From the IMG/VR virus record IMGVR_UViG_3300044641_009805, positions 214,436 through 278,435 of that record: a DNA stretch of 64,000 nt. One strand, 5' to 3'. Within the stretch, counting starts at the first letter, position 1. Each line of letters begins with the position of its first letter. The translations under genes and the position numbers were made by a program. Below are positions 1-64,000 of this stretch, piece after piece. The notes beneath the pieces were generated by a model. That model ran no database searches. It was not told the DNA's origin and saw nothing but the letters and a program-made list of their open reading frames with translations.

Positions 1-1091
1 ACGGTCGTCGCAACATTGCGTTGACAACGACTGCTCCGGCAGGGTCTGTTTCATGCCTCACGCAAACGACAAGCGGTATTGAACCAGCTTACCTTCTTTC
101 CTACACACGCCGTAAGAAGATTAACCCTAATGACACCGCATCACGAGTTGATTTTATCGATCAGCTTGGTGATAAGTGGCAGGAGTATAAGGTCTACCAC
201 CACGGTTTCAAGAAGTGGATGGATGCCACAGGAAAGGTAGATGAGCAAATTGCAGAGTCACCCTACTGGAAGGCAACAAGCAATGATGTTGACTGGCCTA
301 TGTCCGTCAAGCTTCAGGCTGCTGCTCAAAAGTGGGTCTGCCATGCAATCTCTAAGACCTGTAACCTTCCTAATGATGTGACAAGAGAAGTTGTTGCTGA
401 CGTTTATATGGCTGCCTGGGAGGCCGGATGCAAGGGTTTCACTGTCTATAGAGATGGATGCCGTACAGGCGTTCTAGTTCAGGATACTCCCAAGGAGACA
501 AAGAAGGTTGATGACAGCCAGCCAGAAACCATGATAGAAAATCATGCTCCAAAGCGACCGAAGGAATTACCATGCGATATTCATCGAATTAACGTAAAGG
601 GTTCTGAAGGTCAGGAATCATATCTTGTCCTGGTCGGCAGGCTTGAAGGAAAGCCATACGAGATCTTCTGTGGCCTATCACATCACGTTGAAGTTCCGAA
701 GAAGGCGAAGGTAGGAAATCTTATCAAGAATGGTAAGAAGGATGGAGTTGCAACATACAATCTTCAGATTCCTGTTGGGGATGACGATAACCTTGTTTTC
801 AAGGACATTGTGGAGTTGTTCTCCAATCCAAATCACGGAGCTTTTACAAGATCCCTCTCGCTTGCTCTACGCCATGGGGTTCCTGTTCAATACGTTGTTG
901 AACAGCTACAAAAAGACAAATACAGTGATATGCAATCTTTCTCTAGAGTCTTGGCCCGCGTTCTAAAAGGATACATTCCTGACGGCGCAAAATCAACGTC
1001 TGACAAGACGTGTCCTGAGTGTGGATCTAACTCTCTAGTTTACAAAGAAGGATGCGTCACATGTAACAGCTGCTCTTGGAGCAAGTGTTGA
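1..1091 (+). CDS. nrdJ: Class II (B12-dependent) ribonucleotide reductase, 5'-truncated by window edge
   Basis: In-frame GRRNIALTTTAPAGSVS..SGIEP, ISKTCN and KGFTVYRDGCR RNR motifs; C-terminal extension ending in CPECG..CNSC zinc ribbon typical of NrdJ. Confidence 0.88.
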   Translation, partial: GRRNIALTTTAPAGSVSCLTQTTSGIEPAYLLSYTRRKKINPNDTASRVDFIDQLGDKWQEYKVYHHGFKKWMDATGKVDEQIAESPYWKATSNDVDWPMSVKLQAAAQKWVCHAISKTCNLPNDVTREVVADVYMAAWEAGCKGFTVYRDGCRTGVLVQDTPKETKKVDDSQPETMIENHAPKRPKELPCDIHRINVKGSEGQESYLVLVGRLEGKPYEIFCGLSHHVEVPKKAKVGNLIKNGKKDGVATYNLQIPVGDDDNLVFKDIVELFSNPNHGAFTRSLSLALRHGVPVQYVVEQLQKDKYSDMQSFSRVLARVLKGYIPDGAKSTSDKTCPECGSNSLVYKEGCVTCNSCSWSKC

Positions 1092-1099
1092 GTAGTAAT

Positions 1100-1363
1100 A
1101 TGAAATTAAAAGCCAAAGATCTTCGTAGGATAATAAAAGAAGAATTTTCTAGCACAATTCCTGACTTTATGTTACGTCAAATGGCGGAAAAGTGCTCTGA
1201 GGATCTTAAACGATTGATGATAAATCACATTAAAGTAAAATCACCAGCTGATCGTACTTATATGATTGCTTTAGCTAACAAAGTATCTGAAGACTTGGAA
1301 GAAGAAGTAAAAAAGTTACTCGACGAAAAACTATCGGAGTTTTTGAATAGATCTTCTCATTGA
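1100..1363 (+). CDS. Hypothetical protein with N-terminal MKLKAKDLRRIIKEE motif
   Basis: ORF; ATG at 1100 avoids overlap with nrdJ; motif shared with many ORFs here. Confidence 0.7.
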   Translation: MKLKAKDLRRIIKEEFSSTIPDFMLRQMAEKCSEDLKRLMINHIKVKSPADRTYMIALANKVSEDLEEEVKKLLDEKLSEFLNRSSH

Positions 1364-1370
1364 GAAAAAT

Positions 1371-2030
1371 ATGCCTGCACAAAATAATAAAGTAGAGCTG
1401 ATCGGGTATTACGGATCTGATGAAACCCATGCGCTTTCAGCGTGGACATCAACATCAAGAGATCTGACTGAAGAAAAAAAGAATAGAATACCTTCCTTGT
1501 TGAAGATGTTAGCTGAGAATGAACACCATTCTGTTTTTGAAAAATCTTCAATTCATTTTCTAGTTACCAGCGATGTTGCTTCACACATACACTTAATCAA
1601 GCATAGAATCGGCGTATCAATCAATGCTGAATCAGCTAGGTACAAGGAATTGAAAGATGATAAGTACTATGTTCCTGTTGATTGGGATAATGAAGAAGCG
1701 ATTGCATACGTGATGCATATGGATCATTCTTTACAAAAATATCATGAAACTCTTGAGAGACTTGTGCGAAAAGGTATGTCACGCAAGCGTGCTAAAGAAT
1801 CTGCAAGATTGTATTTGCCTTATGGTAATCAGATCACTGCTGATGTTATGTTCAATTTTAGAAGCTTTTATCATTTTTTGAAGCTTCGGTATTCTGAGCA
1901 TGCTCAATTAGAGATAAGGAATATCGCACAACAGATGTTGGAACTTGTCGTAGCATCCAAAGCATTTCCTGCTACTCTTGAAGCTTTTGGGTTAGTCGTT
2001 AACGGTGAGATCAGAGAACCTTTTTCTTGA
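1371..2030 (+). CDS. thyX: Flavin-dependent thymidylate synthase ThyX
   Basis: HHSVFE, KHRIGVSINAESARY (ThyX motif), ESARLYLP, NFRSFYHFLKLRYSEHAQLEIR. Confidence 0.93.
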   Translation: MPAQNNKVELIGYYGSDETHALSAWTSTSRDLTEEKKNRIPSLLKMLAENEHHSVFEKSSIHFLVTSDVASHIHLIKHRIGVSINAESARYKELKDDKYYVPVDWDNEEAIAYVMHMDHSLQKYHETLERLVRKGMSRKRAKESARLYLPYGNQITADVMFNFRSFYHFLKLRYSEHAQLEIRNIAQQMLELVVASKAFPATLEAFGLVVNGEIREPFS

Positions 2031-2043
2031 AAGATTAAATCTT

Positions 2044-2625
2044 ATGTCCAAGCTAATAGTAATCGAGGGTCCTGATAGAGTTGGTAAAGCAACTCAAACA
2101 AATTTTCTTTCTAATTTTTTATCATGGAGAGGTTACAAGGTCTTAACGATTGAGGTTCCTATTCGTTCTAATTTTGTTTATCACATCATCTATTGGATGC
2201 TAAGGAATGGGCTAGCAAAAAAGTTTCCAAAATGTTTTCAGTGGTTACAGTATTTTAATAGACAGATTTTTCAATGGTTCAGCTTGAGAAAGCTGGAGAA
2301 AAATTACGATTATATCATAATGGATAGATGGAGTCTATCCACGGTCGTTTATGGTAAAGCAACAGGAGTTCCATCTGAGTTCACTGAAAAATTACATGCT
2401 AGGTTAAGAAGACCTGAGTTCACCTTTTTATTGTTGGGTCCTGCCCACAAACACTCTGCTGAAGACGTGTATGAATCTGATGCTGAGTTGCAAGAGAACG
2501 TGAGAAGAATTTACCTAGAATGGTCAAAAGAGCATCCGGCTTCTTGTAAGGTGATTGACTGCACTCAACCTCGTGAAGTCATTGCAGAAGAGATTAGAAC
2601 CAAATTGAGCGAATTAAATTTTTAA
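2044..2625 (+). CDS. tmk: Thymidylate kinase
   Basis: IEGPDRVGKAT P-loop, IMDRW motif; directly after thyX. Confidence 0.85.
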   Translation: MSKLIVIEGPDRVGKATQTNFLSNFLSWRGYKVLTIEVPIRSNFVYHIIYWMLRNGLAKKFPKCFQWLQYFNRQIFQWFSLRKLEKNYDYIIMDRWSLSTVVYGKATGVPSEFTEKLHARLRRPEFTFLLLGPAHKHSAEDVYESDAELQENVRRIYLEWSKEHPASCKVIDCTQPREVIAEEIRTKLSELNF

Positions 2626-2680
2626 TAGTGATTGTACTATCAAAGATAGATGATTTAAATTTCCATGAAGGACAAAAAAC

Positions 2681-2932
2681 ATGAGCTATAAAATTTCTGA
2701 TGCAGTTGCAATGAGAATGATTCAAATCTTTCAAGAGGCTCTTTTGCTGGGAGTTGATGGTGCTGACCTGATGAGGCAAGTCCGTCTTGTTGTAGATGAG
2801 TCAAATCCTGACACTGTCACTCTAGATCCAAAGTATGAGTTGCAAGTCTCTGAAATGCATAAGAAGTATTTGGCAGAAGCAGAAAGCCTTAAAGACAAGA
2901 AAGATTCTCAAGGTGTGTTAGTCTTTGAATGA
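2681..2932 (+). CDS. Hypothetical protein
   Basis: 83 aa ORF with upstream AAGGA, co-directional. Confidence 0.7.
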   Translation: MSYKISDAVAMRMIQIFQEALLLGVDGADLMRQVRLVVDESNPDTVTLDPKYELQVSEMHKKYLAEAESLKDKKDSQGVLVFE

Positions 2933-2933
2933 T

Positions 2934-3014
2934 ATGATGTTTTGGATTTCTATCAATTTAGCTTTGTTCGTGATTTGTTTCAAGTTTTATATTTCTGGTG
3001 AAAGAGACGAATAA
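2934..3014 (+). CDS. Possible 26 aa hydrophobic peptide
   Basis: MMFWISINLALFVICFKFYISGERDE; TAA overlaps next ATG (TAATG); fills the gap. Confidence 0.3.
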   Translation: MMFWISINLALFVICFKFYISGERDE

Positions 3015-3382
3015 TGTCAGATAAACTTGATGAGATGTGGAAACAGCAAAAGCAATTCATGGATTTACTCAGAGAAAAAAGAGAATTTCCAAGCTTTCCA
3101 GTCGACACTTCGACAAAAGGTGGACAAAAGATATTGAAGTCTATTACTCATGAATGTATGCATGAGTTGTTTGAAGCAAATCTTCTGTTAAAAAATTCGA
3201 AGGATCATCGTGCGACAGATCTACGAGATTTTGATCGCGATAGTTACGTTGAAGAGTTATGTGATGCTCTTCACTACTTTTTTGAAATCGCCATACTTAG
3301 CGGAGTCTCTATTGAAGAGTTATATCAAGCTTACATGAAAAAGGGAGAGATAAACTTCAATAGAGTAGAAAAAGGTTACTAA
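3014..3382 (+). CDS. All-alpha NTP pyrophosphatase (dimeric dUTPase / dCTPase / MazG-like)
   Basis: ECMHELFE...VEELCDALHYF acidic metal-binding helices, YMKKGEINFNRVEKGY C-terminus. Confidence 0.75.
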   Translation: MSDKLDEMWKQQKQFMDLLREKREFPSFPVDTSTKGGQKILKSITHECMHELFEANLLLKNSKDHRATDLRDFDRDSYVEELCDALHYFFEIAILSGVSIEELYQAYMKKGEINFNRVEKGY

Positions 3383-3478
3383 TTTTTTAGTTTGGTCCTT
3401 TTCAGTTTTTTTTTAATGTTTATCAATATCTCAACGACGGCGCCCAACGTATAAGCCGTTTTAACAAGGAGAATTGAT

Positions 3479-3832
3479 ATGTTGACTTGGTATTACGATT
3501 TACACCGTTCAAACGACATACTAGACGTTTTTAAGACTTTTGAAGATCTTGGGAGACCATTAGAAAAAAAAGTTCAAGATTCTGTAGATGAAACTAGCAT
3601 TAAATTAGAAATGCCAGGTGTGAAGCAATCTGAATTAGACATCACCGTCGAAGGAAGACGTTTAAAAGTAAAAGCTAAATCTAGTAAAACGAACAAAGAA
3701 TATTCTTATTCATACTCTTTAAATTCTGCTGTAGATGAATCTTCGATAACAGCAAAATTAGAAGATGGCTTATTAGAAATAAATCTTCCAAAAAAGCCTG
3801 AATCTGTGCCTAGAAAGATTAAAGTCCACTAA
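3479..3832 (+). CDS. Small heat-shock protein (Hsp20/alpha-crystallin)
   Basis: LEMPGV..LDITVEG, ITAKLEDGLLEINLPK; strong AAGGAG SD. Confidence 0.9.
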   Translation: MLTWYYDLHRSNDILDVFKTFEDLGRPLEKKVQDSVDETSIKLEMPGVKQSELDITVEGRRLKVKAKSSKTNKEYSYSYSLNSAVDESSITAKLEDGLLEINLPKKPESVPRKIKVH

Positions 3833-3851
3833 AATCAGCAAACTTAGAGAG

Positions 3852-3886
3852 AAAAAGGATCGAACTGGTTTCGATCCTTTTTTATT
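3852..3886 (+). terminator. Rho-independent terminator after hsp20
   Basis: AAAAAGGATCGAA-ctggt-TTCGATCCTTTTT perfect 13 bp stem with T tract. Confidence 0.85.
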
Positions 3887-3932
3887 TTTGTAAGATTTTG
3901 ATATATATAACGAAGAGTGGAGCCAGCAGAAA

Positions 3933-4454
3933 ATGAAAATAACTCATAATCAGCTTAGAAGAATCATTAAAGAAGAGTATGAAAGAGCAACACCAGTTCA
4001 ACCTGGACAGATAATGTCAGAAGCTAGAGCCATGTATCTGGCTGAAGAGGTCATGAACGAGGGATTTTTTAAGAATGTTTGGGCGGGTCTCACAGGCGCG
4101 GGAAAAGAAGCTGGTAAAAAAGCTGGAGCTGCTAAAGATGTGGTAGTTAAAAAAGCCACAGCTGCAGGACAAGAAATTTCAGCTGCTGCTAAAAGATTTG
4201 CGGAACCAATCGCCGCTGCTGGAAGAACTGCAGTAAAAGCAATAGAAGACATTAAAGACGCAGGCACTCGTGCTGCCGCTGAAAGTGCAGCAGCTGAATT
4301 GAAAGCCGCCTTGGAACCTATGATTAAGAAGCAAGTTGCAGAGCTAATCAAAAATGAAGTCAAGTCAGGAAAAGACGAAGCAGCTGCTAAAGTAGAAGCA
4401 GAAGCAATAGTCATGAATGCTTTAGCAGCTGCTCTGATGGGTATAGGAACTTGA
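3933..4454 (+). CDS. Ala/Lys-rich helical protein with MKITHNQLRRIIKEE motif
   Basis: ORF with GGAG SD; shared N-terminal motif. Confidence 0.8.
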   Translation: MKITHNQLRRIIKEEYERATPVQPGQIMSEARAMYLAEEVMNEGFFKNVWAGLTGAGKEAGKKAGAAKDVVVKKATAAGQEISAAAKRFAEPIAAAGRTAVKAIEDIKDAGTRAAAESAAAELKAALEPMIKKQVAELIKNEVKSGKDEAAAKVEAEAIVMNALAAALMGIGT

Positions 4455-4470
4455 GTATTCATTAAGGACA

Positions 4471-5091
4471 ATGAAATCTCTACAAGAAAAATCTAAAGTA
4501 AATCCAGGTTACATAAAAGGGTTATCAGGATCCGAGGCCGCCAAGCGTAAGAAAGAAATTGAGCGCGGTTCTAAAACGGACTCAGATGATCCTTCTGCAT
4601 ATGATGATGACAGATTTCAGACAGATTTTACTTCTAGTGGAGAAAGAAAAAAGACAAAACCATCGAAACACACCAAAGCCTTTAAACGTATGTTTGGTGA
4701 GATGGTTGACGAGTTTGATGATGTTTTAGAAGAAGACTTTGGGTCTGATGGCTTGCTTGAAGAAGACATTGATTTTTTGATCGATCTATCTCTACTTAGA
4801 GAGTTCATAGGCGAGATTTTGAATGAGAAGAAAAAAGGATCAAACGTCACGACAGCCTTAAAAAATAAGGCTGAAAAGTCAGGCGCTCCTATGGGCGCTC
4901 TTCGTGCGATCTATAATAAAGGATTGGCTGCGTGGAGAACTGGCCATCGCCCTGGTGCTTCGCCACATCAGTGGGCGATGGCAAGAGTCAACAGCGTTCT
5001 TGCAGGAGGTCCAGCAAGAAAAGTTGATGCAGCGCAATGGGAAAAGATAAAAAAACATCGCGGTAAAAAAAGAAAGAAAAAGAAAGATTGA
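4471..5091 (+). CDS. Hypothetical viral protein (C-terminus recalls DUF5824-type viral family)
   Basis: LRAIYNKGLAAWRTGHRPGASPHQWAMARVNS; internal LLREFIGEILNE motif; family label from memory only. Confidence 0.7.
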   Translation: MKSLQEKSKVNPGYIKGLSGSEAAKRKKEIERGSKTDSDDPSAYDDDRFQTDFTSSGERKKTKPSKHTKAFKRMFGEMVDEFDDVLEEDFGSDGLLEEDIDFLIDLSLLREFIGEILNEKKKGSNVTTALKNKAEKSGAPMGALRAIYNKGLAAWRTGHRPGASPHQWAMARVNSVLAGGPARKVDAAQWEKIKKHRGKKRKKKKD

Positions 5092-5117
5092 AATTTCTCA
5101 AAGCGGCAATGTATAAT
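5088..5117 (+). promoter_or_regulatory. Sigma70-like promoter, leaderless architecture
   Basis: TTGAAA-N18-TATAAT-N7-ATG(5125). Confidence 0.7.
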
Positions 5118-5124
5118 CAATTAC

Positions 5125-5550
5125 ATGTCGCCTGAAAAAGATCGTTTGCTTCGACAAAGATATCCAAAGATTTTTAAAACGTCTGAACACAGCGATGAAC
5201 CCCTGGACATGTGGGGAATTGAATGTGAAGATGGCTGGTTTGAACTGATTGATACACTTTGTAACAGGATTCAATCTCATATCGAATGGCGCTCGAAGAA
5301 CGCACAAGACGAAGAAGAACTTGAAGATCTCCAAGTAGTAGCACAGCAAGTAAAAGAAAAGTTCGGCGGACTTCGTTTTTACGTTGCAGGTGGAGACGAT
5401 ATTACAGAAGCTTTTATTTCTTTTGCCGAAACGATGTCCTACAAGATTTGTGAGACGTGTGGTCAACCCGGAAGGCAACAAGACGACAGAGGCTGGATAC
5501 ATACTGTCTGTGATCCATGCTTTGAGAAGAGAGCGCGGAGAACAGCATGA
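5125..5550 (+). CDS. Conserved phage hypothetical protein
   Basis: DGWFELID, QVKEKFGGLRFY, CETCG..CDPC. Confidence 0.8.
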   Translation: MSPEKDRLLRQRYPKIFKTSEHSDEPLDMWGIECEDGWFELIDTLCNRIQSHIEWRSKNAQDEEELEDLQVVAQQVKEKFGGLRFYVAGGDDITEAFISFAETMSYKICETCGQPGRQQDDRGWIHTVCDPCFEKRARRTA

Positions 5551-6314
5551 AGAAAGTTGAGTTTAAAGATGGACTTGCTATTAATGGCGATTCTTCTTCA
5601 AGAGATACAATTGAAGAAGTTAAAACGTGGCTAGGCGAAGCAGGAGGTGTACCTCTGATCGCAACCGATCCTCCTTATGGTAACATAGTCATGCAGGAAT
5701 GGGATCGAGTAAAAATGACTGACGACCAATACGCCGACCACATGATCCAATGGACACGATTGTGGTCGGAGATTCTACTTCAAGGAGGAGCATTCTATGT
5801 CTGGGGAGGTATTGGACTTCCTGATTTCCGTCCTTTCATCAAGTATCTCACGAGAGTTGAAGATGATAACTTTAAGATGGCCAATCTCATTACCTGGTCA
5901 AAGAAGCGGGCATATGGAGTCCAAAACAACTATCTCTTTACGCGTGAAGAACTCGCATACTTCATCAAGGGAAATCCAAAGAAACCCCTGAAGTTTAATA
6001 TTCCCCTCCTCGAAACGAAGCGCGGATACGCTGGATATAATGAAAAGTATCCAGCCAAGAGTGAGTTCTTTCGTCGAACCAACGTTTGGATGGACATTAA
6101 CGAGATTTTTAAGGGAAAACTTCACCCAACTCAAAAAGCTGCTCGTGTGGTAGAGATTCCTATAGAGGTCCATACAGATCCAGGAGATGTCGTCATTGAC
6201 CCATTCGCGGGTAGTGGTGCTACTGCATTTGCCGCTCGCAAACTTGGTAGAAAATTTATTGTTATCGAAAAAGATGAAGAGATCTTCGGTAAGATGATAG
6301 AGAGGTTACAATGA
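5547..6314 (+). CDS. DNA N6-adenine/N4-cytosine methyltransferase (beta class)
   Basis: DPPY catalytic motif precedes DPFAGSG SAM-binding motif; HPTQK. Confidence 0.9.
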   Translation: MKKVEFKDGLAINGDSSSRDTIEEVKTWLGEAGGVPLIATDPPYGNIVMQEWDRVKMTDDQYADHMIQWTRLWSEILLQGGAFYVWGGIGLPDFRPFIKYLTRVEDDNFKMANLITWSKKRAYGVQNNYLFTREELAYFIKGNPKKPLKFNIPLLETKRGYAGYNEKYPAKSEFFRRTNVWMDINEIFKGKLHPTQKAARVVEIPIEVHTDPGDVVIDPFAGSGATAFAARKLGRKFIVIEKDEEIFGKMIERLQ

Positions 6315-6559
6315 AAAAACAGTTTAACTCGCAAAAAGAATATTGGGAATCTTTACTTAAAGAATATTCTAAGATCTATTTGAACGCCCAGGACAAGATT
6401 GCTAGATATGAGTCTGTAATGTCTAGAAAATCTTCTAAAAATTGGTCTGATGATAAAAAGAAAAAGTTTCTTAATAGGCTCACGACAGCAAACAAAGAAC
6501 TTAATGAATCTTTTGACATCATTAATCAACTACAAATGAGATTAAATCAATCAGAATAA
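6311..6559 (+). CDS. Hypothetical coiled-coil protein
   Basis: 82 aa ORF coupled to previous gene. Confidence 0.65.
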   Translation: MKKQFNSQKEYWESLLKEYSKIYLNAQDKIARYESVMSRKSSKNWSDDKKKKFLNRLTTANKELNESFDIINQLQMRLNQSE

Positions 6560-6585
6560 CACCATCTTAATAAAAGAATTAAATT

Positions 6586-7419
6586 ATGAGATTGGCATGG
6601 GCGACTGATATACATTTAGATTGCGTTGATGATGTTGTTTCAAAGGTGCAAGATCTTGCTGTTCGAGGTGCTGAATGTGAGTCTTTCATATTGTCTGGTG
6701 ATATCACCATAGCACCTCACTTGTTACAACACCTTAGAATCATAGAAAGCATCATACAAAAACCTTTTTATTTCGTACTTGGCAATCACGATTACTATTT
6801 TTCAGATATTCTTTCGGTTAGAAAGAGTGTGGCTGATGCATGTCGATCAATGTCATTCGCCAGATACTTGGCCATGACGCCTTACGTTAGATTGACTCCT
6901 CACGTCGCTTTAGTCGGTCATGATGGATGGTATGACGCGATGAATGGTAACTTCAGAGACAGTGATGTTATCATGAATGATTGGATACGGATTGCAGATT
7001 TTTCTCCTGCAATCCTTCCTTCGTTGGGAGGTAAATCGATAAACAAAGATGTGATAATAAAAATTTCAAGAGCGATATGCAGCGCGTCTGTAAACCATAT
7101 AGCAAATGGAATAAAGGCTGCCATTCGTGACAAAAATGAACACGTCATCGTTGTCTCGCACGTTCCTCCCTTTAAAGAATCCTACAATAGTACGAAGTAC
7201 GGACCAACAAATTCTGCTTCAATTTTGCCGTGGTATACATCTAAAACCTTAGGTGATACGTTGCTATCTGCAGCAAGAGCTTATCCACGTGTTAAGTTCA
7301 CGATTTTATCGGGACACTCTCACAGTCATTATGATGAGTATTTGCTCAACAACTTGAACGTTCGCGTCGGAAATTCTCAATATGGTTCACCACAAATTGC
7401 AGGGATCATCGATATTTAA
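6586..7419 (+). CDS. Calcineurin-like metallophosphoesterase
   Basis: DIH, GDI, GNHD, SH, GHSH motifs. Confidence 0.9.
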   Translation: MRLAWATDIHLDCVDDVVSKVQDLAVRGAECESFILSGDITIAPHLLQHLRIIESIIQKPFYFVLGNHDYYFSDILSVRKSVADACRSMSFARYLAMTPYVRLTPHVALVGHDGWYDAMNGNFRDSDVIMNDWIRIADFSPAILPSLGGKSINKDVIIKISRAICSASVNHIANGIKAAIRDKNEHVIVVSHVPPFKESYNSTKYGPTNSASILPWYTSKTLGDTLLSAARAYPRVKFTILSGHSHSHYDEYLLNNLNVRVGNSQYGSPQIAGIIDI

Positions 7420-7438
7420 AGTTAAAGGAGTTTCCTCC

Positions 7439-7969
7439 ATGAAAAGAGCGCTTCTCTTAAACTTTAATGGAGAACCTTTACAATTCATCGATGGTTCTAG
7501 GGCTATTAAGTTGATGTTAAAAGGTAGAGCTGAAGTTGCTTCTGGTATGACAGGAGAGCCTTGCTTTTGGGATGAGATTGTTAACTCTCCGACTCGAGGA
7601 ATTCAACTGCCTGCAGTTTTAAGATTAAAGTATTACGTGAATAAGAGGCAGTATATTAAGCCACCTAGATTTCAAAAGAAAGTTTTATTCAATCGTGATG
7701 CTTGGAAATGTCAATACTGCGGCATTGAGCTCAACTATTCTGGCATAACGGTAGATCACATCTACCCTGCGTCTCGAGGTGGCGCTACTACGTGGAAAAA
7801 TTGCGTTGCAGCATGTCGTTACTGTAACAATAATAAAGGGAATAAGACGCCTGAAGAAGCTGGCATGAAATTATTGAAAGTTCCCGTTGAACCAAACGCG
7901 CTTCATTATTGGGATCTTTCTAAGTCTACTTCATGGCATGATGACTGGTTTTTGTTCGTTGGCGCATAA
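7439..7969 (+). CDS. HNH endonuclease
   Basis: RDAWKCQYCG, TVDHIYPASRGG, NCVAACRYCNNNKG; SD AAGGAG before ATG 7439. Confidence 0.9.
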   Translation: MKRALLLNFNGEPLQFIDGSRAIKLMLKGRAEVASGMTGEPCFWDEIVNSPTRGIQLPAVLRLKYYVNKRQYIKPPRFQKKVLFNRDAWKCQYCGIELNYSGITVDHIYPASRGGATTWKNCVAACRYCNNNKGNKTPEEAGMKLLKVPVEPNALHYWDLSKSTSWHDDWFLFVGA

Positions 7970-8043
7970 ATCTTTATATTCTATTTTCAACAATGATGTA
8001 ATATCTTCTGTTGGATAATAGTTATGACAGGAGTTTTGCATTC

Positions 8044-9108
8044 ATGCGTTTGAAGATAACTGACTTACAACGTATCGTAGAAGAAACGGTACAAGAGAAA
8101 AAAGCAGTGGCAGAATTTTGTTCAGAGATAAAAAGAGTCTTTGGACCGACTGTGATTGTTGCAAATGATGTGGTGGCTTTGTCTGAACAAGCCAACGATC
8201 GTTTGGATGTGCTAGAAAGAACTGGTAGAAGAAACTACATAAAGTTCTCTGCAAACGCAGCTCTCAAAGTAGCTCATCACAAGAATCCAGAAATCAGGAG
8301 ATTGGCTATTAGATTGTTGCCAGAACATCTAGCATGCAAATTTATTAATGATAAGGTTCCTTTTGTTCGAGCCGCCGCCGCGCAAAACTCTCCCGTCAAG
8401 TTAATTGAAGAGACGATCAAAAAATATCCGACAGATGACACCCTACGTGATATCTTAAAACAAAAGCGTCTTACTGAGAGTAAGCCTGCTCTTAAGTCTG
8501 CTGCGTCAAGTCCTGAAGGAGAATCTTTCCTTAGCGACGCATGGTATGATTCAAAAGCCCGTAAATTGATACAAGACTATGGTAGAACCCTGGACACAGG
8601 GTGGGTTTCTGCAGCGGTAAATCAATATTGTTCAGCCGCTAGATCCGTCAATCGCTACAACATAGACTCTTATAAGCTCATGAAAAAAGTTGTAGAGATA
8701 ATGGCTGACAACGAAGAAGAACGCAGAGACAAATTAGAGCTTAATGAATCGTTTAAACATGACGTTCAAGAATCAGATGAGCAGAATGATCAGGTAGAAA
8801 GCTTGTTAGAAACAGCTTCATTACCTAATGAATACATCACAAAAGCTCATGATGTTTTTTCTATGAAAATTACGAAGTTGGTTAAAGATGATGATCTCAA
8901 TGAAGGTATAGCGGAATTTATTTCTGTTCCCTTATCAGGAATGTTACCTCATCAATCTTCTCCCAGATTTACGGATGAAATTGCTTTAGACACGTATGTG
9001 AAGCATTGGAACAATAAGCAAGCGCTTCAAGGAAGCAACTATAGACTTTCTTGGTCGCCACATCCAGAGATTCAAAATAAAGTCAAATTTTATCTGGGGT
9101 CAAAATGA
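8044..9108 (+). CDS. Hypothetical protein with MRLKITDLQRIVEE motif and HEAT-like segment
   Basis: SD AGGAG before ATG 8044; IRRLAIRLLP/VRAAAAQ helical repeats. Confidence 0.75.
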   Translation: MRLKITDLQRIVEETVQEKKAVAEFCSEIKRVFGPTVIVANDVVALSEQANDRLDVLERTGRRNYIKFSANAALKVAHHKNPEIRRLAIRLLPEHLACKFINDKVPFVRAAAAQNSPVKLIEETIKKYPTDDTLRDILKQKRLTESKPALKSAASSPEGESFLSDAWYDSKARKLIQDYGRTLDTGWVSAAVNQYCSAARSVNRYNIDSYKLMKKVVEIMADNEEERRDKLELNESFKHDVQESDEQNDQVESLLETASLPNEYITKAHDVFSMKITKLVKDDDLNEGIAEFISVPLSGMLPHQSSPRFTDEIALDTYVKHWNNKQALQGSNYRLSWSPHPEIQNKVKFYLGSK

Positions 9109-9665
9109 GCAAGAAAAAAATTACCGAATCTTTACACATGATGTTGACGATCGAACCAAACTTAAACATCATTACAGAAAATATGATGGCTGAGTGGGGA
9201 AATGTTCCTTATTGCCAGCTTTCTGTTGTTTTAGTTCATCTAAAATTTTTGGCAGAACTACACCAGAATCATCACTGGACTTGCATGGGAGATCCATTCT
9301 ACGGCGATCATCTTCTTTTTCAACGATTGTATGAAGGCGTTTCTGCAGAAGTAGATTCAGTTGCTGAAAAAGCTATAGGTCTTGGATCAACTTCCAACGT
9401 CAATATTCAGCTGATTCATTCTCAAATGTTAAAGCTCATTTCTAACGTTGGATCAGGTATGACGATTCCGCAATCGACTGATTTAGCAAAACGCTCAATG
9501 ATTGCAGAGTTGAACTTTTTGAAAGTAATTGATCACGCGATGTCTTCTTTGAATGAGTGTGGAATGTTGTCAAACGGTATCGATAATTTGTTACAAGGCA
9601 TTGCAGACAAACATGAAGGACATGTTTATCTCTTAAAACAACGTTGTTCCAAACAGGCCGTTTAA
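9105..9665 (+). CDS. Dps/ferritin-like four-helix bundle protein
   Basis: HQNHHW..GDPFYGDHLLFQRLYE..EVDSVAEK and DKHEGHVYLL ferroxidase-type residues. Confidence 0.78.
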   Translation: MSKKKITESLHMMLTIEPNLNIITENMMAEWGNVPYCQLSVVLVHLKFLAELHQNHHWTCMGDPFYGDHLLFQRLYEGVSAEVDSVAEKAIGLGSTSNVNIQLIHSQMLKLISNVGSGMTIPQSTDLAKRSMIAELNFLKVIDHAMSSLNECGMLSNGIDNLLQGIADKHEGHVYLLKQRCSKQAV

Positions 9666-9667
9666 AC

Positions 9668-10228
9668 ATGAAAATTAAATTTGAACAGTTAAGAAGAATC
9701 ATAAAAGAAGAAATTACTCTTGCAAAATCAGGCGAAAATCAAAGATTTTTACATGGACCTGACGATGAAGGTGCAATGGTAAAATCTAGTTTGTCAGCCA
9801 TGATGAATATGGCTTCTGATATTCAAGATGTCATGGCAGACGATGATCAACTCCCGGGTTGGGTTCAAGATCATCTTTCTGTTGCTCATGAAAATCTGCA
9901 ACAGGTTCATGGTTATTTGATGGGAACATTGAAGCAAGAATCTAGATCTAGTAATCAGAAAAAAAATATTTCAGAGTCTATTTCTAAGATTACGACAAGA
10001 GAAATTAAAGAATGGTCGAAAGGCAATTGGGGATTCATTTCTGAGACATCTCAATCTGTTGACCCCGATCGAATTAGAGAAGTTTGGGAAGACCTAGGCG
10101 GGTACAATGGCTCTAAAGTTACAGTTGAAGATATAGCTTTAGAATTGAGAGTTCTTCCAACGGATGTTAACATGAATGGAACAGGCCTTGTGGTTCTTGA
10201 TGGTGTTGTACAAAGAGAGTCATTCTAA
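9668..10228 (+). CDS. Hypothetical protein with MKIKFEQLRRIIKEE motif
   Basis: ORF; DDEGAMVK..LPGWVQDHL block. Confidence 0.75.
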   Translation: MKIKFEQLRRIIKEEITLAKSGENQRFLHGPDDEGAMVKSSLSAMMNMASDIQDVMADDDQLPGWVQDHLSVAHENLQQVHGYLMGTLKQESRSSNQKKNISESISKITTREIKEWSKGNWGFISETSQSVDPDRIREVWEDLGGYNGSKVTVEDIALELRVLPTDVNMNGTGLVVLDGVVQRESF

Positions 10229-10245
10229 CATTCTGGAATCGACGT

Positions 10246-11499
10246 ATGGGTGGTAATACTAAGGCTATAGATCGTGAGACTGGAGAAGTTGTAAACTTCT
10301 TTGGTCGTCCTGGGTATGCAGACAAAATAGATCTTAAAAAATTAGATCGCTCTTCTCTAAAAAGATCTATCATTACTGCTTTAAAAAATTTGGATTCGTC
10401 GTATGAGAATGAATTTGGCGTTCCTATTTGGGATCGTTCGCAACGAAATTCATTACTCTCATCCGGTGAGGCGTTTAACGGATCTTCTGAACATCTATTC
10501 AACGATAAAATAACGGATAAAGAATTCACAAAATTTAAGCCTTCGGTAGGCGATATTGACTTGACAGTTCCTGCTGAAAAAATAGAAACTATATTTGATC
10601 TACTAGCTTCTCTTGAAGGAAAAGAAGTGGTACCTGGGAAAATTTGGTATGTAGGACAAAATAGAAAAAAGTACGGAGGAGATCAAATAAATGCTTTGTT
10701 TGCGTACAGGCAAACAAAAGACGCAGACCCAGTATTCGTTCAAGTTGATTTTGAATCAGTAGACTATGCTGGGGGGCGTCCGGATTCATTTGCGAAATTT
10801 GGACATTCTTCGGCTTGGGAAGACGTAAAAGAGGGCGTAAAAGGCGTGTTCCACAAATATTTGTTGAGATCTCTAACGACAAAATCAACTCTAAATGATG
10901 CAGTCATTCTTGCCAAGAATAGCCCAGTATACCCACCAGAAAAAATAAAGATTAAGAAGAAATCTGATCCAATTAAGCTGCTCTCGTTTTCTGTTTCGCA
11001 AGGGTTGAGAACCACTGTGGAGTTGCAGAAATACCCTGACGATCCTAATATTCCGAAAGAACTAATCGGTCAACCTGTTAAATTAGGAGATTCTTTCGTT
11101 TATAGAGAACTATCAACAGCAGAATCAAGCTACGTAAAAAATATAGACGAAATATTTACGTTGTTGTTTGGTAAGGTTCCTTCGTCGTCAGATGACATGA
11201 CAAAATTGCAATCTTTTTCTGGTATACTTTCGTTAATGAAAATGTATATGTCAGATGATGACATAGAAAATATCTACGAAGATTTTGTTAATGAAAAGCT
11301 ATTTTCTCCTGAAGCTCAAGGATTAGATTTGACAAGTGCAGAAGTAGATAAATCTTCGAAGCTCGCCGCCGTAGGAAGATTTAGAAAAGAGTTTCCGTTT
11401 TTGGCAGAACCAGATGCGACCATGGTGCAATCTTATTATTCTTCGTATAAGATAAGAGAATCTATATCCAGGTATATACGCATCTTATTCGGTCGATAA
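10246..11499 (+). CDS. DNA polymerase beta-superfamily nucleotidyltransferase
   Basis: NGSSEHLF...VGDIDLTV (GS..DxD) plus third Asp in VQVDF. Confidence 0.7.
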   Translation: MGGNTKAIDRETGEVVNFFGRPGYADKIDLKKLDRSSLKRSIITALKNLDSSYENEFGVPIWDRSQRNSLLSSGEAFNGSSEHLFNDKITDKEFTKFKPSVGDIDLTVPAEKIETIFDLLASLEGKEVVPGKIWYVGQNRKKYGGDQINALFAYRQTKDADPVFVQVDFESVDYAGGRPDSFAKFGHSSAWEDVKEGVKGVFHKYLLRSLTTKSTLNDAVILAKNSPVYPPEKIKIKKKSDPIKLLSFSVSQGLRTTVELQKYPDDPNIPKELIGQPVKLGDSFVYRELSTAESSYVKNIDEIFTLLFGKVPSSSDDMTKLQSFSGILSLMKMYMSDDDIENIYEDFVNEKLFSPEAQGLDLTSAEVDKSSKLAAVGRFRKEFPFLAEPDATMVQSYYSSYKIRESISRYIRILFGR

Positions 11500-13185
11500 A
11501 TGTTAGATATTTCAATTCTAGAACTAAAAAAAGCAGTCAAGACTCCGAAGGCTGCCTCTAATTTTATCAGAAAGCATATCAAGGTTGTCGAGAAAATCGA
11601 CGGAACGAAACTTACCTTGATACGCAATGATGCGCAATTTGACCCAAATGACTATACAAAAAACTGGATTATTTCGTATAAGGGAAACATCATTTATTCT
11701 ACGGAATTTTCTGGATTGGAAAAGAGAGATAAAGACATTAAAACGTCTGGGCTAGGTACGTCTCAATATAAATTTGTGTATGATCATTTGAAAAGAGTCC
11801 ATGAAGGAACTGCTTCAATTCCTCTCAATACAGAATTTTTTATAGAATTTGTTCAAAATAAACCTACTGTAACTAGAGATTATGCGAAGAAACACGGCAT
11901 GTTCTTGGTCGGATTTGGGCCGGCAGTGTATGCATCATCTAAAGGGCAAATCTATTCTTCATCCACATTTGTTGATGATCCTGCTAAGTTAGAAGAGTAC
12001 AGAGAAATATTACAGTTAAATTCTTTTCCATTACTCTACGAAGGTAATTTGTCTTCTAGGACGGAGATATTCGATAATAGCGAATATCTTGATCCAAGGC
12101 TTAGAGAATTATTCTCACAGAATCTAGAGACAGTGGATTTTTCAAATCCGCAAGAGATTCTTGACGGAGTTGTTAGTTCTTTTCAAGCTTTGGAGTCCTC
12201 GTTAGGAGGACAATCAGAAGGAGTTGTCATCACCGTCGAAGGTGATGACATGTCTGAGAAGCAGCTATATAAAGTTTTAGCAGCCGATCAACACAACAAA
12301 GAAGTAAGAGAGAAAAAGAAATCTAGGTATAAGGGCACCCCGCAAGAAGAAGCAGCGTATTGGGAAGACATCAACGCTACTACTGATCTAATTCTGGACG
12401 AATTGCAGATTGATGCTAGGGATTCTCGACCTGAAGAAGCGTTGAAAGACTTGTCGGCAAGAGTTTATGAGATGTCTGAAGAAGACATAGGAGCATATCA
12501 TCCTGTTAAAACTCTTTTAAATAAGCAAGAAGATTTAATGCTGACTGCTAAAACCAGATTGTTCGTTTTAGGTCATAGACTCAAAAAGATAGCTGTCATT
12601 CCTATGGCTGCAAAACCTTTTCACAGAGGTCATCAAGCGTTATTGGATGCAGCAGAAGCAGACGGAAATGAATTAATTCTAGTGTATGTATCTACGGGGG
12701 GAAGAGACGAAATAAGTTCTTCTGACATGGTCCCGTTGTGGAAAAACTACTACTTGCCAGCCATACAAGAGACGTATGGAGATAAGGTCGCCATCAGGTT
12801 CACAAAAGGAATTTCTCCCATGTATGAACTGAGATCTGCAATCTCCAACCTAGTCAGACAATCAGAAGAAACAGTAGTGACTCTTTATGGAGATCCAGAA
12901 GATGCTGCCCGCCGCGTCGACGATATAATCAATAACGAAAAAAACGTGGTTGATCTAACGAGAAAAGTCGTGGCAGGATCGGTACCCAGAGAATCTTCCG
13001 GCGGAATTTCTGGCACAAAAATGAGAGAATTTTTGTCGACTGGACAAAGAGAACAGTTCATGAAGAATTTGCCTGATTTTTTGAACGAAGATTCAAAACT
13101 AGCAATTTGGAATTCTTTGTCAAAAAGTAAAGTTTCGCAAAGTGAAAATCTATTGAAATCATATGTAAGATTAATTCTTGCATAA
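11500..13185 (+). CDS. Fusion: ligase-type adenylyltransferase domain + HxGH (cytidylyltransferase/NMNAT-like) domain
   Basis: EKIDGT (motif I), FFIEF (III), SEGVVI (IV), LYK (V); C-terminal KPFHRGH and ISGTKMR. Confidence 0.75.
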   Translation: MLDISILELKKAVKTPKAASNFIRKHIKVVEKIDGTKLTLIRNDAQFDPNDYTKNWIISYKGNIIYSTEFSGLEKRDKDIKTSGLGTSQYKFVYDHLKRVHEGTASIPLNTEFFIEFVQNKPTVTRDYAKKHGMFLVGFGPAVYASSKGQIYSSSTFVDDPAKLEEYREILQLNSFPLLYEGNLSSRTEIFDNSEYLDPRLRELFSQNLETVDFSNPQEILDGVVSSFQALESSLGGQSEGVVITVEGDDMSEKQLYKVLAADQHNKEVREKKKSRYKGTPQEEAAYWEDINATTDLILDELQIDARDSRPEEALKDLSARVYEMSEEDIGAYHPVKTLLNKQEDLMLTAKTRLFVLGHRLKKIAVIPMAAKPFHRGHQALLDAAEADGNELILVYVSTGGRDEISSSDMVPLWKNYYLPAIQETYGDKVAIRFTKGISPMYELRSAISNLVRQSEETVVTLYGDPEDAARRVDDIINNEKNVVDLTRKVVAGSVPRESSGGISGTKMREFLSTGQREQFMKNLPDFLNEDSKLAIWNSLSKSKVSQSENLLKSYVRLILA

Positions 13186-13742
13186 TGAGAATTTTTTTTA
13201 GTTCTGACACTCACTACTTTCATGCGAACATCATAAAATATTGTGATAGACCTTTTAAAACTGTCGATGAAATGAATGAATTCATGATAGACGCGTGGAA
13301 TTCATTCGTAGATGAAGATGATTTAACTTTTCATCTTGGCGATTTTTCGTTGTTGCGTCCCGTGGACTCCGATCAACTAAGAGATGTAATAACCAGATTA
13401 AAAGGTAAGAAAATTCTCGTTAAAGGTAACCATGACAAAGATAGTGACTCGTTTTTTTTAGATGCAGGGTTTAAAAAAGTATACGATTCTATCAACGTAG
13501 CAGGCGTTTTGCTTGTCCATTATCCGTTGCACGAAGCTTTTTCTAGAAAAGTAAAAGATTCTCATTGGGGTGAAGTGTCTCACGTAATACATGGACATTC
13601 ACACGATAAAAAAAATCCTAATCTAGAAAATCATTACAATGTAGCCGTAGACAGGCATGAATTTTGTCCTGTTTCTTTGCAACAAGCAGTTCCTGAAAAT
13701 TTGCAAAAGAATTTCTTTTTAGAAGCAGTTAAGCTTTTTTGA
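13185..13742 (+). CDS. Calcineurin-like metallophosphoesterase
   Basis: SDTHYFH, LGDF, GNHD, HYP, HGHSH. Confidence 0.9.
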   Translation: MRIFFSSDTHYFHANIIKYCDRPFKTVDEMNEFMIDAWNSFVDEDDLTFHLGDFSLLRPVDSDQLRDVITRLKGKKILVKGNHDKDSDSFFLDAGFKKVYDSINVAGVLLVHYPLHEAFSRKVKDSHWGEVSHVIHGHSHDKKNPNLENHYNVAVDRHEFCPVSLQQAVPENLQKNFFLEAVKLF

Positions 13743-13783
13743 ACAAAGTAAAAAAGTTTTCATAATATATCGTATGAAATAAT

Positions 13784-14851
13784 ATGCAACGTTCATTGTG
13801 CTTCGATGATGTACTGCTCGTCCCTCAACTTTCAGACATAGAGTCTAGATCGCATGTAGATCTTTCAGTGCCGGGATTTGACTCCGCTTTTGCTAGCTTA
13901 ACCGACAAACACGAACAATTAAAGTGTCCCATTGTCGGTTCTCCTATGGACACAGTAATAAGTCCTCAGTCGGCGGCTGTCATTGCAAAGCTTGGAGGCT
14001 TCGGAGTTTTGCATCGATACTGTTCAATCGATGATTCTAAAAAGATGTTTCTTGAAACGGCTAAACTATTGCTTGATGATTGTGACAATAGTTCTTCAGC
14101 TTTTATCCCGAACTTGATGGTGGCTGTTGGTGCGACGGGTGATTATCTTGAAAGAGCAGGTGAACTATACGACGTGGGTTGTAGGGCTTTCTGCGTTGAT
14201 GTTGCGCATGGTCACCACACAAATGTTAAAAATGCTCTAAATAAGCTAAGAGTAAAATTTGGTAAAAAAATTCACATAATGACTGGCAACGTTGCAACTT
14301 TGGAAGCCTTCAATGATCTTGCTGACTGGGGTGCTGATTCCATACGTACCGGTGTCGGAGGAGGATCCATGTGTACAACGAGAATTCGCACGGGACATGG
14401 AGTTCCAACGCTGCAATCAATCATCGATTGTGCAAAATCCGACAGGGACGTTTACATTGTAGCAGATGGTGGAATTAGGAACAGCGGCGATGCAGTGAAA
14501 GCTCTAGCTGCTGGAGCGGACATGGTGATGCTAGGATCAGTTCTTGCTGGACATGATGAATCCCCAGGAGCAATCATTACAAAAGACAACCAACGTTACA
14601 AGAAGTTTCGCGGAATGGCTTCAAGAGAAGCGCAATTGGAATGGAGAGGTAAGGTGTCCGTTGCTGAAGGAGAGTCAACGTTGATCCCTTACAGAGGTTC
14701 TCTTCAAGATACTTTGACAGACCTGCTTGAAGGCATTAAATCAGGTCTGTCATATTCAGGCGCTAAAAGTATTAGAGAGTTTAGAAGCAAAGCTAAATTT
14801 TTAGGTATCACTTCAAATGCTGTCAAAGAAAATGGTCCTCACGGAAAGTGA
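13784..14851 (+). CDS. IMP dehydrogenase / GMP reductase family (no CBS domains)
   Basis: [28 protein letters not shown] catalytic Cys loop, ADGGIR, FRGMAS. Confidence 0.9.
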
Positions 14852-14853
14852 TT

Positions 14854-15324
14854 TCACTTTTTCTTTTTCTTCTTTTTTCCGTGAAATGGAACGCCTGCTT
14901 GCTTTGACATCCAATTTGCTGCGGCCCAAGGATTCGTAGCCCAACTATCAACTTTTTTTGCTTTTTCTGTTGCGGTTACTGCGCCTTTCAATATTTTTTT
15001 TGCTGTTGATTTAGAAGGTCCTTTTTTTGCTTCTGTCATTGCACATGTGCATGGCCCTTCTAACTCTAAAGGCATCATACCGCACATAGGGCAAACTGAA
15101 GCTTGTTCGCATGAACATTGATCGGCAGGCATTCCACACATTCCACACATTTCAGATTCCATTCCACCGCAACCACAATCTGACTCGACTGATTGCGACA
15201 TCATGCCACACTCTTCGCATGGCATTCCTGCTTCTCTTGTGTCCATCACACCCGTTGGTGCGTTACCTGCGTAACTTCCTATGGGTTCTCCAAATGTTTC
15301 TGCTAGATAGTCTTTTGCTCTCAT
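14854..15324 (-). CDS. Cys-rich protein with three CxxCGM..CxC units and basic tail
   Basis: CEECGM..CGC, CGMCGM..CSC, CPMCGM..CTC; start 15324 chosen from upstream TATATTTA-N5-ATG (15384 possible). Confidence 0.7.
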   Translation of the reverse strand: MRAKDYLAETFGEPIGSYAGNAPTGVMDTREAGMPCEECGMMSQSVESDCGCGGMESEMCGMCGMPADQCSCEQASVCPMCGMMPLELEGPCTCAMTEAKKGPSKSTAKKILKGAVTATEKAKKVDSWATNPWAAANWMSKQAGVPFHGKKKKKKK

Positions 15325-15329
15325 GTCGA

Positions 15330-15337
15330 TAAATATA
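15330..15337 (-). promoter_or_regulatory. TATANTTA box (putative late promoter)
   Basis: TATATTTA-N5-ATG(15324). Confidence 0.5.
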
Positions 15338-15359
15338 CCTTCTTCCAAGAAATATTGAA

Positions 15360-15389
15360 GTGCAAATTTAAACTTCTTTAACATACAAT
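15360..15389 (+). promoter_or_regulatory. GTGNAA-N18-TANNNT promoter, leaderless
   Basis: GTGCAA-N18-TACAAT-N7-ATG(15397). Confidence 0.75.
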
Positions 15390-15396
15390 AGTTCTG

Positions 15397-18300
15397 ATGA
15401 CGAGAGACAATAAAACAGCTTCACCTACCAGATTCGTGGGTCTTCATGCGCATTCTACATTTTCGCAGTACGATGGTCTCGATTATCCTCAAGAGCACAT
15501 TGATTACGTGCTAGAAAATGGCATGGACGCTTGGTCGTTGACTGACCATGGTAACATGAATGGATTCTGTCACGCTTTTCTTCATGCCGAAAAGATGAAA
15601 AAGTCAGGAAAGAACTTTAAGTTTATCCCTGGCTGCGAGATGTACGTTCATCCTGATCTTACCCAGTGGAAAAAAGATCTGGAAGCGTCCAAGGTAAAAC
15701 CTGCAAAGGACGAGTCCATCATTACTCCTATCACCGCGGTCGTTGATGGCGATGACGAGACGACAGACGTTGGTACGGATGAAGCAGCTTTGACTGTTGA
15801 GAACGAGGACGAGACGAAGTCAGGTAAATACAATGATCCCGTCAAGCGTCGTCATCATCTAGTCGTTCTACCAAAAACCTCAGTAGGCCTTCAACGTCTG
15901 TTCCACCTGGTATCCAGGGGATACATGGAAGGATTTTATCGATTCCCTCGAATCGATTATTCGATGCTAAAAGAAGCAGCAAAAGGTGATCATCTCATGA
16001 TCAGCACAGCTTGTTTAGGTGGTCCTTTGGCTTTCGACGCTTTCGAACAGCTTCAAAAAGTTCCGTTCGAAGAATTGAAACACCAATTGCTTAACGACAG
16101 ATCACTTTTGGATCGTATCATTGCTACGATGAGTAACACTTACGACAAGTTAGTTGATGCCGTCGGTCGCGATAACGTATGTCTTGAACTACAATTCAAC
16201 AAGCTCCCTGCTCAGCATCTTGTTAATCGAGCTCTCATTGAGTTTTCCAAACGAAATTCCCTGCGCGATAGAGTGGTGGTTACTTGCGACTCGCACTATT
16301 CACGACCAGAAAACTGGAAAGAACGAGAGATTTATAAGAAGCTAGGTTGGCTTAACTATCAAAACTTTGATCCAAGCTTGTTGCCTAAGTCTAAGGACGA
16401 TTTAAAATGCGAATTGTATCCCAAAAATGCCAAGCAGGTGTGGGAATCTTATTTGTCTACGACGGAAGGCATGGATTTCTATGACGATGAATTTGTTAAG
16501 GACGCGATTGAAAGAACCCATGATATCGTTCATAACGAATTAGGTGACATTCAGCCTGACAAGACAATGAAGCTTCCTTCTTACGTGATCCCTGAGGGAA
16601 CCACGGAAGATAAGGCACTCGTGGTTGCGTGTAAAAATGGATTGAAGTGGAGAGGTCTAGACTCAAGACAAGACTACATCGACAGAATCAAATATGAGCT
16701 AGGCATCATCAAAGGTAAGAAGTTCTCTAGGTACTTCTTGACGATGAAGGCTATCATGGATATTGCTCGTGAGCATATGTTGATCGGACCAGGTCGTGGA
16801 TCAGCTGCTGGTTCACTTGTAGCCTATGTTCTTGGAATTACGAATTTGGATCCAATTGAATATGATCTTTCTTTTGAAAGATTTTTGAATCCTTCTAGAA
16901 CAGGTGCCCCTGATATTGACTCTGACATCTCTGATCGAGATTTATTGATTGAACTTCTTAGAAAGAATCTTGGCGAAAGGAACGTCATTCCTATCTCCAA
17001 CTACAACACCTTCAGGTTAAAGAGCCTCATTAAAGATATTGCTCGATTCTACAGTATCCCTTTTGAGGAAGTCAACGCTGCTCTTGCTCCTGTCGAGGAT
17101 GATGTCAAGAAGGAGGTCTTTAAACCAGGAACAGACAAGAACTTGTTCGTTCTTACATACGAAGACGCCATCAAATATTCAAAGTCTCTACAAGACTTCA
17201 TTGCTGCACACCCCGAGGTGGCCGAACCAATTGAGATTTTATTCAAGCAAAACCGTTCTTTGGGCCGCCACGCCGGTGGCGTCATCGTATCAGAAGATGT
17301 CGCCGAAAGAATGCCTCTAATCCTTGCTCGCGGTGAGGCCCAGACACCTTGGGTCGAAGGCATGAACTATAAACATCTCGAAGAATTTGGGTGGATCAAG
17401 TTCGATCTGCTAGGTCTTGAAACCTTGCGTATCATCGAACGATGCATCGGCCTAATCCTCGAGCGCCGGGAAGGTGTAAAAAATCCTGATTTTAAGCAAA
17501 TTCGAGCGTGGTTTGATAAGCATATGGATCCGAAGAACATTGATCTGAACGATCAAAAAGTCTACGAATATGTTTACCACGAAGGTAGGTTCGCAGGTAT
17601 CTTCCAGCTAACACAAACAGGTGCTCAGCGGCTGTTTACGAAGGCTAAACCACGTAGCATCATCGACATTGCCACTCTTACTTCGATCTATCGTCCTGGT
17701 CCTCTTGCGGCTAACGTGGATAAACTTTATATTGATGCAAAGAATAATCCTGACAAGATTGATTATCAACATCCGTTGATCAAAAAAGTCCTCGAGTCTA
17801 CATACGGTTGTATCATCTTTCAAGAGCAGACCATGAGGTTATGTTCTGTGGTGGCGGGATTCCCTGAGGCTGAGACTGACACCATCCGTCGTAACATTAT
17901 GAAGCGCAGCGCGTCTAAGAAAGACGATGCTGCAGCGGATGCGAGGAAAGCAAAAGAAGAGTTCGTGTTAGGTGCTGTGAAGAATGGCGTAAACGAGAAG
18001 GTCGCATCTGAACTATACGATAAGATTCTATTCTTCTCTGGATACGGCTTTAATGCCTCGCATGCCGTGTCTTATGCAATTGATTCTTACTATTGCGCTT
18101 GGCTCTTGACTTATTATGAAGAGGAATGGCTATGCGCATATCTCGAATCGATGTCAGGAAACGACGAGAAACGAGCCAAAGCTTTTTCAGAAGTAAAAGC
18201 GCTAGGATATAAGATCGTTCCAATTGACGTAAACTACGCGACAAAGAGCTGGACAATCTTGGAAGGTAAACGATTCATGCCAAGCTTCTTGTCTTGCAAG

Positions 18301-18981
18301 GGAATTGGAGAGGCTGCTATCGATGAAATCGTCGAGAACAGACCTTACAAGAGTGTCGAAGAGATGTTGTGGAATGATGATGGTTCATGGAAACATTCCA
18401 AATTTAACAAGCGAGCTTTTGAAGGTCTCATCTCCATCAGAGCGTTTGACTCTCTTGACTGCGTAGGTGAAGGAAAAACATTTAACAGCTACAAACAGAT
18501 GCATCACATCTTGATTGATAAAGGTGCCGATATCAAGAAAACTTCAAAGAAAAATCCTACTCTCGGTATGGAAAACTTTCGAAATCTTTTGATAGAAACA
18601 AATGACATGGATGAGTGGACTCGTGGGGAGTTGGTTGACAACAGCGTGAAATATCTTGGATCATTCAACTCTAACATTTTAGTTTCTCAAGAACTGATTG
18701 CAAAGCTAGAATCTAAAGGTGTCAAATCCATCGACCTCATCGAGCAAACTGACGTTTATTGGTTCATTATTTCTGACGTAAAAGAAAAAAAGACGAAGAA
18801 CGGAAAGCCATACTTGCTTCTGACGGCAATAGGCCTTGAAGGCCAAACCCGTCGGATCTTTTGTTGGGGATGGGATGGCCGAACTGAGTTGCCGAAGTAC
18901 TCCACATGCATAGCAGAAATTACTGTCGATAATTACGGTAATAAAACTTTTATGAGCAAGGTTAAGGTAATCGATGAATAA
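15397..18981 (+). CDS. dnaE: DNA polymerase III alpha subunit (family C)
   Basis: PHP motifs LHAHS, TDHG, GCE; GRGSAAGS, PDIDSD, KFDLLGL, GYGFNASH; C-terminal OB fold. Confidence 0.96.
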   Translation: MTRDNKTASPTRFVGLHAHSTFSQYDGLDYPQEHIDYVLENGMDAWSLTDHGNMNGFCHAFLHAEKMKKSGKNFKFIPGCEMYVHPDLTQWKKDLEASKVKPAKDESIITPITAVVDGDDETTDVGTDEAALTVENEDETKSGKYNDPVKRRHHLVVLPKTSVGLQRLFHLVSRGYMEGFYRFPRIDYSMLKEAAKGDHLMISTACLGGPLAFDAFEQLQKVPFEELKHQLLNDRSLLDRIIATMSNTYDKLVDAVGRDNVCLELQFNKLPAQHLVNRALIEFSKRNSLRDRVVVTCDSHYSRPENWKEREIYKKLGWLNYQNFDPSLLPKSKDDLKCELYPKNAKQVWESYLSTTEGMDFYDDEFVKDAIERTHDIVHNELGDIQPDKTMKLPSYVIPEGTTEDKALVVACKNGLKWRGLDSRQDYIDRIKYELGIIKGKKFSRYFLTMKAIMDIAREHMLIGPGRGSAAGSLVAYVLGITNLDPIEYDLSFERFLNPSRTGAPDIDSDISDRDLLIELLRKNLGERNVIPISNYNTFRLKSLIKDIARFYSIPFEEVNAALAPVEDDVKKEVFKPGTDKNLFVLTYEDAIKYSKSLQDFIAAHPEVAEPIEILFKQNRSLGRHAGGVIVSEDVAERMPLILARGEAQTPWVEGMNYKHLEEFGWIKFDLLGLETLRIIERCIGLILERREGVKNPDFKQIRAWFDKHMDPKNIDLNDQKVYEYVYHEGRFAGIFQLTQTGAQRLFTKAKPRSIIDIATLTSIYRPGPLAANVDKLYIDAKNNPDKIDYQHPLIKKVLESTYGCIIFQEQTMRLCSVVAGFPEAETDTIRRNIMKRSASKKDDAAADARKAKEEFVLGAVKNGVNEKVASELYDKILFFSGYGFNASHAVSYAIDSYYCAWLLTYYEEEWLCAYLESMSGNDEKRAKAFSEVKALGYKIVPIDVNYATKSWTILEGKRFMPSFLSCKGIGEAAIDEIVENRPYKSVEEMLWNDDGSWKHSKFNKRAFEGLISIRAFDSLDCVGEGKTFNSYKQMHHILIDKGADIKKTSKKNPTLGMENFRNLLIETNDMDEWTRGELVDNSVKYLGSFNSNILVSQELIAKLESKGVKSIDLIEQTDVYWFIISDVKEKKTKNGKPYLLLTAIGLEGQTRRIFCWGWDGRTELPKYSTCIAEITVDNYGNKTFMSKVKVIDE

Positions 18982-19507
18982 CATGCATACTGTCGTAATT
19001 TTTGAAGGATGTGATAAAGTTGGTAAGACTGAAATGGCTCGTGAGCTTTCGCGACGAATGGAGATTCCATATTTCAAGAATAAATCAGAATGGAAAGCGT
19101 TTAGCTCAGATCCAGATTATTTCGTGAAGGCTCTTCGATACGGAGACCCTTACTTCTACACTTTTCTTCGAGACACCAAGACGTCTGTTATTCTTGATCG
19201 ATCGTACCCTTCAGAGTGGGTGTATTCAAGAGTTTACGATAGAAAGACCGATCATGATGCTCTGTCTCATATTGATTTTCTTGCAGCTTCTTTTGGCGTT
19301 AAGATAGTCATTCCGTATAGGACTTCTTATTCTGGTCTAAAAGACGATATTCATAACATAGGCGAATATCATCTACAAAAATTGTCAGACATGTATGAAG
19401 AATTTGCAAAGTGGACCAAATGTGACGTACTACGCTTTTGCATTGATTCTGAAAACCTAGAATGGGAAATGGAGACCATTCGTAAATTCTTGAAAAAGGA
19501 GGCATGA
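18974..19507 (+). CDS. Second dNMP kinase (thymidylate kinase-like), probably for a modified nucleotide
   Basis: FEGCDKVGKT P-loop, ILDRSYPSEWVY; coupled between dnaE and glycosyltransferase. Confidence 0.75.
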   Translation: MNNMHTVVIFEGCDKVGKTEMARELSRRMEIPYFKNKSEWKAFSSDPDYFVKALRYGDPYFYTFLRDTKTSVILDRSYPSEWVYSRVYDRKTDHDALSHIDFLAASFGVKIVIPYRTSYSGLKDDIHNIGEYHLQKLSDMYEEFAKWTKCDVLRFCIDSENLEWEMETIRKFLKKEA

Positions 19508-20532
19508 TGCGCATCGGAATTAGTTATTGGGGTTTTTGTGAGCCTTTTGGAGCATCAGGAGAAGCAAAAACGCCTGATGGTCATCGGTATGGTCGTCCTA
19601 TTTTTGTGAACGCAGCTGTCGCATCAGGACATCAGATTTATGCGTTACAAAAGCGTAGAGAAGTTGTGCCATATAAAAACATCAATTATGATGAGGGATT
19701 TCCTGACATAGATGTTTTATTTGTTGAGTGGCGATGGCCAACTTATAAAAATTCAGGAGAAAATCCTGCCGAACCTGATCTGCTCAGGCAAAATGAGCTT
19801 CTTCGGCACTATCACGGAAAGATTCCTGTCGTTATTTGGGATTGTGATTATAAGGTGACACCAGAAGATGAGCTAGCATGGCCTAAAGCTATAATTGCAG
19901 ATCCCGCATTTGAACCAAGATATTTGACCAGAAAAAGAGAAAGATTGATGTTTTGGACAGATTGGCAATTTTTGCTGCAACCGTCCAACGTGTCTTTTGA
20001 ATATGGCTATGTGGGAAACAATTATGAAAGACCAGAAGCATTTTATCAGTACTATTCCTCACCATCAAGAGAGCTAAGAAATCTGGGAATACAGACGACG
20101 GTTCATGGTAATTGGTTAGAAGTTTCTCCTGAGAGAGAACATCCTACATCATTGATAAAACAGCATCCCTTCGTTTCATTCGCTCAACGCTTGAATTTTC
20201 ATGATTCAATGAAAAGGTTGAATTCTTTTATCTGCGCAACACACATAACCAAGCCAGAATACGCCAAACGTGGGTTTGCGTCTCCTCGTTACTTAGAAAA
20301 TATGGCTGTGGGCACGCCTGCTTTGGTCCCATCAGAGTTTTTGATCCCAAACTTATTAGGAAGTGAGTGGACAGTATCGACGTCAGAACAAGTAATTGCT
20401 CAAGTTAAATACATCAGCAAACTTTCTTATGAATTCAGGGTTTCTTTAGTCAAAGAACAAATGACGATTTTGAAAAATAAGAATGTATTTTCTGTAAGCG
20501 ACGTAATAGATTTCTTGGAGACACTCGTATGA
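19504..20532 (+). CDS. GT-B glycosyltransferase resembling T4 DNA beta-glucosyltransferase
   Basis: GYVGN, VHGNW, ICATHITKPEYAKRGFASPRYLENMAVGTPALVPSEF parallels the recalled BGT C-terminal domain. Confidence 0.65.
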   Translation: MMRIGISYWGFCEPFGASGEAKTPDGHRYGRPIFVNAAVASGHQIYALQKRREVVPYKNINYDEGFPDIDVLFVEWRWPTYKNSGENPAEPDLLRQNELLRHYHGKIPVVIWDCDYKVTPEDELAWPKAIIADPAFEPRYLTRKRERLMFWTDWQFLLQPSNVSFEYGYVGNNYERPEAFYQYYSSPSRELRNLGIQTTVHGNWLEVSPEREHPTSLIKQHPFVSFAQRLNFHDSMKRLNSFICATHITKPEYAKRGFASPRYLENMAVGTPALVPSEFLIPNLLGSEWTVSTSEQVIAQVKYISKLSYEFRVSLVKEQMTILKNKNVFSVSDVIDFLETLV

Positions 20533-21530
20533 TGAAAAAAGATAAGGTTCTAATCACAGGCGTAGCTGGACTTCTTGGGGCAAATTTTTCTAGATATCTG
20601 TTGTCCAGAGGTTATGATGTCGTTGGGATTGATGATTTAAGCGGCGGATATCTAGATTCTGTTCCAAAAGAAATGACATTCTACGACGTAGACTTGGTAG
20701 ATCGTCATAAAACAGAAGAGGTATTTGCAAAAGAAAAACCTGATTATGTTTTCCATTTTGCTGCGTACGCAGCAGAAGGATTGAGTCCTTTCATTAGAAA
20801 TTACAACTACACAAACAACGTGTTAGCTTCCGCTAATGTAATTAATGCTTGTGTAAATCATGATATCAAAAAGATTGTTTTTACCTCATCGATGGCGGTA
20901 TATGGAGTAGGCAATCCACCCTTTACAGAAGATCAGCTACCAACCCCAGAGGATCCTTACGGTATTGCGAAATATGCAGTAGAGATGGATCTCAAACTTG
21001 CACATGAAATGTTTGGACTAAGATACAGCATTGTTCGCCCGCACAACGTTGTTGGCATTTATCAAAATATTTGGGATAGGTATCGAAACGTTATAGGCAT
21101 TTGGATTCGTAAAGCTCTTGTTGGAGAACCGCTGACTATCTTTGGAGACGGTACACAAAAACGTGCTTTTTCAGACATCAAGTTCTATATGGCTCCTTTT
21201 GAAAAGCTTATGACGTCTTTTGACGGTGAAACTTTCAACATAGGAGCTGATAAAGATTTCACAATTAACGAAGCTTGCGATCTCGTGATGGACGTTGCAG
21301 CTGAGCTTGGAGTTAAAGCGACCAAGGTTCATTTAGAAAAACGCAATGAAGTGCACACTGCATACTGCGATCACAGTAAAGCTCATAAGCTGTTAGGGTT
21401 TAAAGATGAAACTAATCTTAGAGATATGATTAAAGAAATGTTTGTCTGGGCTATGAAGCAGCCTGATAGACAAATAAAGAACATGGATTATGAGATTGAA
21501 AAGAACATGTACTCTTTTTGGAAGAAATGA
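20529..21530 (+). CDS. NAD-dependent NDP-sugar epimerase/dehydratase (extended SDR)
   Basis: ITGVAGLLG, HFAA, TSSMAVYG, PYGIAK (YxxxK), RPHNVVG, GDGTQKRAF. Confidence 0.92.
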   Translation: MMKKDKVLITGVAGLLGANFSRYLLSRGYDVVGIDDLSGGYLDSVPKEMTFYDVDLVDRHKTEEVFAKEKPDYVFHFAAYAAEGLSPFIRNYNYTNNVLASANVINACVNHDIKKIVFTSSMAVYGVGNPPFTEDQLPTPEDPYGIAKYAVEMDLKLAHEMFGLRYSIVRPHNVVGIYQNIWDRYRNVIGIWIRKALVGEPLTIFGDGTQKRAFSDIKFYMAPFEKLMTSFDGETFNIGADKDFTINEACDLVMDVAAELGVKATKVHLEKRNEVHTAYCDHSKAHKLLGFKDETNLRDMIKEMFVWAMKQPDRQIKNMDYEIEKNMYSFWKK

Positions 21531-22315
21531 TTATGACTTTTCCTGAAAAATTAGCTGATAGAGAAAAATACATTTTTGATCAAGTTTTAGCTGGCAATTT
21601 TGATGCAGAATGGGTTCCTCTCGAATTTTCTTCAGGAGGAAGAACCATTAAATTCAATGTGATGAATGATGCATTGAAAATTGACGGCATAAGAGTTAAT
21701 GTATCTGCAGAACTTCAGCAAAAGTTAGCAGATGTATTTAATGCGTCTTTATTGACAACACATATCGCTGACTTAATGTTTATCAATGCCACGCACCGAG
21801 TAGAGCCCTGTCCTATGACGATATCTTCGACAGTCGATTCTATGATTAAACACAGCAAAATGGTCGATGGAAAAGTTGGGTTTAATGTGACAGGATTAGT
21901 AGCTTCTCCTGGAAAGCATTGGATTTTAGATAAGAAACTAGACTTAAATCCTAGAAGAGCTTGTAACTATGGGTGGCATTTCGTTGGTACGAACTACAAG
22001 GGTATAAAAGGTCACCCAACTGGATCTAAGCAGAACAAGCTAAATGGATCGACGATGTCAGTGATCCAGCCGAATGCAACTGCCCATGATATGAAACATT
22101 CTGATTATTCTCAAATTTGTCAGCTTGTTTCTCAAGCTTGTTGGATCGACGGTGTCATACACCGTTTATCTGACGTTCTGCAAGATCCAACGAATTGTGA
22201 TCTTGCTACCGCTAATGGTCCTTTAAGTTTTGTTAGACAACCTGGTACGTCTCCTTTTGTCGGAACTTCTGTTATGTTTCCTGTAAAAATTACTTCGCAA
22301 GGAGGAATTGTATGA
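21527..22315 (+). CDS. Hypothetical protein
   Basis: Long ORF coupled by ATGA overlap; NYGWH, HSDYSQ conserved-looking blocks. Confidence 0.75.
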   Translation: MIMTFPEKLADREKYIFDQVLAGNFDAEWVPLEFSSGGRTIKFNVMNDALKIDGIRVNVSAELQQKLADVFNASLLTTHIADLMFINATHRVEPCPMTISSTVDSMIKHSKMVDGKVGFNVTGLVASPGKHWILDKKLDLNPRRACNYGWHFVGTNYKGIKGHPTGSKQNKLNGSTMSVIQPNATAHDMKHSDYSQICQLVSQACWIDGVIHRLSDVLQDPTNCDLATANGPLSFVRQPGTSPFVGTSVMFPVKITSQGGIV

Positions 22316-22500
22316 CGTATGAATACGAATGCAAAGCTTGCAATCATCAGTTTGAAGCGGAACAATCAATCAAAGATCCACCATTAACAAACTGCCCTCG
22401 TTGTAAGACTGACTTTTTAAGAAGGCTTATAAGCAAATCAACATTTGTTTTGAAGGGCTCTGGGTGGGCTGCTGATAACTATTCTTCAAAATCTTCTTAG
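22312..22500 (+). CDS. FmdB-family zinc-ribbon protein
   Basis: YEYECKACNHQFE..CPRC..RLIS..FVLKGSGW. Confidence 0.85.
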   Translation: MTYEYECKACNHQFEAEQSIKDPPLTNCPRCKTDFLRRLISKSTFVLKGSGWAADNYSSKSS

Positions 22501-23225
22501 TAAGTAGGTAGCGTGTGTTGTCTCAGCGGACAATCACTTTTGTTGCGAGATGATCTAGAAGCAGGATGCCCAGGTTTCAAGAGGTTGTGTAAGTCTTCTC
22601 CTTCTTTGCTAGCAAAGACTGATTTGACTTCGCCTGTTTCACTATTAAAGATAATAGTATACCCGCCTCTGGACATATCTAGAGGCTTTTTTATAGTGTT
22701 CATATAATCGAACCTACCTGCTTTACTCATCTCCCTATCAAACCAAGCTTCAAGCACAAAGTTAGAGACAGAAACGGGCGTGCCATTGACATCAATCTCA
22801 TACGAGTCTCCTTGAACGGGGTCGCACAATTCCAATGCTACGAAAGTATGATCTCCTCTATTCGACCAAAGATTGACGTAGGGATTGTAGAATGTTTCAA
22901 GTATTTCGTGAGATAGGACGACCGAAACAGCGTGAGTTCCCTTCAACGTAGTTCCGCCATGCTTCAATAACGGGTCCGTAAAAACTCTACACCAAACTCT
23001 TCCGTCAGGATCTTGCGTATGGTATCCAAGAGCACCAGCAACATCTGGAGAGTTAATAAGAACAACGGGGAATCCATCATTACCACCTACCTTTATCTCC
23101 CATGGCATCCTTTCCAGGAGCGGGGCTGCTTGTTGCGTTAACTGTATTTTGCAGGCTTCAACCATGAGGTTCAAATCTGCTTCGGAAACGTTGGTCGATT
23201 TATTGATGACATTAAACGTTCTCAT
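22497..23225 (-). CDS. Hypothetical protein, possible zincin-like peptidase
   Basis: GYHT, LSHEILE, ELCDPVQ..VSNFV. Confidence 0.7.
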   Translation of the reverse strand: MRTFNVINKSTNVSEADLNLMVEACKIQLTQQAAPLLERMPWEIKVGGNDGFPVVLINSPDVAGALGYHTQDPDGRVWCRVFTDPLLKHGGTTLKGTHAVSVVLSHEILETFYNPYVNLWSNRGDHTFVALELCDPVQGDSYEIDVNGTPVSVSNFVLEAWFDREMSKAGRFDYMNTIKKPLDMSRGGYTIIFNSETGEVKSVFASKEGEDLHNLLKPGHPASRSSRNKSDCPLRQHTLPTY

Positions 23226-23230
23226 AATTG

Positions 23231-23238
23231 TAAATATG
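23231..23238 (-). promoter_or_regulatory. TATANTTA-like box
   Basis: CATATTTA-N5-ATG(23225). Confidence 0.45.
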
Positions 23239-23277
23239 AAACAAGCTTGTTTATAATTTAAAAAGGTGTATAATCAT

Positions 23278-24246
23278 ATGAGAATTTTATTGACGGGTGG
23301 TGCGGGCTTCATAGGCAGTAACGTCGCAAAAAGGTTGTTGGCAGAAAATATAGAGTTTGACATCGTTGACGATCTATCGAACGGTCACATGTCGTTTGTT
23401 GATCCTTCGCTGCTGGATCGTAACATTACGATTGCCAGCTTCGACTCCGAAACAATCTTAGCAAAGATAAGGTCTGGATTGTACGATGTTGTTATACACT
23501 TGGCGGCCGTCCCGCGTGTGAGTTATTCCGTCGATTTTCCCCTTGAGTCTCACAACGCAAACGTGACAGCAACAATGAAATTGATTGATGCTTGTCGAGG
23601 AAAGATTAAACGTTTTGTCTTTGCATCCTCGTCCTCTGTTTATGGAGGTGCTGACCAGCTACCAACTCCTCCTGATACCGCAAAGAATCCTAAATCACCT
23701 TACGCTTTGCAAAAATCTATAATTGAAGATTATTTGAAGATGTATTACGATCTTTATGGGTTCGATTCAGTCAGCCTAAGGTTCTTTAACGTCTTTGGTC
23801 CAAATCAATTAGGAAATTCTCCTTATTCCACAGCGGTTTCTGCGTGGGTTAATGCAATTATGAAGGGGACTTCGATGCGTTCTGACGGAGACGGAACGCA
23901 ATCTCGCGACATGTGTTATGTTGATAATGTTGCCGATGCATGCGTAAGAGCAGCAAAGGCAAATTTCCCATTAAAGTCTGAAACTTTAAATGTGGCTTGT
24001 GGCGACAGGACAACAAATAGAGAAATTTTGCAATTTTTGTTGAAAAAATTTCCTGATGCGAAATACCATGATGCTCCTTGGAGACCTGGCGATGTCATGC
24101 ACACTCAAGCTGATATTTCTAGGACAAAAGAAGTTTTAGGTTACACTCCCCTGGTGTATTTTTGGGAAGGATTGGAAAAAACAATCCAGTGGTATCAGGA
24201 CAATTGGGAACTAATTAAAACGTTGAGTGATAAAGAGAATATATGA
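23278..24246 (+). CDS. NAD-dependent NDP-sugar 4-epimerase (WbpP/GalE-like extended SDR)
   Basis: LTGGAGFIGS, HLAA, ASSSSVYG, SPYALQK, LRFFNVFGP, GDGTQSRD. Confidence 0.92.
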   Translation: MRILLTGGAGFIGSNVAKRLLAENIEFDIVDDLSNGHMSFVDPSLLDRNITIASFDSETILAKIRSGLYDVVIHLAAVPRVSYSVDFPLESHNANVTATMKLIDACRGKIKRFVFASSSSVYGGADQLPTPPDTAKNPKSPYALQKSIIEDYLKMYYDLYGFDSVSLRFFNVFGPNQLGNSPYSTAVSAWVNAIMKGTSMRSDGDGTQSRDMCYVDNVADACVRAAKANFPLKSETLNVACGDRTTNREILQFLLKKFPDAKYHDAPWRPGDVMHTQADISRTKEVLGYTPLVYFWEGLEKTIQWYQDNWELIKTLSDKENI

Positions 24247-25241
24247 AAGTTTTTTCTAGCTTCACTGAAGCCTACTATGATCTGCTTCTAGACGTCTACA
24301 AGCATCCTGACTTTGTTTCTTCTCCTCGAGGGCAGAAGATCAGAGAAAAGTTGGGCGTATCATTCAGGATTTCTAATCCTCTTGATAGATTACCGTATGT
24401 AGAGCAAAGAGACTTTAGCTTATCATATTTTGTTGCAGAGTCTTTGTGGTATCTTTCTGGAAACGATTCCACTGAATGGATATCGAATTATTCTTCTTTT
24501 TGGAAGAACATTTCTGATGATGGCACTACAGCTAACAGCGCTTACGGCGCCAGGATTTTTAATCCTCATTCAAGAATTGCTGGTCAAATCGATCCTTCTT
24601 GGACACAATGGGATTACATCTTGAATGAACTGACGACAGATCCAGATTCTCGCCGAGCCGTCGTTCATATTAGATCTCCTCAGGATTCTATCCTAGCCTC
24701 AAAGGACGTTCCTTGCACTTTGTCTTTGCAGTTTTTTTTGCGTAACGATCAGGTTCACATGATAGTCTCTATGAGATCATCTGATCTCATCTTAGGAATT
24801 GCGTATGATGTTCCTGCATTCACGTTGTTTCAAGAGTTGTTGGCTAATCAATTATCGGATAGGCTGAACAGGTCTATAAGCGTTGGTGAGTATACTCACG
24901 TAAGCAATTCTTTGCATATTTATGAAAAGCATTTTGGAATGGTAGAAGAAATTCTAAAAAAACGAGAGTTTTTTAGTTTAGAAATGCCGAAGCTACCAAA
25001 GGGTAAACTACCTTTAGAATATATTTTGGAGCAAGAATCCAAGTGCAGAAATTGTCAGACTATTGATGAATTAAAACAGTTGGCTTCTAATCTCAATGCT
25101 GGTTCTGAATATTGGAATGATTGGTGCAAGATTTTAATTTCGCATAGAGCAAATAAGTTAAAAGGTGTTGATTCTGAAAACTTTAAGTTAGTCCTCTTGA
25201 AATCAACGGAATTTAACGGCTATAAATTTTTTAACAAATAA
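24243..25241 (+). CDS. Thymidylate synthase homolog of dCMP-modifying type (dCMP hydroxymethylase-like)
   Basis: SRRAV, DVPC (catalytic Cys), MRSSDLILGIAYD with Asp at the Asn177-equivalent site, SLHIYE; ThyX already present. Confidence 0.8.
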   Translation: MKVFSSFTEAYYDLLLDVYKHPDFVSSPRGQKIREKLGVSFRISNPLDRLPYVEQRDFSLSYFVAESLWYLSGNDSTEWISNYSSFWKNISDDGTTANSAYGARIFNPHSRIAGQIDPSWTQWDYILNELTTDPDSRRAVVHIRSPQDSILASKDVPCTLSLQFFLRNDQVHMIVSMRSSDLILGIAYDVPAFTLFQELLANQLSDRLNRSISVGEYTHVSNSLHIYEKHFGMVEEILKKREFFSLEMPKLPKGKLPLEYILEQESKCRNCQTIDELKQLASNLNAGSEYWNDWCKILISHRANKLKGVDSENFKLVLLKSTEFNGYKFFNK

Positions 25242-25247
25242 GGTGTT

Positions 25248-25811
25248 ATGTCAAATCCTCAATTCATACTCTATACGGGTCCAATGTTTTCTAGCAAAAC
25301 AACCGGACTGCTGTCTTCAATAGATCGTTTTAAATACCAAAACAAACGAGTAGCTGTGTTTAAGCCGCGCTTAGATGATAGATACAGTGAAGAGTATATT
25401 TGTACTCATAGCGGGTGGAAAGTACCTGCCATTTGCATAAAAGAAGGAACCGACATACTTGAAAAATTGTCAGAGATGAATGAAAATCCTCATGTCGTGG
25501 CTGTTGATGAAGCATTCATGATACCAGGTATTTCGAAAGTTTTAGTCTGGCTTTATAGAAGTGGATATTCGATAGTGGTATCGTCATTAGATCTATCAGC
25601 CAGCGGAAAACCGTTCAATGAAATTGAAAAAATGCTGCCTTGGGCAACCCAGGTGGAAAAACGGACGGCGGTCTGTACAGTCTGCAGCAAAGATGCTCAT
25701 TACACATACAAAAAGCAGATTGGAGGAAATGAAATAGAGGTCGGCGGAGCTGAACTTTATGAACCAAGATGTTTAAAGTGTCATCCAGTAATATTTGATC
25801 CGGCTAGCTGA
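25248..25811 (+). CDS. tdk: Thymidine kinase (type II)
   Basis: GPMFSSKT, FKPRLDDRY, VDEAF, CTVC..YEPRCLKC. Confidence 0.92.
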   Translation: MSNPQFILYTGPMFSSKTTGLLSSIDRFKYQNKRVAVFKPRLDDRYSEEYICTHSGWKVPAICIKEGTDILEKLSEMNENPHVVAVDEAFMIPGISKVLVWLYRSGYSIVVSSLDLSASGKPFNEIEKMLPWATQVEKRTAVCTVCSKDAHYTYKKQIGGNEIEVGGAELYEPRCLKCHPVIFDPAS

Positions 25812-25812
25812 A

Positions 25813-26253
25813 ATGATTGATAGGAAAAAATTAAAGCTTTCTGTTTTCATGCAAATGTGCAGGGACCTGTCTGTTCTTTCATATGATCCGAAATACAAGG
25901 TAGCTTCAATTATTATCACTCCAGACTTTAGAGAAGTTTGTGCTATCGGGTATAACGGAGGATACAAAGGCGGGCCTAACGAGAGAAGTTCTTTAGACCA
26001 CGGTAACTCAGGATTTCTCCATGCCGAAGAAAATGCTCTTTTTCATCTTTGCAAGCCTTATGAACTTCGATCTGGACTAATCATGCTATGTACTCATAAG
26101 CCTTGCTCAATGTGTGCCCGTCGCATCGTGAATAGTGGAATTCAAAATGTTGTCTATGAAGTCGATTATTTAGATAAAGAGTCTGCTACAGATGAGATAT
26201 TCAAGAATAGCAATACTTCTTGTAAAAAGTATGAAGATATAATTTCTTTATAA
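25813..26253 (+). CDS. dCMP deaminase
   Basis: GYNG, HAEENA, PCSMC zinc-deaminase motifs. Confidence 0.9.
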   Translation: MIDRKKLKLSVFMQMCRDLSVLSYDPKYKVASIIITPDFREVCAIGYNGGYKGGPNERSSLDHGNSGFLHAEENALFHLCKPYELRSGLIMLCTHKPCSMCARRIVNSGIQNVVYEVDYLDKESATDEIFKNSNTSCKKYEDIISL

Positions 26254-26307
26254 ATTCCGAACGTGGACTAAACGGCATGATAATTACTATGTAGTTTGGG
26301 TAGATTC

Positions 26308-26652
26308 ATGAAAAAATTAACAGAAAAAGAAGTAGTAAGACTTTTACGAGAAGAGTGGAATAAAAAAATAGAGTCTTTCCTCCCTGAAAAAGACAAATTA
26401 GAAAAGAAAGACAAGAAAAAAGCTGACACTGATTTGTCTGTAGAATTTCCACTCAAAGGAGAAAAAGAGATTGTTATATCTCCTGAATTCAAGGTGAAAA
26501 GTAAAAAAGGAACGGGGCAGGGTCTTTTGTACACTGTTTCAAACGTGAATCCAACCAGCAAAACCATCACTTTAACTCACCAAAAAGAAGATGGCGTGGC
26601 AGAAACAACGGTAACTTTTGATGAATTTGTAAAAGAATTCGAGAGGCAGTAA
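26308..26652 (+). CDS. Hypothetical protein with EVVRLLREE motif
   Basis: ORF; motif variant near N-terminus. Confidence 0.7.
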   Translation: MKKLTEKEVVRLLREEWNKKIESFLPEKDKLEKKDKKKADTDLSVEFPLKGEKEIVISPEFKVKSKKGTGQGLLYTVSNVNPTSKTITLTHQKEDGVAETTVTFDEFVKEFERQ

Positions 26653-26656
26653 TCAA

Positions 26657-27385
26657 ATGAACAAGCTTATAGATCCTCAAAAAATAGACTCGTTATTAAA
26701 AAAAGCTGTTAAGGACAGCATCTCCAAAAAAGCGCCATCTATTGGTTTAACGCCTCAAGCAGATCAGATAAATGAATCTTACGTTGCTGAGCCCAAGGTT
26801 TTTAAACAAGTAACTGAGTTTGTTACTCAAAAAACCAAAGATGCTCATTATGATCTCTACAAGGGCTACGTCGAATCATTCAACAAAGTATCTGCTGAAC
26901 TCGACACTTCAAAACGTGGAGATGCTAACCCTCGTCACTCATCGTATAAATCTCTGAAAAAAGATGAGGTTTATAACCTAAACGCGATTTGGCTTCACGA
27001 GTTATACTTCTCGAATTGTTTCGACCCACATTCTGAGATCACGATGGACTCTTTGTCTTATTTACGATTGGAACGAGATTTCGGCACATTTGAAGACTGG
27101 CAAAGAGATTTCATAGCGTGTTCAAACTCAGCAGGAGTTGGTTGGGCTGTTTGCGGATATCACATGTTTTTGCAGCGATATGTGAATACTTTCGTCGGAA
27201 GTCATGATGCGAATGTCATGTTGGGTATATACCCAGTGATCGTTCTAGACGTTTGGGAACATGCTTATCGTGATTACTTGAACGACAAACAGAGCTATAT
27301 AGTTTCTCAAATGAGAGAAATTAATTGGAATGTGGTTGAAGAAAGAGTTAAGAAAGCCGAGCAAATTGCGCAGGTATTAAAATGA
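26657..27385 (+). CDS. Fe/Mn superoxide dismutase family protein with N-terminal extension
   Basis: AHYDLYKGY, LHELYF, FGTFEDW, GWA, LDVWEHAY, INWNVV. Confidence 0.88.
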   Translation: MNKLIDPQKIDSLLKKAVKDSISKKAPSIGLTPQADQINESYVAEPKVFKQVTEFVTQKTKDAHYDLYKGYVESFNKVSAELDTSKRGDANPRHSSYKSLKKDEVYNLNAIWLHELYFSNCFDPHSEITMDSLSYLRLERDFGTFEDWQRDFIACSNSAGVGWAVCGYHMFLQRYVNTFVGSHDANVMLGIYPVIVLDVWEHAYRDYLNDKQSYIVSQMREINWNVVEERVKKAEQIAQVLK

Positions 27386-27924
27386 AAATTCATTTAAAAG
27401 AGTTGAAAAAGATTATTAAAGATAGCGTATCTCATTTGCTCGAGGAGAAAAGCAAATCTTCTAAAGTAGAATCGGAAGACTCTTTAGACTCGCAAATAGA
27501 CTCTTACTTCGCCAAATATGAAAAAGAAGCGACCTCTGTTAAAAAAGAAGGATTTGATTTCAAAATCATGACGAGAAATTTTCTGTTAGAAGCAGAAGAT
27601 GACAAAGCAGGCAAAGATGATAAAGCTCAAGAAGCTCCATCTGATCTTACGATCGATGATATAGATCTAGAATCCTTTACAAACAGCGTAGTTCGTTTAA
27701 TTGATAACTACGATTCTCTTTTAGAGGTAAGAGACACTGTGGTTCGTAGAGCCGTAAATTTCTTATCAAAGAGTTATGATTCGAGCGTCATACAATCATT
27801 TAAAGAAATATTAGAAGAACAGTATGATATAGAAGTTGGCAAGAATCAATCAGAAGAAAAATTTTCGAAATTCCCAGCACCACCAGCCGATAGAGCTATG
27901 GGACCATCTGGAGGTGGTGCTTGA
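27382..27924 (+). CDS. Hypothetical protein with MKIHLKELKKIIKD motif
   Basis: ORF; motif variant. Confidence 0.75.
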   Translation: MKIHLKELKKIIKDSVSHLLEEKSKSSKVESEDSLDSQIDSYFAKYEKEATSVKKEGFDFKIMTRNFLLEAEDDKAGKDDKAQEAPSDLTIDDIDLESFTNSVVRLIDNYDSLLEVRDTVVRRAVNFLSKSYDSSVIQSFKEILEEQYDIEVGKNQSEEKFSKFPAPPADRAMGPSGGGA

Positions 27925-28259
27925 TCAGAACTGACATTTTGCATGATAGAAAATGCATTCATGTTAAATTGAAGAAAGATGTTCATCTACGTCTAAGAGA
28001 AAAATTATTCGCTTACCAGTTGTCTATACAATCTGTTTTTGATGAATTTGCGATGTTGATTGTTACGGAGGATCGAAAAGCAATAAAAATGCTGGAAGAT
28101 CTTGCGCTAAAAAGAGCTCAGGCTGAATTAGAAAAACCAATTAGGAAATTTACAGGAAGTCGTGAACGTATTGATGAACTAGATCATAACACGCTGTATA
28201 ATATGATCAATGCAGAAGACAAAAGAGGAAAGCGAAAAAAAGAAGATGAGTCTGCTTGA
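27921..28259 (+). CDS. Hypothetical protein
   Basis: ORF coupled to neighbours. Confidence 0.65.
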   Translation: MIRTDILHDRKCIHVKLKKDVHLRLREKLFAYQLSIQSVFDEFAMLIVTEDRKAIKMLEDLALKRAQAELEKPIRKFTGSRERIDELDHNTLYNMINAEDKRGKRKKEDESA

Positions 28260-28500
28260 AGAGATTATCGATGTCGCAATAGGGTCTTCTCGAGTCATGT
28301 CAACCGTCGTCAATAACATGTTGGTGTTGACCAATGAGATAAAAAGCATCAAAGAATCTTTGTCGACTCTTACTAAAGCGTTACACGTTCATCAAATTGC
28401 TATCTCTGAACTGATGGAAAACTTAACGCAAGATTCTATTAGAGAAAATTTTGAAGACGTAGGTCAAATAAAAAATGCGAGAAAAGACAAACCAAATTGA
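28246..28500 (+). CDS. Hypothetical coiled-coil protein
   Basis: ORF, start 28246 minimises overlap. Confidence 0.6.
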   Translation: MSLLEEIIDVAIGSSRVMSTVVNNMLVLTNEIKSIKESLSTLTKALHVHQIAISELMENLTQDSIRENFEDVGQIKNARKDKPN

Positions 28501-28501
28501 T

Positions 28502-28885
28502 ATGAGCAAGTTATTACCTTTTTTGAAAAAAAATTGGAGATATTTTGCGATTGCGATTTTTACTATTTTAGTGTTGTTATTCTTGCAAAAAGATAGAATC
28601 TCTTTAACGCAACAACTTCAATCTACTCGAACAGCGTACGAAGAAAGAATCAGTCAGATTGAAAATGCAAGAAAAGAAGAACGCAGACAAAATGATGAAG
28701 CGTTGTCACAACTAAAGAAAAAGCTTGTTGATGTCCAAAAACAGTATGACGATGCAAAAGTAGAATTAGAAAAAAAGAAAAAAGAAGAAATAAAAGATCT
28801 TGTCGAAAAGTACTCAGACGACCCAGAAGAGCTAGCAAAGAAGCTTTCTGAAGTTACGGGATTTAAGATAATTCTTCCGGAGTAA
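28502..28885 (+). CDS. N-terminal TM + coiled coil protein (i-spanin-like topology)
   Basis: WRYFAIAIFTILVLLFLQ followed by charged heptad region. Confidence 0.65.
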   Translation: MSKLLPFLKKNWRYFAIAIFTILVLLFLQKDRISLTQQLQSTRTAYEERISQIENARKEERRQNDEALSQLKKKLVDVQKQYDDAKVELEKKKKEEIKDLVEKYSDDPEELAKKLSEVTGFKIILPE

Positions 28886-28887
28886 AT

Positions 28888-29418
28888 ATGAAAAAAATTA
28901 TACCGTTGTTCTTATCTGCATTTATATTCACGATTTCTTCTTGGGCTGTTTCTGATGAAAAGAAAGGTCCTAATGTTGAACTGTCTAAAGTTGTCAAAGA
29001 CGTTGTTCCTGAGATGCCTAGTTCTGAAAAAGACTTGACAGCAATTTCTCCTATGCGAAAATCTCAGTTTGCTCCTTTTACTGGTGTCTTGCTGTCTCCG
29101 ATGGCTATTGCGACGATCATCTCTGAAATAAAGTTTCAACAAGAAAAGATTGATATTGAAGTAAAGAAAGCAGTAGAAACAACGACGGCAGAATTTGCAT
29201 ACAAACAGCAAATCTTTGAAAATAGATGTACAGCAGATAAAAAATTGTTAGAAGTCAGCGTAGAAGAAAAGAAAAAGCAAATTGAATTGTTAGACTCTAC
29301 CATCAAAGCAGAAATAGAATCAAGACCAAATCCAGTCATGTGGTCTTTATTGGGCCTTGCTGCAGGCGTTGTCGTAACAACAACAACAGCTTCTATAATA
29401 ACAGCCGTTTCTAATTGA
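28888..29418 (+). CDS. Secreted coiled-coil protein with C-terminal hydrophobic anchor
   Basis: Signal peptide MKKIIPLFLSAFIFTISSWA; C-terminal WSLLGLAAGVVVTTTTASIITA. Confidence 0.7.
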   Translation: MKKIIPLFLSAFIFTISSWAVSDEKKGPNVELSKVVKDVVPEMPSSEKDLTAISPMRKSQFAPFTGVLLSPMAIATIISEIKFQQEKIDIEVKKAVETTTAEFAYKQQIFENRCTADKKLLEVSVEEKKKQIELLDSTIKAEIESRPNPVMWSLLGLAAGVVVTTTTASIITAVSN

Positions 29419-29777
29419 GGAAAATTACAATGAGAAGAAATAACAGCATCCCGCCTCCTACTCTTGAACCGTTTATGGCAAAACCAGTAAAAATTGTTGA
29501 GAATGAAGAAAAGAAATCTTCCGCTATCCCGTGGTGGTGGATGAGGAACGACAAAGGTCGTAAATCAGTGAGCGTGACATTCGCGTCAATTTCATTTTTA
29601 GTGACAACTTTAGTCTATCTTGTTGCAGCTTTTGAAAAATTAGGACCGGTATCCTTTAGACCTTTTGACGTAGGGGCGTGCATGGCTTATTTCTTGCCAG
29701 CTTTAAGCTTGTATTTTGGTAGAAGGTTAACTGAGGCAAAGTATTCTTCCACGCCTGAAACAAAATCTGATCAGTAA
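29415..29777 (+). CDS. Small two-TM membrane protein (holin-like)
   Basis: Two hydrophobic segments VTFASISFLVTTLVYLVAA and ACMAYFLPALSLYFG. Confidence 0.6.
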   Translation: MRKITMRRNNSIPPPTLEPFMAKPVKIVENEEKKSSAIPWWWMRNDKGRKSVSVTFASISFLVTTLVYLVAAFEKLGPVSFRPFDVGACMAYFLPALSLYFGRRLTEAKYSSTPETKSDQ

Positions 29778-29792
29778 ATTAGGAAATAACGT

Positions 29793-29800
29793 TATAGTTA
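29793..29800 (+). promoter_or_regulatory. TATANTTA box
   Basis: TATAGTTA 12 nt before ATG 29813. Confidence 0.45.
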
Positions 29801-29812
29801 TCGAAGTATATT

Positions 29813-30763
29813 ATGAACTCGATTGTCATAACAGAATCTGCTTTGAGAGAGTTTTTGAGAGAGATGTTAGATTCTCCGTCGACGAATAGTCATTTAGATG
29901 GAAATATGCCTGTTAGAATAAGTCCCGTTGTAGCTCCTGATGCTGCCGAGGTCAATTCTGCTAATTCTAATTTCACACCTCAAAATAAAGTCGAGTTGTT
30001 ATCTGCTTTGCGCACAATATGCAACGTAGAAGACGATCAAGTTCCCGCTGTTTACATAGCTGTAAAAGATGCGCTAGAGAAGCAAGGTGAAGAGATGAAG
30101 AATACCCAAGTTGAATCAACTATTCGTGCTACGGTTAGAAAACTATTATCTGAAATTTCAGCATCAGAAAAACGCCAAATGGCTGCCGACAAGTTGTGGA
30201 GTGAACTACCCAAAGTAGATCCTTCTACTTATCCACAAGTAACGAAGGTAGATCCAGGGGTTTCTAGTAAATCAGGAACTCCAGCAGAACAAAAAGCAAA
30301 ATTTGAAAAGAATAAATCGCAGCTTCAAAAAACATTTTCAACTATGAAAATGTCAGACTTAGAAGATGAAGCAGAATCAGAACCGACAGGACGTAAGAAT
30401 GTCATGATGACAGACGTTGGTGGTTCCTCATTTAAAGAGATTGCAAAAGAGCTAGGATTTGCTGCAGAATCTGGTGCAAAACAAGCCGTTGAGAAAGCTT
30501 TAGAAAAAGCTAAACTTGTGACTAAGATGGATTTATTCGATCCTGACACTTTAGAGATTTTAGTTCTACAATCAATGTCAGATTATATCGACGTTTTATC
30601 TTCGACTGGGGAACTTACACCTCAAGAAGTAAAGATGCTGAAAGATAATCCAGCTATAGTTAGAACGCTCGACGGATTTAGAGAATTTTTAGATAAAGAT
30701 TTAAGAAAAGCTAAAAAGACGCTTGAGACAGCAAAAAACGAATCTAGATTGCGTGGACGTTGA
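29813..30763 (+). CDS. Hypothetical protein with ALREFLREML motif
   Basis: Long ORF; second copy IRATVRKLLSE internally. Confidence 0.78.
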   Translation: MNSIVITESALREFLREMLDSPSTNSHLDGNMPVRISPVVAPDAAEVNSANSNFTPQNKVELLSALRTICNVEDDQVPAVYIAVKDALEKQGEEMKNTQVESTIRATVRKLLSEISASEKRQMAADKLWSELPKVDPSTYPQVTKVDPGVSSKSGTPAEQKAKFEKNKSQLQKTFSTMKMSDLEDEAESEPTGRKNVMMTDVGGSSFKEIAKELGFAAESGAKQAVEKALEKAKLVTKMDLFDPDTLEILVLQSMSDYIDVLSSTGELTPQEVKMLKDNPAIVRTLDGFREFLDKDLRKAKKTLETAKNESRLRGR

Positions 30764-31521
30764 AAATGTTTAATGCTACCATAGCCGCTGCAGTACAATT
30801 CGAACCGAAGATTCTTGACGTACAAAAGAATCTTTCTACTGCTCGTTATCTTGCTCATGAAGCCGCAGCAAAAGGAGCGAGCGTAGTGGTACTACCAGAA
30901 TTGTGCATCAGCGGTTATGTATTGCGCAATAAACAAGAAGCTTCTCAATGTGCGCAAACTAGAGATGGTTACCAAACTGAAGCATTTCTGCCAATAGCTA
31001 AACAGTACAATTGTCACATCGTGGTCGGATACGTAGAATTGAATGAAGGAAAGCTGTATAATTCAGCTGTAGTCGTAGGTCCAAATGGCGTTAGCGCTAA
31101 TTTTCAAAAACACAATCTTTGGGCTAACGATTATTTGTGGGCAGAGTCTTCAGAAGCATTTAATCCCGTTGTTATAACAAGAGCTGGTCGACTTGGCGCT
31201 TTGATCTGTAGAGATGCTATGAATGTCTATAGAGAAAGTTACAAGTTTTACAAAGAAGATCAAAAATTCTATAGAAAAGGGTCGGTTGATACTATAGCAT
31301 TATTGACAAACTGGGGTGGGAATGTAGGTCATCCGGATCATACATGGGTAGAACTTGCCGAACAAACGAATGCAAATATCATCGTTTCTAATCGTGTTGG
31401 AAAAGAAAGAGATTTGACATTCAAAGGCGGTTCTTGTATAGTTACTCGCAACAAACAAGTCTACACACATGGTTCCAGCTTTTTGAACGAAGCCGTCGTT
31501 GGTGGTATAATTGAACTATGA
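30760..31521 (+). CDS. Carbon-nitrogen hydrolase (nitrilase superfamily)
   Basis: Glu-Lys-Cys triad: LPEL, FQKHNL, LICRD; YNSAVV, SNRVG. Confidence 0.9.
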   Translation: MKMFNATIAAAVQFEPKILDVQKNLSTARYLAHEAAAKGASVVVLPELCISGYVLRNKQEASQCAQTRDGYQTEAFLPIAKQYNCHIVVGYVELNEGKLYNSAVVVGPNGVSANFQKHNLWANDYLWAESSEAFNPVVITRAGRLGALICRDAMNVYRESYKFYKEDQKFYRKGSVDTIALLTNWGGNVGHPDHTWVELAEQTNANIIVSNRVGKERDLTFKGGSCIVTRNKQVYTHGSSFLNEAVVGGIIEL

Positions 31522-31898
31522 AGCTTGTAGAAATCAACCGAAATTTTATACGCGATTCTTTCAGATCGATCGTCGATGCCCCGGTTAAGGTTGTAAAGAA
31601 TGTTGATAAACCAATCATAGCGATTGAAAAATGGTCCTTTCTTGATGACGGAAATTCTTATGTAAAGAAGTTTTTCTTTGAAAGCCTACAAGATAGAAAC
31701 AGATTTGTAACATCTCTATTAAGTTACGAGTCAGAGTCTGGTCATCATGCTAGATTAAGAATAGACAAAAAAATAGTTTTTGTAGAACTAGAAACTCTAG
31801 AAAAGAACAAAACGACAGAGCTAGACAAAGCTTACAGCAGATATGCGGATTTAATTTGTAAAGACATAGCGTATAATCCGCTGTATGAAAGAGAATGA
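31518..31898 (+). CDS. Pterin-4a-carbinolamine dehydratase-like protein
   Basis: KKFFFES..FV..ESGHH..ELET..TELD pattern. Confidence 0.65.
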   Translation: MKLVEINRNFIRDSFRSIVDAPVKVVKNVDKPIIAIEKWSFLDDGNSYVKKFFFESLQDRNRFVTSLLSYESESGHHARLRIDKKIVFVELETLEKNKTTELDKAYSRYADLICKDIAYNPLYERE

Positions 31899-32265
31899 TT
31901 CTAGAATTTTAGTCAGCAAAGAACTTGAAGGTCAGATACCTGACATAGAAGGATCTTTGTCTGATTATTTGTTTTCAGCTGTTTGCATTTATCTTAAAGA
32001 TTCTAATGCTTCATTGGAGCTAGATGGCCCCATTACATCATTTTCTATTTCCAATGAAGTTAGTATTAACATGAAAATGCAAATTGATAAAGCTTTTCAT
32101 ATAATGAAGTTGAAAAGCTTTTTAAAGTTTGATGATGTCAACTTTGTTTTAAAAGACAACTTAATAAAATTGAACGGTCATTATGCAGTTCAACAAGTGA
32201 AAATGTTAGACATCAACGTTGAAGATCAAGAGTGCAATCTAGAATTAAGCATTAAATCTGTTTAA
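31885..32265 (+). CDS. Hypothetical protein
   Basis: 126 aa ORF in operon. Confidence 0.65.
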   Translation: MKENDSRILVSKELEGQIPDIEGSLSDYLFSAVCIYLKDSNASLELDGPITSFSISNEVSINMKMQIDKAFHIMKLKSFLKFDDVNFVLKDNLIKLNGHYAVQQVKMLDINVEDQECNLELSIKSV

Positions 32266-32287
32266 TGATTGATTCAAGCGTCTAATA

Positions 32288-32295
32288 TATAGTTA
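32288..32295 (+). promoter_or_regulatory. TATANTTA box
   Basis: TATAGTTA-N19(contains GGAG)-ATG(32315). Confidence 0.5.
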
Positions 32296-32314
32296 TACCA
32301 GGAGTCACGTCACA

Positions 32315-32482
32315 ATGGAACGAGATGAACAAGATATAAATTTTGACAAATTTATGGATGATATTCTCATTAAAGAGTCAAAGAAAAAGCAGGAATTAGT
32401 TGAAGAAACTCCGCAACGTAAATATGTAAAAAAGTATACAGAGCGTGCTTCAAATCGCATTAGATTTTCTAAGGTGTTATGA
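32315..32482 (+). CDS. 55 aa hypothetical protein (below ORF-track cutoff)
   Basis: MERDEQDINFDKFMDDILIKES...; SD; stop overlaps next ATG. Confidence 0.65.
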   Translation: MERDEQDINFDKFMDDILIKESKKKQELVEETPQRKYVKKYTERASNRIRFSKVL

Positions 32483-32979
32483 TGTCTAATCGTCCTACTA
32501 TAAAATCTGGAGAAACGCTTAGCAGTTTTTTATCTGAGATTATTAAAGAATCTTATTCTGAAAAGATAAGACTGTCTGAGAAAAAAGATGCGGAAGCTTT
32601 ATCAACAGGAGATATTTCTGTCGAGGACGTGGTCGATAAGTTGAACGTAATTCGATCAGGAAAATCTTTTAAGGATGAAGAAGTTCTAGCAAATATGCAA
32701 AAATACTTAGAAGATCTTGACAAGCCAGAAAAAACAGCGCTTCTTGCATTTTTAAAGGGCATATCTGAAATAGTTACTGCAGGTGTATCAGGAGCCAAAG
32801 CGTTTGAACCAACAGACACTCCTTCTAAAGTGAAGATGAAAAAGAAGTCATCTGAAAAGCAAAAGGTTTCTGTCACGCCGAATGTGATAAAAAAGCCAGA
32901 GTCTGAAGAGACTACAAAGTCTTCTAGTCCTTCAGAAGATACTTCTCCTCCTGCCCCGATTGAACCCAAGAAGAAATAG
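32479..32979 (+). CDS. Hypothetical protein with FLSEIIKES motif
   Basis: ORF; Lys/Ser/Pro-rich tail. Confidence 0.75.
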   Translation: MMSNRPTIKSGETLSSFLSEIIKESYSEKIRLSEKKDAEALSTGDISVEDVVDKLNVIRSGKSFKDEEVLANMQKYLEDLDKPEKTALLAFLKGISEIVTAGVSGAKAFEPTDTPSKVKMKKKSSEKQKVSVTPNVIKKPESEETTKSSSPSEDTSPPAPIEPKKK

Positions 32980-32988
32980 TATTATAAT
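32960..32988 (+). promoter_or_regulatory. Sigma70-like promoter (TTGAAC-17 class)
   Basis: TTGAAC-N17-TATAAT-N9-ATG(32998). Confidence 0.6.
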
Positions 32989-32997
32989 TCAATCATT

Positions 32998-33207
32998 ATG
33001 GAAGAAGTTAGGCGAATACATTTACATGATGGTGAAGTGCTTGAAGTCTCTATGAGACCAGGATTTCTTGAAAGAATCTCTTCACATTTTCAGCTAGCTA
33101 AAGCTGAAAACGTAACAGATGATCACATACGTATGTACATATTTGATGTATTTAAAAATGCGATAGACAAGGCTGAAAATGAAGGATTCAGAGAAAATTC
33201 TGCTTGA
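32998..33207 (+). CDS. Hypothetical protein
   Basis: 69 aa ORF behind promoter. Confidence 0.65.
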   Translation: MEEVRRIHLHDGEVLEVSMRPGFLERISSHFQLAKAENVTDDHIRMYIFDVFKNAIDKAENEGFRENSA

Positions 33208-33451
33208 ATATGTTACTTTAATACTTGAAAAAAAGATTAGAGAAGCCGACATATCTGACGGTCAAAAGGCCAAATGGGGATCAAGAAAACACATCTCAGA
33301 TCTCAAGCGCCGTTTGAAAGAAGCTGAGTACTGGCGTGACAAGCAAAAGAAGGGCTCTGAAAAAAGAGCCCATTATAGAAATGTTGTTAATGACATCAAA
33401 CGTCAGTTAAAAGCTGCTATAAAAAAAGAAAAAGTTGAAGACGAAAAGTAA
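33179..33451 (+). CDS. Hypothetical protein with ILLEYVTLILE motif
   Basis: ORF; motif variant. Confidence 0.7.
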   Translation: MKDSEKILLEYVTLILEKKIREADISDGQKAKWGSRKHISDLKRRLKEAEYWRDKQKKGSEKRAHYRNVVNDIKRQLKAAIKKEKVEDEK

Positions 33452-33454
33452 TTT

Positions 33455-34480
33455 TTACTTTTCGTCTTTTACAATTTCGTCTTTCTTAACTTTGCCGCTT
33501 TCAGGCTGCTGAGAGTTGATTAAACTTAGAATTTTTTCTTTTCCTGCGACGGAAACCACGATTCTTCCACCTTGCGTCGTCGCAACTATCGAGATAATAT
33601 CTTTTGTAGCAAAAAACAACGAATTATTCTCATACCACACAATGCCTACTGCATCTCCCACTGCGGCTTTGATAGCTTCAGCATTGATTATTTTGTAGAT
33701 GTTTTCCGGCGTGTAATCTTGCAAGTCGTTTTTCTTGAATTCATCCGACCATTTCTTTAGAAGATTTGCGAATTGTTTTTGACCAAATTCTGTCAAATCG
33801 CTGATGTCTGAAATACCCATTCTTACGAGTTTTAGTACGAATGGAGTGCTAGTAAGCAACTTTCCTTTTGCTGAACCCATCTTGATTCCAGCGGTTTTAG
33901 ACCCAGCTTTAACGTGCCAAGGTTCATTATTGATTGTTACATCATATAAAGAATTGCTTTTTTCACCAGTACTTGTGTTTTCAAACATCAGACGAATCAC
34001 AATTTCGCCTGCTCCAATTTGCATACCACCAGCTTTAGGATTAGTCGACAATCTTGCTACATCACGCAAAACTTCAGGCACATTTATTGACGTATTAGCA
34101 GGCGCCGCAGCCAGCTTAAATAAAGAAGCCTCTAGCTTCGCTGGATCTTTTTTTGAAAGTAGAATCTTAAGCTCGTCTCTTAGTACGTTTGTGCTTTCTA
34201 CAATTCCCTTTAGTTTTTCAGAAACTGCTGGGTCGATACGATCTATGCCTTGTAACAAATTTTCATAATCTTGGGATTCTTTCGCGGAAGGCTTTGACCC
34301 TTGCTCTACTGGAGATGTCCGATCTTTAGTTGTCGCCTTTAAAATAGAAGTTTTAATTTTCTTTGCGACTTTATCAGGAACTTCGAATTCTTCGTCATTA
34401 ATAGTGACTTTTACTTCAAGCAATTGTTTTACGTACTCTCTAAGCAATGTTACGCTGCTTTTTCTATTGTTATATGGCAT
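33455..34480 (-). CDS. Hypothetical protein with LLREYVKQLLE motif; possible restriction-endonuclease-like fold
   Basis: GAGEI...YDVTINNEPWHVKA resembles a PD-(D/E)xK core with His for Glu. Confidence 0.7.
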   Translation of the reverse strand: MPYNNRKSSVTLLREYVKQLLEVKVTINDEEFEVPDKVAKKIKTSILKATTKDRTSPVEQGSKPSAKESQDYENLLQGIDRIDPAVSEKLKGIVESTNVLRDELKILLSKKDPAKLEASLFKLAAAPANTSINVPEVLRDVARLSTNPKAGGMQIGAGEIVIRLMFENTSTGEKSNSLYDVTINNEPWHVKAGSKTAGIKMGSAKGKLLTSTPFVLKLVRMGISDISDLTEFGQKQFANLLKKWSDEFKKNDLQDYTPENIYKIINAEAIKAAVGDAVGIVWYENNSLFFATKDIISIVATTQGGRIVVSVAGKEKILSLINSQQPESGKVKKDEIVKDEK

Positions 34481-34498
34481 ATCTAGATCTAATAATCC

Positions 34499-34506
34499 TA
34501 TATTTA
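34499..34506 (+). promoter_or_regulatory. TATANTTA box
   Basis: TATATTTA 28 nt before ATG 34535. Confidence 0.4.
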
Positions 34507-34534
34507 TCTACTTAACAGGATAAATTTAGAATTT

Positions 34535-34954
34535 ATGGTACCAACAAGATTTTCATGCGGAGCTGTAGTTTATAGAAAGCAACCTACTTGCACGCAAATC
34601 TTATTGGTGAAGCAGTCTACAAATGATGAAGCTTGGGGAATTCCGAAAGGCCACATGGAGTATGGCGAAACATACGTAGAGACAGCTGTTAGAGAAACCT
34701 TTGAAGAGGCTGGAATTGACATAAAAATAATCACGCAATTACCCCACGTGTTCATAACAAGAAAAAAATATAAAAAAATTGTGATACCTTTCCTAGCAAT
34801 ACAAACATGTGATCGTGAGCCGAGCAGCGGTCATGAAGCTTCAGAAGTCGTAGAAGCAAGATGGTTCGATATAAAAAAGTTGCCTCCGTTGTGCTCGTAT
34901 CAGCGTCCTATCTTCGATGCAGCTCTTTTGATGTTGGAGATGGGAAATGGATGA
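34535..34954 (+). CDS. Nudix hydrolase
   Basis: WGIPKGHMEYGETYVETAVRETFEEAG Nudix box. Confidence 0.92.
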   Translation: MVPTRFSCGAVVYRKQPTCTQILLVKQSTNDEAWGIPKGHMEYGETYVETAVRETFEEAGIDIKIITQLPHVFITRKKYKKIVIPFLAIQTCDREPSSGHEASEVVEARWFDIKKLPPLCSYQRPIFDAALLMLEMGNG

Positions 34955-35195
34955 AAAGAAGCTAGAGCAAATTTTGTTAGAAATACGTAGTTATGCTATG
35001 AACGTGAAAGATTGGCAGACTATAAAAAAGGAAATTTTAAAATCCTTGCCTCCATCTGACAGGAAGTTTTTTTCTACAAGAGATCCATACACCAAACAGC
35101 AGACGTTAAATGAATTTGAACGTACGGTTGTAGAAAAATGGGAGAAATTAACGAGCGTTAAACTGATAATTAAGAGTCGTGATGCAAGAAAATAA
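34947..35195 (+). CDS. Hypothetical protein
   Basis: 82 aa coupled ORF. Confidence 0.65.
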   Translation: MDEKKLEQILLEIRSYAMNVKDWQTIKKEILKSLPPSDRKFFSTRDPYTKQQTLNEFERTVVEKWEKLTSVKLIIKSRDARK

Positions 35196-36072
35196 ATTAT
35201 TAAGAGAGTACGTTCGACGAATTCTAACAGAAGAGATGTCAGGCGACTATTCGGCGTCCTACATGTCAGGTGGTAGTACCTTTGGTGGCACAGCCATAAA
35301 GACAGCATTCGTAGATCCCGTTACTGATATTTTCAAGATATTGAAAGGTAGAGCAAAAGAATTATTCTCAGGAGTAAAAAGACTCGCCCGCGTGTCTCTT
35401 AGCGGAGGGTTGGGTCTCTTGACAGCTGGCGCTTGGGAACCGAATTATCAAGCCGCCAAAGACGCGTACAACAATGAAATATCGAAGATAAGAAGTGAGT
35501 ATGAAGGTGCAAGATCGGCCGGTATAAAAGCTTTGTTGGCTAGCGATTTAGTCGCAATCGGTTTTTTATATAACCCAGCGGCCGTGATGACGGCAAAAGC
35601 CGCATTAGAAAATATAAGAAAAAGTAACTCTGTCTTGTTAGAGCGTGAGGAAGACGCAGGAAAAAAGCAAAAATTACCGCAGGTTCCTGCTGAGCTGGTC
35701 GAAAAAGCTCATGCAGCCGTCGATAGATATTTCGGTAAGATCAAAAATGATCTTTCAAAAGTTAAATCTGCAAAGAACTTGCAACAGCTGAATGCACCGA
35801 AAGAGACAATAGACAAGATGTCAGCTGAGCTGTCGGAAAAACCTGAAGCAGAGAAAAAGCAAGCGGAAGAAAAGATTTTAGAAGCTGGCAAACATCAAAT
35901 TTTCATGACTTCAATCAAAACTTTGAAGCAAGAAAGAGATAAGATAGTTGGTCAGATGAAGGAAAAAGGGATTTCAACTTCTGATATAATGTCTAAAGAA
36001 GGATTGCCTGCCAGGTACTCTGAAGAAATAAAGAAAATTGCTGCGATGATCGGCATCAACGCCAAAGAATAA
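35182..36072 (+). CDS. Hypothetical helical protein with LLREYVRRILTEE motif
   Basis: Long ORF; motif at N-terminus. Confidence 0.78.
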   Translation: MQENKLLREYVRRILTEEMSGDYSASYMSGGSTFGGTAIKTAFVDPVTDIFKILKGRAKELFSGVKRLARVSLSGGLGLLTAGAWEPNYQAAKDAYNNEISKIRSEYEGARSAGIKALLASDLVAIGFLYNPAAVMTAKAALENIRKSNSVLLEREEDAGKKQKLPQVPAELVEKAHAAVDRYFGKIKNDLSKVKSAKNLQQLNAPKETIDKMSAELSEKPEAEKKQAEEKILEAGKHQIFMTSIKTLKQERDKIVGQMKEKGISTSDIMSKEGLPARYSEEIKKIAAMIGINAKE

Positions 36073-36076
36073 TTGA

Positions 36077-36105
36077 TTGAACAAGGATTTTTTTTAGATT
36101 ATAAT
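36077..36105 (+). promoter_or_regulatory. Sigma70-like promoter (TTGAAC-17 class), leaderless
   Basis: TTGAAC-N17-TATAAT-N6-ATG(36112). Confidence 0.7.
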
Positions 36106-36111
36106 CATTGT

Positions 36112-36408
36112 ATGTCTAAAAAAAATGCTTCTCAAAAAAATTACAACGTAGAAACGATGCAGCCAGATGAGATTAACTCTCTGCGCACTCTAGTTAAAGA
36201 GTTTATCCACAAGATCGAATCTATTGATAATGAGATAGAGCTCTTAAAAGGAGATCGAAAAGAGATCATTGAAGAGTACTCTGAAAAGCTAGATATGAAA
36301 ACTTTGCAATCTGCTCTTAAGGTCGTCAAGATCCAACAAGCAGTTGCGCATAAAGATACGTTTGATCTATTTCTTGAGGCATTGACGGGCGTAGAAAAAT
36401 CAACTTGA
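36112..36408 (+). CDS. GapR/DUF2312/T4 DsbA-like dsDNA-binding protein
   Basis: LRTLVKEFIHKIESIDNEIELLKGDRKEII..LDMKTLQSALK pattern. Confidence 0.6.
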   Translation: MSKKNASQKNYNVETMQPDEINSLRTLVKEFIHKIESIDNEIELLKGDRKEIIEEYSEKLDMKTLQSALKVVKIQQAVAHKDTFDLFLEALTGVEKST

Positions 36409-36776
36409 AGGAAACAACAATGGATAACTCTAGAGAAGCTTTGCTGAAACCAAAAAAGACTTTTACCTTAAAATTATCGCTTGCTGAGCTGATCCATCTA
36501 AGGGATCTTTTTAGTATTTCTTTGCCTGTTGATTTAAAAACAACAGTGAGCCAATCTCTTGCGATTGGGCAAGGAAGGCAAATCGTAGAAACGAAGCTGT
36601 GGAATAAAATTGTGAATCTTTGTAAAGAAGGCAGTGTTCCGTTGGAAGAAGAATCTCCAGACTTTATAATCACCGTGACAGCTCCTCCTGAGTTAGGAGT
36701 CTTTGAAGTTGCTTCTGATTATGATCAATCCTCTGAACCAGCACCTGATTCAGAAGACGATGCAGATGATGAGTAG
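36405..36776 (+). CDS. Hypothetical protein
   Basis: Coupled ORF, acidic tail. Confidence 0.7.
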   Translation: MKETTMDNSREALLKPKKTFTLKLSLAELIHLRDLFSISLPVDLKTTVSQSLAIGQGRQIVETKLWNKIVNLCKEGSVPLEEESPDFIITVTAPPELGVFEVASDYDQSSEPAPDSEDDADDE

Positions 36777-36786
36777 CTAAGAGGGA

Positions 36787-37206
36787 ATGATGACATCACG
36801 TTCTTATAGAGTTGGGCAGATTCTTTACGTCTTAACCAACAAAGAAACGAAAATTTATCCTCTACAAATTGTAGAAGAGATAATAAAAAGAACAGTCTCA
36901 GGAGAATCCATTTCGTATATTGCGAAGGTTGGGAAAAACGCAAGAACAATTTCTTTATCTGATGTTGACGGAGAGCTCTATGAAGACATAGAAGACTTAC
37001 GTAGAGATCTCACTCATCGTGTGATGAATACCGTGAATAACATCATAGATTCTTCTGCTTTAAAGGCCGAAGAGTGGTATCCACGTTCTGAAGTTCATTC
37101 TCCTATAATTGATCCGTTGCAGCAGCGAGAAGAAAAAGCTGTGGTGGTTCTTCCTGATGGAAAAGTTGCAAATTTGAAATTATCCAACAACGTAAACGAA
37201 GAATAA
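36787..37206 (+). CDS. Hypothetical protein
   Basis: 139 aa ORF with SD. Confidence 0.7.
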
Positions 37207-37211
37207 AGGAA

Positions 37212-38456
37212 ATGATAATGGAAGCAAGATTCGATGGAATCGTTCGTAACTATTCAGAAAAAGATGTTGATAGATTAACAGGCACGGTTACGTTACAACA
37301 CACGTTAGCTACGATAGGTGCTAATAAGCTTCGAAAATTAATATGCGAGCAACCTTATGTCTCTGCATTAGGAGCTCTTACAGGTAATCAAGCCGTTCAA
37401 CAGGTAAAAGCAGGGCTCAAAGCCATTTATTTGTCAGGTTGGCAGGTTGCAGCAGATGCCAATCTAGCAGGTGAAATGTATCCGGATCAGAGTCTTTATC
37501 CCGTTAATAGTGTTCCTTCAGTCGTTAGAAGAATTAATAATGCTCTTCAACGTGCCGATCAAATTGATCATGCCGAAGGCAAATCTGGTACAGATTGGTT
37601 CGCTCCAATTGTGGCCGATGCCGAGGCCGGATTTGGCGGTCCTCTTAACGTCTTTGAACTCACGAAAGCAATGATTGAAGCCGGCGCTGCCGGTGTACAT
37701 TTCGAGGATCAGTTAGCATCAGAAAAGAAGTGTGGCCACATGGGTGGTAAGGTTCTGGTTCCTACATCACATTTCATTCGTACGTTAACAGCAGCCCGCC
37801 TCGCTGCAGACGTTATGGGTGTTCCCACGGTGATCATTGCCAGGACAGACGCTGATTCTGCAAATCTTATCACCAGCGATGTTGATCCTTACGATCACGA
37901 TTACATCGAAGCGACGAAAGAAAGAACTCCAGAGGGTTTTCATTATCTGTGTAGAACAGGACTTGAGAGGTCAGTCGCCCGTGGACTAGCGTATGCTCCA
38001 TATGCCGATTTACTTTGGATGGAAACATCGACTCCTGATCTTGATCAAGCAAAACAATTTGCCGAAGCTATTCACGAGAAGTTTCCAGGAAAACCTCTCG
38101 CTTACAACTGTTCACCTTCTTTTAACTGGAAGAAGAATCTGGACGACTCGACTATCGCCAAGTTTCAAAGAGAGCTAGGAGCCATGGGCTATAAGTTTCA
38201 GTTTGTTACCTTGGCAGGATTTCATACCCTCAACCATTCTATGTATCAATTAGCCCATGGATATAAAGATCATGGCATGGCGGCTTATTCAAAACTACAA
38301 CAGGCGGAATTTGATGCAGAAAAAATCGGCTACACGGCCACGAAGCACCAACGAGAGGTTGGGACGGGTTATTTCGATGCTGTGTCTCAGGTTATCTCCG
38401 CCGGCAATTCTTCAACTTTGGCGTTGCATGGTTCTACCGAAGAAGAACAATTTTAA
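37212..38456 (+). CDS. aceA: Isocitrate lyase
   Basis: [40 protein letters not shown] catalytic motif, [24 protein letters not shown]. Confidence 0.96.
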
Positions 38457-38501
38457 AAAAAATCTCAGTTGAATTTTTATTTATTGTCAGGAGGCGTAGT
38501 T

Positions 38502-38735
38502 ATGCGCGACCTGACACCGAACGAACTAGGTGTTATGTTATTTAATATCAAGGGCGACCTTGAGATTATTGCTGGCACCTTATCTAATTGGAGAATGAAG
38601 GGATTAGGTCAAAATGGCATGGTCCCTCTTTCTGTTATTGCTGCTGAGACAAAAATAAATGCCACGATAACAGAAGTTGAAGATTTAATTCAAATATTAG
38701 CAAAGGTATCTAATAATTTGATTGATAGATATTAG
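38502..38735 (+). CDS. Hypothetical protein
   Basis: AGGAGG SD before ATG 38502. Confidence 0.7.
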   Translation: MRDLTPNELGVMLFNIKGDLEIIAGTLSNWRMKGLGQNGMVPLSVIAAETKINATITEVEDLIQILAKVSNNLIDRY

Positions 38736-38744
38736 TCAAAACTT

Positions 38745-39008
38745 ATGACAAAGAATAAGCTGAAGCGGTTAATTTTCGATTTTATTATGGAATCAAGAGT
38801 AGCCGCTTCGGCTTCTTATATGAAAAAGGAAGAAGTGAGACAGTCTCTTCAAGATTTGATCTCTCAAAAAGTCGCCGCAGGAGAAATATCCGATCAAGAA
38901 TCTCTTGACGAATGGTTTGCAACGGCTGAGATGTCTCTTAAAGCTTTAAAAATGGTTCCGTTGATTGTTTACCAGACGACGTCTACAAAAAAGGTCAAGC
39001 GTCGATGA
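38745..39008 (+). CDS. Hypothetical protein with KLKRLIFDFIME motif
   Basis: ORF; motif variant. Confidence 0.7.
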   Translation: MTKNKLKRLIFDFIMESRVAASASYMKKEEVRQSLQDLISQKVAAGEISDQESLDEWFATAEMSLKALKMVPLIVYQTTSTKKVKRR

Positions 39009-39193
39009 AGATGAGCCTTGTTGAAGGTGTAGATTACACGATAGAAAACAACAAGATGGTTTTTACAAAAGATTTTCTTTTGAGGCGTGGGTATTGTTGC
39101 AATTCTCGTTGTCGAAATTGTCCATACTCTAAAGAGATTCGTTCAGGAGATTCACGAGATGAATCTTCTGTGCAAATCGTCAAAAGTTCATGA
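39005..39193 (+). CDS. Small Cys-rich protein (DUF5522-like)
   Basis: DY.IEN..MVFT..FLLRRGYCCNSRCRNCPY. Confidence 0.7.
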   Translation: MKMSLVEGVDYTIENNKMVFTKDFLLRRGYCCNSRCRNCPYSKEIRSGDSRDESSVQIVKSS

Positions 39194-39199
39194 TACCAT
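39170..39199 (+). promoter_or_regulatory. GTGNAA-N18-TANNNT promoter, leaderless
   Basis: GTGCAA-N18-TACCAT-N6-ATG(39206). Confidence 0.8.
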
Positions 39200-39205
39200 G
39201 TTGGT

Positions 39206-39787
39206 ATGGGTATCGGTAAGATTGAGCTGTCTAAAGCAAATTCCATTGCAAACGCTGTTCTTAGTCACATCATGCCGTCAATCGACCGCGGTGAAATTGC
39301 TGGATCTATTCGCAGGCAAAAAGACGTCGTCGGCGACATTGAGATCGTAGCCATCTCAACGCAACGAGACCGTTTGTTGTCGTTGCTGTCGGATGTCGGC
39401 CAACACATCAAACCTGGAGTTCCTGGTGCGGTTCCTTGGTCTCCAAAAGCCTCCGCAAAGTATCTTCGGGTTCGCTTACAGGAAGGCATGAATCTAGATC
39501 TTTTCATGGCATCACCAGAGAACTGGGGTGGTCTTTTTCTCATGCGAACTGGCTCAGGCGCGGGTCTTGATGGCAATTCCTTCAATGGCTTCACTCCTGG
39601 AATCTTTTCAAGATGGAAGAAGCTCTCTGGTGGTGGCCGCATGACCGACTGCATGCCGACGATGCCGACAGGCGAACAACTATGGATTCCTGAGGAAAAA
39701 GATTTCTTTGATTTGCTTGAAATGAACTTTGTGCCACCGGCAGAAAGAACCGGTCGCCAAGTCATCAAGAAATACATTCGCGGTTGA
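39206..39787 (+). CDS. Minimal DNA polymerase X (catalytic and C-terminal domains only)
   Basis: IAGSIRRQK..VGDIEIV, LDLF, GGLFLMRTGS. Confidence 0.85.
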   Translation: MGIGKIELSKANSIANAVLSHIMPSIDRGEIAGSIRRQKDVVGDIEIVAISTQRDRLLSLLSDVGQHIKPGVPGAVPWSPKASAKYLRVRLQEGMNLDLFMASPENWGGLFLMRTGSGAGLDGNSFNGFTPGIFSRWKKLSGGGRMTDCMPTMPTGEQLWIPEEKDFFDLLEMNFVPPAERTGRQVIKKYIRG

Positions 39788-39819
39788 TTTTGAAGAATTC
39801 TCGAATATTTACTACCGTC

Positions 39820-40563
39820 ATGAAAATAATCATTTTTGATTTAGACGGTACGTTGGCAGAAAGCAAATCACGAATAACATCAGGTATGGCTGATGCCTTT
39901 CGGCGTTTGCTCGCTTCTTACGATGTTGCTGTCATTTCAGGCGGCGCGTGGCCACAATTTGAATCGCAATTAGTTAATCAGCTTGGGTTGACGCCTGAAT
40001 TGTCACATCGTTTGCATTTGTTCCCAACATCGGGTACAAGTTTCTACAATAATCATGACGGAAAAAAGTGGATGCAGGTTTACTGCGAAGACCTTACAGA
40101 CAAAGAAGTAAAAAAGATCATGTCTGCCTTCAAGAAGATCCTGTCAAACCCAGGAGTAAGCATGCCCAAACGATTTTGGGGCGATCAGATCGAAAATCGT
40201 GGAACGCAAATCACATTCTCTGCCATGGGCCAGTTGGCTCCTGTAGCCGAGAAAAAGAAATGGGATCCGAATTTCTTCAAACGTCTCATTCTCATCGATC
40301 AGCTTCGGCAACTCTTGCCAGAATTTGACCTTAGAGCAGGTGGTTCCACTTCCATCGACGTGACAAGAAAAGGAATCGACAAGGCATACGGAATTTCTCA
40401 AATCGAGAAACATCTAGGGTTTTCCAAAGAAGACATGTTGTTCATTGGAGATGCGCTATTCCCGGGAGGAAATGACTATGCGGTGAAAACCACAGGAGTT
40501 CAGTGCATAGAAACCACCGGACCTGAACTCACGGCACAAATTATTGAACAATTGCTTGCATGA
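39820..40563 (+). CDS. Phosphomannomutase-like HAD-IIB phosphatase/mutase
   Basis: FDLDGTL, ISGG, IENRGTQITFS, GGSTSIDV, IDKAY, FIGD..FPGGND. Confidence 0.85.
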   Translation: MKIIIFDLDGTLAESKSRITSGMADAFRRLLASYDVAVISGGAWPQFESQLVNQLGLTPELSHRLHLFPTSGTSFYNNHDGKKWMQVYCEDLTDKEVKKIMSAFKKILSNPGVSMPKRFWGDQIENRGTQITFSAMGQLAPVAEKKKWDPNFFKRLILIDQLRQLLPEFDLRAGGSTSIDVTRKGIDKAYGISQIEKHLGFSKEDMLFIGDALFPGGNDYAVKTTGVQCIETTGPELTAQIIEQLLA

Positions 40564-40564
40564 T

Positions 40565-40572
40565 TATAATTA
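40565..40572 (+). promoter_or_regulatory. TATANTTA box
   Basis: TATAATTA-N19(contains GAGG)-ATG(40592). Confidence 0.5.
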
Positions 40573-40591
40573 ACTACATTCAAGAGGCAAC

Positions 40592-41083
40592 ATGAAGATA
40601 CGTTTGGGCGATCTAAAGAGGATTATTCGTGAAACAGTCGAAAGCGTTGCGACAGCCGGTTCGAACGATTCCAAAACAGCATATAAAGAATTTTTGGCTT
40701 TAGAAAAATCGTTAAGAGGCCCATCTGCTGCACCTCTTGTCGTGCTTTTTTTCAAATTTTTTGGAGGCACTCCTGAAGATCTTCAAGAGATCTATGGTTT
40801 TTCGGGCGGCAACTATGGCAAATTCTTTGCTGCTGTTGAAAAAGACCCTAGCAATCGAAACACAGCACAGCAAATAAGCTCAGTTTTTGAACTTCTTAAA
40901 TTAGGAATGACTGCCGAGCAACTTTCAGCCGACGCTAAAAAGTATGATGAAGGCCGTAAACGTTTTCAGGAAAAATATGAACGTGACCCAATGTACGCCA
41001 GCTCGACGAAGGTAGTTGTAGATCAGATGACAGGTATGCCCGTTTCAAGCGAAGAAGTAGATCAAGGTAGACTAGGTACCTGA
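40592..41083 (+). CDS. Hypothetical protein with MKIRLGDLKRIIRE motif
   Basis: ORF with SD; shared motif. Confidence 0.8.
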   Translation: MKIRLGDLKRIIRETVESVATAGSNDSKTAYKEFLALEKSLRGPSAAPLVVLFFKFFGGTPEDLQEIYGFSGGNYGKFFAAVEKDPSNRNTAQQISSVFELLKLGMTAEQLSADAKKYDEGRKRFQEKYERDPMYASSTKVVVDQMTGMPVSSEEVDQGRLGT

Positions 41084-41089
41084 TCTTTT

Positions 41090-41119
41090 GTGCAATGTTG
41101 TAAAGACTCATGATATGAT
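41090..41119 (+). promoter_or_regulatory. GTGNAA-N18-TANNNT promoter, leaderless
   Basis: GTGCAA-N18-TATGAT-N6-ATG(41126). Confidence 0.8.
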
Positions 41120-41125
41120 GGTCTC

Positions 41126-41953
41126 ATGACCATCCTCTGCATCGACTTTATGAACGTCGCCCATCGTGCTCGCAGCGGATTTACCTCCGGCGAGCACGCT
41201 GTCATTTACAACTTCTTTCGTCAGTTCAGGGCACTCGTCGATCAATTCAAGCCCAACCGCGTTTACCTCGCCCTCGAAGGCAGGCCTGTGCATCGCCATG
41301 AGGCGATGACGGAGTACAAGGCCAATCGAATCGTGGAGGAAAACGACCCACGCCATGAGGACCTCATGAAGTTCTTTCGACAAAAAGACCGCATTGTGGA
41401 ACTCCTCTCCACATACTTCCCTGTCTCTCTCGTTCGACATCCAACTTCGGAGGCCGACGACACGATCTACAACCTGATCCGTACATCATCCACAGCCGTT
41501 CCTTGGATCGTAGTATCGTCGGACACTGACTTCATCCAAGCCCTACAAGAATTCCCGCATATTTCTTTGTATAATCCGGTCAAAAAGATTTTCGTGAATT
41601 CTCCTGACCATCCTTATGTCACCTGGAAGGCTTTGCGAGGCGATTCATCCGACAACATCCCCGGCATCCCTGGCGTCGGTGATAAGACTGCTGAGAAACT
41701 AGCTTGCGATCCTGAACTCTTGTCGGAGTTCTTGTCAGACAAGACGAAGGCGGAGATTTTCCAACGAAATTACAACCTTATTTCTTTTCGAGAATGGAAT
41801 GACGAGGAAAAGATGAAGATGTCATCTTCATCTCCCATTCGAGATTGGGACATCGTAAAAACGACTTTTACTGATATGGGCTTCCATTCTATCACTAAGG
41901 AAGGATCTTGGCAAAAATTCTTAAATACCTTTGAAAGCCTGTGGGGTAGTTGA
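41126..41953 (+). CDS. 5'-3' exonuclease / flap endonuclease
   Basis: IDFMN, YKANR, EADD, SSDTDF, ALRGDSSDNIPGIPGVGDKTA. Confidence 0.93.
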   Translation: MTILCIDFMNVAHRARSGFTSGEHAVIYNFFRQFRALVDQFKPNRVYLALEGRPVHRHEAMTEYKANRIVEENDPRHEDLMKFFRQKDRIVELLSTYFPVSLVRHPTSEADDTIYNLIRTSSTAVPWIVVSSDTDFIQALQEFPHISLYNPVKKIFVNSPDHPYVTWKALRGDSSDNIPGIPGVGDKTAEKLACDPELLSEFLSDKTKAEIFQRNYNLISFREWNDEEKMKMSSSSPIRDWDIVKTTFTDMGFHSITKEGSWQKFLNTFESLWGS

Positions 41954-41966
41954 TACGTATGACTTG

Positions 41967-42254
41967 ATGAAACAATCTCTTGTGATTATTTCTTTTTTCT
42001 TACAGGGCTGTTATTCTCTCGGGTTAATCGAGTTGGATAACAGCCCAACTCGTGTTCATCCTTTGCCTGTCAAAGCTGCCATAAAAGATAGCTCTGTGAG
42101 TGTGTCTATACCTTTGAAGGTACAGAAAAAACCCACTGGCGGATTTAGATCAATAGTAGATTTAAATTTTGATGTTAGGCTCAGCGAGCTGGATGGATTC
42201 GATGTCCCGGTTGTTCCGAACGGAGTGGTTGTCGGTCCAAAAATTCGTTGGTAA
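41967..42254 (+). CDS. Putative lipoprotein
   Basis: MKQSLVIISFFLQGC lipobox-like. Confidence 0.55.
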   Translation: MKQSLVIISFFLQGCYSLGLIELDNSPTRVHPLPVKAAIKDSSVSVSIPLKVQKKPTGGFRSIVDLNFDVRLSELDGFDVPVVPNGVVVGPKIRW

Positions 42255-42507
42255 TTTTTGTGATCCACCCAGTTCCAGTCCATCCAATTTCGCCTTGGGG
42301 ACCTAGTAGCAAGCAAGAGCTATGTTCCCATTCTGGTTGCAATTTTTGTTTGTTTGAGTCATCGAATCGTTGTACTTCGATGATCATTAATATTGATTCT
42401 GGACCTACTTCTGCAACGACAGTAATAGGCGTTTTACCATCCGACCACAGTAACAGTTTCCTTTCTTCTTGAAGATTCGGAACGACCATGTCTCCTACGG
42501 ATAGCAT
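42181..42507 (-). CDS. Outlying member of the xGDxV small beta-barrel family
   Basis: Reads on the minus strand (CAT at 42505-42507): MLSVGDMVV...LLGPQGEIGW. Confidence 0.6.
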   Translation of the reverse strand: MLSVGDMVVPNLQEERKLLLWSDGKTPITVVAEVGPESILMIIEVQRFDDSNKQKLQPEWEHSSCLLLGPQGEIGWTGTGWITKITNEFLDRQPLRSEQPGHRIHPAR

Positions 42508-42579
42508 GTTGATAAAATATTCTTATTTTCTTTTTAGTTCAATTTAATTATGTAAAGTTATTAACGTTGGGAGTCAATT

Positions 42580-43122
42580 ATGCTTTCTACTGAAGGATAC
42601 GATAAATTACTTGAGGAAATAAATGAAGAATTTCCGGACTTTAAGATCTTAAAAAAGTCAGAGTCTACGTTGATGAAAACAATAGGAAAGTTATTGAAGA
42701 TTATATCTTTTGGTAAGATGACAACTTTCATGGATTCTTTTATCACGACGATCGGTACAACAGTGTACGTTCCTGATTCTTGGGATGCTAGATCTGTTTC
42801 ATCAAAAGCTATAACTATGCGTCATGAAAGAGTACACATGCGTCAAGCTCGTGATTTTGGAAGGATCGCATTTTCTTTGCTCTATCTGTTTTTACCTGTA
42901 CCTTTGATCTTTGCATACTTCAGGATGAAGTTTGAAAAAGAGGCATATGAAGAAAGCCTAAAAGCAGCGTATGAATATTATGGGACCAAACTTTTTACTC
43001 AAGCGCTGAAGGATGACATAGTTCAACACTTTACTTCTGCCGAGTACATGTGGATGTGGCCTTGGAAAAAGTCGATAGAAGAATGGTATGACAGCGTGGT
43101 CGAAGGTATTACAAAAAAGTAA
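42580..43122 (+). CDS. HExxH zinc-metallopeptidase-like protein
   Basis: MRHERVHMRQ, FEKEAYE; hydrophobic segment; SD GGGAG. Confidence 0.7.
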   Translation: MLSTEGYDKLLEEINEEFPDFKILKKSESTLMKTIGKLLKIISFGKMTTFMDSFITTIGTTVYVPDSWDARSVSSKAITMRHERVHMRQARDFGRIAFSLLYLFLPVPLIFAYFRMKFEKEAYEESLKAAYEYYGTKLFTQALKDDIVQHFTSAEYMWMWPWKKSIEEWYDSVVEGITKK

Positions 43123-43221
43123 TATCAACAAAAATTCTTTTATGAATTTTTAAATCGACGAGGGGCAAGCGAATAGCTATTAATAAGGCTGGAGCTCAGC
43201 CCCTCCGGCCAGGAGGTCCTG

Positions 43222-43959
43222 ATGAAAACTTTCAGGAACCTATTGCAATTTAGTTTGCTATCATTTGTGGTCGGGTGTTGCGCTGGGGGATCGATACCAT
43301 TAAAACCAGAGCCTGAGCCGCAAGAATTGCCTAAAAATGTCGTAGCAAACGACAGGCAAAAAACCGTGGAATACTTGCTGCATTCCACGGTGGCCTTTGT
43401 CGATAACGCAGGTCCATTCATTATACCAACCTGCGCAGGCGTTTGGATATCAAAAACGTTGATTTTGACTGCAAATCATTGTGTGGACGAAAAACCACCG
43501 AATTTTCAGTACATAGTTCAAGGAGACTTGGCTGACAAAAAGTTGAGAGAAGCTCTCTTGTTAGCCACTGACAAAAAAACTGATCTTGCTCTTCTGATCT
43601 CAAACCCAGAAGATTTGCCTGATCACAGCGTTGCCAAACTGAGTGAAGATCCGATTATGGTAGGCGATCCTATGCATATTGTCGGTCACACCTCTGGTTA
43701 CCCCTGGACTTATTCAAACGGATTCGTGTCTGCTATAAGAGACAGCATGTTCGGTCCGTCGGCATTCGATGTTAAGGTTATCCAAATATCAGCTCCGGTG
43801 TGGATGGGGAACAGCGGCGGCGGAGCCTTTGATTCCAATGGTCAATTAATCGGAATCTGCTCATGGATTTCCAAGAACGGTCCGCAATTGACATTTTTTA
43901 TACACAGAGATGTCGTAAAATCATTCTTACGTCAAGAGTCTTTTAAGAAGATGCCTTAA
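43222..43959 (+). CDS. Trypsin-like serine protease, probable lipoprotein
   Basis: LTANHC, DLALL, GNSGG catalytic triad; FVVGC lipobox. Confidence 0.9.
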   Translation: MKTFRNLLQFSLLSFVVGCCAGGSIPLKPEPEPQELPKNVVANDRQKTVEYLLHSTVAFVDNAGPFIIPTCAGVWISKTLILTANHCVDEKPPNFQYIVQGDLADKKLREALLLATDKKTDLALLISNPEDLPDHSVAKLSEDPIMVGDPMHIVGHTSGYPWTYSNGFVSAIRDSMFGPSAFDVKVIQISAPVWMGNSGGGAFDSNGQLIGICSWISKNGPQLTFFIHRDVVKSFLRQESFKKMP

Positions 43960-44242
43960 TGTTTGGCAACTTTTGATGTAGGCTAAAGCTATAAAATTGT
44001 TCCACGGTGTCGTCGAATAGATCGACGACACCATTTTCATTAATTTTCACCACAGTTCCTTCGTGGACTTTGGTCGTCCCGCTCAAGGTTCTCTCAAAGA
44101 ACACCTTTCCCTTGATGGGAACGACGAACTTGCCGTCGACGATTGCGTCAGGCAGCTTTGACAGATCGACTTTCACCTTCTTCTGCCGCGGCGCTCTTTT
44201 CTCTGTCTTCTCTGGTTGCTCCATCATTTTTCTTTTTATCAT
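43943..44242 (-). CDS. Hypothetical protein
   Basis: 99 aa ORF following glycosylase. Confidence 0.6.
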   Translation of the reverse strand: MIKRKMMEQPEKTEKRAPRQKKVKVDLSKLPDAIVDGKFVVPIKGKVFFERTLSGTTKVHEGTVVKINENGVVDLFDDTVEQFYSFSLHQKLPNIKASS

Positions 44243-44648
44243 GTTTTATTCTCCAATGCCAATATTTTGTCAGAGCGTGGTCCTTTGGTGCCACGTCGCC
44301 CATGTCGTTCTTGCAGAAGATCTCCCAGGCTCTTGACCCATACTCTCCTATGCCTGGAAGACTTCGCACATCTTGCCATTCTTCAAGGTAACTAGAAGCT
44401 AGTTTCTTTAGCAAAGAAGACCTTCTATTTTTAAATCCCAAAGGATAGATCACTGACTGTAGATCTGCCTCGGTTGCAGCCACAATTGAAGCAGCATCCG
44501 GCCACCTCATGAAAAATTCTGGCAAAATTTTTTCTACTTGCTTCCTAGACGTACAATTCAACATGACACAAGAAACCAATATTTTCCATTTATCTGGCCA
44601 TAGATCTTCTTGTATTAAGCCGAAAGGACTCCTCGGCGGCAAAAACAT
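44148..44648 (-). CDS. MBD4-like HhH-GPD DNA glycosylase
   Basis: LIQE..W..LVSCVMLNCTS, PLG..RR, LPGIGEYG, PKDHALTKY. Confidence 0.85.
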   Translation of the reverse strand: MFLPPRSPFGLIQEDLWPDKWKILVSCVMLNCTSRKQVEKILPEFFMRWPDAASIVAATEADLQSVIYPLGFKNRRSSLLKKLASSYLEEWQDVRSLPGIGEYGSRAWEIFCKNDMGDVAPKDHALTKYWHWRIKHDKKKNDGATREDREKSAAAEEGESRSVKAA

Positions 44649-44687
44649 AAGATTTATGTATCTTCATTGCCACCAAGTGTTCAATGT

Positions 44688-44716
44688 TTGAACAATCAAA
44701 GTTTTTACAATAAATT
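44688..44716 (+). promoter_or_regulatory. Sigma70-like promoter (TTGAAC-17 class), leaderless
   Basis: TTGAAC-N17-TAAATT-N6-ATG(44723). Confidence 0.6.
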
Positions 44717-44722
44717 ATTAGT

Positions 44723-45145
44723 ATGCGTTTTCCAAAAACAATTTCTTTAGTAGTCATTTCAGCTTTTTTCGTAACATCTTGCGTTGATGTTGCGCCTTCT
44801 CCTTCTTCGAGCAGTAAGTGTGCCGATGACAAATGTCTGTCTCCACAAGAGGAACCTCCACCTTCGTCTACAGATGACAGCACATCAATTGCAGCTGAAG
44901 AATGTTTGTGGTGCCTCGGGGCGGCTTCAGAAGTATGCCTCGATGAGAATGAAGATTGCCTCTCGTCAATGAGTTGTAAAGCCTGGAAAGATTGCACGGA
45001 ATCTTGCGTGGTCAGCGATGCCGGAGAAAATTGTTACAATACTTGTGATGAGTCTATCCAAACGCTTTTCACGCCGAGCAAAGTAAAAACTTGCAATTGT
45101 GACATTTGTTACGCACAATGTTTTAACATGTGTCCTCAGCAGTAG
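44723..45145 (+). CDS. Cys-rich lipoprotein
   Basis: FFVTSC lipobox; dense CxxC/CxxxC repeats. Confidence 0.8.
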   Translation: MRFPKTISLVVISAFFVTSCVDVAPSPSSSSKCADDKCLSPQEEPPPSSTDDSTSIAAEECLWCLGAASEVCLDENEDCLSSMSCKAWKDCTESCVVSDAGENCYNTCDESIQTLFTPSKVKTCNCDICYAQCFNMCPQQ

Positions 45146-45153
45146 TATACTTA
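45146..45153 (+). promoter_or_regulatory. TATANTTA box
   Basis: TATACTTA-N5-ATG(45159). Confidence 0.5.
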
Positions 45154-45158
45154 GTAAT

Positions 45159-46031
45159 ATGCTATTAGCCATAGCATATCTCCTTTCTGGAGAGATGTTG
45201 TCGAACCGCCAGTCGACAAATGTCTCTCCAGGTTTTTTTAGTGGAATTTGGTGGTCGTATGAGGCAATTTCATACGACTTGGTTCCATTGCTCGTCTCTG
45301 ATTCAGGATGCCCTGAAGACATGCTTCCTGTTTCAGGAGCCATGTTGGATGATGGTGGATTAGGAAGTTGGAACAACAACTCTATCGAGTCTCTACAGAA
45401 GACCACATGCACGAAGTGGATAGAGAGGAAGTACCCCGAACGTTGCGCGTCTTTTGATCGTGATAAATGGCTTGAAGTATCGAACCGCTTTCCTCGCAAA
45501 CCGATGTCGTTCTGCATTGATAAGTACGAATGGCCCAACAAGAAGGGTGCATACCCATGGGTCATGATCACGTGGGGCGAATCTCAAAAGTTATGTGAAT
45601 CCGTCGGTAAACGTCTATGTGCCGAGGATGAATGGACCTTTGCCTGCGAAGGTGAGGAGGCCACTCCTTTCCCTTACGGTTATACACGTAATTCTCAAGA
45701 ATGTAACTTGGACAATCCATGGAAGAGATATTCACAAAAATTCCTGTCCCGGCGTGGGTCACAAGAATGTTCACGAGAGTTGAAGCGATTGTGGCAGGGA
45801 CGTCGCAGCGGGTCTGCACCTCAATGTGCCTCTTCTTTCGGCATCGAGGACATGAATGGGTCTGTAGATGAATGGACTGTCGGAACGATAAAGAGTCAGT
45901 ATCCTTACTCTTCAGTTCTCAAAGGAGGGTATTGGGGGACTGTTAGAACTAGATGTCGTCCCGCCACTCGCAATCATGGTCCCGGTCACACCTTTTATCA
46001 ACAAGGATTCAGGTGTTGCAAAGATTTGTGA
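45159..46031 (+). CDS. FGE/SUMF1 (formylglycine-generating enzyme family) domain protein
   Basis: CPEDM, FCIDKYE, KRLCAEDEWTFACEG, FPYG, DMNGSVDEW, KGGYW, GFRCC. Confidence 0.88.
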   Translation: MLLAIAYLLSGEMLSNRQSTNVSPGFFSGIWWSYEAISYDLVPLLVSDSGCPEDMLPVSGAMLDDGGLGSWNNNSIESLQKTTCTKWIERKYPERCASFDRDKWLEVSNRFPRKPMSFCIDKYEWPNKKGAYPWVMITWGESQKLCESVGKRLCAEDEWTFACEGEEATPFPYGYTRNSQECNLDNPWKRYSQKFLSRRGSQECSRELKRLWQGRRSGSAPQCASSFGIEDMNGSVDEWTVGTIKSQYPYSSVLKGGYWGTVRTRCRPATRNHGPGHTFYQQGFRCCKDL

Positions 46032-46043
46032 TATATAGATCAC

Positions 46044-46232
46044 GTGAAGTTAGTTGCGTCTATAAAAGAAGTAATTGCTCTCGATGAAGAGTTATCCGTA
46101 GGATGTCTTGTCAAATCTTCTGCAGACGAAAACGCAACCGGAATGGTTATTGAGTTTTTATCTGCAGAAGAAATTTTGATTCTTTGGAGCATTCCTCCAA
46201 AAAGAAACTACACGAGTAGAGAGATTTGGTAG
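46044..46232 (+). CDS. Small hypothetical protein (xGxLV-like)
   Basis: LSVGCLVK; GTG start. Confidence 0.45.
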   Translation: MKLVASIKEVIALDEELSVGCLVKSSADENATGMVIEFLSAEEILILWSIPPKRNYTSREIW

Positions 46233-46233
46233 C

Positions 46234-46842
46234 TTATTTATTGGCTTTTTTTCTGCGAGATTCTTTAAGCCTGTTCACAGTTTCTGAAACGTGAGCTGCT
46301 TCGTCAGGTCTTCTTTTCTTTCTGCCCACTGCTTTCTTTGGGACCTCACTAATTTCTTCAAAGCGAACTTGTTGAGATTGTTCTTCTCTTTGCTTTTCAA
46401 GAAGCTCATTTTCTGCTTTCTTTGCTTCCAACTCTGCTTTTTTTGCCTCTTCTATCATACGCTTGTTGCTGTTCAGCACGTCATGAGTGGTCTTTAACAA
46501 CTTCACGCTAGATTCTAGAGCATTGGCCTCGCCTCTCTTCACATTGTATTGCGCAGTCTTATCGGTTAAAAATTTTTTGATAACATCGTGTGACTTGGAT
46601 GAGATGCTCATTGATGCCTTGACGAACTCTGACGCCAACTTGCCTTCTTTCACGCTTGCTTCAAGTTCTTGTTTGTTCTTTTCCATGAATTCGCTATGAA
46701 CCTTGACAAGTTCAGTCATTGCGGCTACTCCACCGATGGAGATCTTTATCTCTTCCCTTTTTTTCTCAAGGGCATCATCTGTCTTTACTCCTAGGTCCTG
46801 AATGATCGTTAGAGAATGATCCAAATTTTCTGTTTTGCTCAT
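46234..46842 (-). CDS. Coiled-coil hypothetical protein
   Basis: 202 aa charged helical ORF. Confidence 0.75.
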   Translation of the reverse strand: MSKTENLDHSLTIIQDLGVKTDDALEKKREEIKISIGGVAAMTELVKVHSEFMEKNKQELEASVKEGKLASEFVKASMSISSKSHDVIKKFLTDKTAQYNVKRGEANALESSVKLLKTTHDVLNSNKRMIEEAKKAELEAKKAENELLEKQREEQSQQVRFEEISEVPKKAVGRKKRRPDEAAHVSETVNRLKESRRKKANK

Positions 46843-46847
46843 ACCAC

Positions 46848-46855
46848 TAAATATA
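46848..46855 (-). promoter_or_regulatory. TATANTTA box
   Basis: TATATTTA-N5-ATG(46842). Confidence 0.5.
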
Positions 46856-46856
46856 T

Positions 46857-46891
46857 CAAAAAAAATTGGGGACCCCTTTCGAGGTCCCCAA
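46857..46891 (-). terminator. Rho-independent terminator for the 48938-46929 gene
   Basis: Minus strand TTGGGGACC-tcgaaagg-GGTCCCCAA followed by T run. Confidence 0.85.
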
Positions 46892-46928
46892 CGCTCACCT
46901 TATTTTAAATTCAGGGAGCTTGCCGATT

Positions 46929-48938
46929 TCAGGCTGCGCTGCGGATCACGACTGTGATTACGTCGTCAGCCATGAGGCCGCTGGCGATATTGGAGTCGAG
47001 GTCGACAGTTGTCGTTGTGAGACCAGAGAGATCGCGGCTTGGAGAGAGAAGGACGCCGTTGAGGTAAACGTCGACCAACTTGTGTTCTGCTGCCGTGAGT
47101 GTGCCGATCGAGCTGAAGGTGAGTGTGTTACCTGCGACGTTTGCCACGCTGAGGTCACCCTTAGCTGCAGAACCACCACCGATCATGTCGAAGAGTTCGA
47201 CGAGGGCTCCAACAACTGATGTTGCTGTGAACTTGGCGTCGAAGTCGCCCTTCTCGGCGGATGACATGAGGTCGATTTCTTCGGCATTTGCGCCGAGGGT
47301 CAAGGAATCTGCTGCTGCGACCGTGAGTGCTGCTGTTGAGCTGAGTTCTGCACCAGCTGCTGTTGCCACGAATGAACCGCTGAGCGATCCTTCGATGCCA
47401 CCGAGCTTGATCTCAGACATCCACATTGCTGCGAGCTTCGCATTAGCGAATACGTCGCTGTTTCCTGCGTCGACGTCTGCGTCAGAGACTTCCTTTGCGA
47501 GGACGAAGTCACCAGAAGCAGGCTTTGCGCCGAAGGCGAGATCGTCATATGCCTGGTCGCCATGGAGCACAAGGCCACGTGGAGAGAGGTTAGAGTTTCC
47601 GCCTGTGTTGAGGTGGATGAGTGCATCCTTCACCTTGAGGTTCTCGGTGTCGATGTATGTCATCGAGCCCTGGATCGTGAGATCACCTTGGACTGTGACG
47701 TCGCCTGAGAAAGAAGCGCTGACGGCATAGAACATGTCGCCCTTGACTTCCATGTTGTTTGCAACTTCGACGCTGGAGGCGACGCTGTTGATCGACTTGA
47801 ATGTGATCACTGTTGCGTCGGCACCGTCGATGATGTCGTTTCCACCGACCTTGAGGTCTTGTGAGATCTCAAGAGCGCCGGTCACGTAGAGCTTGGATCC
47901 ATCGAACCAGAGGTCTGCCTCGTCCTGGATCTCTCCGCCTGCGCCGACGAGATAGAGGTGCATTGGCTCGTCGCCATCGATCTTGATCTCGTTTGCTGTG
48001 ATGCCTGCGTTGAAGTCAGCAGCTGCATTGTCGACCGTGAGGCCATTAGAGAGCGTTGCTGCCTGTGCAACCGTGAGCGAACCAGAAACGCCGAGGTCAG
48101 AAGCCATGTAGACTGCTGATGCGAAGTCTGCGACGCCTGCTACTTCAAGTGCACCGTTGAGGTCAGAGAGACCTGCAACTTCGAGTGAACCTGCGTCGAG
48201 TGCTCCTGCTACAGATGCAGAACCTGAGACGCCGAGAGCAGCTGCCATATAGACGTCTGCCTTGAAGTCTGCAACGCCGTCGACGTTGAGCGTGCTGTCG
48301 AAGTCGACTGCACCGGTGATGCCCATAGAGCCTGTGACTTCGAGACGATCGCCTGACACCGTGAGGCCATCATTCATTGTTGCAGGTCCTGCAACCGTGA
48401 GTGAACCAGAAACGCCGAGGTCAGAAGCCGCGTAGACTGCTGAAGCGAAGTCTGCCACGCCAGCAACCTCGAGGGCGCCGTTGAGGTCAGAGAGACCTGC
48501 CACTGTGAGCGAGCCGCTGACGCCAAGATCCGAAGCCATGTAGGCTGCAGAAGCGAAGTCAGCTACTCCGGCTACTTCAAGTGCGCCGTTGAGGTCTGCA
48601 AGACCTGCTACAACGAGCGAACCAGAAACGCCGAGATCAGAAGCCATGAAGACTGCTGAATCGAAGTCTGCCACGCCAGCGACGTCCATTGCACCCTGGA
48701 AGCTTGCGCCTGTTCCAGTTACGTGCAATGCAGCGTAGATGTCAGCGAGGTCTTGCGAACCGCTGAGTGCATCGTACCAACGCTCACCACCGATGATCTT
48801 GTTGATCTGCGAGCGGAGTGCGTCGAGGTCGCCTACGAGTGTCTGCTTGTTTGCGAGTTCCCCAGCGCCTGTTCCCATCGTATCGTTAAATGCTAATGAA
48901 CCACTGATCTGTGATTGCTGAACGAATGTTCTTGCCAT
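46929..48938 (-). CDS. Repeat-rich beta-structured virion protein (tail fibre/beta-helix-like)
   Basis: Gly/Ala/Val/Asp-rich with 36 aa repeats; markedly GC-richer than flanks. Confidence 0.75.
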   Translation of the reverse strand: MARTFVQQSQISGSLAFNDTMGTGAGELANKQTLVGDLDALRSQINKIIGGERWYDALSGSQDLADIYAALHVTGTGASFQGAMDVAGVADFDSAVFMASDLGVSGSLVVAGLADLNGALEVAGVADFASAAYMASDLGVSGSLTVAGLSDLNGALEVAGVADFASAVYAASDLGVSGSLTVAGPATMNDGLTVSGDRLEVTGSMGITGAVDFDSTLNVDGVADFKADVYMAAALGVSGSASVAGALDAGSLEVAGLSDLNGALEVAGVADFASAVYMASDLGVSGSLTVAQAATLSNGLTVDNAAADFNAGITANEIKIDGDEPMHLYLVGAGGEIQDEADLWFDGSKLYVTGALEISQDLKVGGNDIIDGADATVITFKSINSVASSVEVANNMEVKGDMFYAVSASFSGDVTVQGDLTIQGSMTYIDTENLKVKDALIHLNTGGNSNLSPRGLVLHGDQAYDDLAFGAKPASGDFVLAKEVSDADVDAGNSDVFANAKLAAMWMSEIKLGGIEGSLSGSFVATAAGAELSSTAALTVAAADSLTLGANAEEIDLMSSAEKGDFDAKFTATSVVGALVELFDMIGGGSAAKGDLSVANVAGNTLTFSSIGTLTAAEHKLVDVYLNGVLLSPSRDLSGLTTTTVDLDSNIASGLMADDVITVVIRSAA
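48048..48695 (-). repeat. Intragenic 108 bp / 36 aa repeats (3 tandem + 1 displaced copy)
   Basis: GALEVAGVADFASAxYMASDLGVSGSLTVAGLSDLN consensus. Confidence 0.9.
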
Positions 48939-48960
48939 AACTTATATCATCCTTTGTTGC

Positions 48961-49022
48961 GGACCCAGCAGGGTCCTTAGTTGTACGTACTTGTCATATG
49001 GGAAGCTCATCTTCCCATATGA
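48961..49022 (-). other. Two hairpins between lysozyme and fibre gene
   Basis: GGACCC-agca-GGGTCC (48961-48976) and TCATATGGGAAG-ctcat-CTTCCCATATGA (48994-49022). Confidence 0.6.
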
Positions 49023-49107
49023 ATATTTATGTTCGCTACTGAATTTTTGCGAAAAATTGATTTTAATTTTTTACAAAATTCCTCATGAATTTTATATTGT
49101 TTGATTT

Positions 49108-49875
49108 TTATCCAACCACCTTTGCAAGCGCAGCTAGCCATGAAGGAGCAATTCCTATCTTTGGGTCCGCGCCTGTCGGTACGTTGTATTTTTTTGAGAA
49201 ATCTTCAATTCCTTTTCTTGTGGCTGGTCCCATAATCCCGTCGATTACTCCTGGATACAAGCCAAGCATTTTCAGCCTGGTTTGAGTATCCATGATTGTT
49301 TCTCTCGTCCACGACACGATTGTTGGTACTTCGTGCGGATCGACAGGAACAAACGGAATTTTGTTGAATAATTCTCCTTCAGCGGTTCGTCTTGCCAAAA
49401 GACCTTTATTCGTTCTCAGTTCGCCACCAATTCTTACTTTACTCCAATCTAATAATCTTTCTGCAACAGCATTGTAATTTCCTGCGTTCAACGCTCTACA
49501 CGCTCCTGAAGTTTTGAAAACGCCTGTACCGCAGTTAAATCCAAACGATACGAGCGCATCAAATTGATTCTGATTGAGAGGAACCCTGATATCTCGATTG
49601 AGCGCTGTTTCCACGTTGACTATGTCTCTTGCAAGGAACTCTAGCGCCTCCTCTCTAGATATCAAAAGTTCTGAATAAGGATGAGATCTATCTTTGGATT
49701 TTAACAACGCCTTAACTTTTTCGTTAGGTATCGTACTAAACGAATCGTGCGGAGTTATTAAATGCCCAATTCCGATAGTCCACAATCCTCCAACGTCCAT
49801 GTACGGTTGTAACACGACGCCTTCCCACCTAGAGATAAATTCCAGACCATTTTTTGAGGTTTTTAGGTTGTTCAT
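49108..49875 (-). CDS. Endolysin: GH24 lysozyme + C-terminal peptidoglycan-binding domain
   Basis: RWEG..PYMD..TIGIGH (E-D-T), NQNQFDALVSF..N, GLLARR; QTRLKMLG..IDGIMGPAT; SD GAGGAGG. Confidence 0.92.
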   Translation of the reverse strand: MNNLKTSKNGLEFISRWEGVVLQPYMDVGGLWTIGIGHLITPHDSFSTIPNEKVKALLKSKDRSHPYSELLISREEALEFLARDIVNVETALNRDIRVPLNQNQFDALVSFGFNCGTGVFKTSGACRALNAGNYNAVAERLLDWSKVRIGGELRTNKGLLARRTAEGELFNKIPFVPVDPHEVPTIVSWTRETIMDTQTRLKMLGLYPGVIDGIMGPATRKGIEDFSKKYNVPTGADPKIGIAPSWLAALAKVVG

Positions 49876-49893
49876 GACAAACCTCCTCAAAAA

Positions 49894-49901
49894 TAACTAT
49901 A
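49894..49901 (-). promoter_or_regulatory. TATANTTA box
   Basis: TATAGTTA-N18(contains GAGGAGG)-ATG(49875). Confidence 0.55.
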
Positions 49902-49928
49902 ATTCACTTGCGAATTTTTGCCGATTTC

Positions 49929-49936
49929 TATATTTA
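49929..49936 (+). promoter_or_regulatory. TATANTTA box
   Basis: TATATTTA-N4-ATG(49941). Confidence 0.4.
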
Positions 49937-49940
49937 TAAT

Positions 49941-50138
49941 ATGGAACTCGGTGACCTCGCCTGGGATTACACCGATGCGTACGAAAACGTAAGCGGTGCT
50001 TCTTCGCTTCTTAACAGGAGCATGGTGATAATTTTGTCTTATCCAAAACCTCCTACGACCTGTAAGTCCGCCAGGGTTCTTACGTTTGAAGGCGTAGTGA
50101 AGAATGTCCCTATTGAATTTCTTTTACCTTTGTGGTGA
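49941..50138 (+). CDS. xGDLV-family small protein
   Basis: MELGDLAW...ARVLTFEG. Confidence 0.65.
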   Translation: MELGDLAWDYTDAYENVSGASSLLNRSMVIILSYPKPPTTCKSARVLTFEGVVKNVPIEFLLPLW

Positions 50139-50146
50139 GATGATTT

Positions 50147-50494
50147 ATGACGCCCCGTAAAAAATGTTCCAACGTGGTTCCAAACACCTTCATAATTTGT
50201 GGAGAAAATGGAAATTATTGTTCTGAAGAGTGTTATAATGAACGACAGAAAAAAATCGATAAAAAAAAATCTAAGTTCAGGTCTGGAGACTTGGCTATCA
50301 TCGCGTATGATCTAGTTCCATATTGGTCTTCTGATACAGGTATAGGACATCCTACCGGTTACTTTTCTTTTGGTGACATAGTGACGACAGTTTTTCTTTC
50401 AAGAAAGTCGGGAGCTAATTATTGGTACGTCACCTCCGCGATTGGCAATGGGTTCGTTTACGAAATAAACATGCTGCACGTTCATGAAATTTGA
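50147..50494 (+). CDS. xGDLV-family protein with N-terminal Cys cluster
   Basis: C..ICGENGNYCSEEC then FRSGDLAII...IGNGF. Confidence 0.65.
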   Translation: MTPRKKCSNVVPNTFIICGENGNYCSEECYNERQKKIDKKKSKFRSGDLAIIAYDLVPYWSSDTGIGHPTGYFSFGDIVTTVFLSRKSGANYWYVTSAIGNGFVYEINMLHVHEI

Positions 50495-50751
50495 ATTGTC
50501 GTCGTGTTATAAATGATCGTGTGACACTATCTAAACGAAATCAAGAAATTGTTCGTCAGGCAGCGAGAGAAGCAGGAGACCACTTAAAAGGTCGTCTTCC
50601 TCCGTGCAAGTTCTTGAAGCAGCGTAATTCTTACGCTCATATTTGGGAAAGGTTAAAGGCGAGGCTTGGCAGATCTTACAAAGATTGCGATGACCTAGAG
50701 CTTGACAAGATTCTTTCCTTGATCGAATACTATCGAAACAACCCTTGTTGA
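50491..50751 (+). CDS. Hypothetical basic protein
   Basis: TTG start overlapping previous stop. Confidence 0.65.
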   Translation: MNCRRVINDRVTLSKRNQEIVRQAAREAGDHLKGRLPPCKFLKQRNSYAHIWERLKARLGRSYKDCDDLELDKILSLIEYYRNNPC

Positions 50752-50761
50752 AGAATAAACC

Positions 50762-51472
50762 ATGGACGCTTTGATCTCAAGAATCGAGAAAACTTTTTCT
50801 AACAAAAAAATTCGACCGACTGAAGAATTGTTGGCTTACGCAAAAGCCTGCGATGAATTTGCCATGCATAAATTAACGGATGATGAGCTTCAATCGGCGC
50901 TATGCGAATACTTGGATATGTCTGCGTTGCGTATCCGCGCATTGTCAGAAGTTCTTGATAGAGCAAAAGAACCTGCGTTGTCAGAGATTGTGACGGAATC
51001 AATCAACATGCTCGTGGATTCTTTCATTAGAAAAATGGGCCTTTGTGAAGAAGGGTTTTCTGTCTCTTCTGAAAAAAATGTAAGGCTTTCTTCAGGAATC
51101 TATCGAAAACCAGATGTCGGCATTTGGAAAAATGACAAACTGAAGTTGATTATCGAATGCAAGACCTCTCTAGGACGTCGAAGAAAAGAATGGCAGGACG
51201 ACTTTGAAAAAAGAGTTGTTGAGTTCTCTTCTGTCGGCTTGCCTGCAACTTCTGTCATGCTATTCGTGGGTACTGACACGACGTGGAAAGGATTTCCTTC
51301 TGGTGATAAAAGAATCAATGAAACGTGGTTCTCTCTTTGTCCTGTTGGCACCTGGTATGGAGGAGGAAAAGCAGGTGAGACCACCATGTCTTCTAAACAA
51401 CATTCAAACGTCGTAAAAAAGTTTAAAACTGCAATTTTTTCTTCCATCGTTGAAAAAAGTGAATTTATGTGA
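50762..51472 (+). CDS. PD-(D/E)xK nuclease-like protein
   Basis: RKPDVGIW...IIECKTSLG. Confidence 0.75.
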   Translation: MDALISRIEKTFSNKKIRPTEELLAYAKACDEFAMHKLTDDELQSALCEYLDMSALRIRALSEVLDRAKEPALSEIVTESINMLVDSFIRKMGLCEEGFSVSSEKNVRLSSGIYRKPDVGIWKNDKLKLIIECKTSLGRRRKEWQDDFEKRVVEFSSVGLPATSVMLFVGTDTTWKGFPSGDKRINETWFSLCPVGTWYGGGKAGETTMSSKQHSNVVKKFKTAIFSSIVEKSEFM

Positions 51473-51491
51473 ATAAATTCTATTTGCTAAA

Positions 51492-51692
51492 ATGAAAAAG
51501 CTCAATCAAGTTCTCGTCGAAAGAGATGAATTAAAAGCAAAGTTGAATAACTTAGTAAATCTGTTAAAAGAAGCGACTGAATCCGTGAATGTAGCTATCA
51601 ACGTGGAGTTAGAATATGCAGACTATGATTCAGTCGAAAAATTGAAGGTTTTGAAAAAAAAGATAGAGCTAGAGGTAAAAAATTGCGAGTAG
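51492..51692 (+). CDS. Hypothetical coiled-coil protein
   Basis: 66 aa ORF. Confidence 0.6.
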   Translation: MKKLNQVLVERDELKAKLNNLVNLLKEATESVNVAINVELEYADYDSVEKLKVLKKKIELEVKNCE

Positions 51693-51913
51693 CCACACCA
51701 GTTCCTTTTATTTTCATCGTAGACAAAGATGGAAATGCAGTCGATATTTTTGCTGCAGATTCAAAACTCGATTACATTCATGATATAGTAAGGATCCTTA
51801 ACAAAAATCAAACTGAAGACGCTCCTCATGTTCCTTGGTTGTATAATGGATCTACCATGGCGCCACTGATCTCTTCAGCACCTCTTACAATCATTAACGA
51901 AACGTTACATTAA
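51683..51913 (+). CDS. Hypothetical protein
   Basis: 76 aa ORF, TTG start. Confidence 0.5.
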   Translation: MRVATPVPFIFIVDKDGNAVDIFAADSKLDYIHDIVRILNKNQTEDAPHVPWLYNGSTMAPLISSAPLTIINETLH

Positions 51914-51968
51914 ATTTAAATAGAAAACAAATTCATGTGATTTATTCAGAGGCAAATAATTAAATTAT

Positions 51969-52217
51969 GTGAATCATGATCCGATTGATATCGGAGATAT
52001 AGTCGTATTCAAAAGCGACAATCCTGCTTTTAAAATGGGATATGTTTTATGGGCAGGTCCAGATTATGAAGAAACTTCGCTAGAAGTGAAATCTATCATG
52101 CGCCCAGGCGATATTATGTTAGTGTTGTACTTCAGCAAAGAACGTAATAACGTTTTTTTAATGTTACATGATGGGACCACCGGATGGTCAAAAACTACAG
52201 TATTAGAAAAGCTTTGA
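51969..52217 (+). CDS. xGDLV-family small protein
   Basis: IDIGDIVVF...HDGTTGW. Confidence 0.7.
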   Translation: MNHDPIDIGDIVVFKSDNPAFKMGYVLWAGPDYEETSLEVKSIMRPGDIMLVLYFSKERNNVFLMLHDGTTGWSKTTVLEKL

Positions 52218-52236
52218 GTAACAGGTGATTGCCGAA

Positions 52237-52476
52237 ATGAAACCTGGAGATCTTGTGATGATAGATCCAATGTGGTTTGGATATGATAATATCCTACCGC
52301 AATGGACAGATTCATTGTTCATCATAATAGACGTTTTCAAAGAAAAAAAGAGAATAGCTGATTACAAGCGAATGATCTGCAAAGTTCTCACACCAGAATG
52401 CACGCTTTGCGAATTTTACGATTATGAATTAGTGCTTGCAGAGACAGAAAATTATAGAAAAAACGTGTTATTATAA
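52237..52476 (+). CDS. xGDLV-family small protein
   Basis: MKPGDLVMI...CKVLTPE. Confidence 0.75.
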   Translation: MKPGDLVMIDPMWFGYDNILPQWTDSLFIIIDVFKEKKRIADYKRMICKVLTPECTLCEFYDYELVLAETENYRKNVLL

Positions 52477-52479
52477 TAC

Positions 52480-52890
52480 ATGAATCGAACACTGATCGTC
52501 ATGACGATTTTGGCTTTCGGATTTTCTGCTTTTTTTAGGAAGCTAGCTGTTGATAAATTGCATCCTTATTACATGCAGATCATTTCAGCAGGCGTTTATC
52601 TTACTATGGCTCCCGTATGGTACAATTTGGCTCCTAAAAATGCGACTATGGATGCTCAGGGAACTTTTTATGCAATAATCACTACATGCGTGCACGTCTG
52701 TGGCGCTGTCATGTTCGGAATGTTACTAAAATCTTCTAATTCAACAGGATCTCTATCGGTCATGGTGTCAGCGGCTCCCATAGTCACTGTCTTGTTGTCT
52801 ATCATCTTCCTTGAAGAAGAATTCCAACTGAAACATTTCGTTGCGACCTTGTTAACCTTGTCTGGTTTGACGCTTTTTAATATGAAGTAA
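52480..52890 (+). CDS. DMT/EamA-like small membrane transporter domain
   Basis: Five hydrophobic helices; SAAPIVTVLLSIIFLEE...LTLSG pattern. Confidence 0.78.
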   Translation: MNRTLIVMTILAFGFSAFFRKLAVDKLHPYYMQIISAGVYLTMAPVWYNLAPKNATMDAQGTFYAIITTCVHVCGAVMFGMLLKSSNSTGSLSVMVSAAPIVTVLLSIIFLEEEFQLKHFVATLLTLSGLTLFNMK

Positions 52891-52910
52891 ATTTGTTTGA
52901 GAATTTTTAC

Positions 52911-52940
52911 GTGCAATTCTCTCGTCGTGGATGATACCAT
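52911..52940 (+). promoter_or_regulatory. GTGNAA-N18-TANNNT promoter, leaderless
   Basis: GTGCAA-N18-TACCAT-N6-ATG(52947). Confidence 0.8.
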
Positions 52941-52946
52941 ACTGAT

Positions 52947-53195
52947 ATGAAGTTCCTCGATGCCTACATTGCAGACATTCCTATGGGTTCCTTGATGTAC
53001 CCAAGTGCGGATGCGCGTAACAATTGCAAGGGTGGAAACTACTACCTCGAGGATCTCATGCGGTTTGTTGGCGATTCAGAGATCTTTCCTGCTGTCGTCA
53101 TCCCAGGAAAGTATGAGACTTTCGTCCAGGTTCTCACACCGACCGGCATCCACACCATGAGCAAATTCTCCATGGTTTCTTACGAGAAAACATGA
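52947..53195 (+). CDS. xGDLV-family-like small protein
   Basis: PMGSLMY...VQVLTPTG. Confidence 0.7.
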   Translation: MKFLDAYIADIPMGSLMYPSADARNNCKGGNYYLEDLMRFVGDSEIFPAVVIPGKYETFVQVLTPTGIHTMSKFSMVSYEKT

Positions 53196-53404
53196 AGGTT
53201 CAAGTTGGAGATCTCGTCACCTACGAATGGGCGACCAACCTTTCATTTCATGGGCTGGTTCTCGGTGTCAAGGATTCGTCTGATTTACACGGCAAACATT
53301 CGATCCTATATTCTTTCGAACTGCTAGAAGAAAACGAAAAAAGATTTTGGTACGATGTATGGGAAGGAGTAGACGAGGGCAAGATCATAGTCCATAATCG
53401 ATAG
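53192..53404 (+). CDS. xGDLV-family small protein
   Basis: MKVQVGDLVTY; ATGA coupling. Confidence 0.75.
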   Translation: MKVQVGDLVTYEWATNLSFHGLVLGVKDSSDLHGKHSILYSFELLEENEKRFWYDVWEGVDEGKIIVHNR

Positions 53405-53408
53405 CGTC

Positions 53409-53603
53409 ATGAATTCTTTTGCGGTAGGTGATCTGGTCACACTCAACATCCACTCATCATGGATCAAGGGTGACTTGTGCCCTATTTTACTCGTCATAGG
53501 ATTCGGTAAGACTGTCAAACTCAGAAAGCCCACTTGCAAGTTGCTCTTACCAGACGGAACGGTAAAGACGTATTTTAGTCGCCACGTGAAAAAATTACTA
53601 TGA
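53409..53603 (+). CDS. xGDLV-family small protein
   Basis: FAVGDLVTL...CKLLLPDG. Confidence 0.75.
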   Translation: MNSFAVGDLVTLNIHSSWIKGDLCPILLVIGFGKTVKLRKPTCKLLLPDGTVKTYFSRHVKKLL

Positions 53604-53788
53604 AACCAGGTGATTTGGTCATAGGTCGTCAGGAGGGTAGAAAAGGAAAACCTCTCACTGGAATACTCCTATACGAATCTCCCCGAACCAACTGGTGGGG
53701 TGACCAACAACACCGATGGTGGTTCGTCCTGTGTCAGGATGGAATGATCGTGGAAGAGACCGAGAACTACATGGACGTCGTCGAATGA
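53600..53788 (+). CDS. xGDLV-family small protein
   Basis: MKPGDLVIG; ATGA coupling. Confidence 0.78.
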   Translation: MKPGDLVIGRQEGRKGKPLTGILLYESPRTNWWGDQQHRWWFVLCQDGMIVEETENYMDVVE

Positions 53789-53979
53789 AGCGATCACCCA
53801 CGACATGGAGGGAACCTCTCCTTCCCGGTGAACTCGTAAAGTTCTCTGATGAACCTCAGGTTTACGTGGTCATTCGAACCTTCTTCTCCGATCGATTCCT
53901 CGACAACATCGTAGAGGTCCTCACACCCGATGGAAAAACACACCAGTTCTACGAGGACTACATGGATCGAGTCAGGTGA
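53785..53979 (+). CDS. xGDLV-family small protein
   Basis: LLPGELVKF...VEVLTPDG; ATGA coupling. Confidence 0.75.
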   Translation: MKRSPTTWREPLLPGELVKFSDEPQVYVVIRTFFSDRFLDNIVEVLTPDGKTHQFYEDYMDRVR

Positions 53980-54065
53980 TCACGTTGTCAATCCAGTATC
54001 GATCTTCAAACATATTTATGATTGTCTGCGAATAATTTTGATTTGTTCGCACAGGAGATTTTTTT

Positions 54066-54869
54066 ATGGCCATTAAATTAACAGGATCCGGTGGGTCCAT
54101 CAAATTAACAGGTACAGGTGGAAGTCTAAAGGTTATTCCGTCAGTCGGCGGTGGAGGGACAATAGACCCAGGTTCTTTTCCCGACCTCGTCGCATGGTAT
54201 AAAGCTGGCTCGTTGGCTTTGAGCAATGGTGCAACTGTTACCAACTGGTCCGATGACTCTCCAAATAACAACGACTTGAACAGTTACGAGAGTGCTCCGA
54301 TATACAACTCATCCGACGCCTTATTGAATGGTATGCCTTCAGTGACCTACGATGGCAATGACTCAAATTATCGATCCAATCCCACAGGACTACCAGTTGG
54401 TTCTTCTGCATGCACAGCATACATTGTAGCATATTGGGATGGTGCATCGGGATGTCAGGGATTGTTCGGCTGGGGTGCAAATGCCTATACAGGAAGTAGA
54501 ATTTCTTTCGGGCAGTGCAATGGACTTTTGCAAGCAGAATCACAAGGCATGGGATCGGTCACACGTAGCATCTCAGCTAACACTCCTTTCATTTATTCTT
54601 TTCCGTATGTTGCGGGTGCAAACTATTCGGCATCCACAACATATCTAAACGGAGTTGGTCTCACAGGCGAAATACCAGGGTTCCCAGGGGTTCCAAATAT
54701 AATCAATCCCGTGTCGGAAATTGCGATTGGACGACCGCCTACGGTAGCTGTCGAACGATGGACCGGTGCTGTTGCAGAGGCTCTTATCTTCAACACGACA
54801 CACGATGCTTCTACTCGTCAAAGCATCGAAAATTATCTAGCGAACAAATATGGAATTACGCTAGCATAA
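54066..54869 (+). CDS. LamG/concanavalin-A-like lectin domain protein with Gly-rich N-terminus
   Basis: AWYKA, NWSDDS, GMPSVTYDG, WTGAVAEALIFN, IENYLANKYG; SD AGGAG. Confidence 0.8.
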   Translation: MAIKLTGSGGSIKLTGTGGSLKVIPSVGGGGTIDPGSFPDLVAWYKAGSLALSNGATVTNWSDDSPNNNDLNSYESAPIYNSSDALLNGMPSVTYDGNDSNYRSNPTGLPVGSSACTAYIVAYWDGASGCQGLFGWGANAYTGSRISFGQCNGLLQAESQGMGSVTRSISANTPFIYSFPYVAGANYSASTTYLNGVGLTGEIPGFPGVPNIINPVSEIAIGRPPTVAVERWTGAVAEALIFNTTHDASTRQSIENYLANKYGITLA

Positions 54870-54895
54870 TTTGCGTATGAATTAATTCAAATTTT

Positions 54896-54927
54896 CGACC
54901 AGGAATTAAACGCTCCCGGTCGTTTTT
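54896..54927 (+). terminator. Putative terminator after LamG gene
   Basis: CGACCAGGA...TCCCGGTCG imperfect stem followed by TTTTT. Confidence 0.5.
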
Positions 54928-54933
54928 CATCCC

Positions 54934-54963
54934 GTGAAATCCCCTCACATCCCATGATATACT
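54934..54963 (+). promoter_or_regulatory. GTGNAA-N18-TANNNT promoter, leaderless
   Basis: GTGAAA-N18-TATACT-N6-ATG(54970). Confidence 0.82.
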
Positions 54964-54969
54964 GATCCC

Positions 54970-55221
54970 ATGGACCTCAGGGTTGGCAACATGGTGACCA
55001 CACCAAGCTACGTGGATCTCTGCACCGATCCATCCCTCTATTATTCCTCCACGATCTTCAGCAGGTATCAGCTCGGAATCGTTGTGGAACTCCTGGAGAC
55101 TCCCGACGCCATCGGCCGAGAGCAGATCACCTATGCAAAGGTTCTCTCCTCCACCGGTCACATTGGTTGGTGTGTGGCCCGTTTCCTTATCCCTGCATCC
55201 CAATATCGTCGAGGATCATGA
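54970..55221 (+). CDS. xGDLV-family small protein
   Basis: LRVGNMV...AKVLSSTGHIGW. Confidence 0.78.
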   Translation: MDLRVGNMVTTPSYVDLCTDPSLYYSSTIFSRYQLGIVVELLETPDAIGREQITYAKVLSSTGHIGWCVARFLIPASQYRRGS

Positions 55222-55424
55222 AACCAGGATCTCTCATCGTAGTCCCTCCGCGTTCATACGTGAATTTCTACCCGGATCTTCGCTATGGAAACTCCACACG
55301 AATCACGGAAAACCAAGCCATGTTGGTACTTCCAGGTTATTCCGATGGTGGTTGGGTAAAGGTTCTCCTGGCGGATCAAAGAATCGGTTACATCTGTGCC
55401 ATCGGCATGAAGGAGGTTCAATAG
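55218..55424 (+). CDS. xGDLV-family small protein
   Basis: MKPGSLIVV...VKVLLADQRIGY. Confidence 0.78.
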   Translation: MKPGSLIVVPPRSYVNFYPDLRYGNSTRITENQAMLVLPGYSDGGWVKVLLADQRIGYICAIGMKEVQ

Positions 55425-55624
55425 TGAACCCACCATTCAACCCGGGTTCCATGGTGAAACTCACGAAGTACCGCACCTCACCCTACTACGATCAACCACT
55501 CCTCATCATCGATGTTGAATTCAAGTACACCATGTACTTCTGCCGGTGTCTCGTTCCAACAACAGCCATGGTTCACACCTTCGATTCCAAGGATCTCCAG
55601 GAAATTCACCCATGTATCCAGTAG
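55424..55624 (+). CDS. xGDLV-family small protein
   Basis: GTG overlapping TAG; FNPGSMVKL. Confidence 0.7.
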   Translation: MNPPFNPGSMVKLTKYRTSPYYDQPLLIIDVEFKYTMYFCRCLVPTTAMVHTFDSKDLQEIHPCIQ

Positions 55625-55821
55625 GAACCTTGATCAGGGTTTGTAACACCGGTGGTGCCATACCCTACATCGAAATCTTCAACAATCGAATCGATTCATC
55701 CCTGGTTATTCCCTATGGTTCACTCGGAATCATAACAGAACAACACTCATACCGTTCCCAGGTGGCATTTCCCAACGCCCACGGGTGGATCCCCAACGAA
55801 TTCCTTGAAATCATTCGGTGA
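55612..55821 (+). CDS. xGDLV-family small protein
   Basis: MYPVGTLIRV...AHGW. Confidence 0.75.
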   Translation: MYPVGTLIRVCNTGGAIPYIEIFNNRIDSSLVIPYGSLGIITEQHSYRSQVAFPNAHGWIPNEFLEIIR

Positions 55822-55846
55822 AAACCCACTAAAAATGTATTAGTAT
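55818..55846 (+). promoter_or_regulatory. Variant of the GTGNAA promoter
   Basis: GTGAAA-N17-TAGTAT-N8-ATG(55855). Confidence 0.6.
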
Positions 55847-55854
55847 ACAACACC

Positions 55855-56142
55855 ATGGCCATCTATCGAGTCTCATTCCTCACCGATCTCCTGGTGGAAT
55901 GTGAAAATGAAAAAGAAGCCGAGATGATCGGATTCAAACACCTCACCGATGAGGTTGATAACCGAGGATCCGAGGTTTTCTCAATCAAACTCCTAGAATC
56001 TCCGGATCAGGTTCGCAGGTGGGAAAGAGGTTCCTTACCATGGAGGGATACCCAACGAGATCTCCGCGGTGAACGTGAAAAACCTGTGGAACAAATCCTC
56101 AGAGAGGCACAAAATGGCAATCTACCAAAAACACCAGGTTGA
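55855..56142 (+). CDS. Hypothetical protein, paralog of 59600-59842
   Basis: YRVSF...ERGSLPWR. Confidence 0.78.
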   Translation: MAIYRVSFLTDLLVECENEKEAEMIGFKHLTDEVDNRGSEVFSIKLLESPDQVRRWERGSLPWRDTQRDLRGEREKPVEQILREAQNGNLPKTPG

Positions 56143-56398
56143 AACATGGATACCCCTGGATGAACACCTAAAAAATCCCGTTAATTTCCCTAGAGGAATT
56201 ACCTCAGGATTTTTGGTGGTATTTACTCCACCTCCCCAGGATGAAAGGTTGTACCCACTTCGCCCCGGAAATCCAATACTTTTCCTAGGTGAAATCCCAG
56301 GGATGAAGGGCCATGGGATCTTCGTGGGGAACGATGGATTGGTTCGATTCGGGTATCACACCCATGATTTTCGGGTTATTCCCATGGAGGAACTGTGA
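56114..56398 (+). CDS. Hypothetical protein, paralog of 59839-60117
   Basis: PLDEHLKNPVNFP.GITSGFLV, LFLGEIPGMKGHGIF. Confidence 0.8.
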   Translation: MAIYQKHQVETWIPLDEHLKNPVNFPRGITSGFLVVFTPPPQDERLYPLRPGNPILFLGEIPGMKGHGIFVGNDGLVRFGYHTHDFRVIPMEEL

Positions 56399-56631
56399 AA
56401 ATCGGTGATCTCTTTCGCAGGAATCGATACCAAACAACCGGTGTATCAATCTTCAGGGAAAACTCCACCCTGGACTTCGATTGGATCGCGTTGGTTCTCA
56501 AAATAACTCCACCGTCCTACTCCACAACCCACTACACCACCATCGAGGCCCTCGTTACACCCGATAACCTGGTGATGAGGGCACTCCTCTTGAATGATGA
56601 GATGGAAGAAATTCTCGAGGTTCTCAGGTGA
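56395..56631 (+). CDS. xGDLV-family small protein
   Basis: MKIGDLFRR; GTGA coupling. Confidence 0.75.
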   Translation: MKIGDLFRRNRYQTTGVSIFRENSTLDFDWIALVLKITPPSYSTTHYTTIEALVTPDNLVMRALLLNDEMEEILEVLR

Positions 56632-56867
56632 AAATCGGTTCTTTGATTCGAAACAAACCCACCTCTCCCGGTGAATATCAACACCAACTATTCGATAACG
56701 TTTGTGGTGATTGGTTCGGAATCGTAATCGATTTCATCCCCAAGCACCGTGGTTCCAAGTACAACCAACTCAAGGTTCTCTTCACCTCCCACGGTGGTGT
56801 GATTGGAAAATCCTGGTTGATGGATGGTGAAATCTCGGATGACATAGAGGTTCTCAGTGAAACCTGA
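56628..56867 (+). CDS. xGDLV-family small protein
   Basis: MKIGSLIRN...LKVLFTSHGG. Confidence 0.75.
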   Translation: MKIGSLIRNKPTSPGEYQHQLFDNVCGDWFGIVIDFIPKHRGSKYNQLKVLFTSHGGVIGKSWLMDGEISDDIEVLSET

Positions 56868-57063
56868 TCCACTTCCCATCGGAACACTTCTCCTACCCAA
56901 CGATTACCAGGTTCGCAACGGAAATCCAACATCAGGATTGATTCTCGAGGTTCTCATCGATGAGAGGTGGAACACGGTTAACTACCTCGTTCACCTATCC
57001 AATGGAATCACCCGTAGAATTGGTGATGATGTTATCCGCGATTTGTTCGAGGTGGTGTTGTGA
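56857..57063 (+). CDS. xGDLV-family small protein
   Basis: LPIGTLLL...SGLILEV. Confidence 0.72.
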   Translation: MKPDPLPIGTLLLPNDYQVRNGNPTSGLILEVLIDERWNTVNYLVHLSNGITRRIGDDVIRDLFEVVL

Positions 57064-57236
57064 AGAGGGGAGATCTGATACGATTTCACATCAATGGTGA
57101 GTTTCCCAACGAAACCCTCGCGGTTATCATCTCCCAGGAAACCAACGGGTGGTTCGATATCATGTGGGCCCACAACGGAACCACATCACGATTCTCTGTT
57201 GATTTCATCTCTCGGATGTTCGAGGTGGTTCATTGA
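57060..57236 (+). CDS. xGDLV-family small protein (58 aa, below ORF-track cutoff)
   Basis: MKRGDLIRF...MFEVVH; GTGA coupling. Confidence 0.72.
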   Translation: MKRGDLIRFHINGEFPNETLAVIISQETNGWFDIMWAHNGTTSRFSVDFISRMFEVVH

Positions 57237-57406
57237 GCCCCGGTGATCTCGTTATTTTCTACGAAGATCCCAACCTTGTTCTCGAGGTACACAAACACCT
57301 CAACATTGTTATCCTCTTCAACCCCAGGCTCCAAACCATGGATCGTTGGGGATACAATTGGATCAGTAAAAACTTCACCGTGGTGAAAAACCCACATTCC
57401 ACATGA
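57233..57406 (+). CDS. xGDLV-family small protein (57 aa, below cutoff)
   Basis: MSPGDLVIF; TTGA coupling. Confidence 0.7.
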   Translation: MSPGDLVIFYEDPNLVLEVHKHLNIVILFNPRLQTMDRWGYNWISKNFTVVKNPHST

Positions 57407-57412
57407 TACCAT
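57383..57412 (+). promoter_or_regulatory. GTGNAA-N18-TANNNT promoter, leaderless
   Basis: GTGAAA-N18-TACCAT-N6-ATG(57419). Confidence 0.8.
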
Positions 57413-57418
57413 ATAACC

Positions 57419-57592
57419 ATGGTTCCTGGTTCCCTTCTCATCTCAATCGAACCTCACCACCATGTTCCACCCGGTATCGCCCTTCTCCTCTCCGAATCCC
57501 CCACCGGAGCATGTGAAATCATGTGGAACAATGGAACCACCTCCATCTACTCCTACTTCTTCCTCAAAAGGAACTTCAAGGTTCTCCAATGA
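57419..57592 (+). CDS. xGDLV-family small protein (57 aa, below cutoff)
   Basis: MVPGSLLI...FKVLQ. Confidence 0.75.
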   Translation: MVPGSLLISIEPHHHVPPGIALLLSESPTGACEIMWNNGTTSIYSYFFLKRNFKVLQ

Positions 57593-57795
57593 AACCCGGT
57601 GATCTGGTTCAAACCAAATACAACATGCACTTCTTCTCCACCGCATCTCGGGTAAACGATCAACTCCCCGATGAACTACTTCACAAAGGAACCACCGGGA
57701 TCATCATCTCTCCTCCCAACGGAACCTGGATCAGGTGGATGGTTAATGGTAGGATTGGTTGGGGAAACTGGAACATGATGGAGGTTCTCCAATGA
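57589..57795 (+). CDS. xGDLV-family small protein
   Basis: MKPGDLVQT...NGRIGW. Confidence 0.8.
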   Translation: MKPGDLVQTKYNMHFFSTASRVNDQLPDELLHKGTTGIIISPPNGTWIRWMVNGRIGWGNWNMMEVLQ

Positions 57796-57980
57796 AACCC
57801 GGTGATCTTCTCTTCATCAAACCTGGTACCCAGGTTCCACCCAACGGCAGGTATTCCCGTGGAATCATTCTGGATTCTCCATCCTCCCACGGTCTCATCA
57901 CCGTTGGGTGGCACGATGGGAAGATCAACAGTGAGATCATCACCAACATCAACCAGTACTACACGGTGATTCCCCAATGA
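57792..57980 (+). CDS. xGDLV-family small protein
   Basis: MKPGDLLFI. Confidence 0.78.
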   Translation: MKPGDLLFIKPGTQVPPNGRYSRGIILDSPSSHGLITVGWHDGKINSEIITNINQYYTVIPQ

Positions 57981-58213
57981 AAAACCTCAACAAAGGTGAT
58001 CTCATAATCATCTGTGCTCCTAGCCACTCCTACCCCAACTCCTGGGTTCGAGGCCAGGATCCACACCGATACTCCGTGGATACTCCGGTGATCTACCTCT
58101 CCGAATTCAAGGAGAAGCACGGAGGTAATAACCCTCGGGTCTTCTTCAACGTTCTCACCCCGGATGGGGAACACAACATCTTCTCCGGGTACTGCAAGGA
58201 GGTTCCACAGTGA
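57977..58213 (+). CDS. xGDLV-family small protein
   Basis: LNKGDLII...FNVLTPDG. Confidence 0.78.
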   Translation: MKNLNKGDLIIICAPSHSYPNSWVRGQDPHRYSVDTPVIYLSEFKEKHGGNNPRVFFNVLTPDGEHNIFSGYCKEVPQ

Positions 58214-58302
58214 TCTTCGGTGTGTTTGGAACCCTTGGGCTCATCCTACTCGCATCGGTACTCATCACGGTGGTGGTATACGGATCCTCCAGGGATGATT
58301 AA
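58210..58302 (+). CDS. 30 aa single-TM peptide
   Basis: MIFGVFGTLGLILLASVLITVVVYGSSRDD; GTGA coupling fills the gap. Confidence 0.55.
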   Translation: MIFGVFGTLGLILLASVLITVVVYGSSRDD

Positions 58303-58304
58303 CG

Positions 58305-58493
58305 GTGAAACCCGGTTCACTCGTTGGTTGGAAATCCCGATTCCAAATGGATCTTCCCGGTGATGTTGGGATCATCCTCGAACACATCCCCTATGAATTC
58401 CGTGGAAATGATCCGTTCCCCCACTGGAAGGTATTGTTTCCAGAACGTGGAGTTCTTCACTGCCGAGAATCGGATCTCCAGGAGGTTGAGTGA
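58305..58493 (+). CDS. xGDLV-family small protein
   Basis: MKPGSLVGW...WKVLFPERG. Confidence 0.78.
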   Translation: MKPGSLVGWKSRFQMDLPGDVGIILEHIPYEFRGNDPFPHWKVLFPERGVLHCRESDLQEVE

Positions 58494-58696
58494 GAGTTGG
58501 TGATCTCGTTCTCTACTACAACTCCGATAGGATTCCCCTCCCCCTCCTCGGAATCATTCTCCAAGAAAAGTTCTTGGATCTCCAAGAACTCAACCTCATC
58601 ACGGTGGATCATCGTTTGTTCTCGGTTCTACTGAGCAACGGATCCGAGAAAATCATACCGGATTCCTACCTCAGGCACCTCAACGAAGTGGAGTGA
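58490..58696 (+). CDS. xGDLV-family small protein
   Basis: MRVGDLVLY...SVLLSNG. Confidence 0.78.
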   Translation: MRVGDLVLYYNSDRIPLPLLGIILQEKFLDLQELNLITVDHRLFSVLLSNGSEKIIPDSYLRHLNEVE

Positions 58697-58722
58697 AAAT
58701 CCCCACCTCGATAGGATAGGAT
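58693..58722 (+). promoter_or_regulatory. GTGNAA-N18-TANNNT promoter, leaderless
   Basis: GTGAAA-N18-TAGGAT-N6-ATG(58729). Confidence 0.82.
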
Positions 58723-58728
58723 AACATC

Positions 58729-59229
58729 ATGGCAACGAAGAAATCCTCCAGTTCCACCAAGAAATCCACCGAGAAAAAGAACTTCGTGTTGAAGTTCCAC
58801 ACATCCCTCGATGGAGAGAATAACTCCTGGGATTCACCTATGTTCTACAGTGAATCCGGGCAAGGTTGGGTGGCCGATATCGGAAGTGCAACTCGATATT
58901 CCGAGAGCGGTGCGGATGGGATCATCCTGGAACTTCTCAAGGTGGAAAAGATCGCATCCGAGTTGATCGATGTGAACGAGAAACCGGATAACCTCTTCTC
59001 ACTTCACACGGTGTTCCTCAATGTGAACAACATCCCGCAGATCATCAACAAGGTTCCCCAGTTCATCGGTGATACCTACCACCTCATTCCCTCCCACGAG
59101 AACTGGAGTGAGGAGGATCTGGTGGATATGTTGAAGGAGGATCGTTTCACGGTTCTATGGGATCCGGTTGGAAGTTTTGTTCCTGAGGATAACGAGAGTT
59201 GGTTGAATGGTTTGATGGGTAAATCATGA
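58729..59229 (+). CDS. Hypothetical protein
   Basis: 166 aa ORF behind promoter. Confidence 0.8.
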   Translation: MATKKSSSSTKKSTEKKNFVLKFHTSLDGENNSWDSPMFYSESGQGWVADIGSATRYSESGADGIILELLKVEKIASELIDVNEKPDNLFSLHTVFLNVNNIPQIINKVPQFIGDTYHLIPSHENWSEEDLVDMLKEDRFTVLWDPVGSFVPEDNESWLNGLMGKS

Positions 59230-59408
59230 AGAAATCAGGAATGAGGGATGAACTACTTCAGGTTTGCATGGATTTCATCCGTGAGAATGGTATCAGTTGT
59301 TCCGAGGTTATCTACCAATCGGATCGGATCATCCTAAACTCCCAGGATTTCATCAAGAGGATCTGTGATGTGGTAGGTTACTATGAAGTGGAGGAGGATG
59401 AGAAGTGA
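59226..59408 (+). CDS. Hypothetical protein
   Basis: 60 aa; ATGA coupling. Confidence 0.7.
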   Translation: MKKSGMRDELLQVCMDFIRENGISCSEVIYQSDRIILNSQDFIKRICDVVGYYEVEEDEK

Positions 59409-59590
59409 ACCTCCCTCGAATTCGAAGTGGATTTCGTTTGTTGTTGAGAAGTTCCACCGGGTTCTTCACCTCCTTCCCCAACTGGAACCTGATGGGTATC
59501 AGGGCCCGGCAGGTTGGAATATGTTTACGTGCCATTCGAAGTGGATTTTTTGATGAACCTCCGGTGAAAAACCCAACCGGTGGAGGATAG
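59405..59590 (+). CDS. Possible basic hypothetical protein
   Basis: GTGA coupling; IRSGF occurs twice. Confidence 0.45.
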   Translation: MNLPRIRSGFRLLLRSSTGFFTSFPNWNLMGIRARQVGICLRAIRSGFFDEPPVKNPTGGG

Positions 59591-59593
59591 TAT
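59564..59593 (+). promoter_or_regulatory. GTGNAA-N18-TANNNT promoter, leaderless
   Basis: GTGAAA-N18-TAGTAT-N6-ATG(59600). Confidence 0.82.
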
Positions 59594-59599
59594 TGAATC

Positions 59600-59842
59600 A
59601 TGTTGTACCGAGTAACATTTCACACCGAGATCCTTGTGGATTGTGTTGATCCTCACGAGGCCGAGAGTATCGGTTTCCGGAACCTATCCGAGGAGATTCG
59701 AGGTTCATCGGTGTACAAGGTTGAGAAGATCGATTCGGTGGATCAACTTCACCGGGAGGAACGTGGATCCTTACCATGGAGATCCACCGAGAGGCACCTT
59801 GAACCTGAACTTCGGGTAGAGGAAATCCTAGGAGGAAAGTGA
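59600..59842 (+). CDS. Hypothetical protein, paralog of 55855-56142
   Basis: YRVTF...ERGSLPWR. Confidence 0.78.
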   Translation: MLYRVTFHTEILVDCVDPHEAESIGFRNLSEEIRGSSVYKVEKIDSVDQLHREERGSLPWRSTERHLEPELRVEEILGGK

Positions 59843-60117
59843 ACATGACCTACCAACGTGAACAATTTGAAGGTTGGTTACCACTGGATGAACACCTAAA
59901 AAATCCTGTTAATTTCCCGGTTGGAATAACCTCCGGATTTCTTGTGATTTATTCTGCCCCACCTGGAAATGGGATGTGGAAAACAGGAGATCCGGTGTTA
60001 TTCCTTGGAGAAATTCCAGGTATGAAGGGCCATGGGATATTTTCCGGGATGGATGGTGTGGTTCGTTGGGGATCCCATACATTTGATTTTCGGGTGATTC
60101 CGGAGGAGGAACTATAG
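59839..60117 (+). CDS. Hypothetical protein, paralog of 56114-56398
   Basis: PLDEHLKNPVNFPVGITSGFLV, LFLGEIPGMKGHGIF. Confidence 0.8.
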   Translation: MNMTYQREQFEGWLPLDEHLKNPVNFPVGITSGFLVIYSAPPGNGMWKTGDPVLFLGEIPGMKGHGIFSGMDGVVRWGSHTFDFRVIPEEEL

Positions 60118-60119
60118 AG

Positions 60120-60500
60120 ATGGGTACAAATTATTACCTTAGAAAAGAATCACCTTCCAAATGTGTAACCTGTAAACACGATCCGGAGGAGGAGGTTCTT
60201 CACATCGGAAAATCCTCCTTCGGTTGGTGTTTCTCCCTACACATCATCCCCGAGATGGGTATCAATTCCCTGGAGGATTGGATCACCGAGTGGGGTAAAC
60301 CCAATACCAAAATCCTAAACGAATACGATGAGGAGGTTCTCCCCGAGGATATGATCAAAATCATCACCACTCGAGGCCCAGGGAGGTGGTGCCCGGAGGG
60401 AATGGAACTTCAACGCCATGCTCCATACCACAAGGAAAATCCAGGAACGGTTCGTGAGGGGCCAGGCTCCTATGATTTAATTCTCGGCGATTTTAGCTAG
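60120..60500 (+). CDS. Conserved phage hypothetical protein
   Basis: MGTNYYL...HIGKSSFGWCFSLH. Confidence 0.78.
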   Translation: MGTNYYLRKESPSKCVTCKHDPEEEVLHIGKSSFGWCFSLHIIPEMGINSLEDWITEWGKPNTKILNEYDEEVLPEDMIKIITTRGPGRWCPEGMELQRHAPYHKENPGTVREGPGSYDLILGDFS

Positions 60501-60501
60501 T

Positions 60502-61293
60502 TTAAACTTCCTGTTGGAGTTTTTTTAATTTTTTCTTTTCCCACCCTAATCTCTGCTTTTCTTTCATCATTGCCCTGAACTCAGGATCATCCCACCTTTT
60601 CTTTCTGGATTCAATAACCTTGAATCGATATTCAGGATCCTCCCACATCTTCTTGCTAGATTCACTCATCTTTTCTCTGTATTCAGGATCTTCCCATACT
60701 TTCTTCATGGTTTCAGAAATCTTTTCTTGGTATTCAGGATCTTCCTTAAATTTCTTTTGAGTTTCACGCATTTTTTCTTTGAACTCAGGATCCTCCCACA
60801 TCTTTTTTCTAGATTCACTAATTTTGGATTGATATTCAGGATCCTCCCACATCTTTTTACTATTCTCACTCATCTTTTCTCTATGCTCAGGATTCTCCCA
60901 CATTTTCTTACTTATTTCCTGAAGTTTTTTTCTTTCTTCAGGATCTTCACACCTTTTTTTATGTGATTCACTCATCTTTTCTTTATGTACATCCGCATGT
61001 TTGTAACCTGAGCTACCTTCCCCTCCAACGGTAAGATTTGCTCCACCATTTCCATGGTGAACATATGTTTGAAGTTCCTGAATGAGTTGTATCTCTTTAT
61101 CTAGAGATTCCTGTTCGTTATAGGTTTCAAACACAACTTCTCTAATGATCCCATGTTTCTTTTTAATGTTGGTGTGAAGAAGATTTCTTTCTAGATCTTT
61201 AATCCTCTTCGTTATTCCCTTCCCAACATAAAATGGTTTCCCATCATCCTTCCGATAATCAACATACACGAAGAATTTCTTCTCAGTTTCCAT
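60502..61293 (-). CDS. GIY-YIG endonuclease with NUMOD3-like repeat tail
   Basis: FVYVDY..FYVGKG...R..E..N; followed by helical repeats. Confidence 0.85.
   Translation of the reverse strand: METEKKFFVYVDYRKDDGKPFYVGKGITKRIKDLERNLLHTNIKKKHGIIREVVFETYNEQESLDKEIQLIQELQTYVHHGNGGANLTVGGEGSSGYKHADVHKEKMSESHKKRCEDPEERKKLQEISKKMWENPEHREKMSENSKKMWEDPEYQSKISESRKKMWEDPEFKEKMRETQKKFKEDPEYQEKISETMKKVWEDPEYREKMSESSKKMWEDPEYRFKVIESRKKRWDDPEFRAMMKEKQRLGWEKKKLKKLQQEV
60555..60985 (-). repeat. Eight 17 aa (51 bp) tandem repeats; coordinates approximate
   Basis: SExxKKMWEDPEYREKM consensus. Confidence 0.85.
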
Positions 61294-61298
61294 ACCAA

Positions 61299-61306
61299 TA
61301 AATATA
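61299..61306 (-). promoter_or_regulatory. TATANTTA box
   Basis: TATATTTA-N5-ATG(61293). Confidence 0.5.
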
Positions 61307-61328
61307 CTCTAAATACCTAAAAAGGTAA

Positions 61329-61346
61329 CAAAAACCATGGTTTTTG
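61329..61346. promoter_or_regulatory. 18 bp perfect palindrome between divergent promoters
   Basis: CAAAAACCATGGTTTTTG. Confidence 0.45.
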
Positions 61347-61355
61347 ATAGGTTTT

Positions 61356-61385
61356 GTGTAAATTTAAGGGATCATAGAGTAGGAT
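61356..61385 (+). promoter_or_regulatory. GTGNAA-N18-TANNNT promoter, leaderless
   Basis: GTGTAA-N18-TAGGAT-N7-ATG(61393). Confidence 0.75.
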
Positions 61386-61392
61386 AAAATTT

Positions 61393-61569
61393 ATGAAATT
61401 TAAGATTTTTGGCATGGTTCTATGGAAGGAAAAACCTGGAGTTATTTCTTCCGGTTCCTCATGGTGCCTTGTGTATGGTGGGTGTTACCTACACGTTTGT
61501 GATTCCCTCCCACAACTCCTACTGGAACTCATCACCGAGTTCAGGAGCGAAAAACACATGGTGGGGTAA
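61393..61569 (+). CDS. 58 aa hypothetical protein (preferred over the 61409 frame)
   Basis: MKFKIFGMVLWKEKPG...; starts exactly at the promoter-predicted ATG. Confidence 0.65.
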   Translation: MKFKIFGMVLWKEKPGVISSGSSWCLVYGGCYLHVCDSLPQLLLELITEFRSEKHMVG

Positions 61570-61571
61570 CC

Positions 61572-61601
61572 GTGAAATTCCCCACCGCGGGATGATATAC
61601 T
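61572..61601 (+). promoter_or_regulatory. GTGNAA-N18-TANNNT promoter, leaderless
   Basis: GTGAAA-N18-TATACT-N6-ATG(61608). Confidence 0.82.
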
Positions 61602-61607
61602 TGAAAC

Positions 61608-61826
61608 ATGCTTCCCGGTAATCTTGTCAAAAACCTGTGCTTCACCCACCTCTATTCCACGGTGAAACAGGTTCACAGAGGACTTCCGGAGGATGTGATT
61701 CCAATCGATTCTCTACTCACCATTCTCACCCCACCCAACGGAACACTGATCAAGGTACTGTACCGTGGGAAGATTGGATGGGTAAACACTAACTTCCTGG
61801 AGGCAATCTACAATGAAACCCGGTGA
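61608..61826 (+). CDS. xGDLV-family small protein
   Basis: MLPGNLVK...IKVLYRGKIGW. Confidence 0.8.
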   Translation: MLPGNLVKNLCFTHLYSTVKQVHRGLPEDVIPIDSLLTILTPPNGTLIKVLYRGKIGWVNTNFLEAIYNETR

Positions 61827-62007
61827 TTTGATTGAGTTCCGCAAATGGGGTTCCGGAACCTCCATGTGGCACACCTACATCGGAATGGTACTGGAAACTC
61901 CAATCATCTTCAACCACGAACACTGGTGTACCATTCTTCACAACGGTGAGGTTCGAAAGGAAATGGTAACACCCAACTGGTATGTTTTAAGCAATGATCC
62001 CCGGTAA
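61813..62007 (+). CDS. xGDLV-family small protein
   Basis: MKPGDLIEF. Confidence 0.78.
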   Translation: MKPGDLIEFRKWGSGTSMWHTYIGMVLETPIIFNHEHWCTILHNGEVRKEMVTPNWYVLSNDPR

Positions 62008-62212
62008 AATATACCTCTCCGATTCCTGCACCGTTTGGAACTCCCCTTCCACACAATCCCCTGAAATCATGGTGGATCACCTGGAATACAACGAAATAGT
62101 TCTTCTGCTCTCCCTCCACGGAGATGAACTCCAGGTTTTAACACCCCGAGAAAAAATAGGTTGGATTTCCCCCCGATCCGATGGAAAGGCCCGATTACGT
62201 GAGAATCGGTGA
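61994..62212 (+). CDS. xGDLV-family small protein
   Basis: MIPGKIY...LQVLTPREKIGW. Confidence 0.75.
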   Translation: MIPGKIYLSDSCTVWNSPSTQSPEIMVDHLEYNEIVLLLSLHGDELQVLTPREKIGWISPRSDGKARLRENR

Positions 62213-62414
62213 TATTGTAACCAACAATTCCCCAGGAAGTTCCTCCAAGTTATTCTCATCCCCACTCGGATCGGTTCCTCCTGGAACCAGGAAATACCAC
62301 GGGCTTCTAACCGGAATCGGTTTGGTTGTTGATGTTCATCGTTCCGATGTTAAGGTTATCTGTGGTGAAAATATTGGTTGGTGTTATGTAGGAAACGTGA
62401 AGGTGGTGGAATGA
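62199..62414 (+). CDS. xGDLV-family small protein
   Basis: RIGDIVT...VKVICGENIGW. Confidence 0.75.
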   Translation: MRIGDIVTNNSPGSSSKLFSSPLGSVPPGTRKYHGLLTGIGLVVDVHRSDVKVICGENIGWCYVGNVKVVE

Positions 62415-62620
62415 AGGATATTCAACTCGGAGATCTGGTTTTTATCATCGGTTCCCTATACATTCACCCTCAAACCCCGGTAATCATCTCCGATATTTTC
62501 CAACCTCCTTATTCCTCCACACCATGGTACGTGGTTCTCAATCCACTCACCGGTGAGAAACTGGAATATCAGGAACACAACATCTCAACCACACCACCCA
62601 TCGGAACACTTCCCAAATGA
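62411..62620 (+). CDS. xGDLV-family small protein
   Basis: IQLGDLVFI; ATGA coupling. Confidence 0.78.
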   Translation: MKDIQLGDLVFIIGSLYIHPQTPVIISDIFQPPYSSTPWYVVLNPLTGEKLEYQEHNISTTPPIGTLPK

Positions 62621-62841
62621 TCCCCGGTGATCTTCTCCGTGCCCGGAGTAAAATCAGGGTTGGATTGGTTCGGATCTACACCGATGATCAATGTGATTCA
62701 TGGGAAACACACGTGAAAAAGGGTGAAACCTTCGTTCTACTGGATGAACACCAGAACTCATGGAAACAGGATGTTTGTAAGGTTCTATTTCCCCGTGGAG
62801 TTCGTTGGGTTTACCGGCTGGATGTGGAGGTGGTGGAGTGA
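62617..62841 (+). CDS. xGDLV-family small protein
   Basis: MIPGDLLRA...CKVLFPRG. Confidence 0.78.
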   Translation: MIPGDLLRARSKIRVGLVRIYTDDQCDSWETHVKKGETFVLLDEHQNSWKQDVCKVLFPRGVRWVYRLDVEVVE

Positions 62842-63023
62842 GAAACGATGATATCCTCAGTGTGAATCAGGTGGTACCTGGATCCCTGGTTCTTCACCGT
62901 TACAACCCTGAGATCGGTGTGGTTCTCCGCGTTTCCTGGAACATGGTTGAGATTCTACTCGGAAACTCCACCGTGAGGTGGGAGATGAATGGATTCAGGA
63001 ATATCTTTAGGAATCTCCAGTGA
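62838..63023 (+). CDS. xGDLV-family small protein
   Basis: VVPGSLVLH; GTGA coupling. Confidence 0.72.
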   Translation: MRNDDILSVNQVVPGSLVLHRYNPEIGVVLRVSWNMVEILLGNSTVRWEMNGFRNIFRNLQ

Positions 63024-63211
63024 AACGAGGAACCCTGGTTAGATTCAACGTTTACCCCTATTCCTCATGGGGATTGGGGATTCTCCTCGGTGAGAAACCG
63101 TTTGTGGATAGAGAAGGTAGGAATCACCGTGGATTTTATGATGTTTTAACCCAGTGTGGGGTTAAACTCGTTTCCGATGAGTTCTTCGAGAGGTTGAGCT
63201 GGGATGTTTAA
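63020..63211 (+). CDS. xGDLV-family small protein
   Basis: MKRGTLVRF...YDVLTQCG. Confidence 0.78.
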   Translation: MKRGTLVRFNVYPYSSWGLGILLGEKPFVDREGRNHRGFYDVLTQCGVKLVSDEFFERLSWDV

Positions 63212-63410
63212 CACCGGTGATCTGGTTCTAATCACCGCGGATTTTCTGGAACCACATGAACCCCGTGTGGGGATATTCTGGAGCGATAAGGTTCCACTGG
63301 ATGAATGGGGAGATCAGGTTGCAGGTGAGTGTGATTGTATCGTTTTCTGGAACGAAGATTTCATTCCTTTCATATGGGAAAACCTAACACTCCTCTCGGA
63401 GGCACCATGA
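63204..63410 (+). CDS. xGDLV-family small protein
   Basis: MFNTGDLVLI. Confidence 0.78.
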   Translation: MFNTGDLVLITADFLEPHEPRVGIFWSDKVPLDEWGDQVAGECDCIVFWNEDFIPFIWENLTLLSEAP

Positions 63411-63655
63411 AACCCGGTGATTTGGTTGGTGTGAAGGATGGTGATAAAGGTAACACCTACTGGTTATACCATCCTGAATCCCCAATTACCATTAACCTCA
63501 TCCCCACCGATATTCGGTTTGGATTCTCGGATACCGGTTTGATATTGAAAACCCATATGAACAATGGGATGTACCCTTACGCAACCTTCCTCAAGATTCT
63601 CACCCCTCGGGGAATCGGTTGGGCAAATGAGAATTGGGTGGAGGTTCTCAAGTGA
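63407..63655 (+). CDS. xGDLV-family small protein
   Basis: MKPGDLVGV...LKILTPRGIGW. Confidence 0.8.
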   Translation: MKPGDLVGVKDGDKGNTYWLYHPESPITINLIPTDIRFGFSDTGLILKTHMNNGMYPYATFLKILTPRGIGWANENWVEVLK

Positions 63656-63918
63656 AACCCGGATCACAAGTTCGTTTAATTCCTGAGTTAGAAGGTAACG
63701 ATTGTTCTCTTCCCCTATGGGATGATCCACCTGATTTCACTTCAATCTATAGGAAGAACCACACCGGGAGGTTCCGTTACTCCGAGGTGGGAGTGATTCT
63801 TGAACAAAGATACATTCTCAATGATGTTCATGATTCTCTACCCACCAGTTTTTGGGTGAAGGTGTTGTGCCCCGGTGGGATTGGTTGGATAAAGAGATGT
63901 GATCTGGAGTTGGTGTGA
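63652..63918 (+). CDS. xGDLV-family small protein
   Basis: MKPGSQVRL...VKVLCPGGIGW. Confidence 0.78.
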   Translation: MKPGSQVRLIPELEGNDCSLPLWDDPPDFTSIYRKNHTGRFRYSEVGVILEQRYILNDVHDSLPTSFWVKVLCPGGIGWIKRCDLELV

Positions 63919-63944
63919 AAAGTTGAAACCTGGTGTGTTAGGAT
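63915..63944 (+). promoter_or_regulatory. GTGNAA-N18-TANNNT promoter, leaderless
   Basis: GTGAAA-N18-TAGGAT-N7-ATG(63952). Confidence 0.78.
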
Positions 63945-63951
63945 TGAATCT

Positions 63952-64000
63952 ATGAAACCCGGTAATCTGGTTCGAGTTACCAACACCCTAACCCCTCTCT
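63952..64000 (+). CDS. xGDLV-family protein, 3'-truncated by window edge
   Basis: MKPGNLVRV... Confidence 0.7.
   Translation, partial: MKPGNLVRVTNTLTPL

What the first reader, a model, noticed from the sequence alone, without database searches (positions are those of the whole stretch)
19504..20532. Remote T4 beta-glucosyltransferase-like enzyme
Seen: C-terminal half reads GYVGN...TTVHGNW...LNSFICATHITKPEYAKRGFASPRYLENMAVGTPALVPSEF...WTVSTSEQVIAQVKYISKLSYEFRVSLVKEQMTIL. From memory of T4 BGT the matching stretch is IYGG...IEFFGN...NSQAIAALIIGDKNYNDNFITLRVWETMASDAVMLIDEEF...FYVNNRAELIDRVNELKHSDVLRKEMLSIQHDIL, with similar length and spacing. The N-terminal acceptor-binding half looks unrelated. 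Inference: DNA glycosyltransferase with altered acceptor context or donor; a possible new reagent for hmC labelling.
Basis: partly seen in the sequence, partly recalled or inferred. Interest (0 to 1): 0.7.

Follow-up and report, generated by a model that had tools for sequence, protein, structure and literature searches.

The report
Distant T4 BGT relative, likely DNA glycosyltransferase
This gene of an uncultured 278-kb phage encodes a real but very distant relative of the phage T4 enzyme that puts sugar on modified cytosine in DNA. It sits in a conserved gene set for making that modified cytosine, so it most likely sugar-coats the phage's own DNA.

Summary
Pairwise similarity to T4 beta-glucosyltransferase (BGT) is not significant. 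Profile methods show specific homology.

- **Family vs BGT family:** a 127-member family profile gives HHalign probability 98.8%, E 9.5e-17, over 318 columns. The same profile gives 3% against a GT4 family and 0.8% against T4 AGT.
- **Active site:** the BGT catalytic Asp100 aligns with the near-invariant D115. BGT-family invariants R195, Y261, R269 and E272 are also matched.
- **Fold:** the AF2 model (pLDDT 92.9) is a GT-B fold. T4 BGT (Z 21.5) ties with generic GT4 enzymes, so the fold alone does not discriminate.
- **Context:** in 7 of 7 contexts, down to 24% identity, the GT lies next to a ThyA homolog. That homolog carries the T4 gp42 signature (143 D/N, 169 D, 177 D), which predicts a dCMP hydroxymethylase and not a 5-hydroxy-dCMP synthase. 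A Tmk-like kinase is usually adjacent, PolIII-alpha is usually close, and the larger relatives add sugar epimerases or UDP-galactopyranose mutase.
- **Cultured parallel:** Lactobacillus phage ATCCB carries homologs of the same kinase and ThyA-like genes beside a true BGT-family GT.

Best reading: an inverting DNA 5hmC glycosyltransferase whose donor is possibly UDP-Gal or UDP-GalNAc. It is a new member of a known kind (Pyle et al. 2023; Lee et al. 2026). No biochemistry was done.

The parts
19504..20532 (+). GT-B glycosyltransferase, 342 aa. It is a deep-branching relative of T4 beta-glucosyltransferase and the predicted DNA 5hmC glycosyltransferase. Putative catalytic base D115; nucleotide-sugar site Y169, G171, R176, Y253, R262, E265.
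   Evidence: ORF; family alignments A1 and A2; AF2 model pLDDT 92.9; fold matches; HHalign to the BGT family 98.8%, E 9.5e-17; controls; residue map; HMMER cross-detection.
18974..19507 (+). Thymidylate-kinase-like P-loop nucleotide kinase, 177 aa. Its stop overlaps the GT start by 4 nt. Predicted to phosphorylate the modified dCMP.
   Evidence: phrog_761 thymidylate kinase, E 3e-11. BLASTP 27% identity, E 2e-8, to RB69p045 and to Lactobacillus phage ATCCB ORF44. An unannotated 166-177 aa ORF occupies the same position directly upstream of the GT in L012, L014, L015 and L026; L027 has a 192-aa ORF with a faint Tmk hit three genes upstream. Only the RB69 and ATCCB proteins were actually compared with the window's kinase.
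20529..21530 (+). SDR nucleotide-sugar 4-epimerase 1 (GalE-like), 333 aa. Its start overlaps the GT stop by 4 nt.
   Evidence: PF01370, E 4.5e-49; nearest solved protein 4zrm, a UDP-glucose 4-epimerase, E 1e-42; same position in L012 and L014.
23266..24246 (+). SDR nucleotide-sugar 4-epimerase 2 (WbgU/WbpP/TviC-like, UDP-HexNAc type), 326 aa.
   Evidence: PF01370, E 2.5e-48; NCBIfam TviC 159.6 bits, below its cut-off; nearest solved proteins 6dnt, WbgU and WbpP, E 1e-47 to 1e-55; conserved in L012 and L014.
24243..25241 (+). ThyA-family enzyme, 332 aa, predicted dCMP hydroxymethylase (5hmdCMP synthase). In E. coli numbering: C146, 143 D, 147 T, 165 M, 169 D, 177 D.
   Evidence: PF00303 at 99 bits; alignments and signature table with E. 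coli ThyA, T4 gp42, RB69 gp48 and SPO1 gp29 as controls; diagnostic residues taken from PMC13326640. The phage also has ThyX.
15397..18981 (+). DnaE-type DNA polymerase III alpha, 1194 aa. It is the replicative polymerase and is linked to the module in most relatives.
   Evidence: tblastn hits annotated as DnaE-like polymerases; PHP and DNA_pol3_alpha domains next to the GT and ThyA-like genes in L012, L015, L016, L026 and L027.
25795..26253 (+). dCMP deaminase, 152 aa (nucleotide-pool context, together with thymidine kinase at 25248-25811).
   Evidence: PF00383, E 9e-16; PF00265, E 1.6e-39; recurs near the module in L012, L014 and L015.

Best explanation
The ORF encodes a GT-B glycosyltransferase of a large, so far metagenome-only family that is a deep branch of the T4 beta-glucosyltransferase superfamily.

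Proposed pathway:
1. The linked ThyA homolog converts dCMP to 5-hydroxymethyl-dCMP (inferred from active-site residues).
2. The adjacent Tmk-like kinase and host kinases raise it to the triphosphate (inferred).
3. The phage PolIII-alpha incorporates it into DNA (inferred).
4. After replication, the GT transfers a sugar from a UDP-sugar to the hydroxymethyl group of 5hmC in phage DNA. D115 would act as the general base in an inverting, BGT-like reaction that gives a beta-linkage (inferred from homology).
5. The two linked 4-epimerases suggest the donor is an epimerised sugar such as UDP-Gal or UDP-GalNAc rather than UDP-Glc (weak inference).

The purpose would be protection of phage DNA from host nucleases, as in T-even phages.
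For: **Shown by computation**
1. Specific homology to BGT.
   - HHalign of A2 vs the BGT family A3: probability 98.8%, E 9.5e-17, 318 columns covering both domains.
   - A1 vs A3: 90.8%. A2 vs the single T4 BGT sequence: 97%, E 1e-10.
   - Controls with the same profile: T4 AGT 0.8%; eleven neighbouring ORFs of the phage's glycan cluster, among them the GT4-type enzymes, <=16%; a GT4 family profile 3.2%, E 0.014.
   - The A2 HMM finds BGT-family proteins at E 1e-16 to 1e-13, and the BGT HMM finds distant A2 members at about 2e-9, both with Z = 1e6.
2. Residue correspondence: BGT D100 = D115, W117 = W126, Y186 = Y169, G188 = G171, R195 = R176, Y261 = Y253, R269 = R262, E272 = E265. All are invariant or >=90% conserved in the 127-member alignment. 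D100 is the accepted catalytic Asp, used in the same way by Pyle et al..
3. The confident model is a GT-B fold. T4 BGT 1c3j scores Z 21.5 over 297 residues (rank 2) and T4 AGT scores Z 20.3.
4. Gene context. In 7 of 7 informative contexts (own window, L012, L014, L015, L016/17, L026, L027; GT identity 57% down to 24%) the GT lies beside or within a few genes of a ThyA homolog, usually with PolIII-alpha. The coding regions of kinase, GT and epimerase overlap by 4 nt.
5. All seven linked ThyA homologs have C146, 177 D, 169 D, 143 D or N, and 147 T, like T4 gp42. The RB69 gp48 control shows 169 N and the SPO1 gp29 control shows 177 N. The rules come from PMC13326640.
6. The phage has a separate ThyX, so the ThyA homolog is not needed for dTMP synthesis.
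7. The cultured Lactobacillus phage ATCCB carries homologs of the same kinase (27% identity) and ThyA-like gene (37%, with the same 169 D / 177 D pattern) next to a true BGT-family GT (31% to T4 BGT) and Glf.
Against: - No biochemical or DNA-composition data exist for this phage or for any family member.
- Structure search does not single out BGT: PimA, BshA, tll1591 and other GT4 enzymes score equally.
- The query itself does not reach Pfam PF09198 (BGT). It reaches PF13524 only below the cut-off, at 20.4 vs 25 bits.
- The BGT N-domain invariants N70, G73 and G74 have no aligned counterpart, and BGT E22 and D258 align with H27 and K250.
- No MazG-type dCTPase was found in the contig, which is 84% complete, so complete replacement of C is not supported.
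- The genome also holds a separate cluster of GT4 enzymes at about 126-147 kb that the epimerases could serve instead.
- In this window the GT and the ThyA homolog are 3.7 kb apart, with two unknown ORFs between them.
Confidence: 0.68

Rival explanations
1. It is a glycan-building enzyme (host surface polysaccharide or LPS, virion protein glycosylation, or a small-molecule acceptor). It would use sugars made by the neighbouring epimerases, and its place among nucleotide-metabolism genes would be incidental.
For: The best fold matches include PimA, BshA, PglA, WcaL, WaaG and the spore protein YkvP at the same scores as BGT. The only Pfam hit is the CgeB-type PF13524, below its cut-off. The genome invests heavily in GT4 enzymes elsewhere. 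Pyle et al. note that about 65% of mined phage GT contigs have no base-modification neighbour.
Against: Profile comparisons reject a GT4 affiliation (3% vs 98.8% for BGT). The gene lies about 90 kb from the GT4 cluster. Linkage to a ThyA homolog and PolIII-alpha holds in 7 of 7 contexts down to 24% identity, including small modules with no sugar genes at all. That pattern is hard to explain for a surface-glycan enzyme.
Confidence: 0.12
2. It glycosylates DNA, but the acceptor is 5-hydroxycytosine (ether-linked sugar), as in RB69, DLP3 and RL38J1, or 5-hydroxymethyluracil, rather than 5hmC.
For: RB69 (gp45-46:47-48), DLP3 (gp78-80) and RL38J1 (gp214-216, plus Glf) cluster the same three genes, kinase, first GT and ThyA homolog, in consecutive positions (in RB69 the transcription order is the reverse of the window's). 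The window's kinase is homologous to RB69p045. By BLAST the ThyA homolog is as close to RB69 gp48 as to T4 gp42, and its nearest cultured-phage hits include the SPO1-type dUMP hydroxymethylases.
Against: The diagnostic D169N of 5hodCMP synthases is absent: all seven linked ThyA homologs keep D169, while the RB69 control shows N. Position 177 is D, not N, which argues against dUMP as substrate. The two pieces of RB69 gp46:47 show no detectable homology to this family or to BGT.
Confidence: 0.12
3. It acts before replication on a free nucleotide (for example 5hmdCMP or 5hmdCTP), or on RNA or another nucleic-acid substrate, rather than on duplex phage DNA.
For: The gene is translationally coupled to a nucleotide kinase and sits among nucleotide-pool enzymes. 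The acceptor-side N-domain is strongly diverged from BGT and has its own invariant motifs (TPDGxR, EWRW).
Against: The sugar hypermodifications of phage DNA described in the papers read here are installed on DNA after replication (abstract of PMC13326640; Pyle et al.). A polymerase would have to accept a bulky sugar-nucleotide. No positive evidence was found.
Confidence: 0.05

Closest known systems
Phage T4 DNA beta-glucosyltransferase (BGT; Pfam PF09198; structures 1c3j, 1j39, 1qkj)
   Same: Both are two-domain GT-B folds of the same length (342 vs 351 aa). The families are homologous over the full length by profile-profile comparison (98.8%, E 9.5e-17). The catalytic Asp (D100 = D115) and the conserved C-domain residues (R195, Y261, R269, E272) are kept. 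In both phages the gene is linked to a gp42-type dCMP hydroxymethylase; in T4, b-gt is directly next to gene 42.
   Different: Identity is only about 15% and is undetectable by BLAST or by PF09198. The N-domain BGT motifs (N70, G73, G74, E22) are not kept and are replaced by family-specific invariants (TPDGxR, EWRWxTxKN, WDxDxK). The host phage is a 278-kb PolIII-alpha phage, not a T4-like one. The GT is linked to UDP-sugar 4-epimerases, or to Glf in relatives, which T4 lacks. No dCTPase was found.
Lactobacillus phage ATCCB module (MK504445: ORF44, thymidylate synthase homolog ORF45, 'beta-glucosyltransferase' ORF46, UDP-galactopyranose mutase ORF47)
   Same: It carries homologs of the window's kinase (27% identity, E 2e-8) and ThyA-like gene (37% identity, E 4e-49, same 169 D / 177 D pattern) beside a BGT-superfamily GT, with a Glf like that in relatives L014 and L015.
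   Different: Its GT is a regular BGT-family member (31% to T4 BGT; A3 HMM E 3e-73) and matches the window's family only weakly (E 1e-6). It is a Gram-positive phage of 80 kb. No DNA chemistry was found for it in the papers searched.
Metavirome GT-B DNA glycosyltransferases of Pyle et al. (GT53, GT66, GT94; bioRxiv 10.1101/2023.12.21.572611, later Cell Rep 2024)
   Same: They are phage GT-B enzymes with structural similarity to T4 BGT and a proposed catalytic Asp overlapping D100, and they are proven to add sugars to 5hmC in DNA. HMM mining in that paper found GT-B hits next to ThyS (about 28%), DNA polymerase, epimerases and dCMP deaminase in IMG/VR contigs.
   Different: The tested enzymes come from methyltransferase plus TET (post-replicative 5hmC) clusters, whereas this one is in a ThyA-type (pre-replicative) module. 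Whether this family was among their hits could not be checked, because no sequences were available here.
5-hydroxycytosine glycosylation clusters of RB69, DLP3 and RL38J1 (Lee et al., NAR 2026, PMC13326640)
   Same: The same three-gene logic: Tmk-like nucleotide kinase, first DNA GT and ThyA homolog, with Glf in RL38J1 as in L014 and L015. The kinase is homologous.
   Different: Their ThyA homologs carry D169N and make 5hodCMP, whereas this one keeps D169. The RB69 first GT is not detectably related to this family.

Membership tests
T4 BGT family (Pfam PF09198 / CAZy GT63) | GT-B fold: two Rossmann-like domains with an inter-domain cleft | tested here: met
   AF2 model pLDDT 92.9, pTM 0.90. 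1c3j scores Z 21.5 over 297 aligned residues at rmsd 3.9, and Foldseek TM is 0.63-0.66. The feature is not specific, because GT4 enzymes score the same.
T4 BGT family (Pfam PF09198 / CAZy GT63) | Sequence match to the family model | tested here: inconclusive
   The query does not hit PF09198 at E<=1, and none of 127 family members does at E<=0.01. Even so, profile-profile comparison gives 98.8%, E 9.5e-17, full length, and HMMs of each family detect the other. This fits a sister family in one superfamily, not membership of PF09198 as now drawn.
T4 BGT family (Pfam PF09198 / CAZy GT63) | Catalytic general base Asp100 on the N-domain loop after strand 4 (inverting mechanism) | tested here: met
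   D115 aligns with D100. It is invariant in A1 and >=90% conserved in A2, and it follows strand 109-112 of the model. The catalytic role is inferred.
T4 BGT family (Pfam PF09198 / CAZy GT63) | Conserved C-domain (nucleotide-sugar-binding domain) residues: R191, R195, Y261, R269, E272 | tested here: met
   R176 = R195, Y253 = Y261, R262 = R269 and E265 = E272, all >=90% conserved. R191 has no aligned partner. These are invariant or near-invariant columns of the BGT family alignment. Their assignment to UDP binding rests on my knowledge of the BGT structures.
T4 BGT family (Pfam PF09198 / CAZy GT63) | N-domain family invariants N70, G73, G74 and E22 | tested here: not met
   N70 and G73 are unaligned, G74 aligns with N87, and E22 aligns with H27. 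The N-domain has its own invariant motifs.
T4 BGT family (Pfam PF09198 / CAZy GT63) | Transfers glucose from UDP-Glc to 5hmC in duplex DNA with inversion | not testable with these tools
T-even-type 5hmC pathway | Linked ThyA homolog with the dCMP hydroxymethylase signature (177 D, 143 D/E, 169 D, C146) | tested here: met
   The window protein has C146, 143 D, 169 D and 177 D. The six linked relatives have the same pattern, with 143 D or N. Controls behave as published.
T-even-type 5hmC pathway | dCTPase (gp56 / MazG type) to exclude dCTP | tested here: not met
   There is no PF03819 or PF12643 match in the 278-kb contig. Only a split dUTPase-family gene was found. The contig is 84% complete, so absence is not proven.
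GT4 / Glycos_transf_1 (PF00534) retaining glycosyltransferases | Match to the family model | tested here: not met
   The query has no PF00534 hit, and only 1 of 127 family members has a weak one. HHalign to a GT4 family profile gives 3.2%, and to the phage's own GT4 proteins <=16%.
Glyco_trans_1_2 (PF13524, CgeB-like) | Score above Pfam's gathering threshold | tested here: inconclusive
   The query scores 20.4 bits against a cut-off of 25. 67 of 127 family members hit at E<=0.01. True BGT-family proteins also carry PF13524 hits, so this model does not separate the possibilities.
5hoC glycosylation systems (RB69 / DLP3 / RL38J1) | ThyA homolog with D169N (5hodCMP synthase) | tested here: not met
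   D169 is retained in the window protein and in all six linked relatives. RB69 gp48 shows N in the same alignment.

The most novel reading that the evidence does not exclude
Uncultured aquatic (including marine) phages that replicate with a PolIII-alpha polymerase, several on contigs of about 190-290 kb, carry 5hmC decorated with a sugar not yet reported on 5hmC. The sugar would be beta-galactose or GalNAc here and galactofuranose in the Glf-linked relatives. It would be installed by a previously unrecognised deep branch of the BGT superfamily whose acceptor-side domain has been rebuilt. That would give an enzyme with a new donor specificity, and perhaps a new sequence-context specificity, for 5hmC labelling.
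Probability: 0.3. Interest if true: 0.65.

Novelty: new member of a known kind. Interest (0 to 1): 0.5.

Why it matters
BGT is the standard enzyme for labelling 5hmC, and its family was long known almost only from T-even phages. This result shows that a distant sister family is widespread in uncultured phages: 377 clusters at 50% identity, many from aquatic samples, including contigs of about 190-290 kb. It is always tied to a gp42-type hydroxymethylase.

If the prediction holds, it extends pre-replicative 5hmC glycosylation to a PolIII-alpha-replicating phage lineage. The linked epimerases and Glf also point to new sugars on 5hmC. That would matter for the arms race between phages and host defences, and it would offer alternative 5hmC-tagging enzymes. 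It also gives a worked example in which fold search could not assign function but profile controls and synteny could.

Tried and rejected
- **Similarity searches that found nothing.** blastn and tblastn of the gene, and of two distant family members, against 50,697 phage records gave no match. phmmer and HMM searches of PDB sequences gave only chance TRAF6 hits. PHROGs and NCBIfam had no family for the GT.
- **Weak or negative comparisons.** Pairwise BLASTP to T4 BGT was not significant. The A1 (close homologs) profile against the single BGT sequence gave only 18%, so the diverse A2 profile was needed. T4 AGT was rejected as a relative (0.2-0.8%). The RB69 gp46 and gp47 pieces showed no homology.
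- **Structure libraries.** BFVD and Swiss-Prot AFDB gave generic GT-B hits. They included three SP-15 GTs, a 351-aa entry that is probably BGT, and a cyanophage alpha-GT, but nothing discriminating.
- **Protein-DNA modelling.** Complex prediction with duplex DNA was not folded, so it gives no evidence either way.
- **Regulatory signals.** The promoter and terminator scan of 13-27 kb gave counts at chance level.
- **dCTPase.** The MazG and MazG-like search was negative.
- **Neighbouring unknown ORFs.** The Atlas search of the two unknown ORFs inside the module returned only unnamed viral clusters.
- **Readings considered and rejected.** A dUMP hydroxymethylase / 5hmU reading was rejected because position 177 is D. 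A 5hoC reading was rejected because position 169 is D.
Full report
**Observation.** The window is the last 64 kb of a 278,435-bp IMG/VR viral contig, which CheckV estimates to be 84% complete. An ORF runs from ATG 19504 to the stop at 20532 on the + strand and encodes 342 aa. The resemblance is not significant pairwise: the best BLASTP E is 0.11, in another region, and the C-terminal stretch scores E 20. BLAST-type and PDB sequence searches found nothing. Pfam gives only Glyco_trans_1_2 (PF13524) at 20.4 bits, below its 25-bit cut-off. PHROGs and NCBIfam give nothing.

**The protein family.** The protein belongs to a large and sharply bounded family.
- A word-indexed search found 258 proteins at E<=0.001, nearly all 340-356 aa, from marine (Tara), JGI, ENA and Logan assemblies, on contigs of up to 288 kb.
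- An exhaustive profile search of 1.84 billion representatives found only 377 clusters at 50% identity.
- The close members (A1, 33 sequences) share many invariant residues, among them TPDGxR, EWRWxTxKN, WDxDxK, YGYVGNNYER, GNWL, HITK and SPRYxE.
- In a 127-sequence alignment that reaches 22% identity (A2), R77 and Y174 are invariant. D70, Q96, D113, D115, Y169, G171, R176, G202, W204, Y253, G257, R262 and E265 stay >=90% conserved.
- No family member was found in 50,697 deposited phage genomes by tblastn, even with distant members as queries.

**Fold.** AlphaFold2 with A1 gives a confident two-domain model (pLDDT 92.9, pTM 0.90). An exhaustive structural comparison ranks PimA (Z 21.7), T4 BGT 1c3j (Z 21.5, 297 residues, rmsd 3.9), BshA (21.5), tll1591 (21.1) and T4 AGT (20.3) as essentially equal. 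Foldseek likewise mixes GT4 enzymes with six T4 BGT entries, which have the highest identities in the list at 15%. BFVD and Swiss-Prot searches give generic GT-B hits, including LPS, colanic-acid and spore-protein GTs. The protein is therefore certainly GT-B, but fold search does not discriminate.

**Specific homology to BGT.** I built a BGT family alignment (A3, 31 sequences, down to 24% identity to T4 BGT) and compared profiles.
- A2 vs A3: probability 98.8%, E 9.5e-17, 318 aligned columns covering both domains.
- A1 vs A3: 90.8%, E 1.2e-6, C-terminal 179 columns.
- A2 vs the single T4 BGT sequence: 97.0%, E 1.1e-10.
- Controls with the same A2 profile: T4 AGT 0.8%; eleven neighbouring ORFs of this phage's own glycan cluster, among them its GT4-type enzymes, <=16.3%; a 39-sequence profile of the phage's 415-aa GT4 enzyme 3.2%, E 0.014.
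- Plain HMMER also bridges the two families. The A2 HMM scores BGT-family proteins at E 8e-17 to 1e-13, and the BGT HMM scores distant A2 members at about 2e-9, both with Z = 1e6.
- True BGT-family proteins also carry PF13524 hits, as do 67 of 127 members of this family.

The relationship is therefore specific to BGT and is not the generic GT-B resemblance.

**Residue correspondence.** In the A2/A3 alignment:
- BGT D100 aligns with D115. D100 is the catalytic Asp on which Pyle et al. also rely.
- W117 = W126, Y186 = Y169, G188 = G171, R195 = R176, G214 = G202, Y261 = Y253, R269 = R262, E272 = E265 and Q327 = Q319.
- BGT N70 and G73 are unaligned, G74 aligns with N87, E22 aligns with H27, and D258 aligns with K250.

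The donor-binding domain and the catalytic Asp are thus conserved, while the acceptor-side domain is heavily rebuilt.

**Gene neighbourhood.** The GT sits in a co-directional run of genes whose coding regions overlap by 4 nt:
- GMP reductase (13784-14851)
- PolIII-alpha (15397-18981)
- Tmk-like kinase (18974-19507)
- GT (19504-20532)
- GalE-like epimerase (20529-21530)
- Unknown 265-aa ORF (21518-22315)
- FmdB zinc ribbon (22312-22500)
- Unknown 242-aa ORF on the minus strand (22497-23225)
- WbgU/WbpP-like epimerase (23266-24246)
- ThyA homolog of 332 aa (24243-25241)
- Thymidine kinase (25248-25811)
- dCMP deaminase (25795-26253)

**Synteny in relatives.** Every relative with enough flanking sequence repeats the core arrangement.
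- L012/L013 (GT 57% identical): PolIII-alpha, a 177-aa ORF in the kinase position, GT, epimerase, ThyA-like, epimerase, TK.
- L014 (51%): epimerase, UDP-galactopyranose mutase (Glf), a 175-aa ORF in the kinase position, GT, epimerase, ThyA-like, GMP reductase, TK, dCMP deaminase.
- L015 (27%): dUTPase, Glf, a 175-aa ORF in the kinase position, GT, ThyA-like, dCMP deaminase, PolIII-alpha.
- L016/L017 (24%), L026 and L027: GT, ThyA-like and PolIII-alpha directly adjacent, with no sugar genes.

That makes 7 of 7 contexts. An eighth contig was too short to judge.

**The ThyA homolog.** It is most probably a dCMP hydroxymethylase. Lee et al. (PMC13326640) give three rules in E. coli numbering:
- N177D switches the substrate to dCMP.
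- L143D/E goes with hydroxymethyl rather than methyl products.
- D169N marks the newly found 5-hydroxy-dCMP synthases of RB69, DLP3 and RL38J1.

In my alignment the controls behave as published: E. coli ThyA has L/D/N, T4 gp42 D/D/D, RB69 gp48 E/N/D and SPO1 gp29 D/D/N at positions 143/169/177. The window's protein has D/D/D with C146, T147 and M165, exactly as T4 gp42 does. The six linked homologs have D or N at 143, D at 169 and D at 177. The phage also encodes a flavin-dependent ThyX (window 1371-2030), so the ThyA homolog is not needed for dTMP synthesis. T4 likewise carries both td and gene 42.

**A cultured parallel.** Lactobacillus phage ATCCB (MK504445) carries, in this order:
- ORF44, 27% identical to the window's kinase (E 2e-8);
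- a ThyA homolog 37% identical to the window's (E 4e-49), with D169 and D177;
- a GT that is a true BGT-family member (31% to T4 BGT; A3 HMM E 3e-73);
- Glf.

Homologs of the same kinase and hydroxymethylase genes are thus paired either with a regular BGT or with the window's family. This argues that the two GTs do the same job. T4 itself has b-gt directly next to gene 42.

**Mechanism proposed.**
- *Shown:* homology to BGT, conservation of the Asp and of the donor-domain residues, and linkage to a gp42-type enzyme, a nucleotide kinase and the replicase.
- *Inferred:* dCMP is converted to 5hmdCMP, raised to 5hmdCTP and incorporated. After replication, an inverting transfer from a UDP-sugar puts the sugar on 5hmC, with D115 as the general base.
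- *Weakly inferred:* the donor. Epimerase 1 is nearest to a UDP-glucose 4-epimerase (4zrm, E 1e-42). Epimerase 2 is nearest to the UDP-HexNAc 4-epimerases WbgU and WbpP (E about 1e-50). These point to UDP-Gal or UDP-GalNAc. Glf in L014, L015 and ATCCB points to galactofuranose there. The minimal modules with no sugar genes would use a host UDP-sugar.

**Against, and open points.**
- No MazG-type dCTPase was found, so complete replacement of C is unsupported.
- The genome has a separate GT4-rich cluster at about 126-147 kb that could use the epimerases.
- No experiment exists for any family member.
- The protein-DNA co-folding job was not run by the tool.

**Known work and novelty.** Pyle et al. 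(bioRxiv 2023; cited as Cell Rep 2024 in PMC12619734) showed that metaviromic GT-B enzymes structurally similar to BGT glycosylate 5hmC. Their HMM mining of IMG/VR found GT-B hits beside ThyS, polymerases, epimerases and dCMP deaminase. Lee et al. (2026) described kinase, GT and ThyA-homolog clusters for 5hoC glycosylation. The kind of system is therefore known. What is added here is a specific, large, uncharacterised sister family of BGT in PolIII-alpha phages. It comes with a residue-level catalytic prediction, an acceptor prediction of 5hmC rather than 5hoC or 5hmU, and hints of non-glucose donors. I rate it a new member of a known kind, with interest 0.5.

Noticed in passing
window 1371-2030 (+): A flavin-dependent thymidylate synthase ThyX (PF02511, E 3.7e-37) is encoded about 22 kb upstream of the ThyA homolog. 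The phage therefore has two thymidylate-synthase-type enzymes, as T4 has td and gene 42.
   Followed up: partly
outside the window: G000:C1:208718-210487: A dUTPase-family gene is split. Profile positions 5-70 match at 208787-208993 and positions 67-129 match at 210290-210478. Between them lies a 308-aa ORF that looks like a zinc-finger or homing-endonuclease gene, and the last piece has an intein-like C-terminal motif (NHNFF...VLVHN). It may be an intein or a mobile insertion; the three pieces are separate ORFs.
   Followed up: partly
outside the window: G000:C1:~126000-147300: A run of about 20 co-directional ORFs includes at least five GT4-type glycosyltransferases (PF00534 or PF13524 hits). 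One is a 415-aa enzyme with homologs 69-94% identical in very many assemblies, some of which carry Hint/intein domains (P0350, P0372). This is a separate glycan-building cluster of unknown target.
   Followed up: partly
window 21518-22315 (+) and 22497-23225 (-): Two ORFs of unknown function (265 and 242 aa) sit inside the module between epimerase 1 and epimerase 2, and are absent from the same place in relative L012. The Atlas search finds only unnamed, mostly viral clusters. The minus-strand ORF contains an HEILE motif.
   Followed up: partly
window 13784-14851, 26657-27385, 30760-31521, 37212-38456: Several auxiliary metabolic genes are present: GMP reductase/IMPDH family (E 2e-92), an Fe/Mn superoxide-dismutase-like protein, a carbon-nitrogen hydrolase, and an isocitrate lyase (E 2e-98). 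The last is unusual cargo for a phage.
   Followed up: no
proteins P0196, P0263, P0217 (family members from other contigs): Some family members have domain fusions. P0196 is GT plus a C-terminal SAM methyltransferase (612 aa). P0263 is a carbamoyltransferase C-terminal domain followed by the GT N-domain. P0217 is an N-terminal HTH_58 domain plus GT. These hint at further tailoring of the sugar or base in some phages.
   Followed up: no
L028 (Lactobacillus phage ATCCB, MK504445: 33827-37391): This cultured phage has a kinase, a gp42-type ThyA homolog, a BGT-family GT and UDP-galactopyranose mutase in a row. That predicts a galactofuranosyl- or glucosyl-5hmC genome. No report of this turned up in the papers searched.
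   Followed up: partly
window ~44000-49000 and 54000-60000: GC content rises to 0.45-0.49 here, against 0.35-0.40 for most of 2-36 kb, with negative GC skew and many overlapping ORFs on both strands. This is a compositionally distinct block.
   Followed up: no
window 11500-13185 (+): A 561-aa ORF has weak RNA-ligase (PF09414, E 8e-4) and citrate-lyase-ligase-like matches, followed by a calcineurin-like phosphoesterase (13185-13742). It may be an RNA or DNA end-repair pair.
   Followed up: no

What the first reader, a model, noticed from the sequence alone, without database searches (positions are those of the whole stretch)
24243..25241. TS homolog carries the cytosine-specifying Asp
Seen: RSSDLILGIAYD (Asp codon at 24807-24809) aligns residue-for-residue with RSCDVFLGLPFN of E. 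coli ThyA; catalytic Cys retained in DVPC. Established: Asn177 in ThyA versus Asp179 in T4 dCMP hydroxymethylase sets dUMP versus dCMP specificity. Inference: substrate is dCMP; product could be hm-dCMP, methyl-dCMP or hydroxy-dCMP, which the sequence alone cannot decide.
Basis: partly seen in the sequence, partly recalled or inferred. Interest (0 to 1): 0.65.

Follow-up and report, generated by a model that had tools for sequence, protein, structure and literature searches.

The report
Jumbo-phage dCMP hydroxymethylase gene
A lake-water jumbo phage carries a thymidylate-synthase look-alike whose active site matches enzymes that turn dCMP into 5-hydroxymethyl-dCMP, and it sits in a gene cassette (kinase, glycosyltransferase, sugar epimerases) that probably builds sugar-decorated cytosine in the phage DNA; this is a known anti-restriction strategy found here in a new phage group.

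Summary
ORF 24243-25241 (+, 332 aa) is a ThyA-fold protein (Pfam PF00303, E 2.6e-28). Codon 24807-24809 (GAT) encodes Asp189 at the position of E. coli ThyA Asn177, and the catalytic Cys is Cys158 (DVPC).

It can:
- Asp at position 143, as in the T4, SPO1 and MilA hydroxymethylases.
- Asp kept at position 169; all tested flavin-dependent 5-hydroxy-dCMP synthases have Asn there.
- Arg137 and Ser179, the deoxyribose signature. MilA, which prefers CMP, has Lys and Ala.
- All of these residues are invariant in 121 homologues.

The phage has its own ThyX, so this gene is not needed for dTMP. The surrounding cassette is Pol III alpha, a Tmk-like kinase, a GT-B glycosyltransferase (pLDDT 93; matches T4 beta- and alpha-glucosyltransferases), two UDP-hexose 4-epimerase-like SDRs, the TS homolog, TK and dCMP deaminase. 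Elsewhere in the window lies a gp56-like NTP pyrophosphatase. One relative has a carbamoyltransferase in the glycosyltransferase's slot; the characterised enzyme of that type acts only on 5hmC.

Best reading: a folate-dependent dCMP 5-hydroxymethylase that feeds glycosylated hmC DNA. It is a new member of a known kind, and no biochemistry has been done.

The parts
24243..25241 (+). ThyA-fold pyrimidine C5-modifying enzyme, predicted dCMP 5-hydroxymethylase (332 aa). The catalytic core is about residues 1-245, followed by a C-terminal extension of about 85 aa that is shared with the family and aligns with part of the SPO1 gp29 tail.
24807..24809 (+). GAT codon for Asp189, at ThyA Asn177. This residue specifies a cytosine substrate.
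   Evidence: rule from PMC13326640 and PMC5175136
24705..24716 (+). Codons for Asp155-Val-Pro-Cys158. Asp155 sits at ThyA Leu143 (hydroxymethylase signature) and Cys158 at the catalytic Cys146.
   Evidence: rule
24777..24785 (+). Codons for Ser179-Ser180-Asp181. Ser179 sits at ThyA Ser167 (deoxyribose signature). Asp181 sits at ThyA Asp169 and is retained, so this is not the D169N 5-hydroxy-dCMP synthase type.
   Evidence: rules
24651..24656 (+). Codons for Arg137-Arg138, at ThyA Arg126/Arg127. MilA has Lys at the first position.
18974..19507 (+). Tmk-like nucleotide kinase (177 aa), the candidate kinase for the modified dCMP. It directly follows the DNA polymerase gene.
   Evidence: phrog_761 E 3e-11; 27% identical over 150 aa to RB69 ORF045, the kinase of the RB69 cytosine-hypermodification cluster; conserved at this position in relatives
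19504..20532 (+). GT-B fold glycosyltransferase (342 aa), the candidate DNA (hmC) glycosyltransferase.
   Evidence: AF2 pLDDT 93.2, pTM 0.90. Foldseek matches 7fg9, 3mbo, 5ze7, T4 beta-GT 1qkj (TM 0.65) and T4 alpha-GT 1xv5, all with probability 1.00. Weak PF13524 match.
20529..21530 (+). SDR enzyme resembling UDP-glucose 4-epimerase (333 aa).
   Evidence: PF01370 E 4.5e-49; best PDB match 4zrm, a UDP-glucose 4-epimerase, E 1e-42
21527..22315 (+). Conserved 262 aa protein of unknown function with a C-type-lectin-like/FGE-like fold. The ORF as listed starts at 21518; homologues start at the Met at 21527.
   Evidence: pLDDT 92; no Foldseek PDB match; VIA Z 6-7.7 to Bd2740-C, PvdO, Mtd, EgtB and the FGE paralogue; 315 homologues
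22312..22500 (+). Small zinc-ribbon protein (62 aa), conserved in the cassette.
   Evidence: PF09723 E 2.6e-14; present in L012-L015 and L023
22497..23225 (-). Conserved 242 aa protein of unknown function on the opposite strand.
   Evidence: No Pfam or PHROG match; found only in unnamed phage clusters; conserved in L012-L015 and L023
23266..24246 (+). SDR enzyme resembling the WbgU/WbpP UDP-GlcNAc 4-epimerases (326 aa). Its stop codon overlaps the TS-homolog start (ATGA).
   Evidence: PF01370 E 2.5e-48; PDB 6dnt E 6e-55, WbgU E 4e-51, WbpP E 2e-47; junction sequence
25248..25811 (+). Thymidine kinase. It starts 6 nt after the TS-homolog stop.
   Evidence: PF00265 E 1.6e-39; junction sequence
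25795..26253 (+). dCMP deaminase, which splits the dCMP pool towards dUMP as T4 cd does.
   Evidence: PF00383 E 8.7e-16; phrog_174 E 2e-29
3014..3382 (+). Small all-alpha NTP pyrophosphatase (122 aa), the candidate dCTPase that would clear dCTP and supply dCMP.
   Evidence: PF08761 27-30 bits, above cut-off; phrog_12184 nucleotide pyrophosphohydrolase E 1e-13; 33% identical over 42 aa to the C-terminus of T4 gp56; 68% identical orthologue in L008
1371..2030 (+). ThyX, a flavin-dependent thymidylate synthase and the phage's own route to dTMP.
   Evidence: PF02511 E 3.7e-37; phrog_85
2005..2625 (+). Canonical thymidylate kinase, next to ThyX.
   Evidence: PF02223 E 2.5e-15
15397..18981 (+). Pol III alpha-type replicative DNA polymerase (1194 aa). 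It heads the conserved block.
   Evidence: PF07733, PF17657, PF02811 and PF14579

Best explanation
The ORF encodes a folate-dependent deoxycytidylate 5-hydroxymethylase. Inferred mechanism, by homology with ThyA, T4 gp42 and MilA: Cys158 attacks C6 of dCMP, and Asp189 reads and protonates the N3/N4 face of cytosine. Methylene-tetrahydrofolate donates the one-carbon unit to C5, with Asp181 holding the pterin. The exocyclic methylene intermediate is then captured by water rather than by hydride, because the polar Asp155 replaces the water-excluding Leu143 of ThyA. The product is 5-hydroxymethyl-dCMP plus THF. Inferred pathway: the gp56-like NTP-PPase clears dCTP to dCMP. dCMP is then split between this enzyme and the dCMP deaminase, whose dUMP goes to ThyX and Tmk to make dTTP. 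The Tmk-like kinase next to the polymerase phosphorylates hm-dCMP, and the Pol III alpha polymerase incorporates hm-dCTP. The adjacent GT-B glycosyltransferase then probably decorates hmC in DNA, using a UDP-hexose (or HexNAc) adjusted by the two 4-epimerase-like SDRs. The effect would be to protect phage DNA from host nucleases. What is shown here: fold-family membership, all active-site residues, family-wide invariance of those residues, synteny, and the GT-B fold. What is inferred: the substrate, the product, the role of each neighbouring gene, and the modified state of the DNA.
For: (1) Family and nearest relatives: PF00303 scores E 2.6e-28. The best solved relative is the hydroxymethylase MilA at E 3e-41, against 1e-15 for any ThyA and 5e-14 for T4 gp42. 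Phage relatives include SPO1 gp29, a dUMP hydroxymethylase. (2) Signature residues: D143, C146, T147, M165, R166, S167, D169, D177, H207 and Y209. This equals T4 gp42 at every discriminating position. It differs from ThyA (L143, H147, Q165, N177), from Xp12 (N143, P147, L165) and from RB69 gp48 (A80, N169, V173, F209). The rules come from PMC13326640. (3) Deoxy preference: R137 and S179, against K133' and A176 in CMP-preferring MilA and BcmA; the A176S/K133R double mutant of MilA switches to dCMP. (4) All these residues are invariant in 121 homologues. (5) The enzyme is not needed for dTMP, because ThyX and Tmk lie in the same window. It is the only PF00303 hit in the record, and its best NCBIfam TS equivalog match scores 84 bits against a cut-off of 327. 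(6) Context: a kinase, a GT-B glycosyltransferase and then the TS homolog, the same order as DLP3 078-080, RB69 045-048 and RL38J1 214-216. The GT fold was established. (7) Relatives keep the backbone but swap the tailoring gene. L008 carries a TobZ/Nol-like carbamoyltransferase in that slot. The characterised phage enzyme of this type acts on 5hmdC DNA and 5hmdCTP but not on 5mdCTP or 5hmdUTP, and in that study carbamoyltransferase and TS domains co-occurred only on cytosine-modified contigs. (8) Enterococcus phage VPE25 has the same signature next to a T4-like beta-GT, and its DNA resists bisulfite conversion at cytosines. (9) No DHFR was found in the record. A hydroxymethylase and ThyX both regenerate THF, whereas Xp12's methylase sits beside a DHFR.
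Against: No enzyme of this ~330 aa family has been assayed. The position-143 rule is a correlation based on few enzymes, and the only methylase data point (Xp12) has a polar Asn there rather than Leu. My assignment of the Xp12 gene as the dCMP methylase is itself an inference. The D169N rule has been validated only in the positive direction, on about a dozen enzymes. The deep phylogeny is unresolved, so the tree does not place this family with T4 gp42. The dCTPase assignment rests on a partial domain match. The SDR next to the TS homolog is also retained in relatives that lack the 342 aa glycosyltransferase (L008, L010, L014, L025), so the epimerases may serve another purpose. The record is 84% complete, so absences such as DHFR are weak evidence. 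There is no direct evidence that this phage's DNA is modified, and no usable expression evidence for this gene.
Confidence: 0.74

Rival explanations
1. It is a dCMP 5-methyltransferase of the Xp12 type. The substrate and first steps are the same, but hydride transfer from the folate gives 5-methyl-dCMP, and the phage DNA carries 5mC.
For: Asp177 and Asp169 are shared with the Xp12 TS homolog, as are Ser168 and Tyr176. The sequence rules separating methyl from hydroxymethyl products rest on few enzymes.
Against: Position 143 is Asp, as in all listed hydroxymethylases, whereas Xp12 has Asn and ThyA has Leu. Positions 147 and 165 also differ from Xp12. ThyA and Xp12 form a supported clade (98/96) that excludes this family. 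No DHFR was found, whereas Xp12 has one beside its enzyme. The neighbouring glycosyltransferase, and the carbamoyltransferase in L008, need a hydroxyl acceptor, which 5mC lacks.
Confidence: 0.07
2. It is a flavin-dependent 5-hydroxy-dCMP synthase like RB69 gp48 and DLP3 gp80, and the glycosyltransferase attaches sugar through an ether link to 5hoC.
For: The cassette order (kinase, GT, TS homolog) is the one seen in the 5hoC phages. Those enzymes also have an acidic residue at position 143 and Asp at 177, and they also have MilA as their best structural match.
Against: The diagnostic D169N is absent: Asp181 is invariant in 121 homologues. Trp80, Gly173 and Tyr209 are also of the folate-enzyme type, unlike RB69 gp48. 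The L008 relative pairs the same enzyme family with a carbamoyltransferase, and the characterised enzyme of that type is specific for the hydroxymethyl group.
Confidence: 0.07
3. It is an ordinary thymidylate synthase (dUMP to dTMP), as database names for homologues say.
For: Sources name relatives 'thymidylate synthase', and the Pfam family is PF00303.
Against: Asn177, Leu143, His147 and Gln165 are all replaced. The best NCBIfam TS equivalog match scores 84 bits against a cut-off of 327, and all eight listed models fall below their cut-offs. The phage already encodes ThyX. The database names are automatic family labels.
Confidence: 0.02
4. It is a ribonucleotide (CMP) hydroxymethylase like MilA and BcmA, feeding a nucleoside metabolite or an RNA modification rather than DNA.
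For: MilA is by far the closest solved relative, at E 3e-41.
Against: Both ribose-preference residues are of the deoxy type: Arg137 in place of Lys133' and Ser179 in place of Ala176. The corresponding MilA double mutant loses all CMP activity. No MilB-like N-glycosidase was seen nearby. The neighbours are DNA-precursor genes: polymerase, TK, dCMP deaminase and kinases.
Confidence: 0.03
5. It acts on dCMP but makes a C5 adduct not yet described, for example by capturing the methylene intermediate with a nucleophile other than water. The variable neighbours would then build on that adduct.
For: The family is unassayed. It has its own C-terminal extension of about 85 aa. The cassette also contains conserved proteins of unknown function (a 262 aa CLec/FGE-like protein, a 242 aa protein, and a ~430 aa protein in relatives).
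Against: Nothing in the active site departs from the T4 gp42 pattern. The simplest reading explains all the neighbours.
Confidence: 0.07

Closest known systems
T4 gp42 deoxycytidylate 5-hydroxymethylase (PDB 1B5E, 6A9A), within the T4 hmC pathway (gp56 dCTPase, cd, gp1 kinase, alpha/beta-GT)
   Same: The active-site signature is identical at positions 143, 146, 147, 165, 166, 167, 169, 177, 207 and 209. The pathway logic is the same: an NTP-PPase, a dCMP deaminase, a kinase and a GT-B glycosyltransferase whose fold matches T4 BGT and AGT.
   Different: Sequence identity is only about 27% (phmmer E 5e-14). This protein is 332 aa against 246 aa because of a C-terminal extension. The kinase is Tmk-like rather than gp1-like. 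dTMP comes from ThyX rather than a ThyA-type td. The polymerase is Pol III alpha rather than family B. The glycosyltransferase shows no sequence-level similarity to T4 GTs, and two sugar 4-epimerase-like genes are present.
MilA, CMP 5-hydroxymethylase of mildiomycin biosynthesis (PDB 5B6D, 5JNH)
   Same: It is the closest solved relative (E 3e-41 over residues 3-240). It shares Asp143, Asp169 and Asp177, and it is longer than ThyA at the C-terminus.
   Different: MilA has Lys133' and Ala176, which give its CMP preference. This protein has Arg and Ser, the deoxy signature. MilA is a Streptomyces secondary-metabolism enzyme, not a phage DNA-precursor enzyme.
TS homologs paired with 5hmC carbamoyltransferase (MetaGPA study, Yang et al. 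2021, PMC8670742)
   Same: A member of the same ~330 aa family (P0088, 59% identical, with an identical active site) sits two genes downstream of a carbamoyltransferase on a 297 kb phage contig. dCMP deaminase and NTP-PPase genes co-occur there, as that study describes.
   Different: The window's phage has a GT-B glycosyltransferase plus epimerases in that slot instead of a carbamoyltransferase. I could not test whether L008's carbamoyltransferase belongs to the characterised clade, because that sequence exists only as typed text in the paper and was therefore not used.
RB69 gp48 and DLP3 gp80 5-hydroxy-dCMP synthases, with their kinase-GT-TS cassettes (Lee et al. 2026, PMC13326640)
   Same: The cassette order is the same: Tmk-like kinase, GT-B glycosyltransferase, TS homolog. 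The kinase is 27% identical to RB69 ORF045. The glycosyltransferase matches the same PDB entries reported for those phages' DNA glycosyltransferases.
   Different: Those enzymes carry D169N and use flavin and O2. This protein keeps Asp169, Trp80, Gly173 and Tyr209. The sugar genes here are 4-epimerase-like SDRs, not an arabinose pathway.
Enterococcus phage VPE25 and Bacillus phage G gp319 TS homologs
   Same: They are 30-35% identical to this protein and share the D143/T147/M165/D169/D177 signature. Both lie near glucosyltransferase genes. VPE25 DNA is cytosine-modified.
   Different: The enzymes themselves have not been assayed. They come from different phage lineages and use different GT types.

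Membership tests
ThyA-fold pyrimidine C5-modifying superfamily (Pfam PF00303) | Significant profile match above the curated cut-off | tested here: met
   99.4 bits against a cut-off of 24.3, E 2.6e-28, profile positions 2-227 of 266
ThyA-fold pyrimidine C5-modifying superfamily (Pfam PF00303) | Catalytic core residues: Cys146 nucleophile, Glu58, Tyr94, Arg166, Arg126'/127', His207, Tyr209 | tested here: met
   C158, E66, Y101, R178, R137/R138, H225 and Y227 are all present and invariant in 121 homologues
Canonical thymidylate synthase (dUMP to dTMP, EC 2.1.1.45) | Asn177 (uracil recognition) | tested here: not met
   Asp189 occupies this position
Canonical thymidylate synthase (dUMP to dTMP, EC 2.1.1.45) | Hydrophobic Leu143 that excludes water; His147; Gln165 | tested here: not met
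   Asp155, Thr159 and Met177 occupy these positions
Canonical thymidylate synthase (dUMP to dTMP, EC 2.1.1.45) | Score above the NCBIfam equivalog cut-offs | tested here: not met
   The best match scores 84 bits against a cut-off of 327, and all eight listed TS models fall below their cut-offs
dCMP 5-hydroxymethylase (T4 gp42-type function) | Asp at position 177 (cytosine substrate) | tested here: met
   Asp189, invariant
dCMP 5-hydroxymethylase (T4 gp42-type function) | Acidic residue at position 143 (admits water to the methylene intermediate) | tested here: met
   Asp155, invariant; T4 has D, SPO1 has D, MilA has D (rule)
dCMP 5-hydroxymethylase (T4 gp42-type function) | Folate-type Asp169 retained | tested here: met
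   Asp181, invariant
dCMP 5-hydroxymethylase (T4 gp42-type function) | Deoxyribose signature: Ser167 and Arg126' | tested here: met
   Ser179 and Arg137 (rule)
dCMP 5-hydroxymethylase (T4 gp42-type function) | Catalysis: dCMP + CH2-THF + H2O gives hm-dCMP + THF | not testable with these tools
   This needs an enzyme assay with LC-MS
dCMP 5-hydroxymethylase (T4 gp42-type function) | Monophyly with T4 gp42 | tested here: inconclusive
   Deep nodes have support below 80 and branches are long. Only the ThyA+Xp12 clade is supported, and it excludes this family.
5-hydroxy-dCMP synthase (RB69 gp48 / DLP3 gp80 type) | D169N substitution (diagnostic in all tested enzymes) | tested here: not met
   Asp181 is present here, while RB69 gp48 shows Asn in the same alignment
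5-hydroxy-dCMP synthase (RB69 gp48 / DLP3 gp80 type) | Bound flavin and O2-derived oxygen | not testable with these tools
   This needs purified protein and 18O2 labelling
CMP hydroxymethylase (MilA/BcmA type) | Lys133' and Ala176, which confer ribose preference | tested here: not met
   Arg137 and Ser179 occupy these positions
dCMP methyltransferase (Xp12 type) | Signature shared with the Xp12 enzyme at positions 143, 147 and 165, and grouping with ThyA | tested here: not met
   D/T/M here against N/P/L in Xp12. The ThyA+Xp12 clade excludes this family. This rests on a single reference enzyme, whose gene assignment I inferred.
T4-type cytosine-replacement pathway | dCTP-clearing pyrophosphatase | tested here: inconclusive
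   The 122 aa PF08761 protein at 3014-3382 matches only the C-terminal third of the profile and of T4 gp56. Its specificity is unknown.
T4-type cytosine-replacement pathway | Dedicated nucleotide kinase for the modified dNMP | tested here: inconclusive
   A second Tmk-like gene at 18974-19507 is related to RB69 ORF045. Its substrate is unknown, and its Pfam matches fall below cut-off.
T4-type cytosine-replacement pathway | DNA glycosyltransferase acting on the C5 hydroxyl | tested here: inconclusive
   The GT-B fold is established, with T4 BGT and AGT among the matches. A DNA acceptor has not been shown.

The most novel reading that the evidence does not exclude
This widespread group of freshwater jumbo phages uses one conserved dCMP hydroxymethylase and kinase as a fixed platform, and swaps the tailoring gene in a single genomic slot. 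The alternatives are a GT-B glycosyltransferase with two UDP-sugar 4-epimerases, a carbamoyltransferase, or an unknown protein of about 430 aa. Close relatives would then carry chemically different hmC derivatives. The window's phage would make a glycosyl-hmC with a sugar other than glucose (Gal- or HexNAc-type) that has not been described on DNA. The conserved CLec/FGE-fold protein and the 242 aa protein would be additional, new hypermodification enzymes.
Probability: 0.3. Interest if true: 0.65.

Novelty: new member of a known kind. Interest (0 to 1): 0.42.

Why it matters
Databases label this protein and its 900-plus homologues 'thymidylate synthase'. The evidence here says they are dCMP hydroxymethylases that mark a cytosine-hypermodification system in abundant lake jumbo phages. 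That matters in three practical ways. Hypermodified DNA resists many restriction enzymes, can resist Cas nucleases, and can distort nanopore basecalling and bisulfite or enzymatic methylation calls in metagenomes. The variable tailoring slot is a compact place to look for new DNA-modifying enzymes and sugars. The residue-based call (143/169/177 plus 126/167) is also a quick, testable annotation rule. Conceptually it extends the T4 paradigm to a new lineage that uses Pol III alpha and ThyX, rather than overturning anything.

Tried and rejected
- Megablast of 12 kb around the gene against 50,697 phage records found no match, so there is no close cultured relative.
- The maximum-likelihood tree of 23 TS-family proteins has unresolved deep nodes and long branches. 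I use it only for the supported ThyA+Xp12 clade and make no claim of monophyly with T4 gp42.
- phmmer against the PDB found nothing for the GT-like protein or the Tmk-like kinase, so the GT was resolved by fold prediction instead.
- The ESM-Atlas feature search for the 265 aa and 242 aa proteins returned only unnamed phage clusters.
- Foldseek of the 262 aa model against the PDB gave no match at E <= 0.001. VIA-align gave consistent but modest C-type-lectin/FGE-like hits (Z <= 7.7), which I report only as a lead.
- Searches of the record found no MazG (PF03819) or DHFR (PF00186). The record is 84% complete, so these absences are weak evidence.
- PRA-PH (PF01503) gave only a sub-threshold hit on the same small NTP-PPase.
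- Read laying on RNA-type libraries was uninformative. Two of the libraries are probably DNA. The one true metatranscriptome gave a single 242-nt contig over the TK/dCMP-deaminase junction and nothing on the TS homolog, so there is no evidence about its expression.
- The ~430 aa protein that replaces the glycosyltransferase in some relatives shows no similarity to the GT and has no PHROG match.
- I did not compare L008's carbamoyltransferase with the characterised enzyme. That sequence is available only as typed letters in the paper, so the step was left out.
- I did not run the large representative-protein search. The word search and family scans already settled the family.
- There are no tRNAs in the window and no Rfam hits in 44-64 kb.


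Full report
**1. The observation**

The ORF at 24243-25241 (+) is real: 332 aa with an ATG start. It matches Pfam PF00303 (thymidylate synthase family) at E 2.6e-28, 99 bits against a cut-off of 24.3. Its best NCBIfam thymidylate synthase equivalog match scores 84 bits against a cut-off of 327, and all eight listed models fall below their cut-offs.

I aligned it with E. coli ThyA, T4 gp42, RB69 gp48, SPO1 gp29 and the Xp12 TS homolog. The segment RSSDLILGIAYD lies gap-free over ThyA RSCDVFLGLPFN. Codon 24807-24809 is GAT, giving Asp189 at ThyA Asn177. DVPC contains Cys158 at the catalytic Cys146.

**2. What the genome is**

The window is the last 64 kb of a 278,435-bp viral record that is about 84% complete, so this is a jumbo phage. 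It has no close cultured relative. Near-identical DNA occurs in lake-water and freshwater metagenomes from well over a dozen studies.

The TS homolog belongs to a large, uniform family. There are 929 hits at E <= 1e-10, about 325-345 aa long, and many lie on contigs of 100-300 kb.

**3. Substrate and product, read from the active site**

Two papers give tested rules:
- In the MilA study (PMC5175136), enzymes that use cytosine have Asp at ThyA position 177. Enzymes that prefer ribonucleotides (MilA, BcmA) have Lys133' and Ala176 where deoxy enzymes have Arg and Ser. The MilA A176S/K133R double mutant loses CMP activity and keeps dCMP activity.
- In Lee et al. 2026 (PMC13326640), N177D marks dCMP use. 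An acidic residue at position 143 in place of Leu correlates with products other than methyl (T4 gp42, MilA). D169N is the signature of the flavin/O2-dependent 5-hydroxy-dCMP synthases, and every D169N enzyme tested made 5hoC.

The window protein reads E58, W80, Y94, R126, R127, D143, C146, T147, M165, R166, S167, S168, D169, G173, Y176, D177, H207 and Y209. Compared with enzymes of known product:

| Enzyme (product) | Relation to the window protein |
|---|---|
| T4 gp42 (hm-dCMP) | Identical at every discriminating position |
| ThyA (dTMP) | Differs at 143, 147, 165, 177 |
| Xp12 homolog (5mC phage) | Differs at 143, 147, 165 |
| RB69 gp48 (5ho-dCMP) | Differs at 80, 169, 173, 209 |

All of these residues are invariant across 121 family members at 54-99% identity. 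By sequence similarity, the nearest solved protein is the hydroxymethylase MilA (E 3e-41). ThyA proteins reach at best 1e-15 and T4 gp42 reaches 5e-14.

It predicts a deoxy-specific, cytosine-specific, folate-type hydroxymethylase.

A maximum-likelihood tree did not resolve the deep branches. Its one useful result is that the methyl-forming ThyA and Xp12 enzymes group together (98/96) apart from this family.

**4. Genome context**

The gene is not needed for thymidylate synthesis. A ThyX (1371-2030) and a canonical Tmk (2005-2625) lie in the same window, and this is the only PF00303 gene in the record.

It sits in a tightly packed operon. Its start overlaps the stop of the upstream gene (ATGA), and TK starts 6 nt after its stop. 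The order of genes is:

| Window coordinates | Gene |
|---|---|
| 15397-18981 | Pol III alpha polymerase |
| 18974-19507 | Tmk-like kinase |
| 19504-20532 | 342 aa protein (GT-B glycosyltransferase) |
| 20529-21530 | UDP-glucose 4-epimerase-like SDR |
| 21527-22315 | Conserved 262 aa unknown |
| 22312-22500 | Zinc-ribbon protein |
| 22497-23225 (- strand) | 242 aa unknown |
| 23266-24246 | WbgU/WbpP-like SDR |
| 24243-25241 | TS homolog |
| 25248-25811 | TK |
| 25795-26253 | dCMP deaminase |

The 342 aa protein folds with pLDDT 93 into a GT-B glycosyltransferase. Its matches include T4 beta-glucosyltransferase (TM 0.65) and T4 alpha-glucosyltransferase. They also include the same PDB entries (7fg9, 3mbo, 5ze7, 7qsg, 2gej) that Lee et al. 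report for phage DNA glycosyltransferases.

The order kinase, first glycosyltransferase, TS homolog is exactly that of DLP3 078-080, RB69 045-048 and RL38J1 214-216. The kinase is 27% identical to RB69 ORF045.

A 122 aa all-alpha NTP pyrophosphatase at 3014-3382 passes the PF08761 cut-off and resembles the C-terminus of T4 gp56 dCTPase. No DHFR was found. That fits enzymes that regenerate THF (a hydroxymethylase and ThyX). By contrast, Xp12's TS homolog has a DHFR beside it.

**5. Comparative evidence**

I examined nine further loci carrying family members. They keep the backbone: Pol III alpha, kinase-like gene, a variable segment, TS homolog, TK, dCMP deaminase and SOD-like gene. They differ in the slot after the kinase:
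- L012, L015 and L023, like the window, have the 342 aa glycosyltransferase cassette.
- L010, L013, L024 and L025 have an unrelated protein of about 430 aa in that slot, and L014 carries one elsewhere in the segment. It has no family match.
- L008 (a 297 kb contig; TS homolog 59% identical with an identical active site) has a TobZ/Nol-type carbamoyltransferase.

Yang et al. 2021 (PMC8670742) showed that a phage carbamoyltransferase found next to a TS homolog carbamoylates 5hmC in DNA and 5hmdCTP. It does not act on 5mdCTP or 5hmdUTP. In that study, carbamoyltransferase and TS domains co-occurred only on cytosine-modified contigs. Both a glycosyltransferase and a carbamoyltransferase need a hydroxyl acceptor, which argues against a methyl product.

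The nearest homologues from isolated phages tell the same story. VPE25 (35% identical, same signature) lies beside a T4-like beta-GT, and its DNA resists bisulfite conversion at cytosines. Phage G gp319 lies near an alpha-glucosyltransferase, a Tmk and a dCMP deaminase.

**6. Mechanism proposed**

Residues and context are shown; the chemistry is inferred by homology.
- Cys158 adds to C6 of dCMP, and Asp189 pairs with the N3/N4 face of cytosine.
- Methylene-THF, held by Asp181 and the Trp80 region, alkylates C5.
- After elimination of THF, water adds to the exocyclic methylene, because Asp155 replaces the hydrophobic Leu143. The product is hm-dCMP.
- The NTP-PPase would return dCTP to dCMP. The deaminase diverts part of that dCMP to dUMP, which ThyX and Tmk convert towards dTTP.
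- The Tmk-like kinase would phosphorylate hm-dCMP, and the phage polymerase would incorporate hm-dCTP.
- The GT-B enzyme would then glycosylate hmC in DNA, using a UDP-sugar that the two 4-epimerase-like SDRs interconvert.

My odds: about 0.74 that the enzyme is a dCMP hydroxymethylase; about 0.5 that the 342 aa glycosyltransferase acts on the DNA; and lower still for any particular sugar.

**7. Caveats**

- No member of this family has been assayed.
- The position-143 rule rests on few enzymes. The single methylase reference (Xp12) has Asn there, not Leu, and I inferred which Xp12 gene is the methylase from its annotation and its Asp177.
- The SDR next to the TS homolog also persists in relatives that lack the 342 aa glycosyltransferase, so its link to DNA modification is uncertain.
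- The dCTPase call rests on a partial match.
- There is no direct evidence that this phage's DNA is modified, and the read data say nothing useful about expression.

**8. Novelty**

Phage dCMP hydroxymethylases and hmC tailoring by glycosylation or carbamoylation are established. The residue logic is published, and similar metagenomic TS homologs have been linked to cytosine modification.

This is therefore a new member of a known kind, in a new lineage (freshwater jumbo phages with Pol III alpha and ThyX). What may be new is the swappable tailoring slot and the epimerase-equipped glycosylation cassette, which includes two conserved proteins of unknown function. That is the novel case, at about 0.3 probability.

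Noticed in passing
Outside the window: G000:C1:208787-208993 and 210290-210478 (loci L018, L019): The trimeric dUTPase (PF00692) is found as two halves about 1.3 kb apart, in separate open frames (profile positions 5-70 and 67-129). This suggests a gene interrupted by an intron, an intein or a homing-endonuclease insertion.
   Followed up: no
window 15397-18981; compare L010 1-5090, L012 808-3940, L013 1-4383, L015 1-4717: The Pol III alpha polymerase is one intact 1194 aa ORF here and in L008, L014 and L025. In several relatives it is split into 2-4 ORFs by inserted genes (a Hom_end_hint intein signature in L010; an ORF of about 311 aa with a faint Phage_endo_I hit in L012 and L015). The polymerase gene is a hotspot for mobile insertions.
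   Followed up: partly
window 21527-22315 (+): A conserved 262 aa cassette protein folds confidently (pLDDT 92) but has no Foldseek PDB match. VIA-align gives consistent, modest hits (Z 6-7.7) to C-type-lectin-like/FGE-type folds: Bd2740-C, PvdO, Mtd, TvpA, EgtB and the FGE paralogue. Cys146, His151, His187, His191, Cys198 and Cys205 are invariant. Its function is unknown.
   Followed up: partly
window 22497-23225 (-): This 242 aa ORF is the only minus-strand gene in the block. It is conserved at the same position in L012-L015 and L023, has no family match, and contains an HEILE motif. Its function is unknown.
   Followed up: partly
L013 4952-6238, L024 5039-6328, L025 4703-6007, L010 6033-7370, L014 7737-9023: In some relatives an unrelated protein of about 430 aa, with no Pfam or PHROG match, occupies the slot that holds the glycosyltransferase in the window. 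It is a candidate alternative DNA-tailoring enzyme.
   Followed up: partly
window 10246-14851: Upstream of the polymerase lies a block with a phrog_19290 unknown (417 aa), a 561 aa protein with a weak RNA-ligase-like N-terminal part and a cytidylyltransferase-like C-terminal part, a metallophosphoesterase, and a full-length IMPDH/GMP-reductase family protein (PF00478, E 2e-92). This may be nucleotide salvage or RNA repair.
   Followed up: no
window 26657-27385, 30760-31521, 31518-31898: A Fe/Mn superoxide-dismutase-like protein, a carbon-nitrogen hydrolase (PF00795) and a weak pterin-4a-carbinolamine-dehydratase-like protein follow the nucleotide genes. They are syntenic in all relatives examined. 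Their role in a phage is unclear.
   Followed up: no
window 5547-7969: An N6/N4-type DNA methyltransferase (PF01555, E 6e-32) is followed by a metallophosphoesterase and an HNH endonuclease. It is not a C5-cytosine methylase, so it does not conflict with replacement of cytosine at C5.
   Followed up: partly
window about 38000-64000: GC content rises from about 0.36-0.40 to 0.45-0.49. From about 50 kb to the end the sequence is a dense run of small + strand ORFs (60-100 aa), with no tRNAs and no Rfam hits. This looks like a typical phage small-gene region near the contig end.
   Followed up: partly
P0028 (62% identical homologue): One family member is deposited as 'thymidylate synthase [Chlamydiae bacterium]' from a MAG. 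Given the phage synteny of the family, this is probably a phage contig binned into a bacterial MAG.
   Followed up: no
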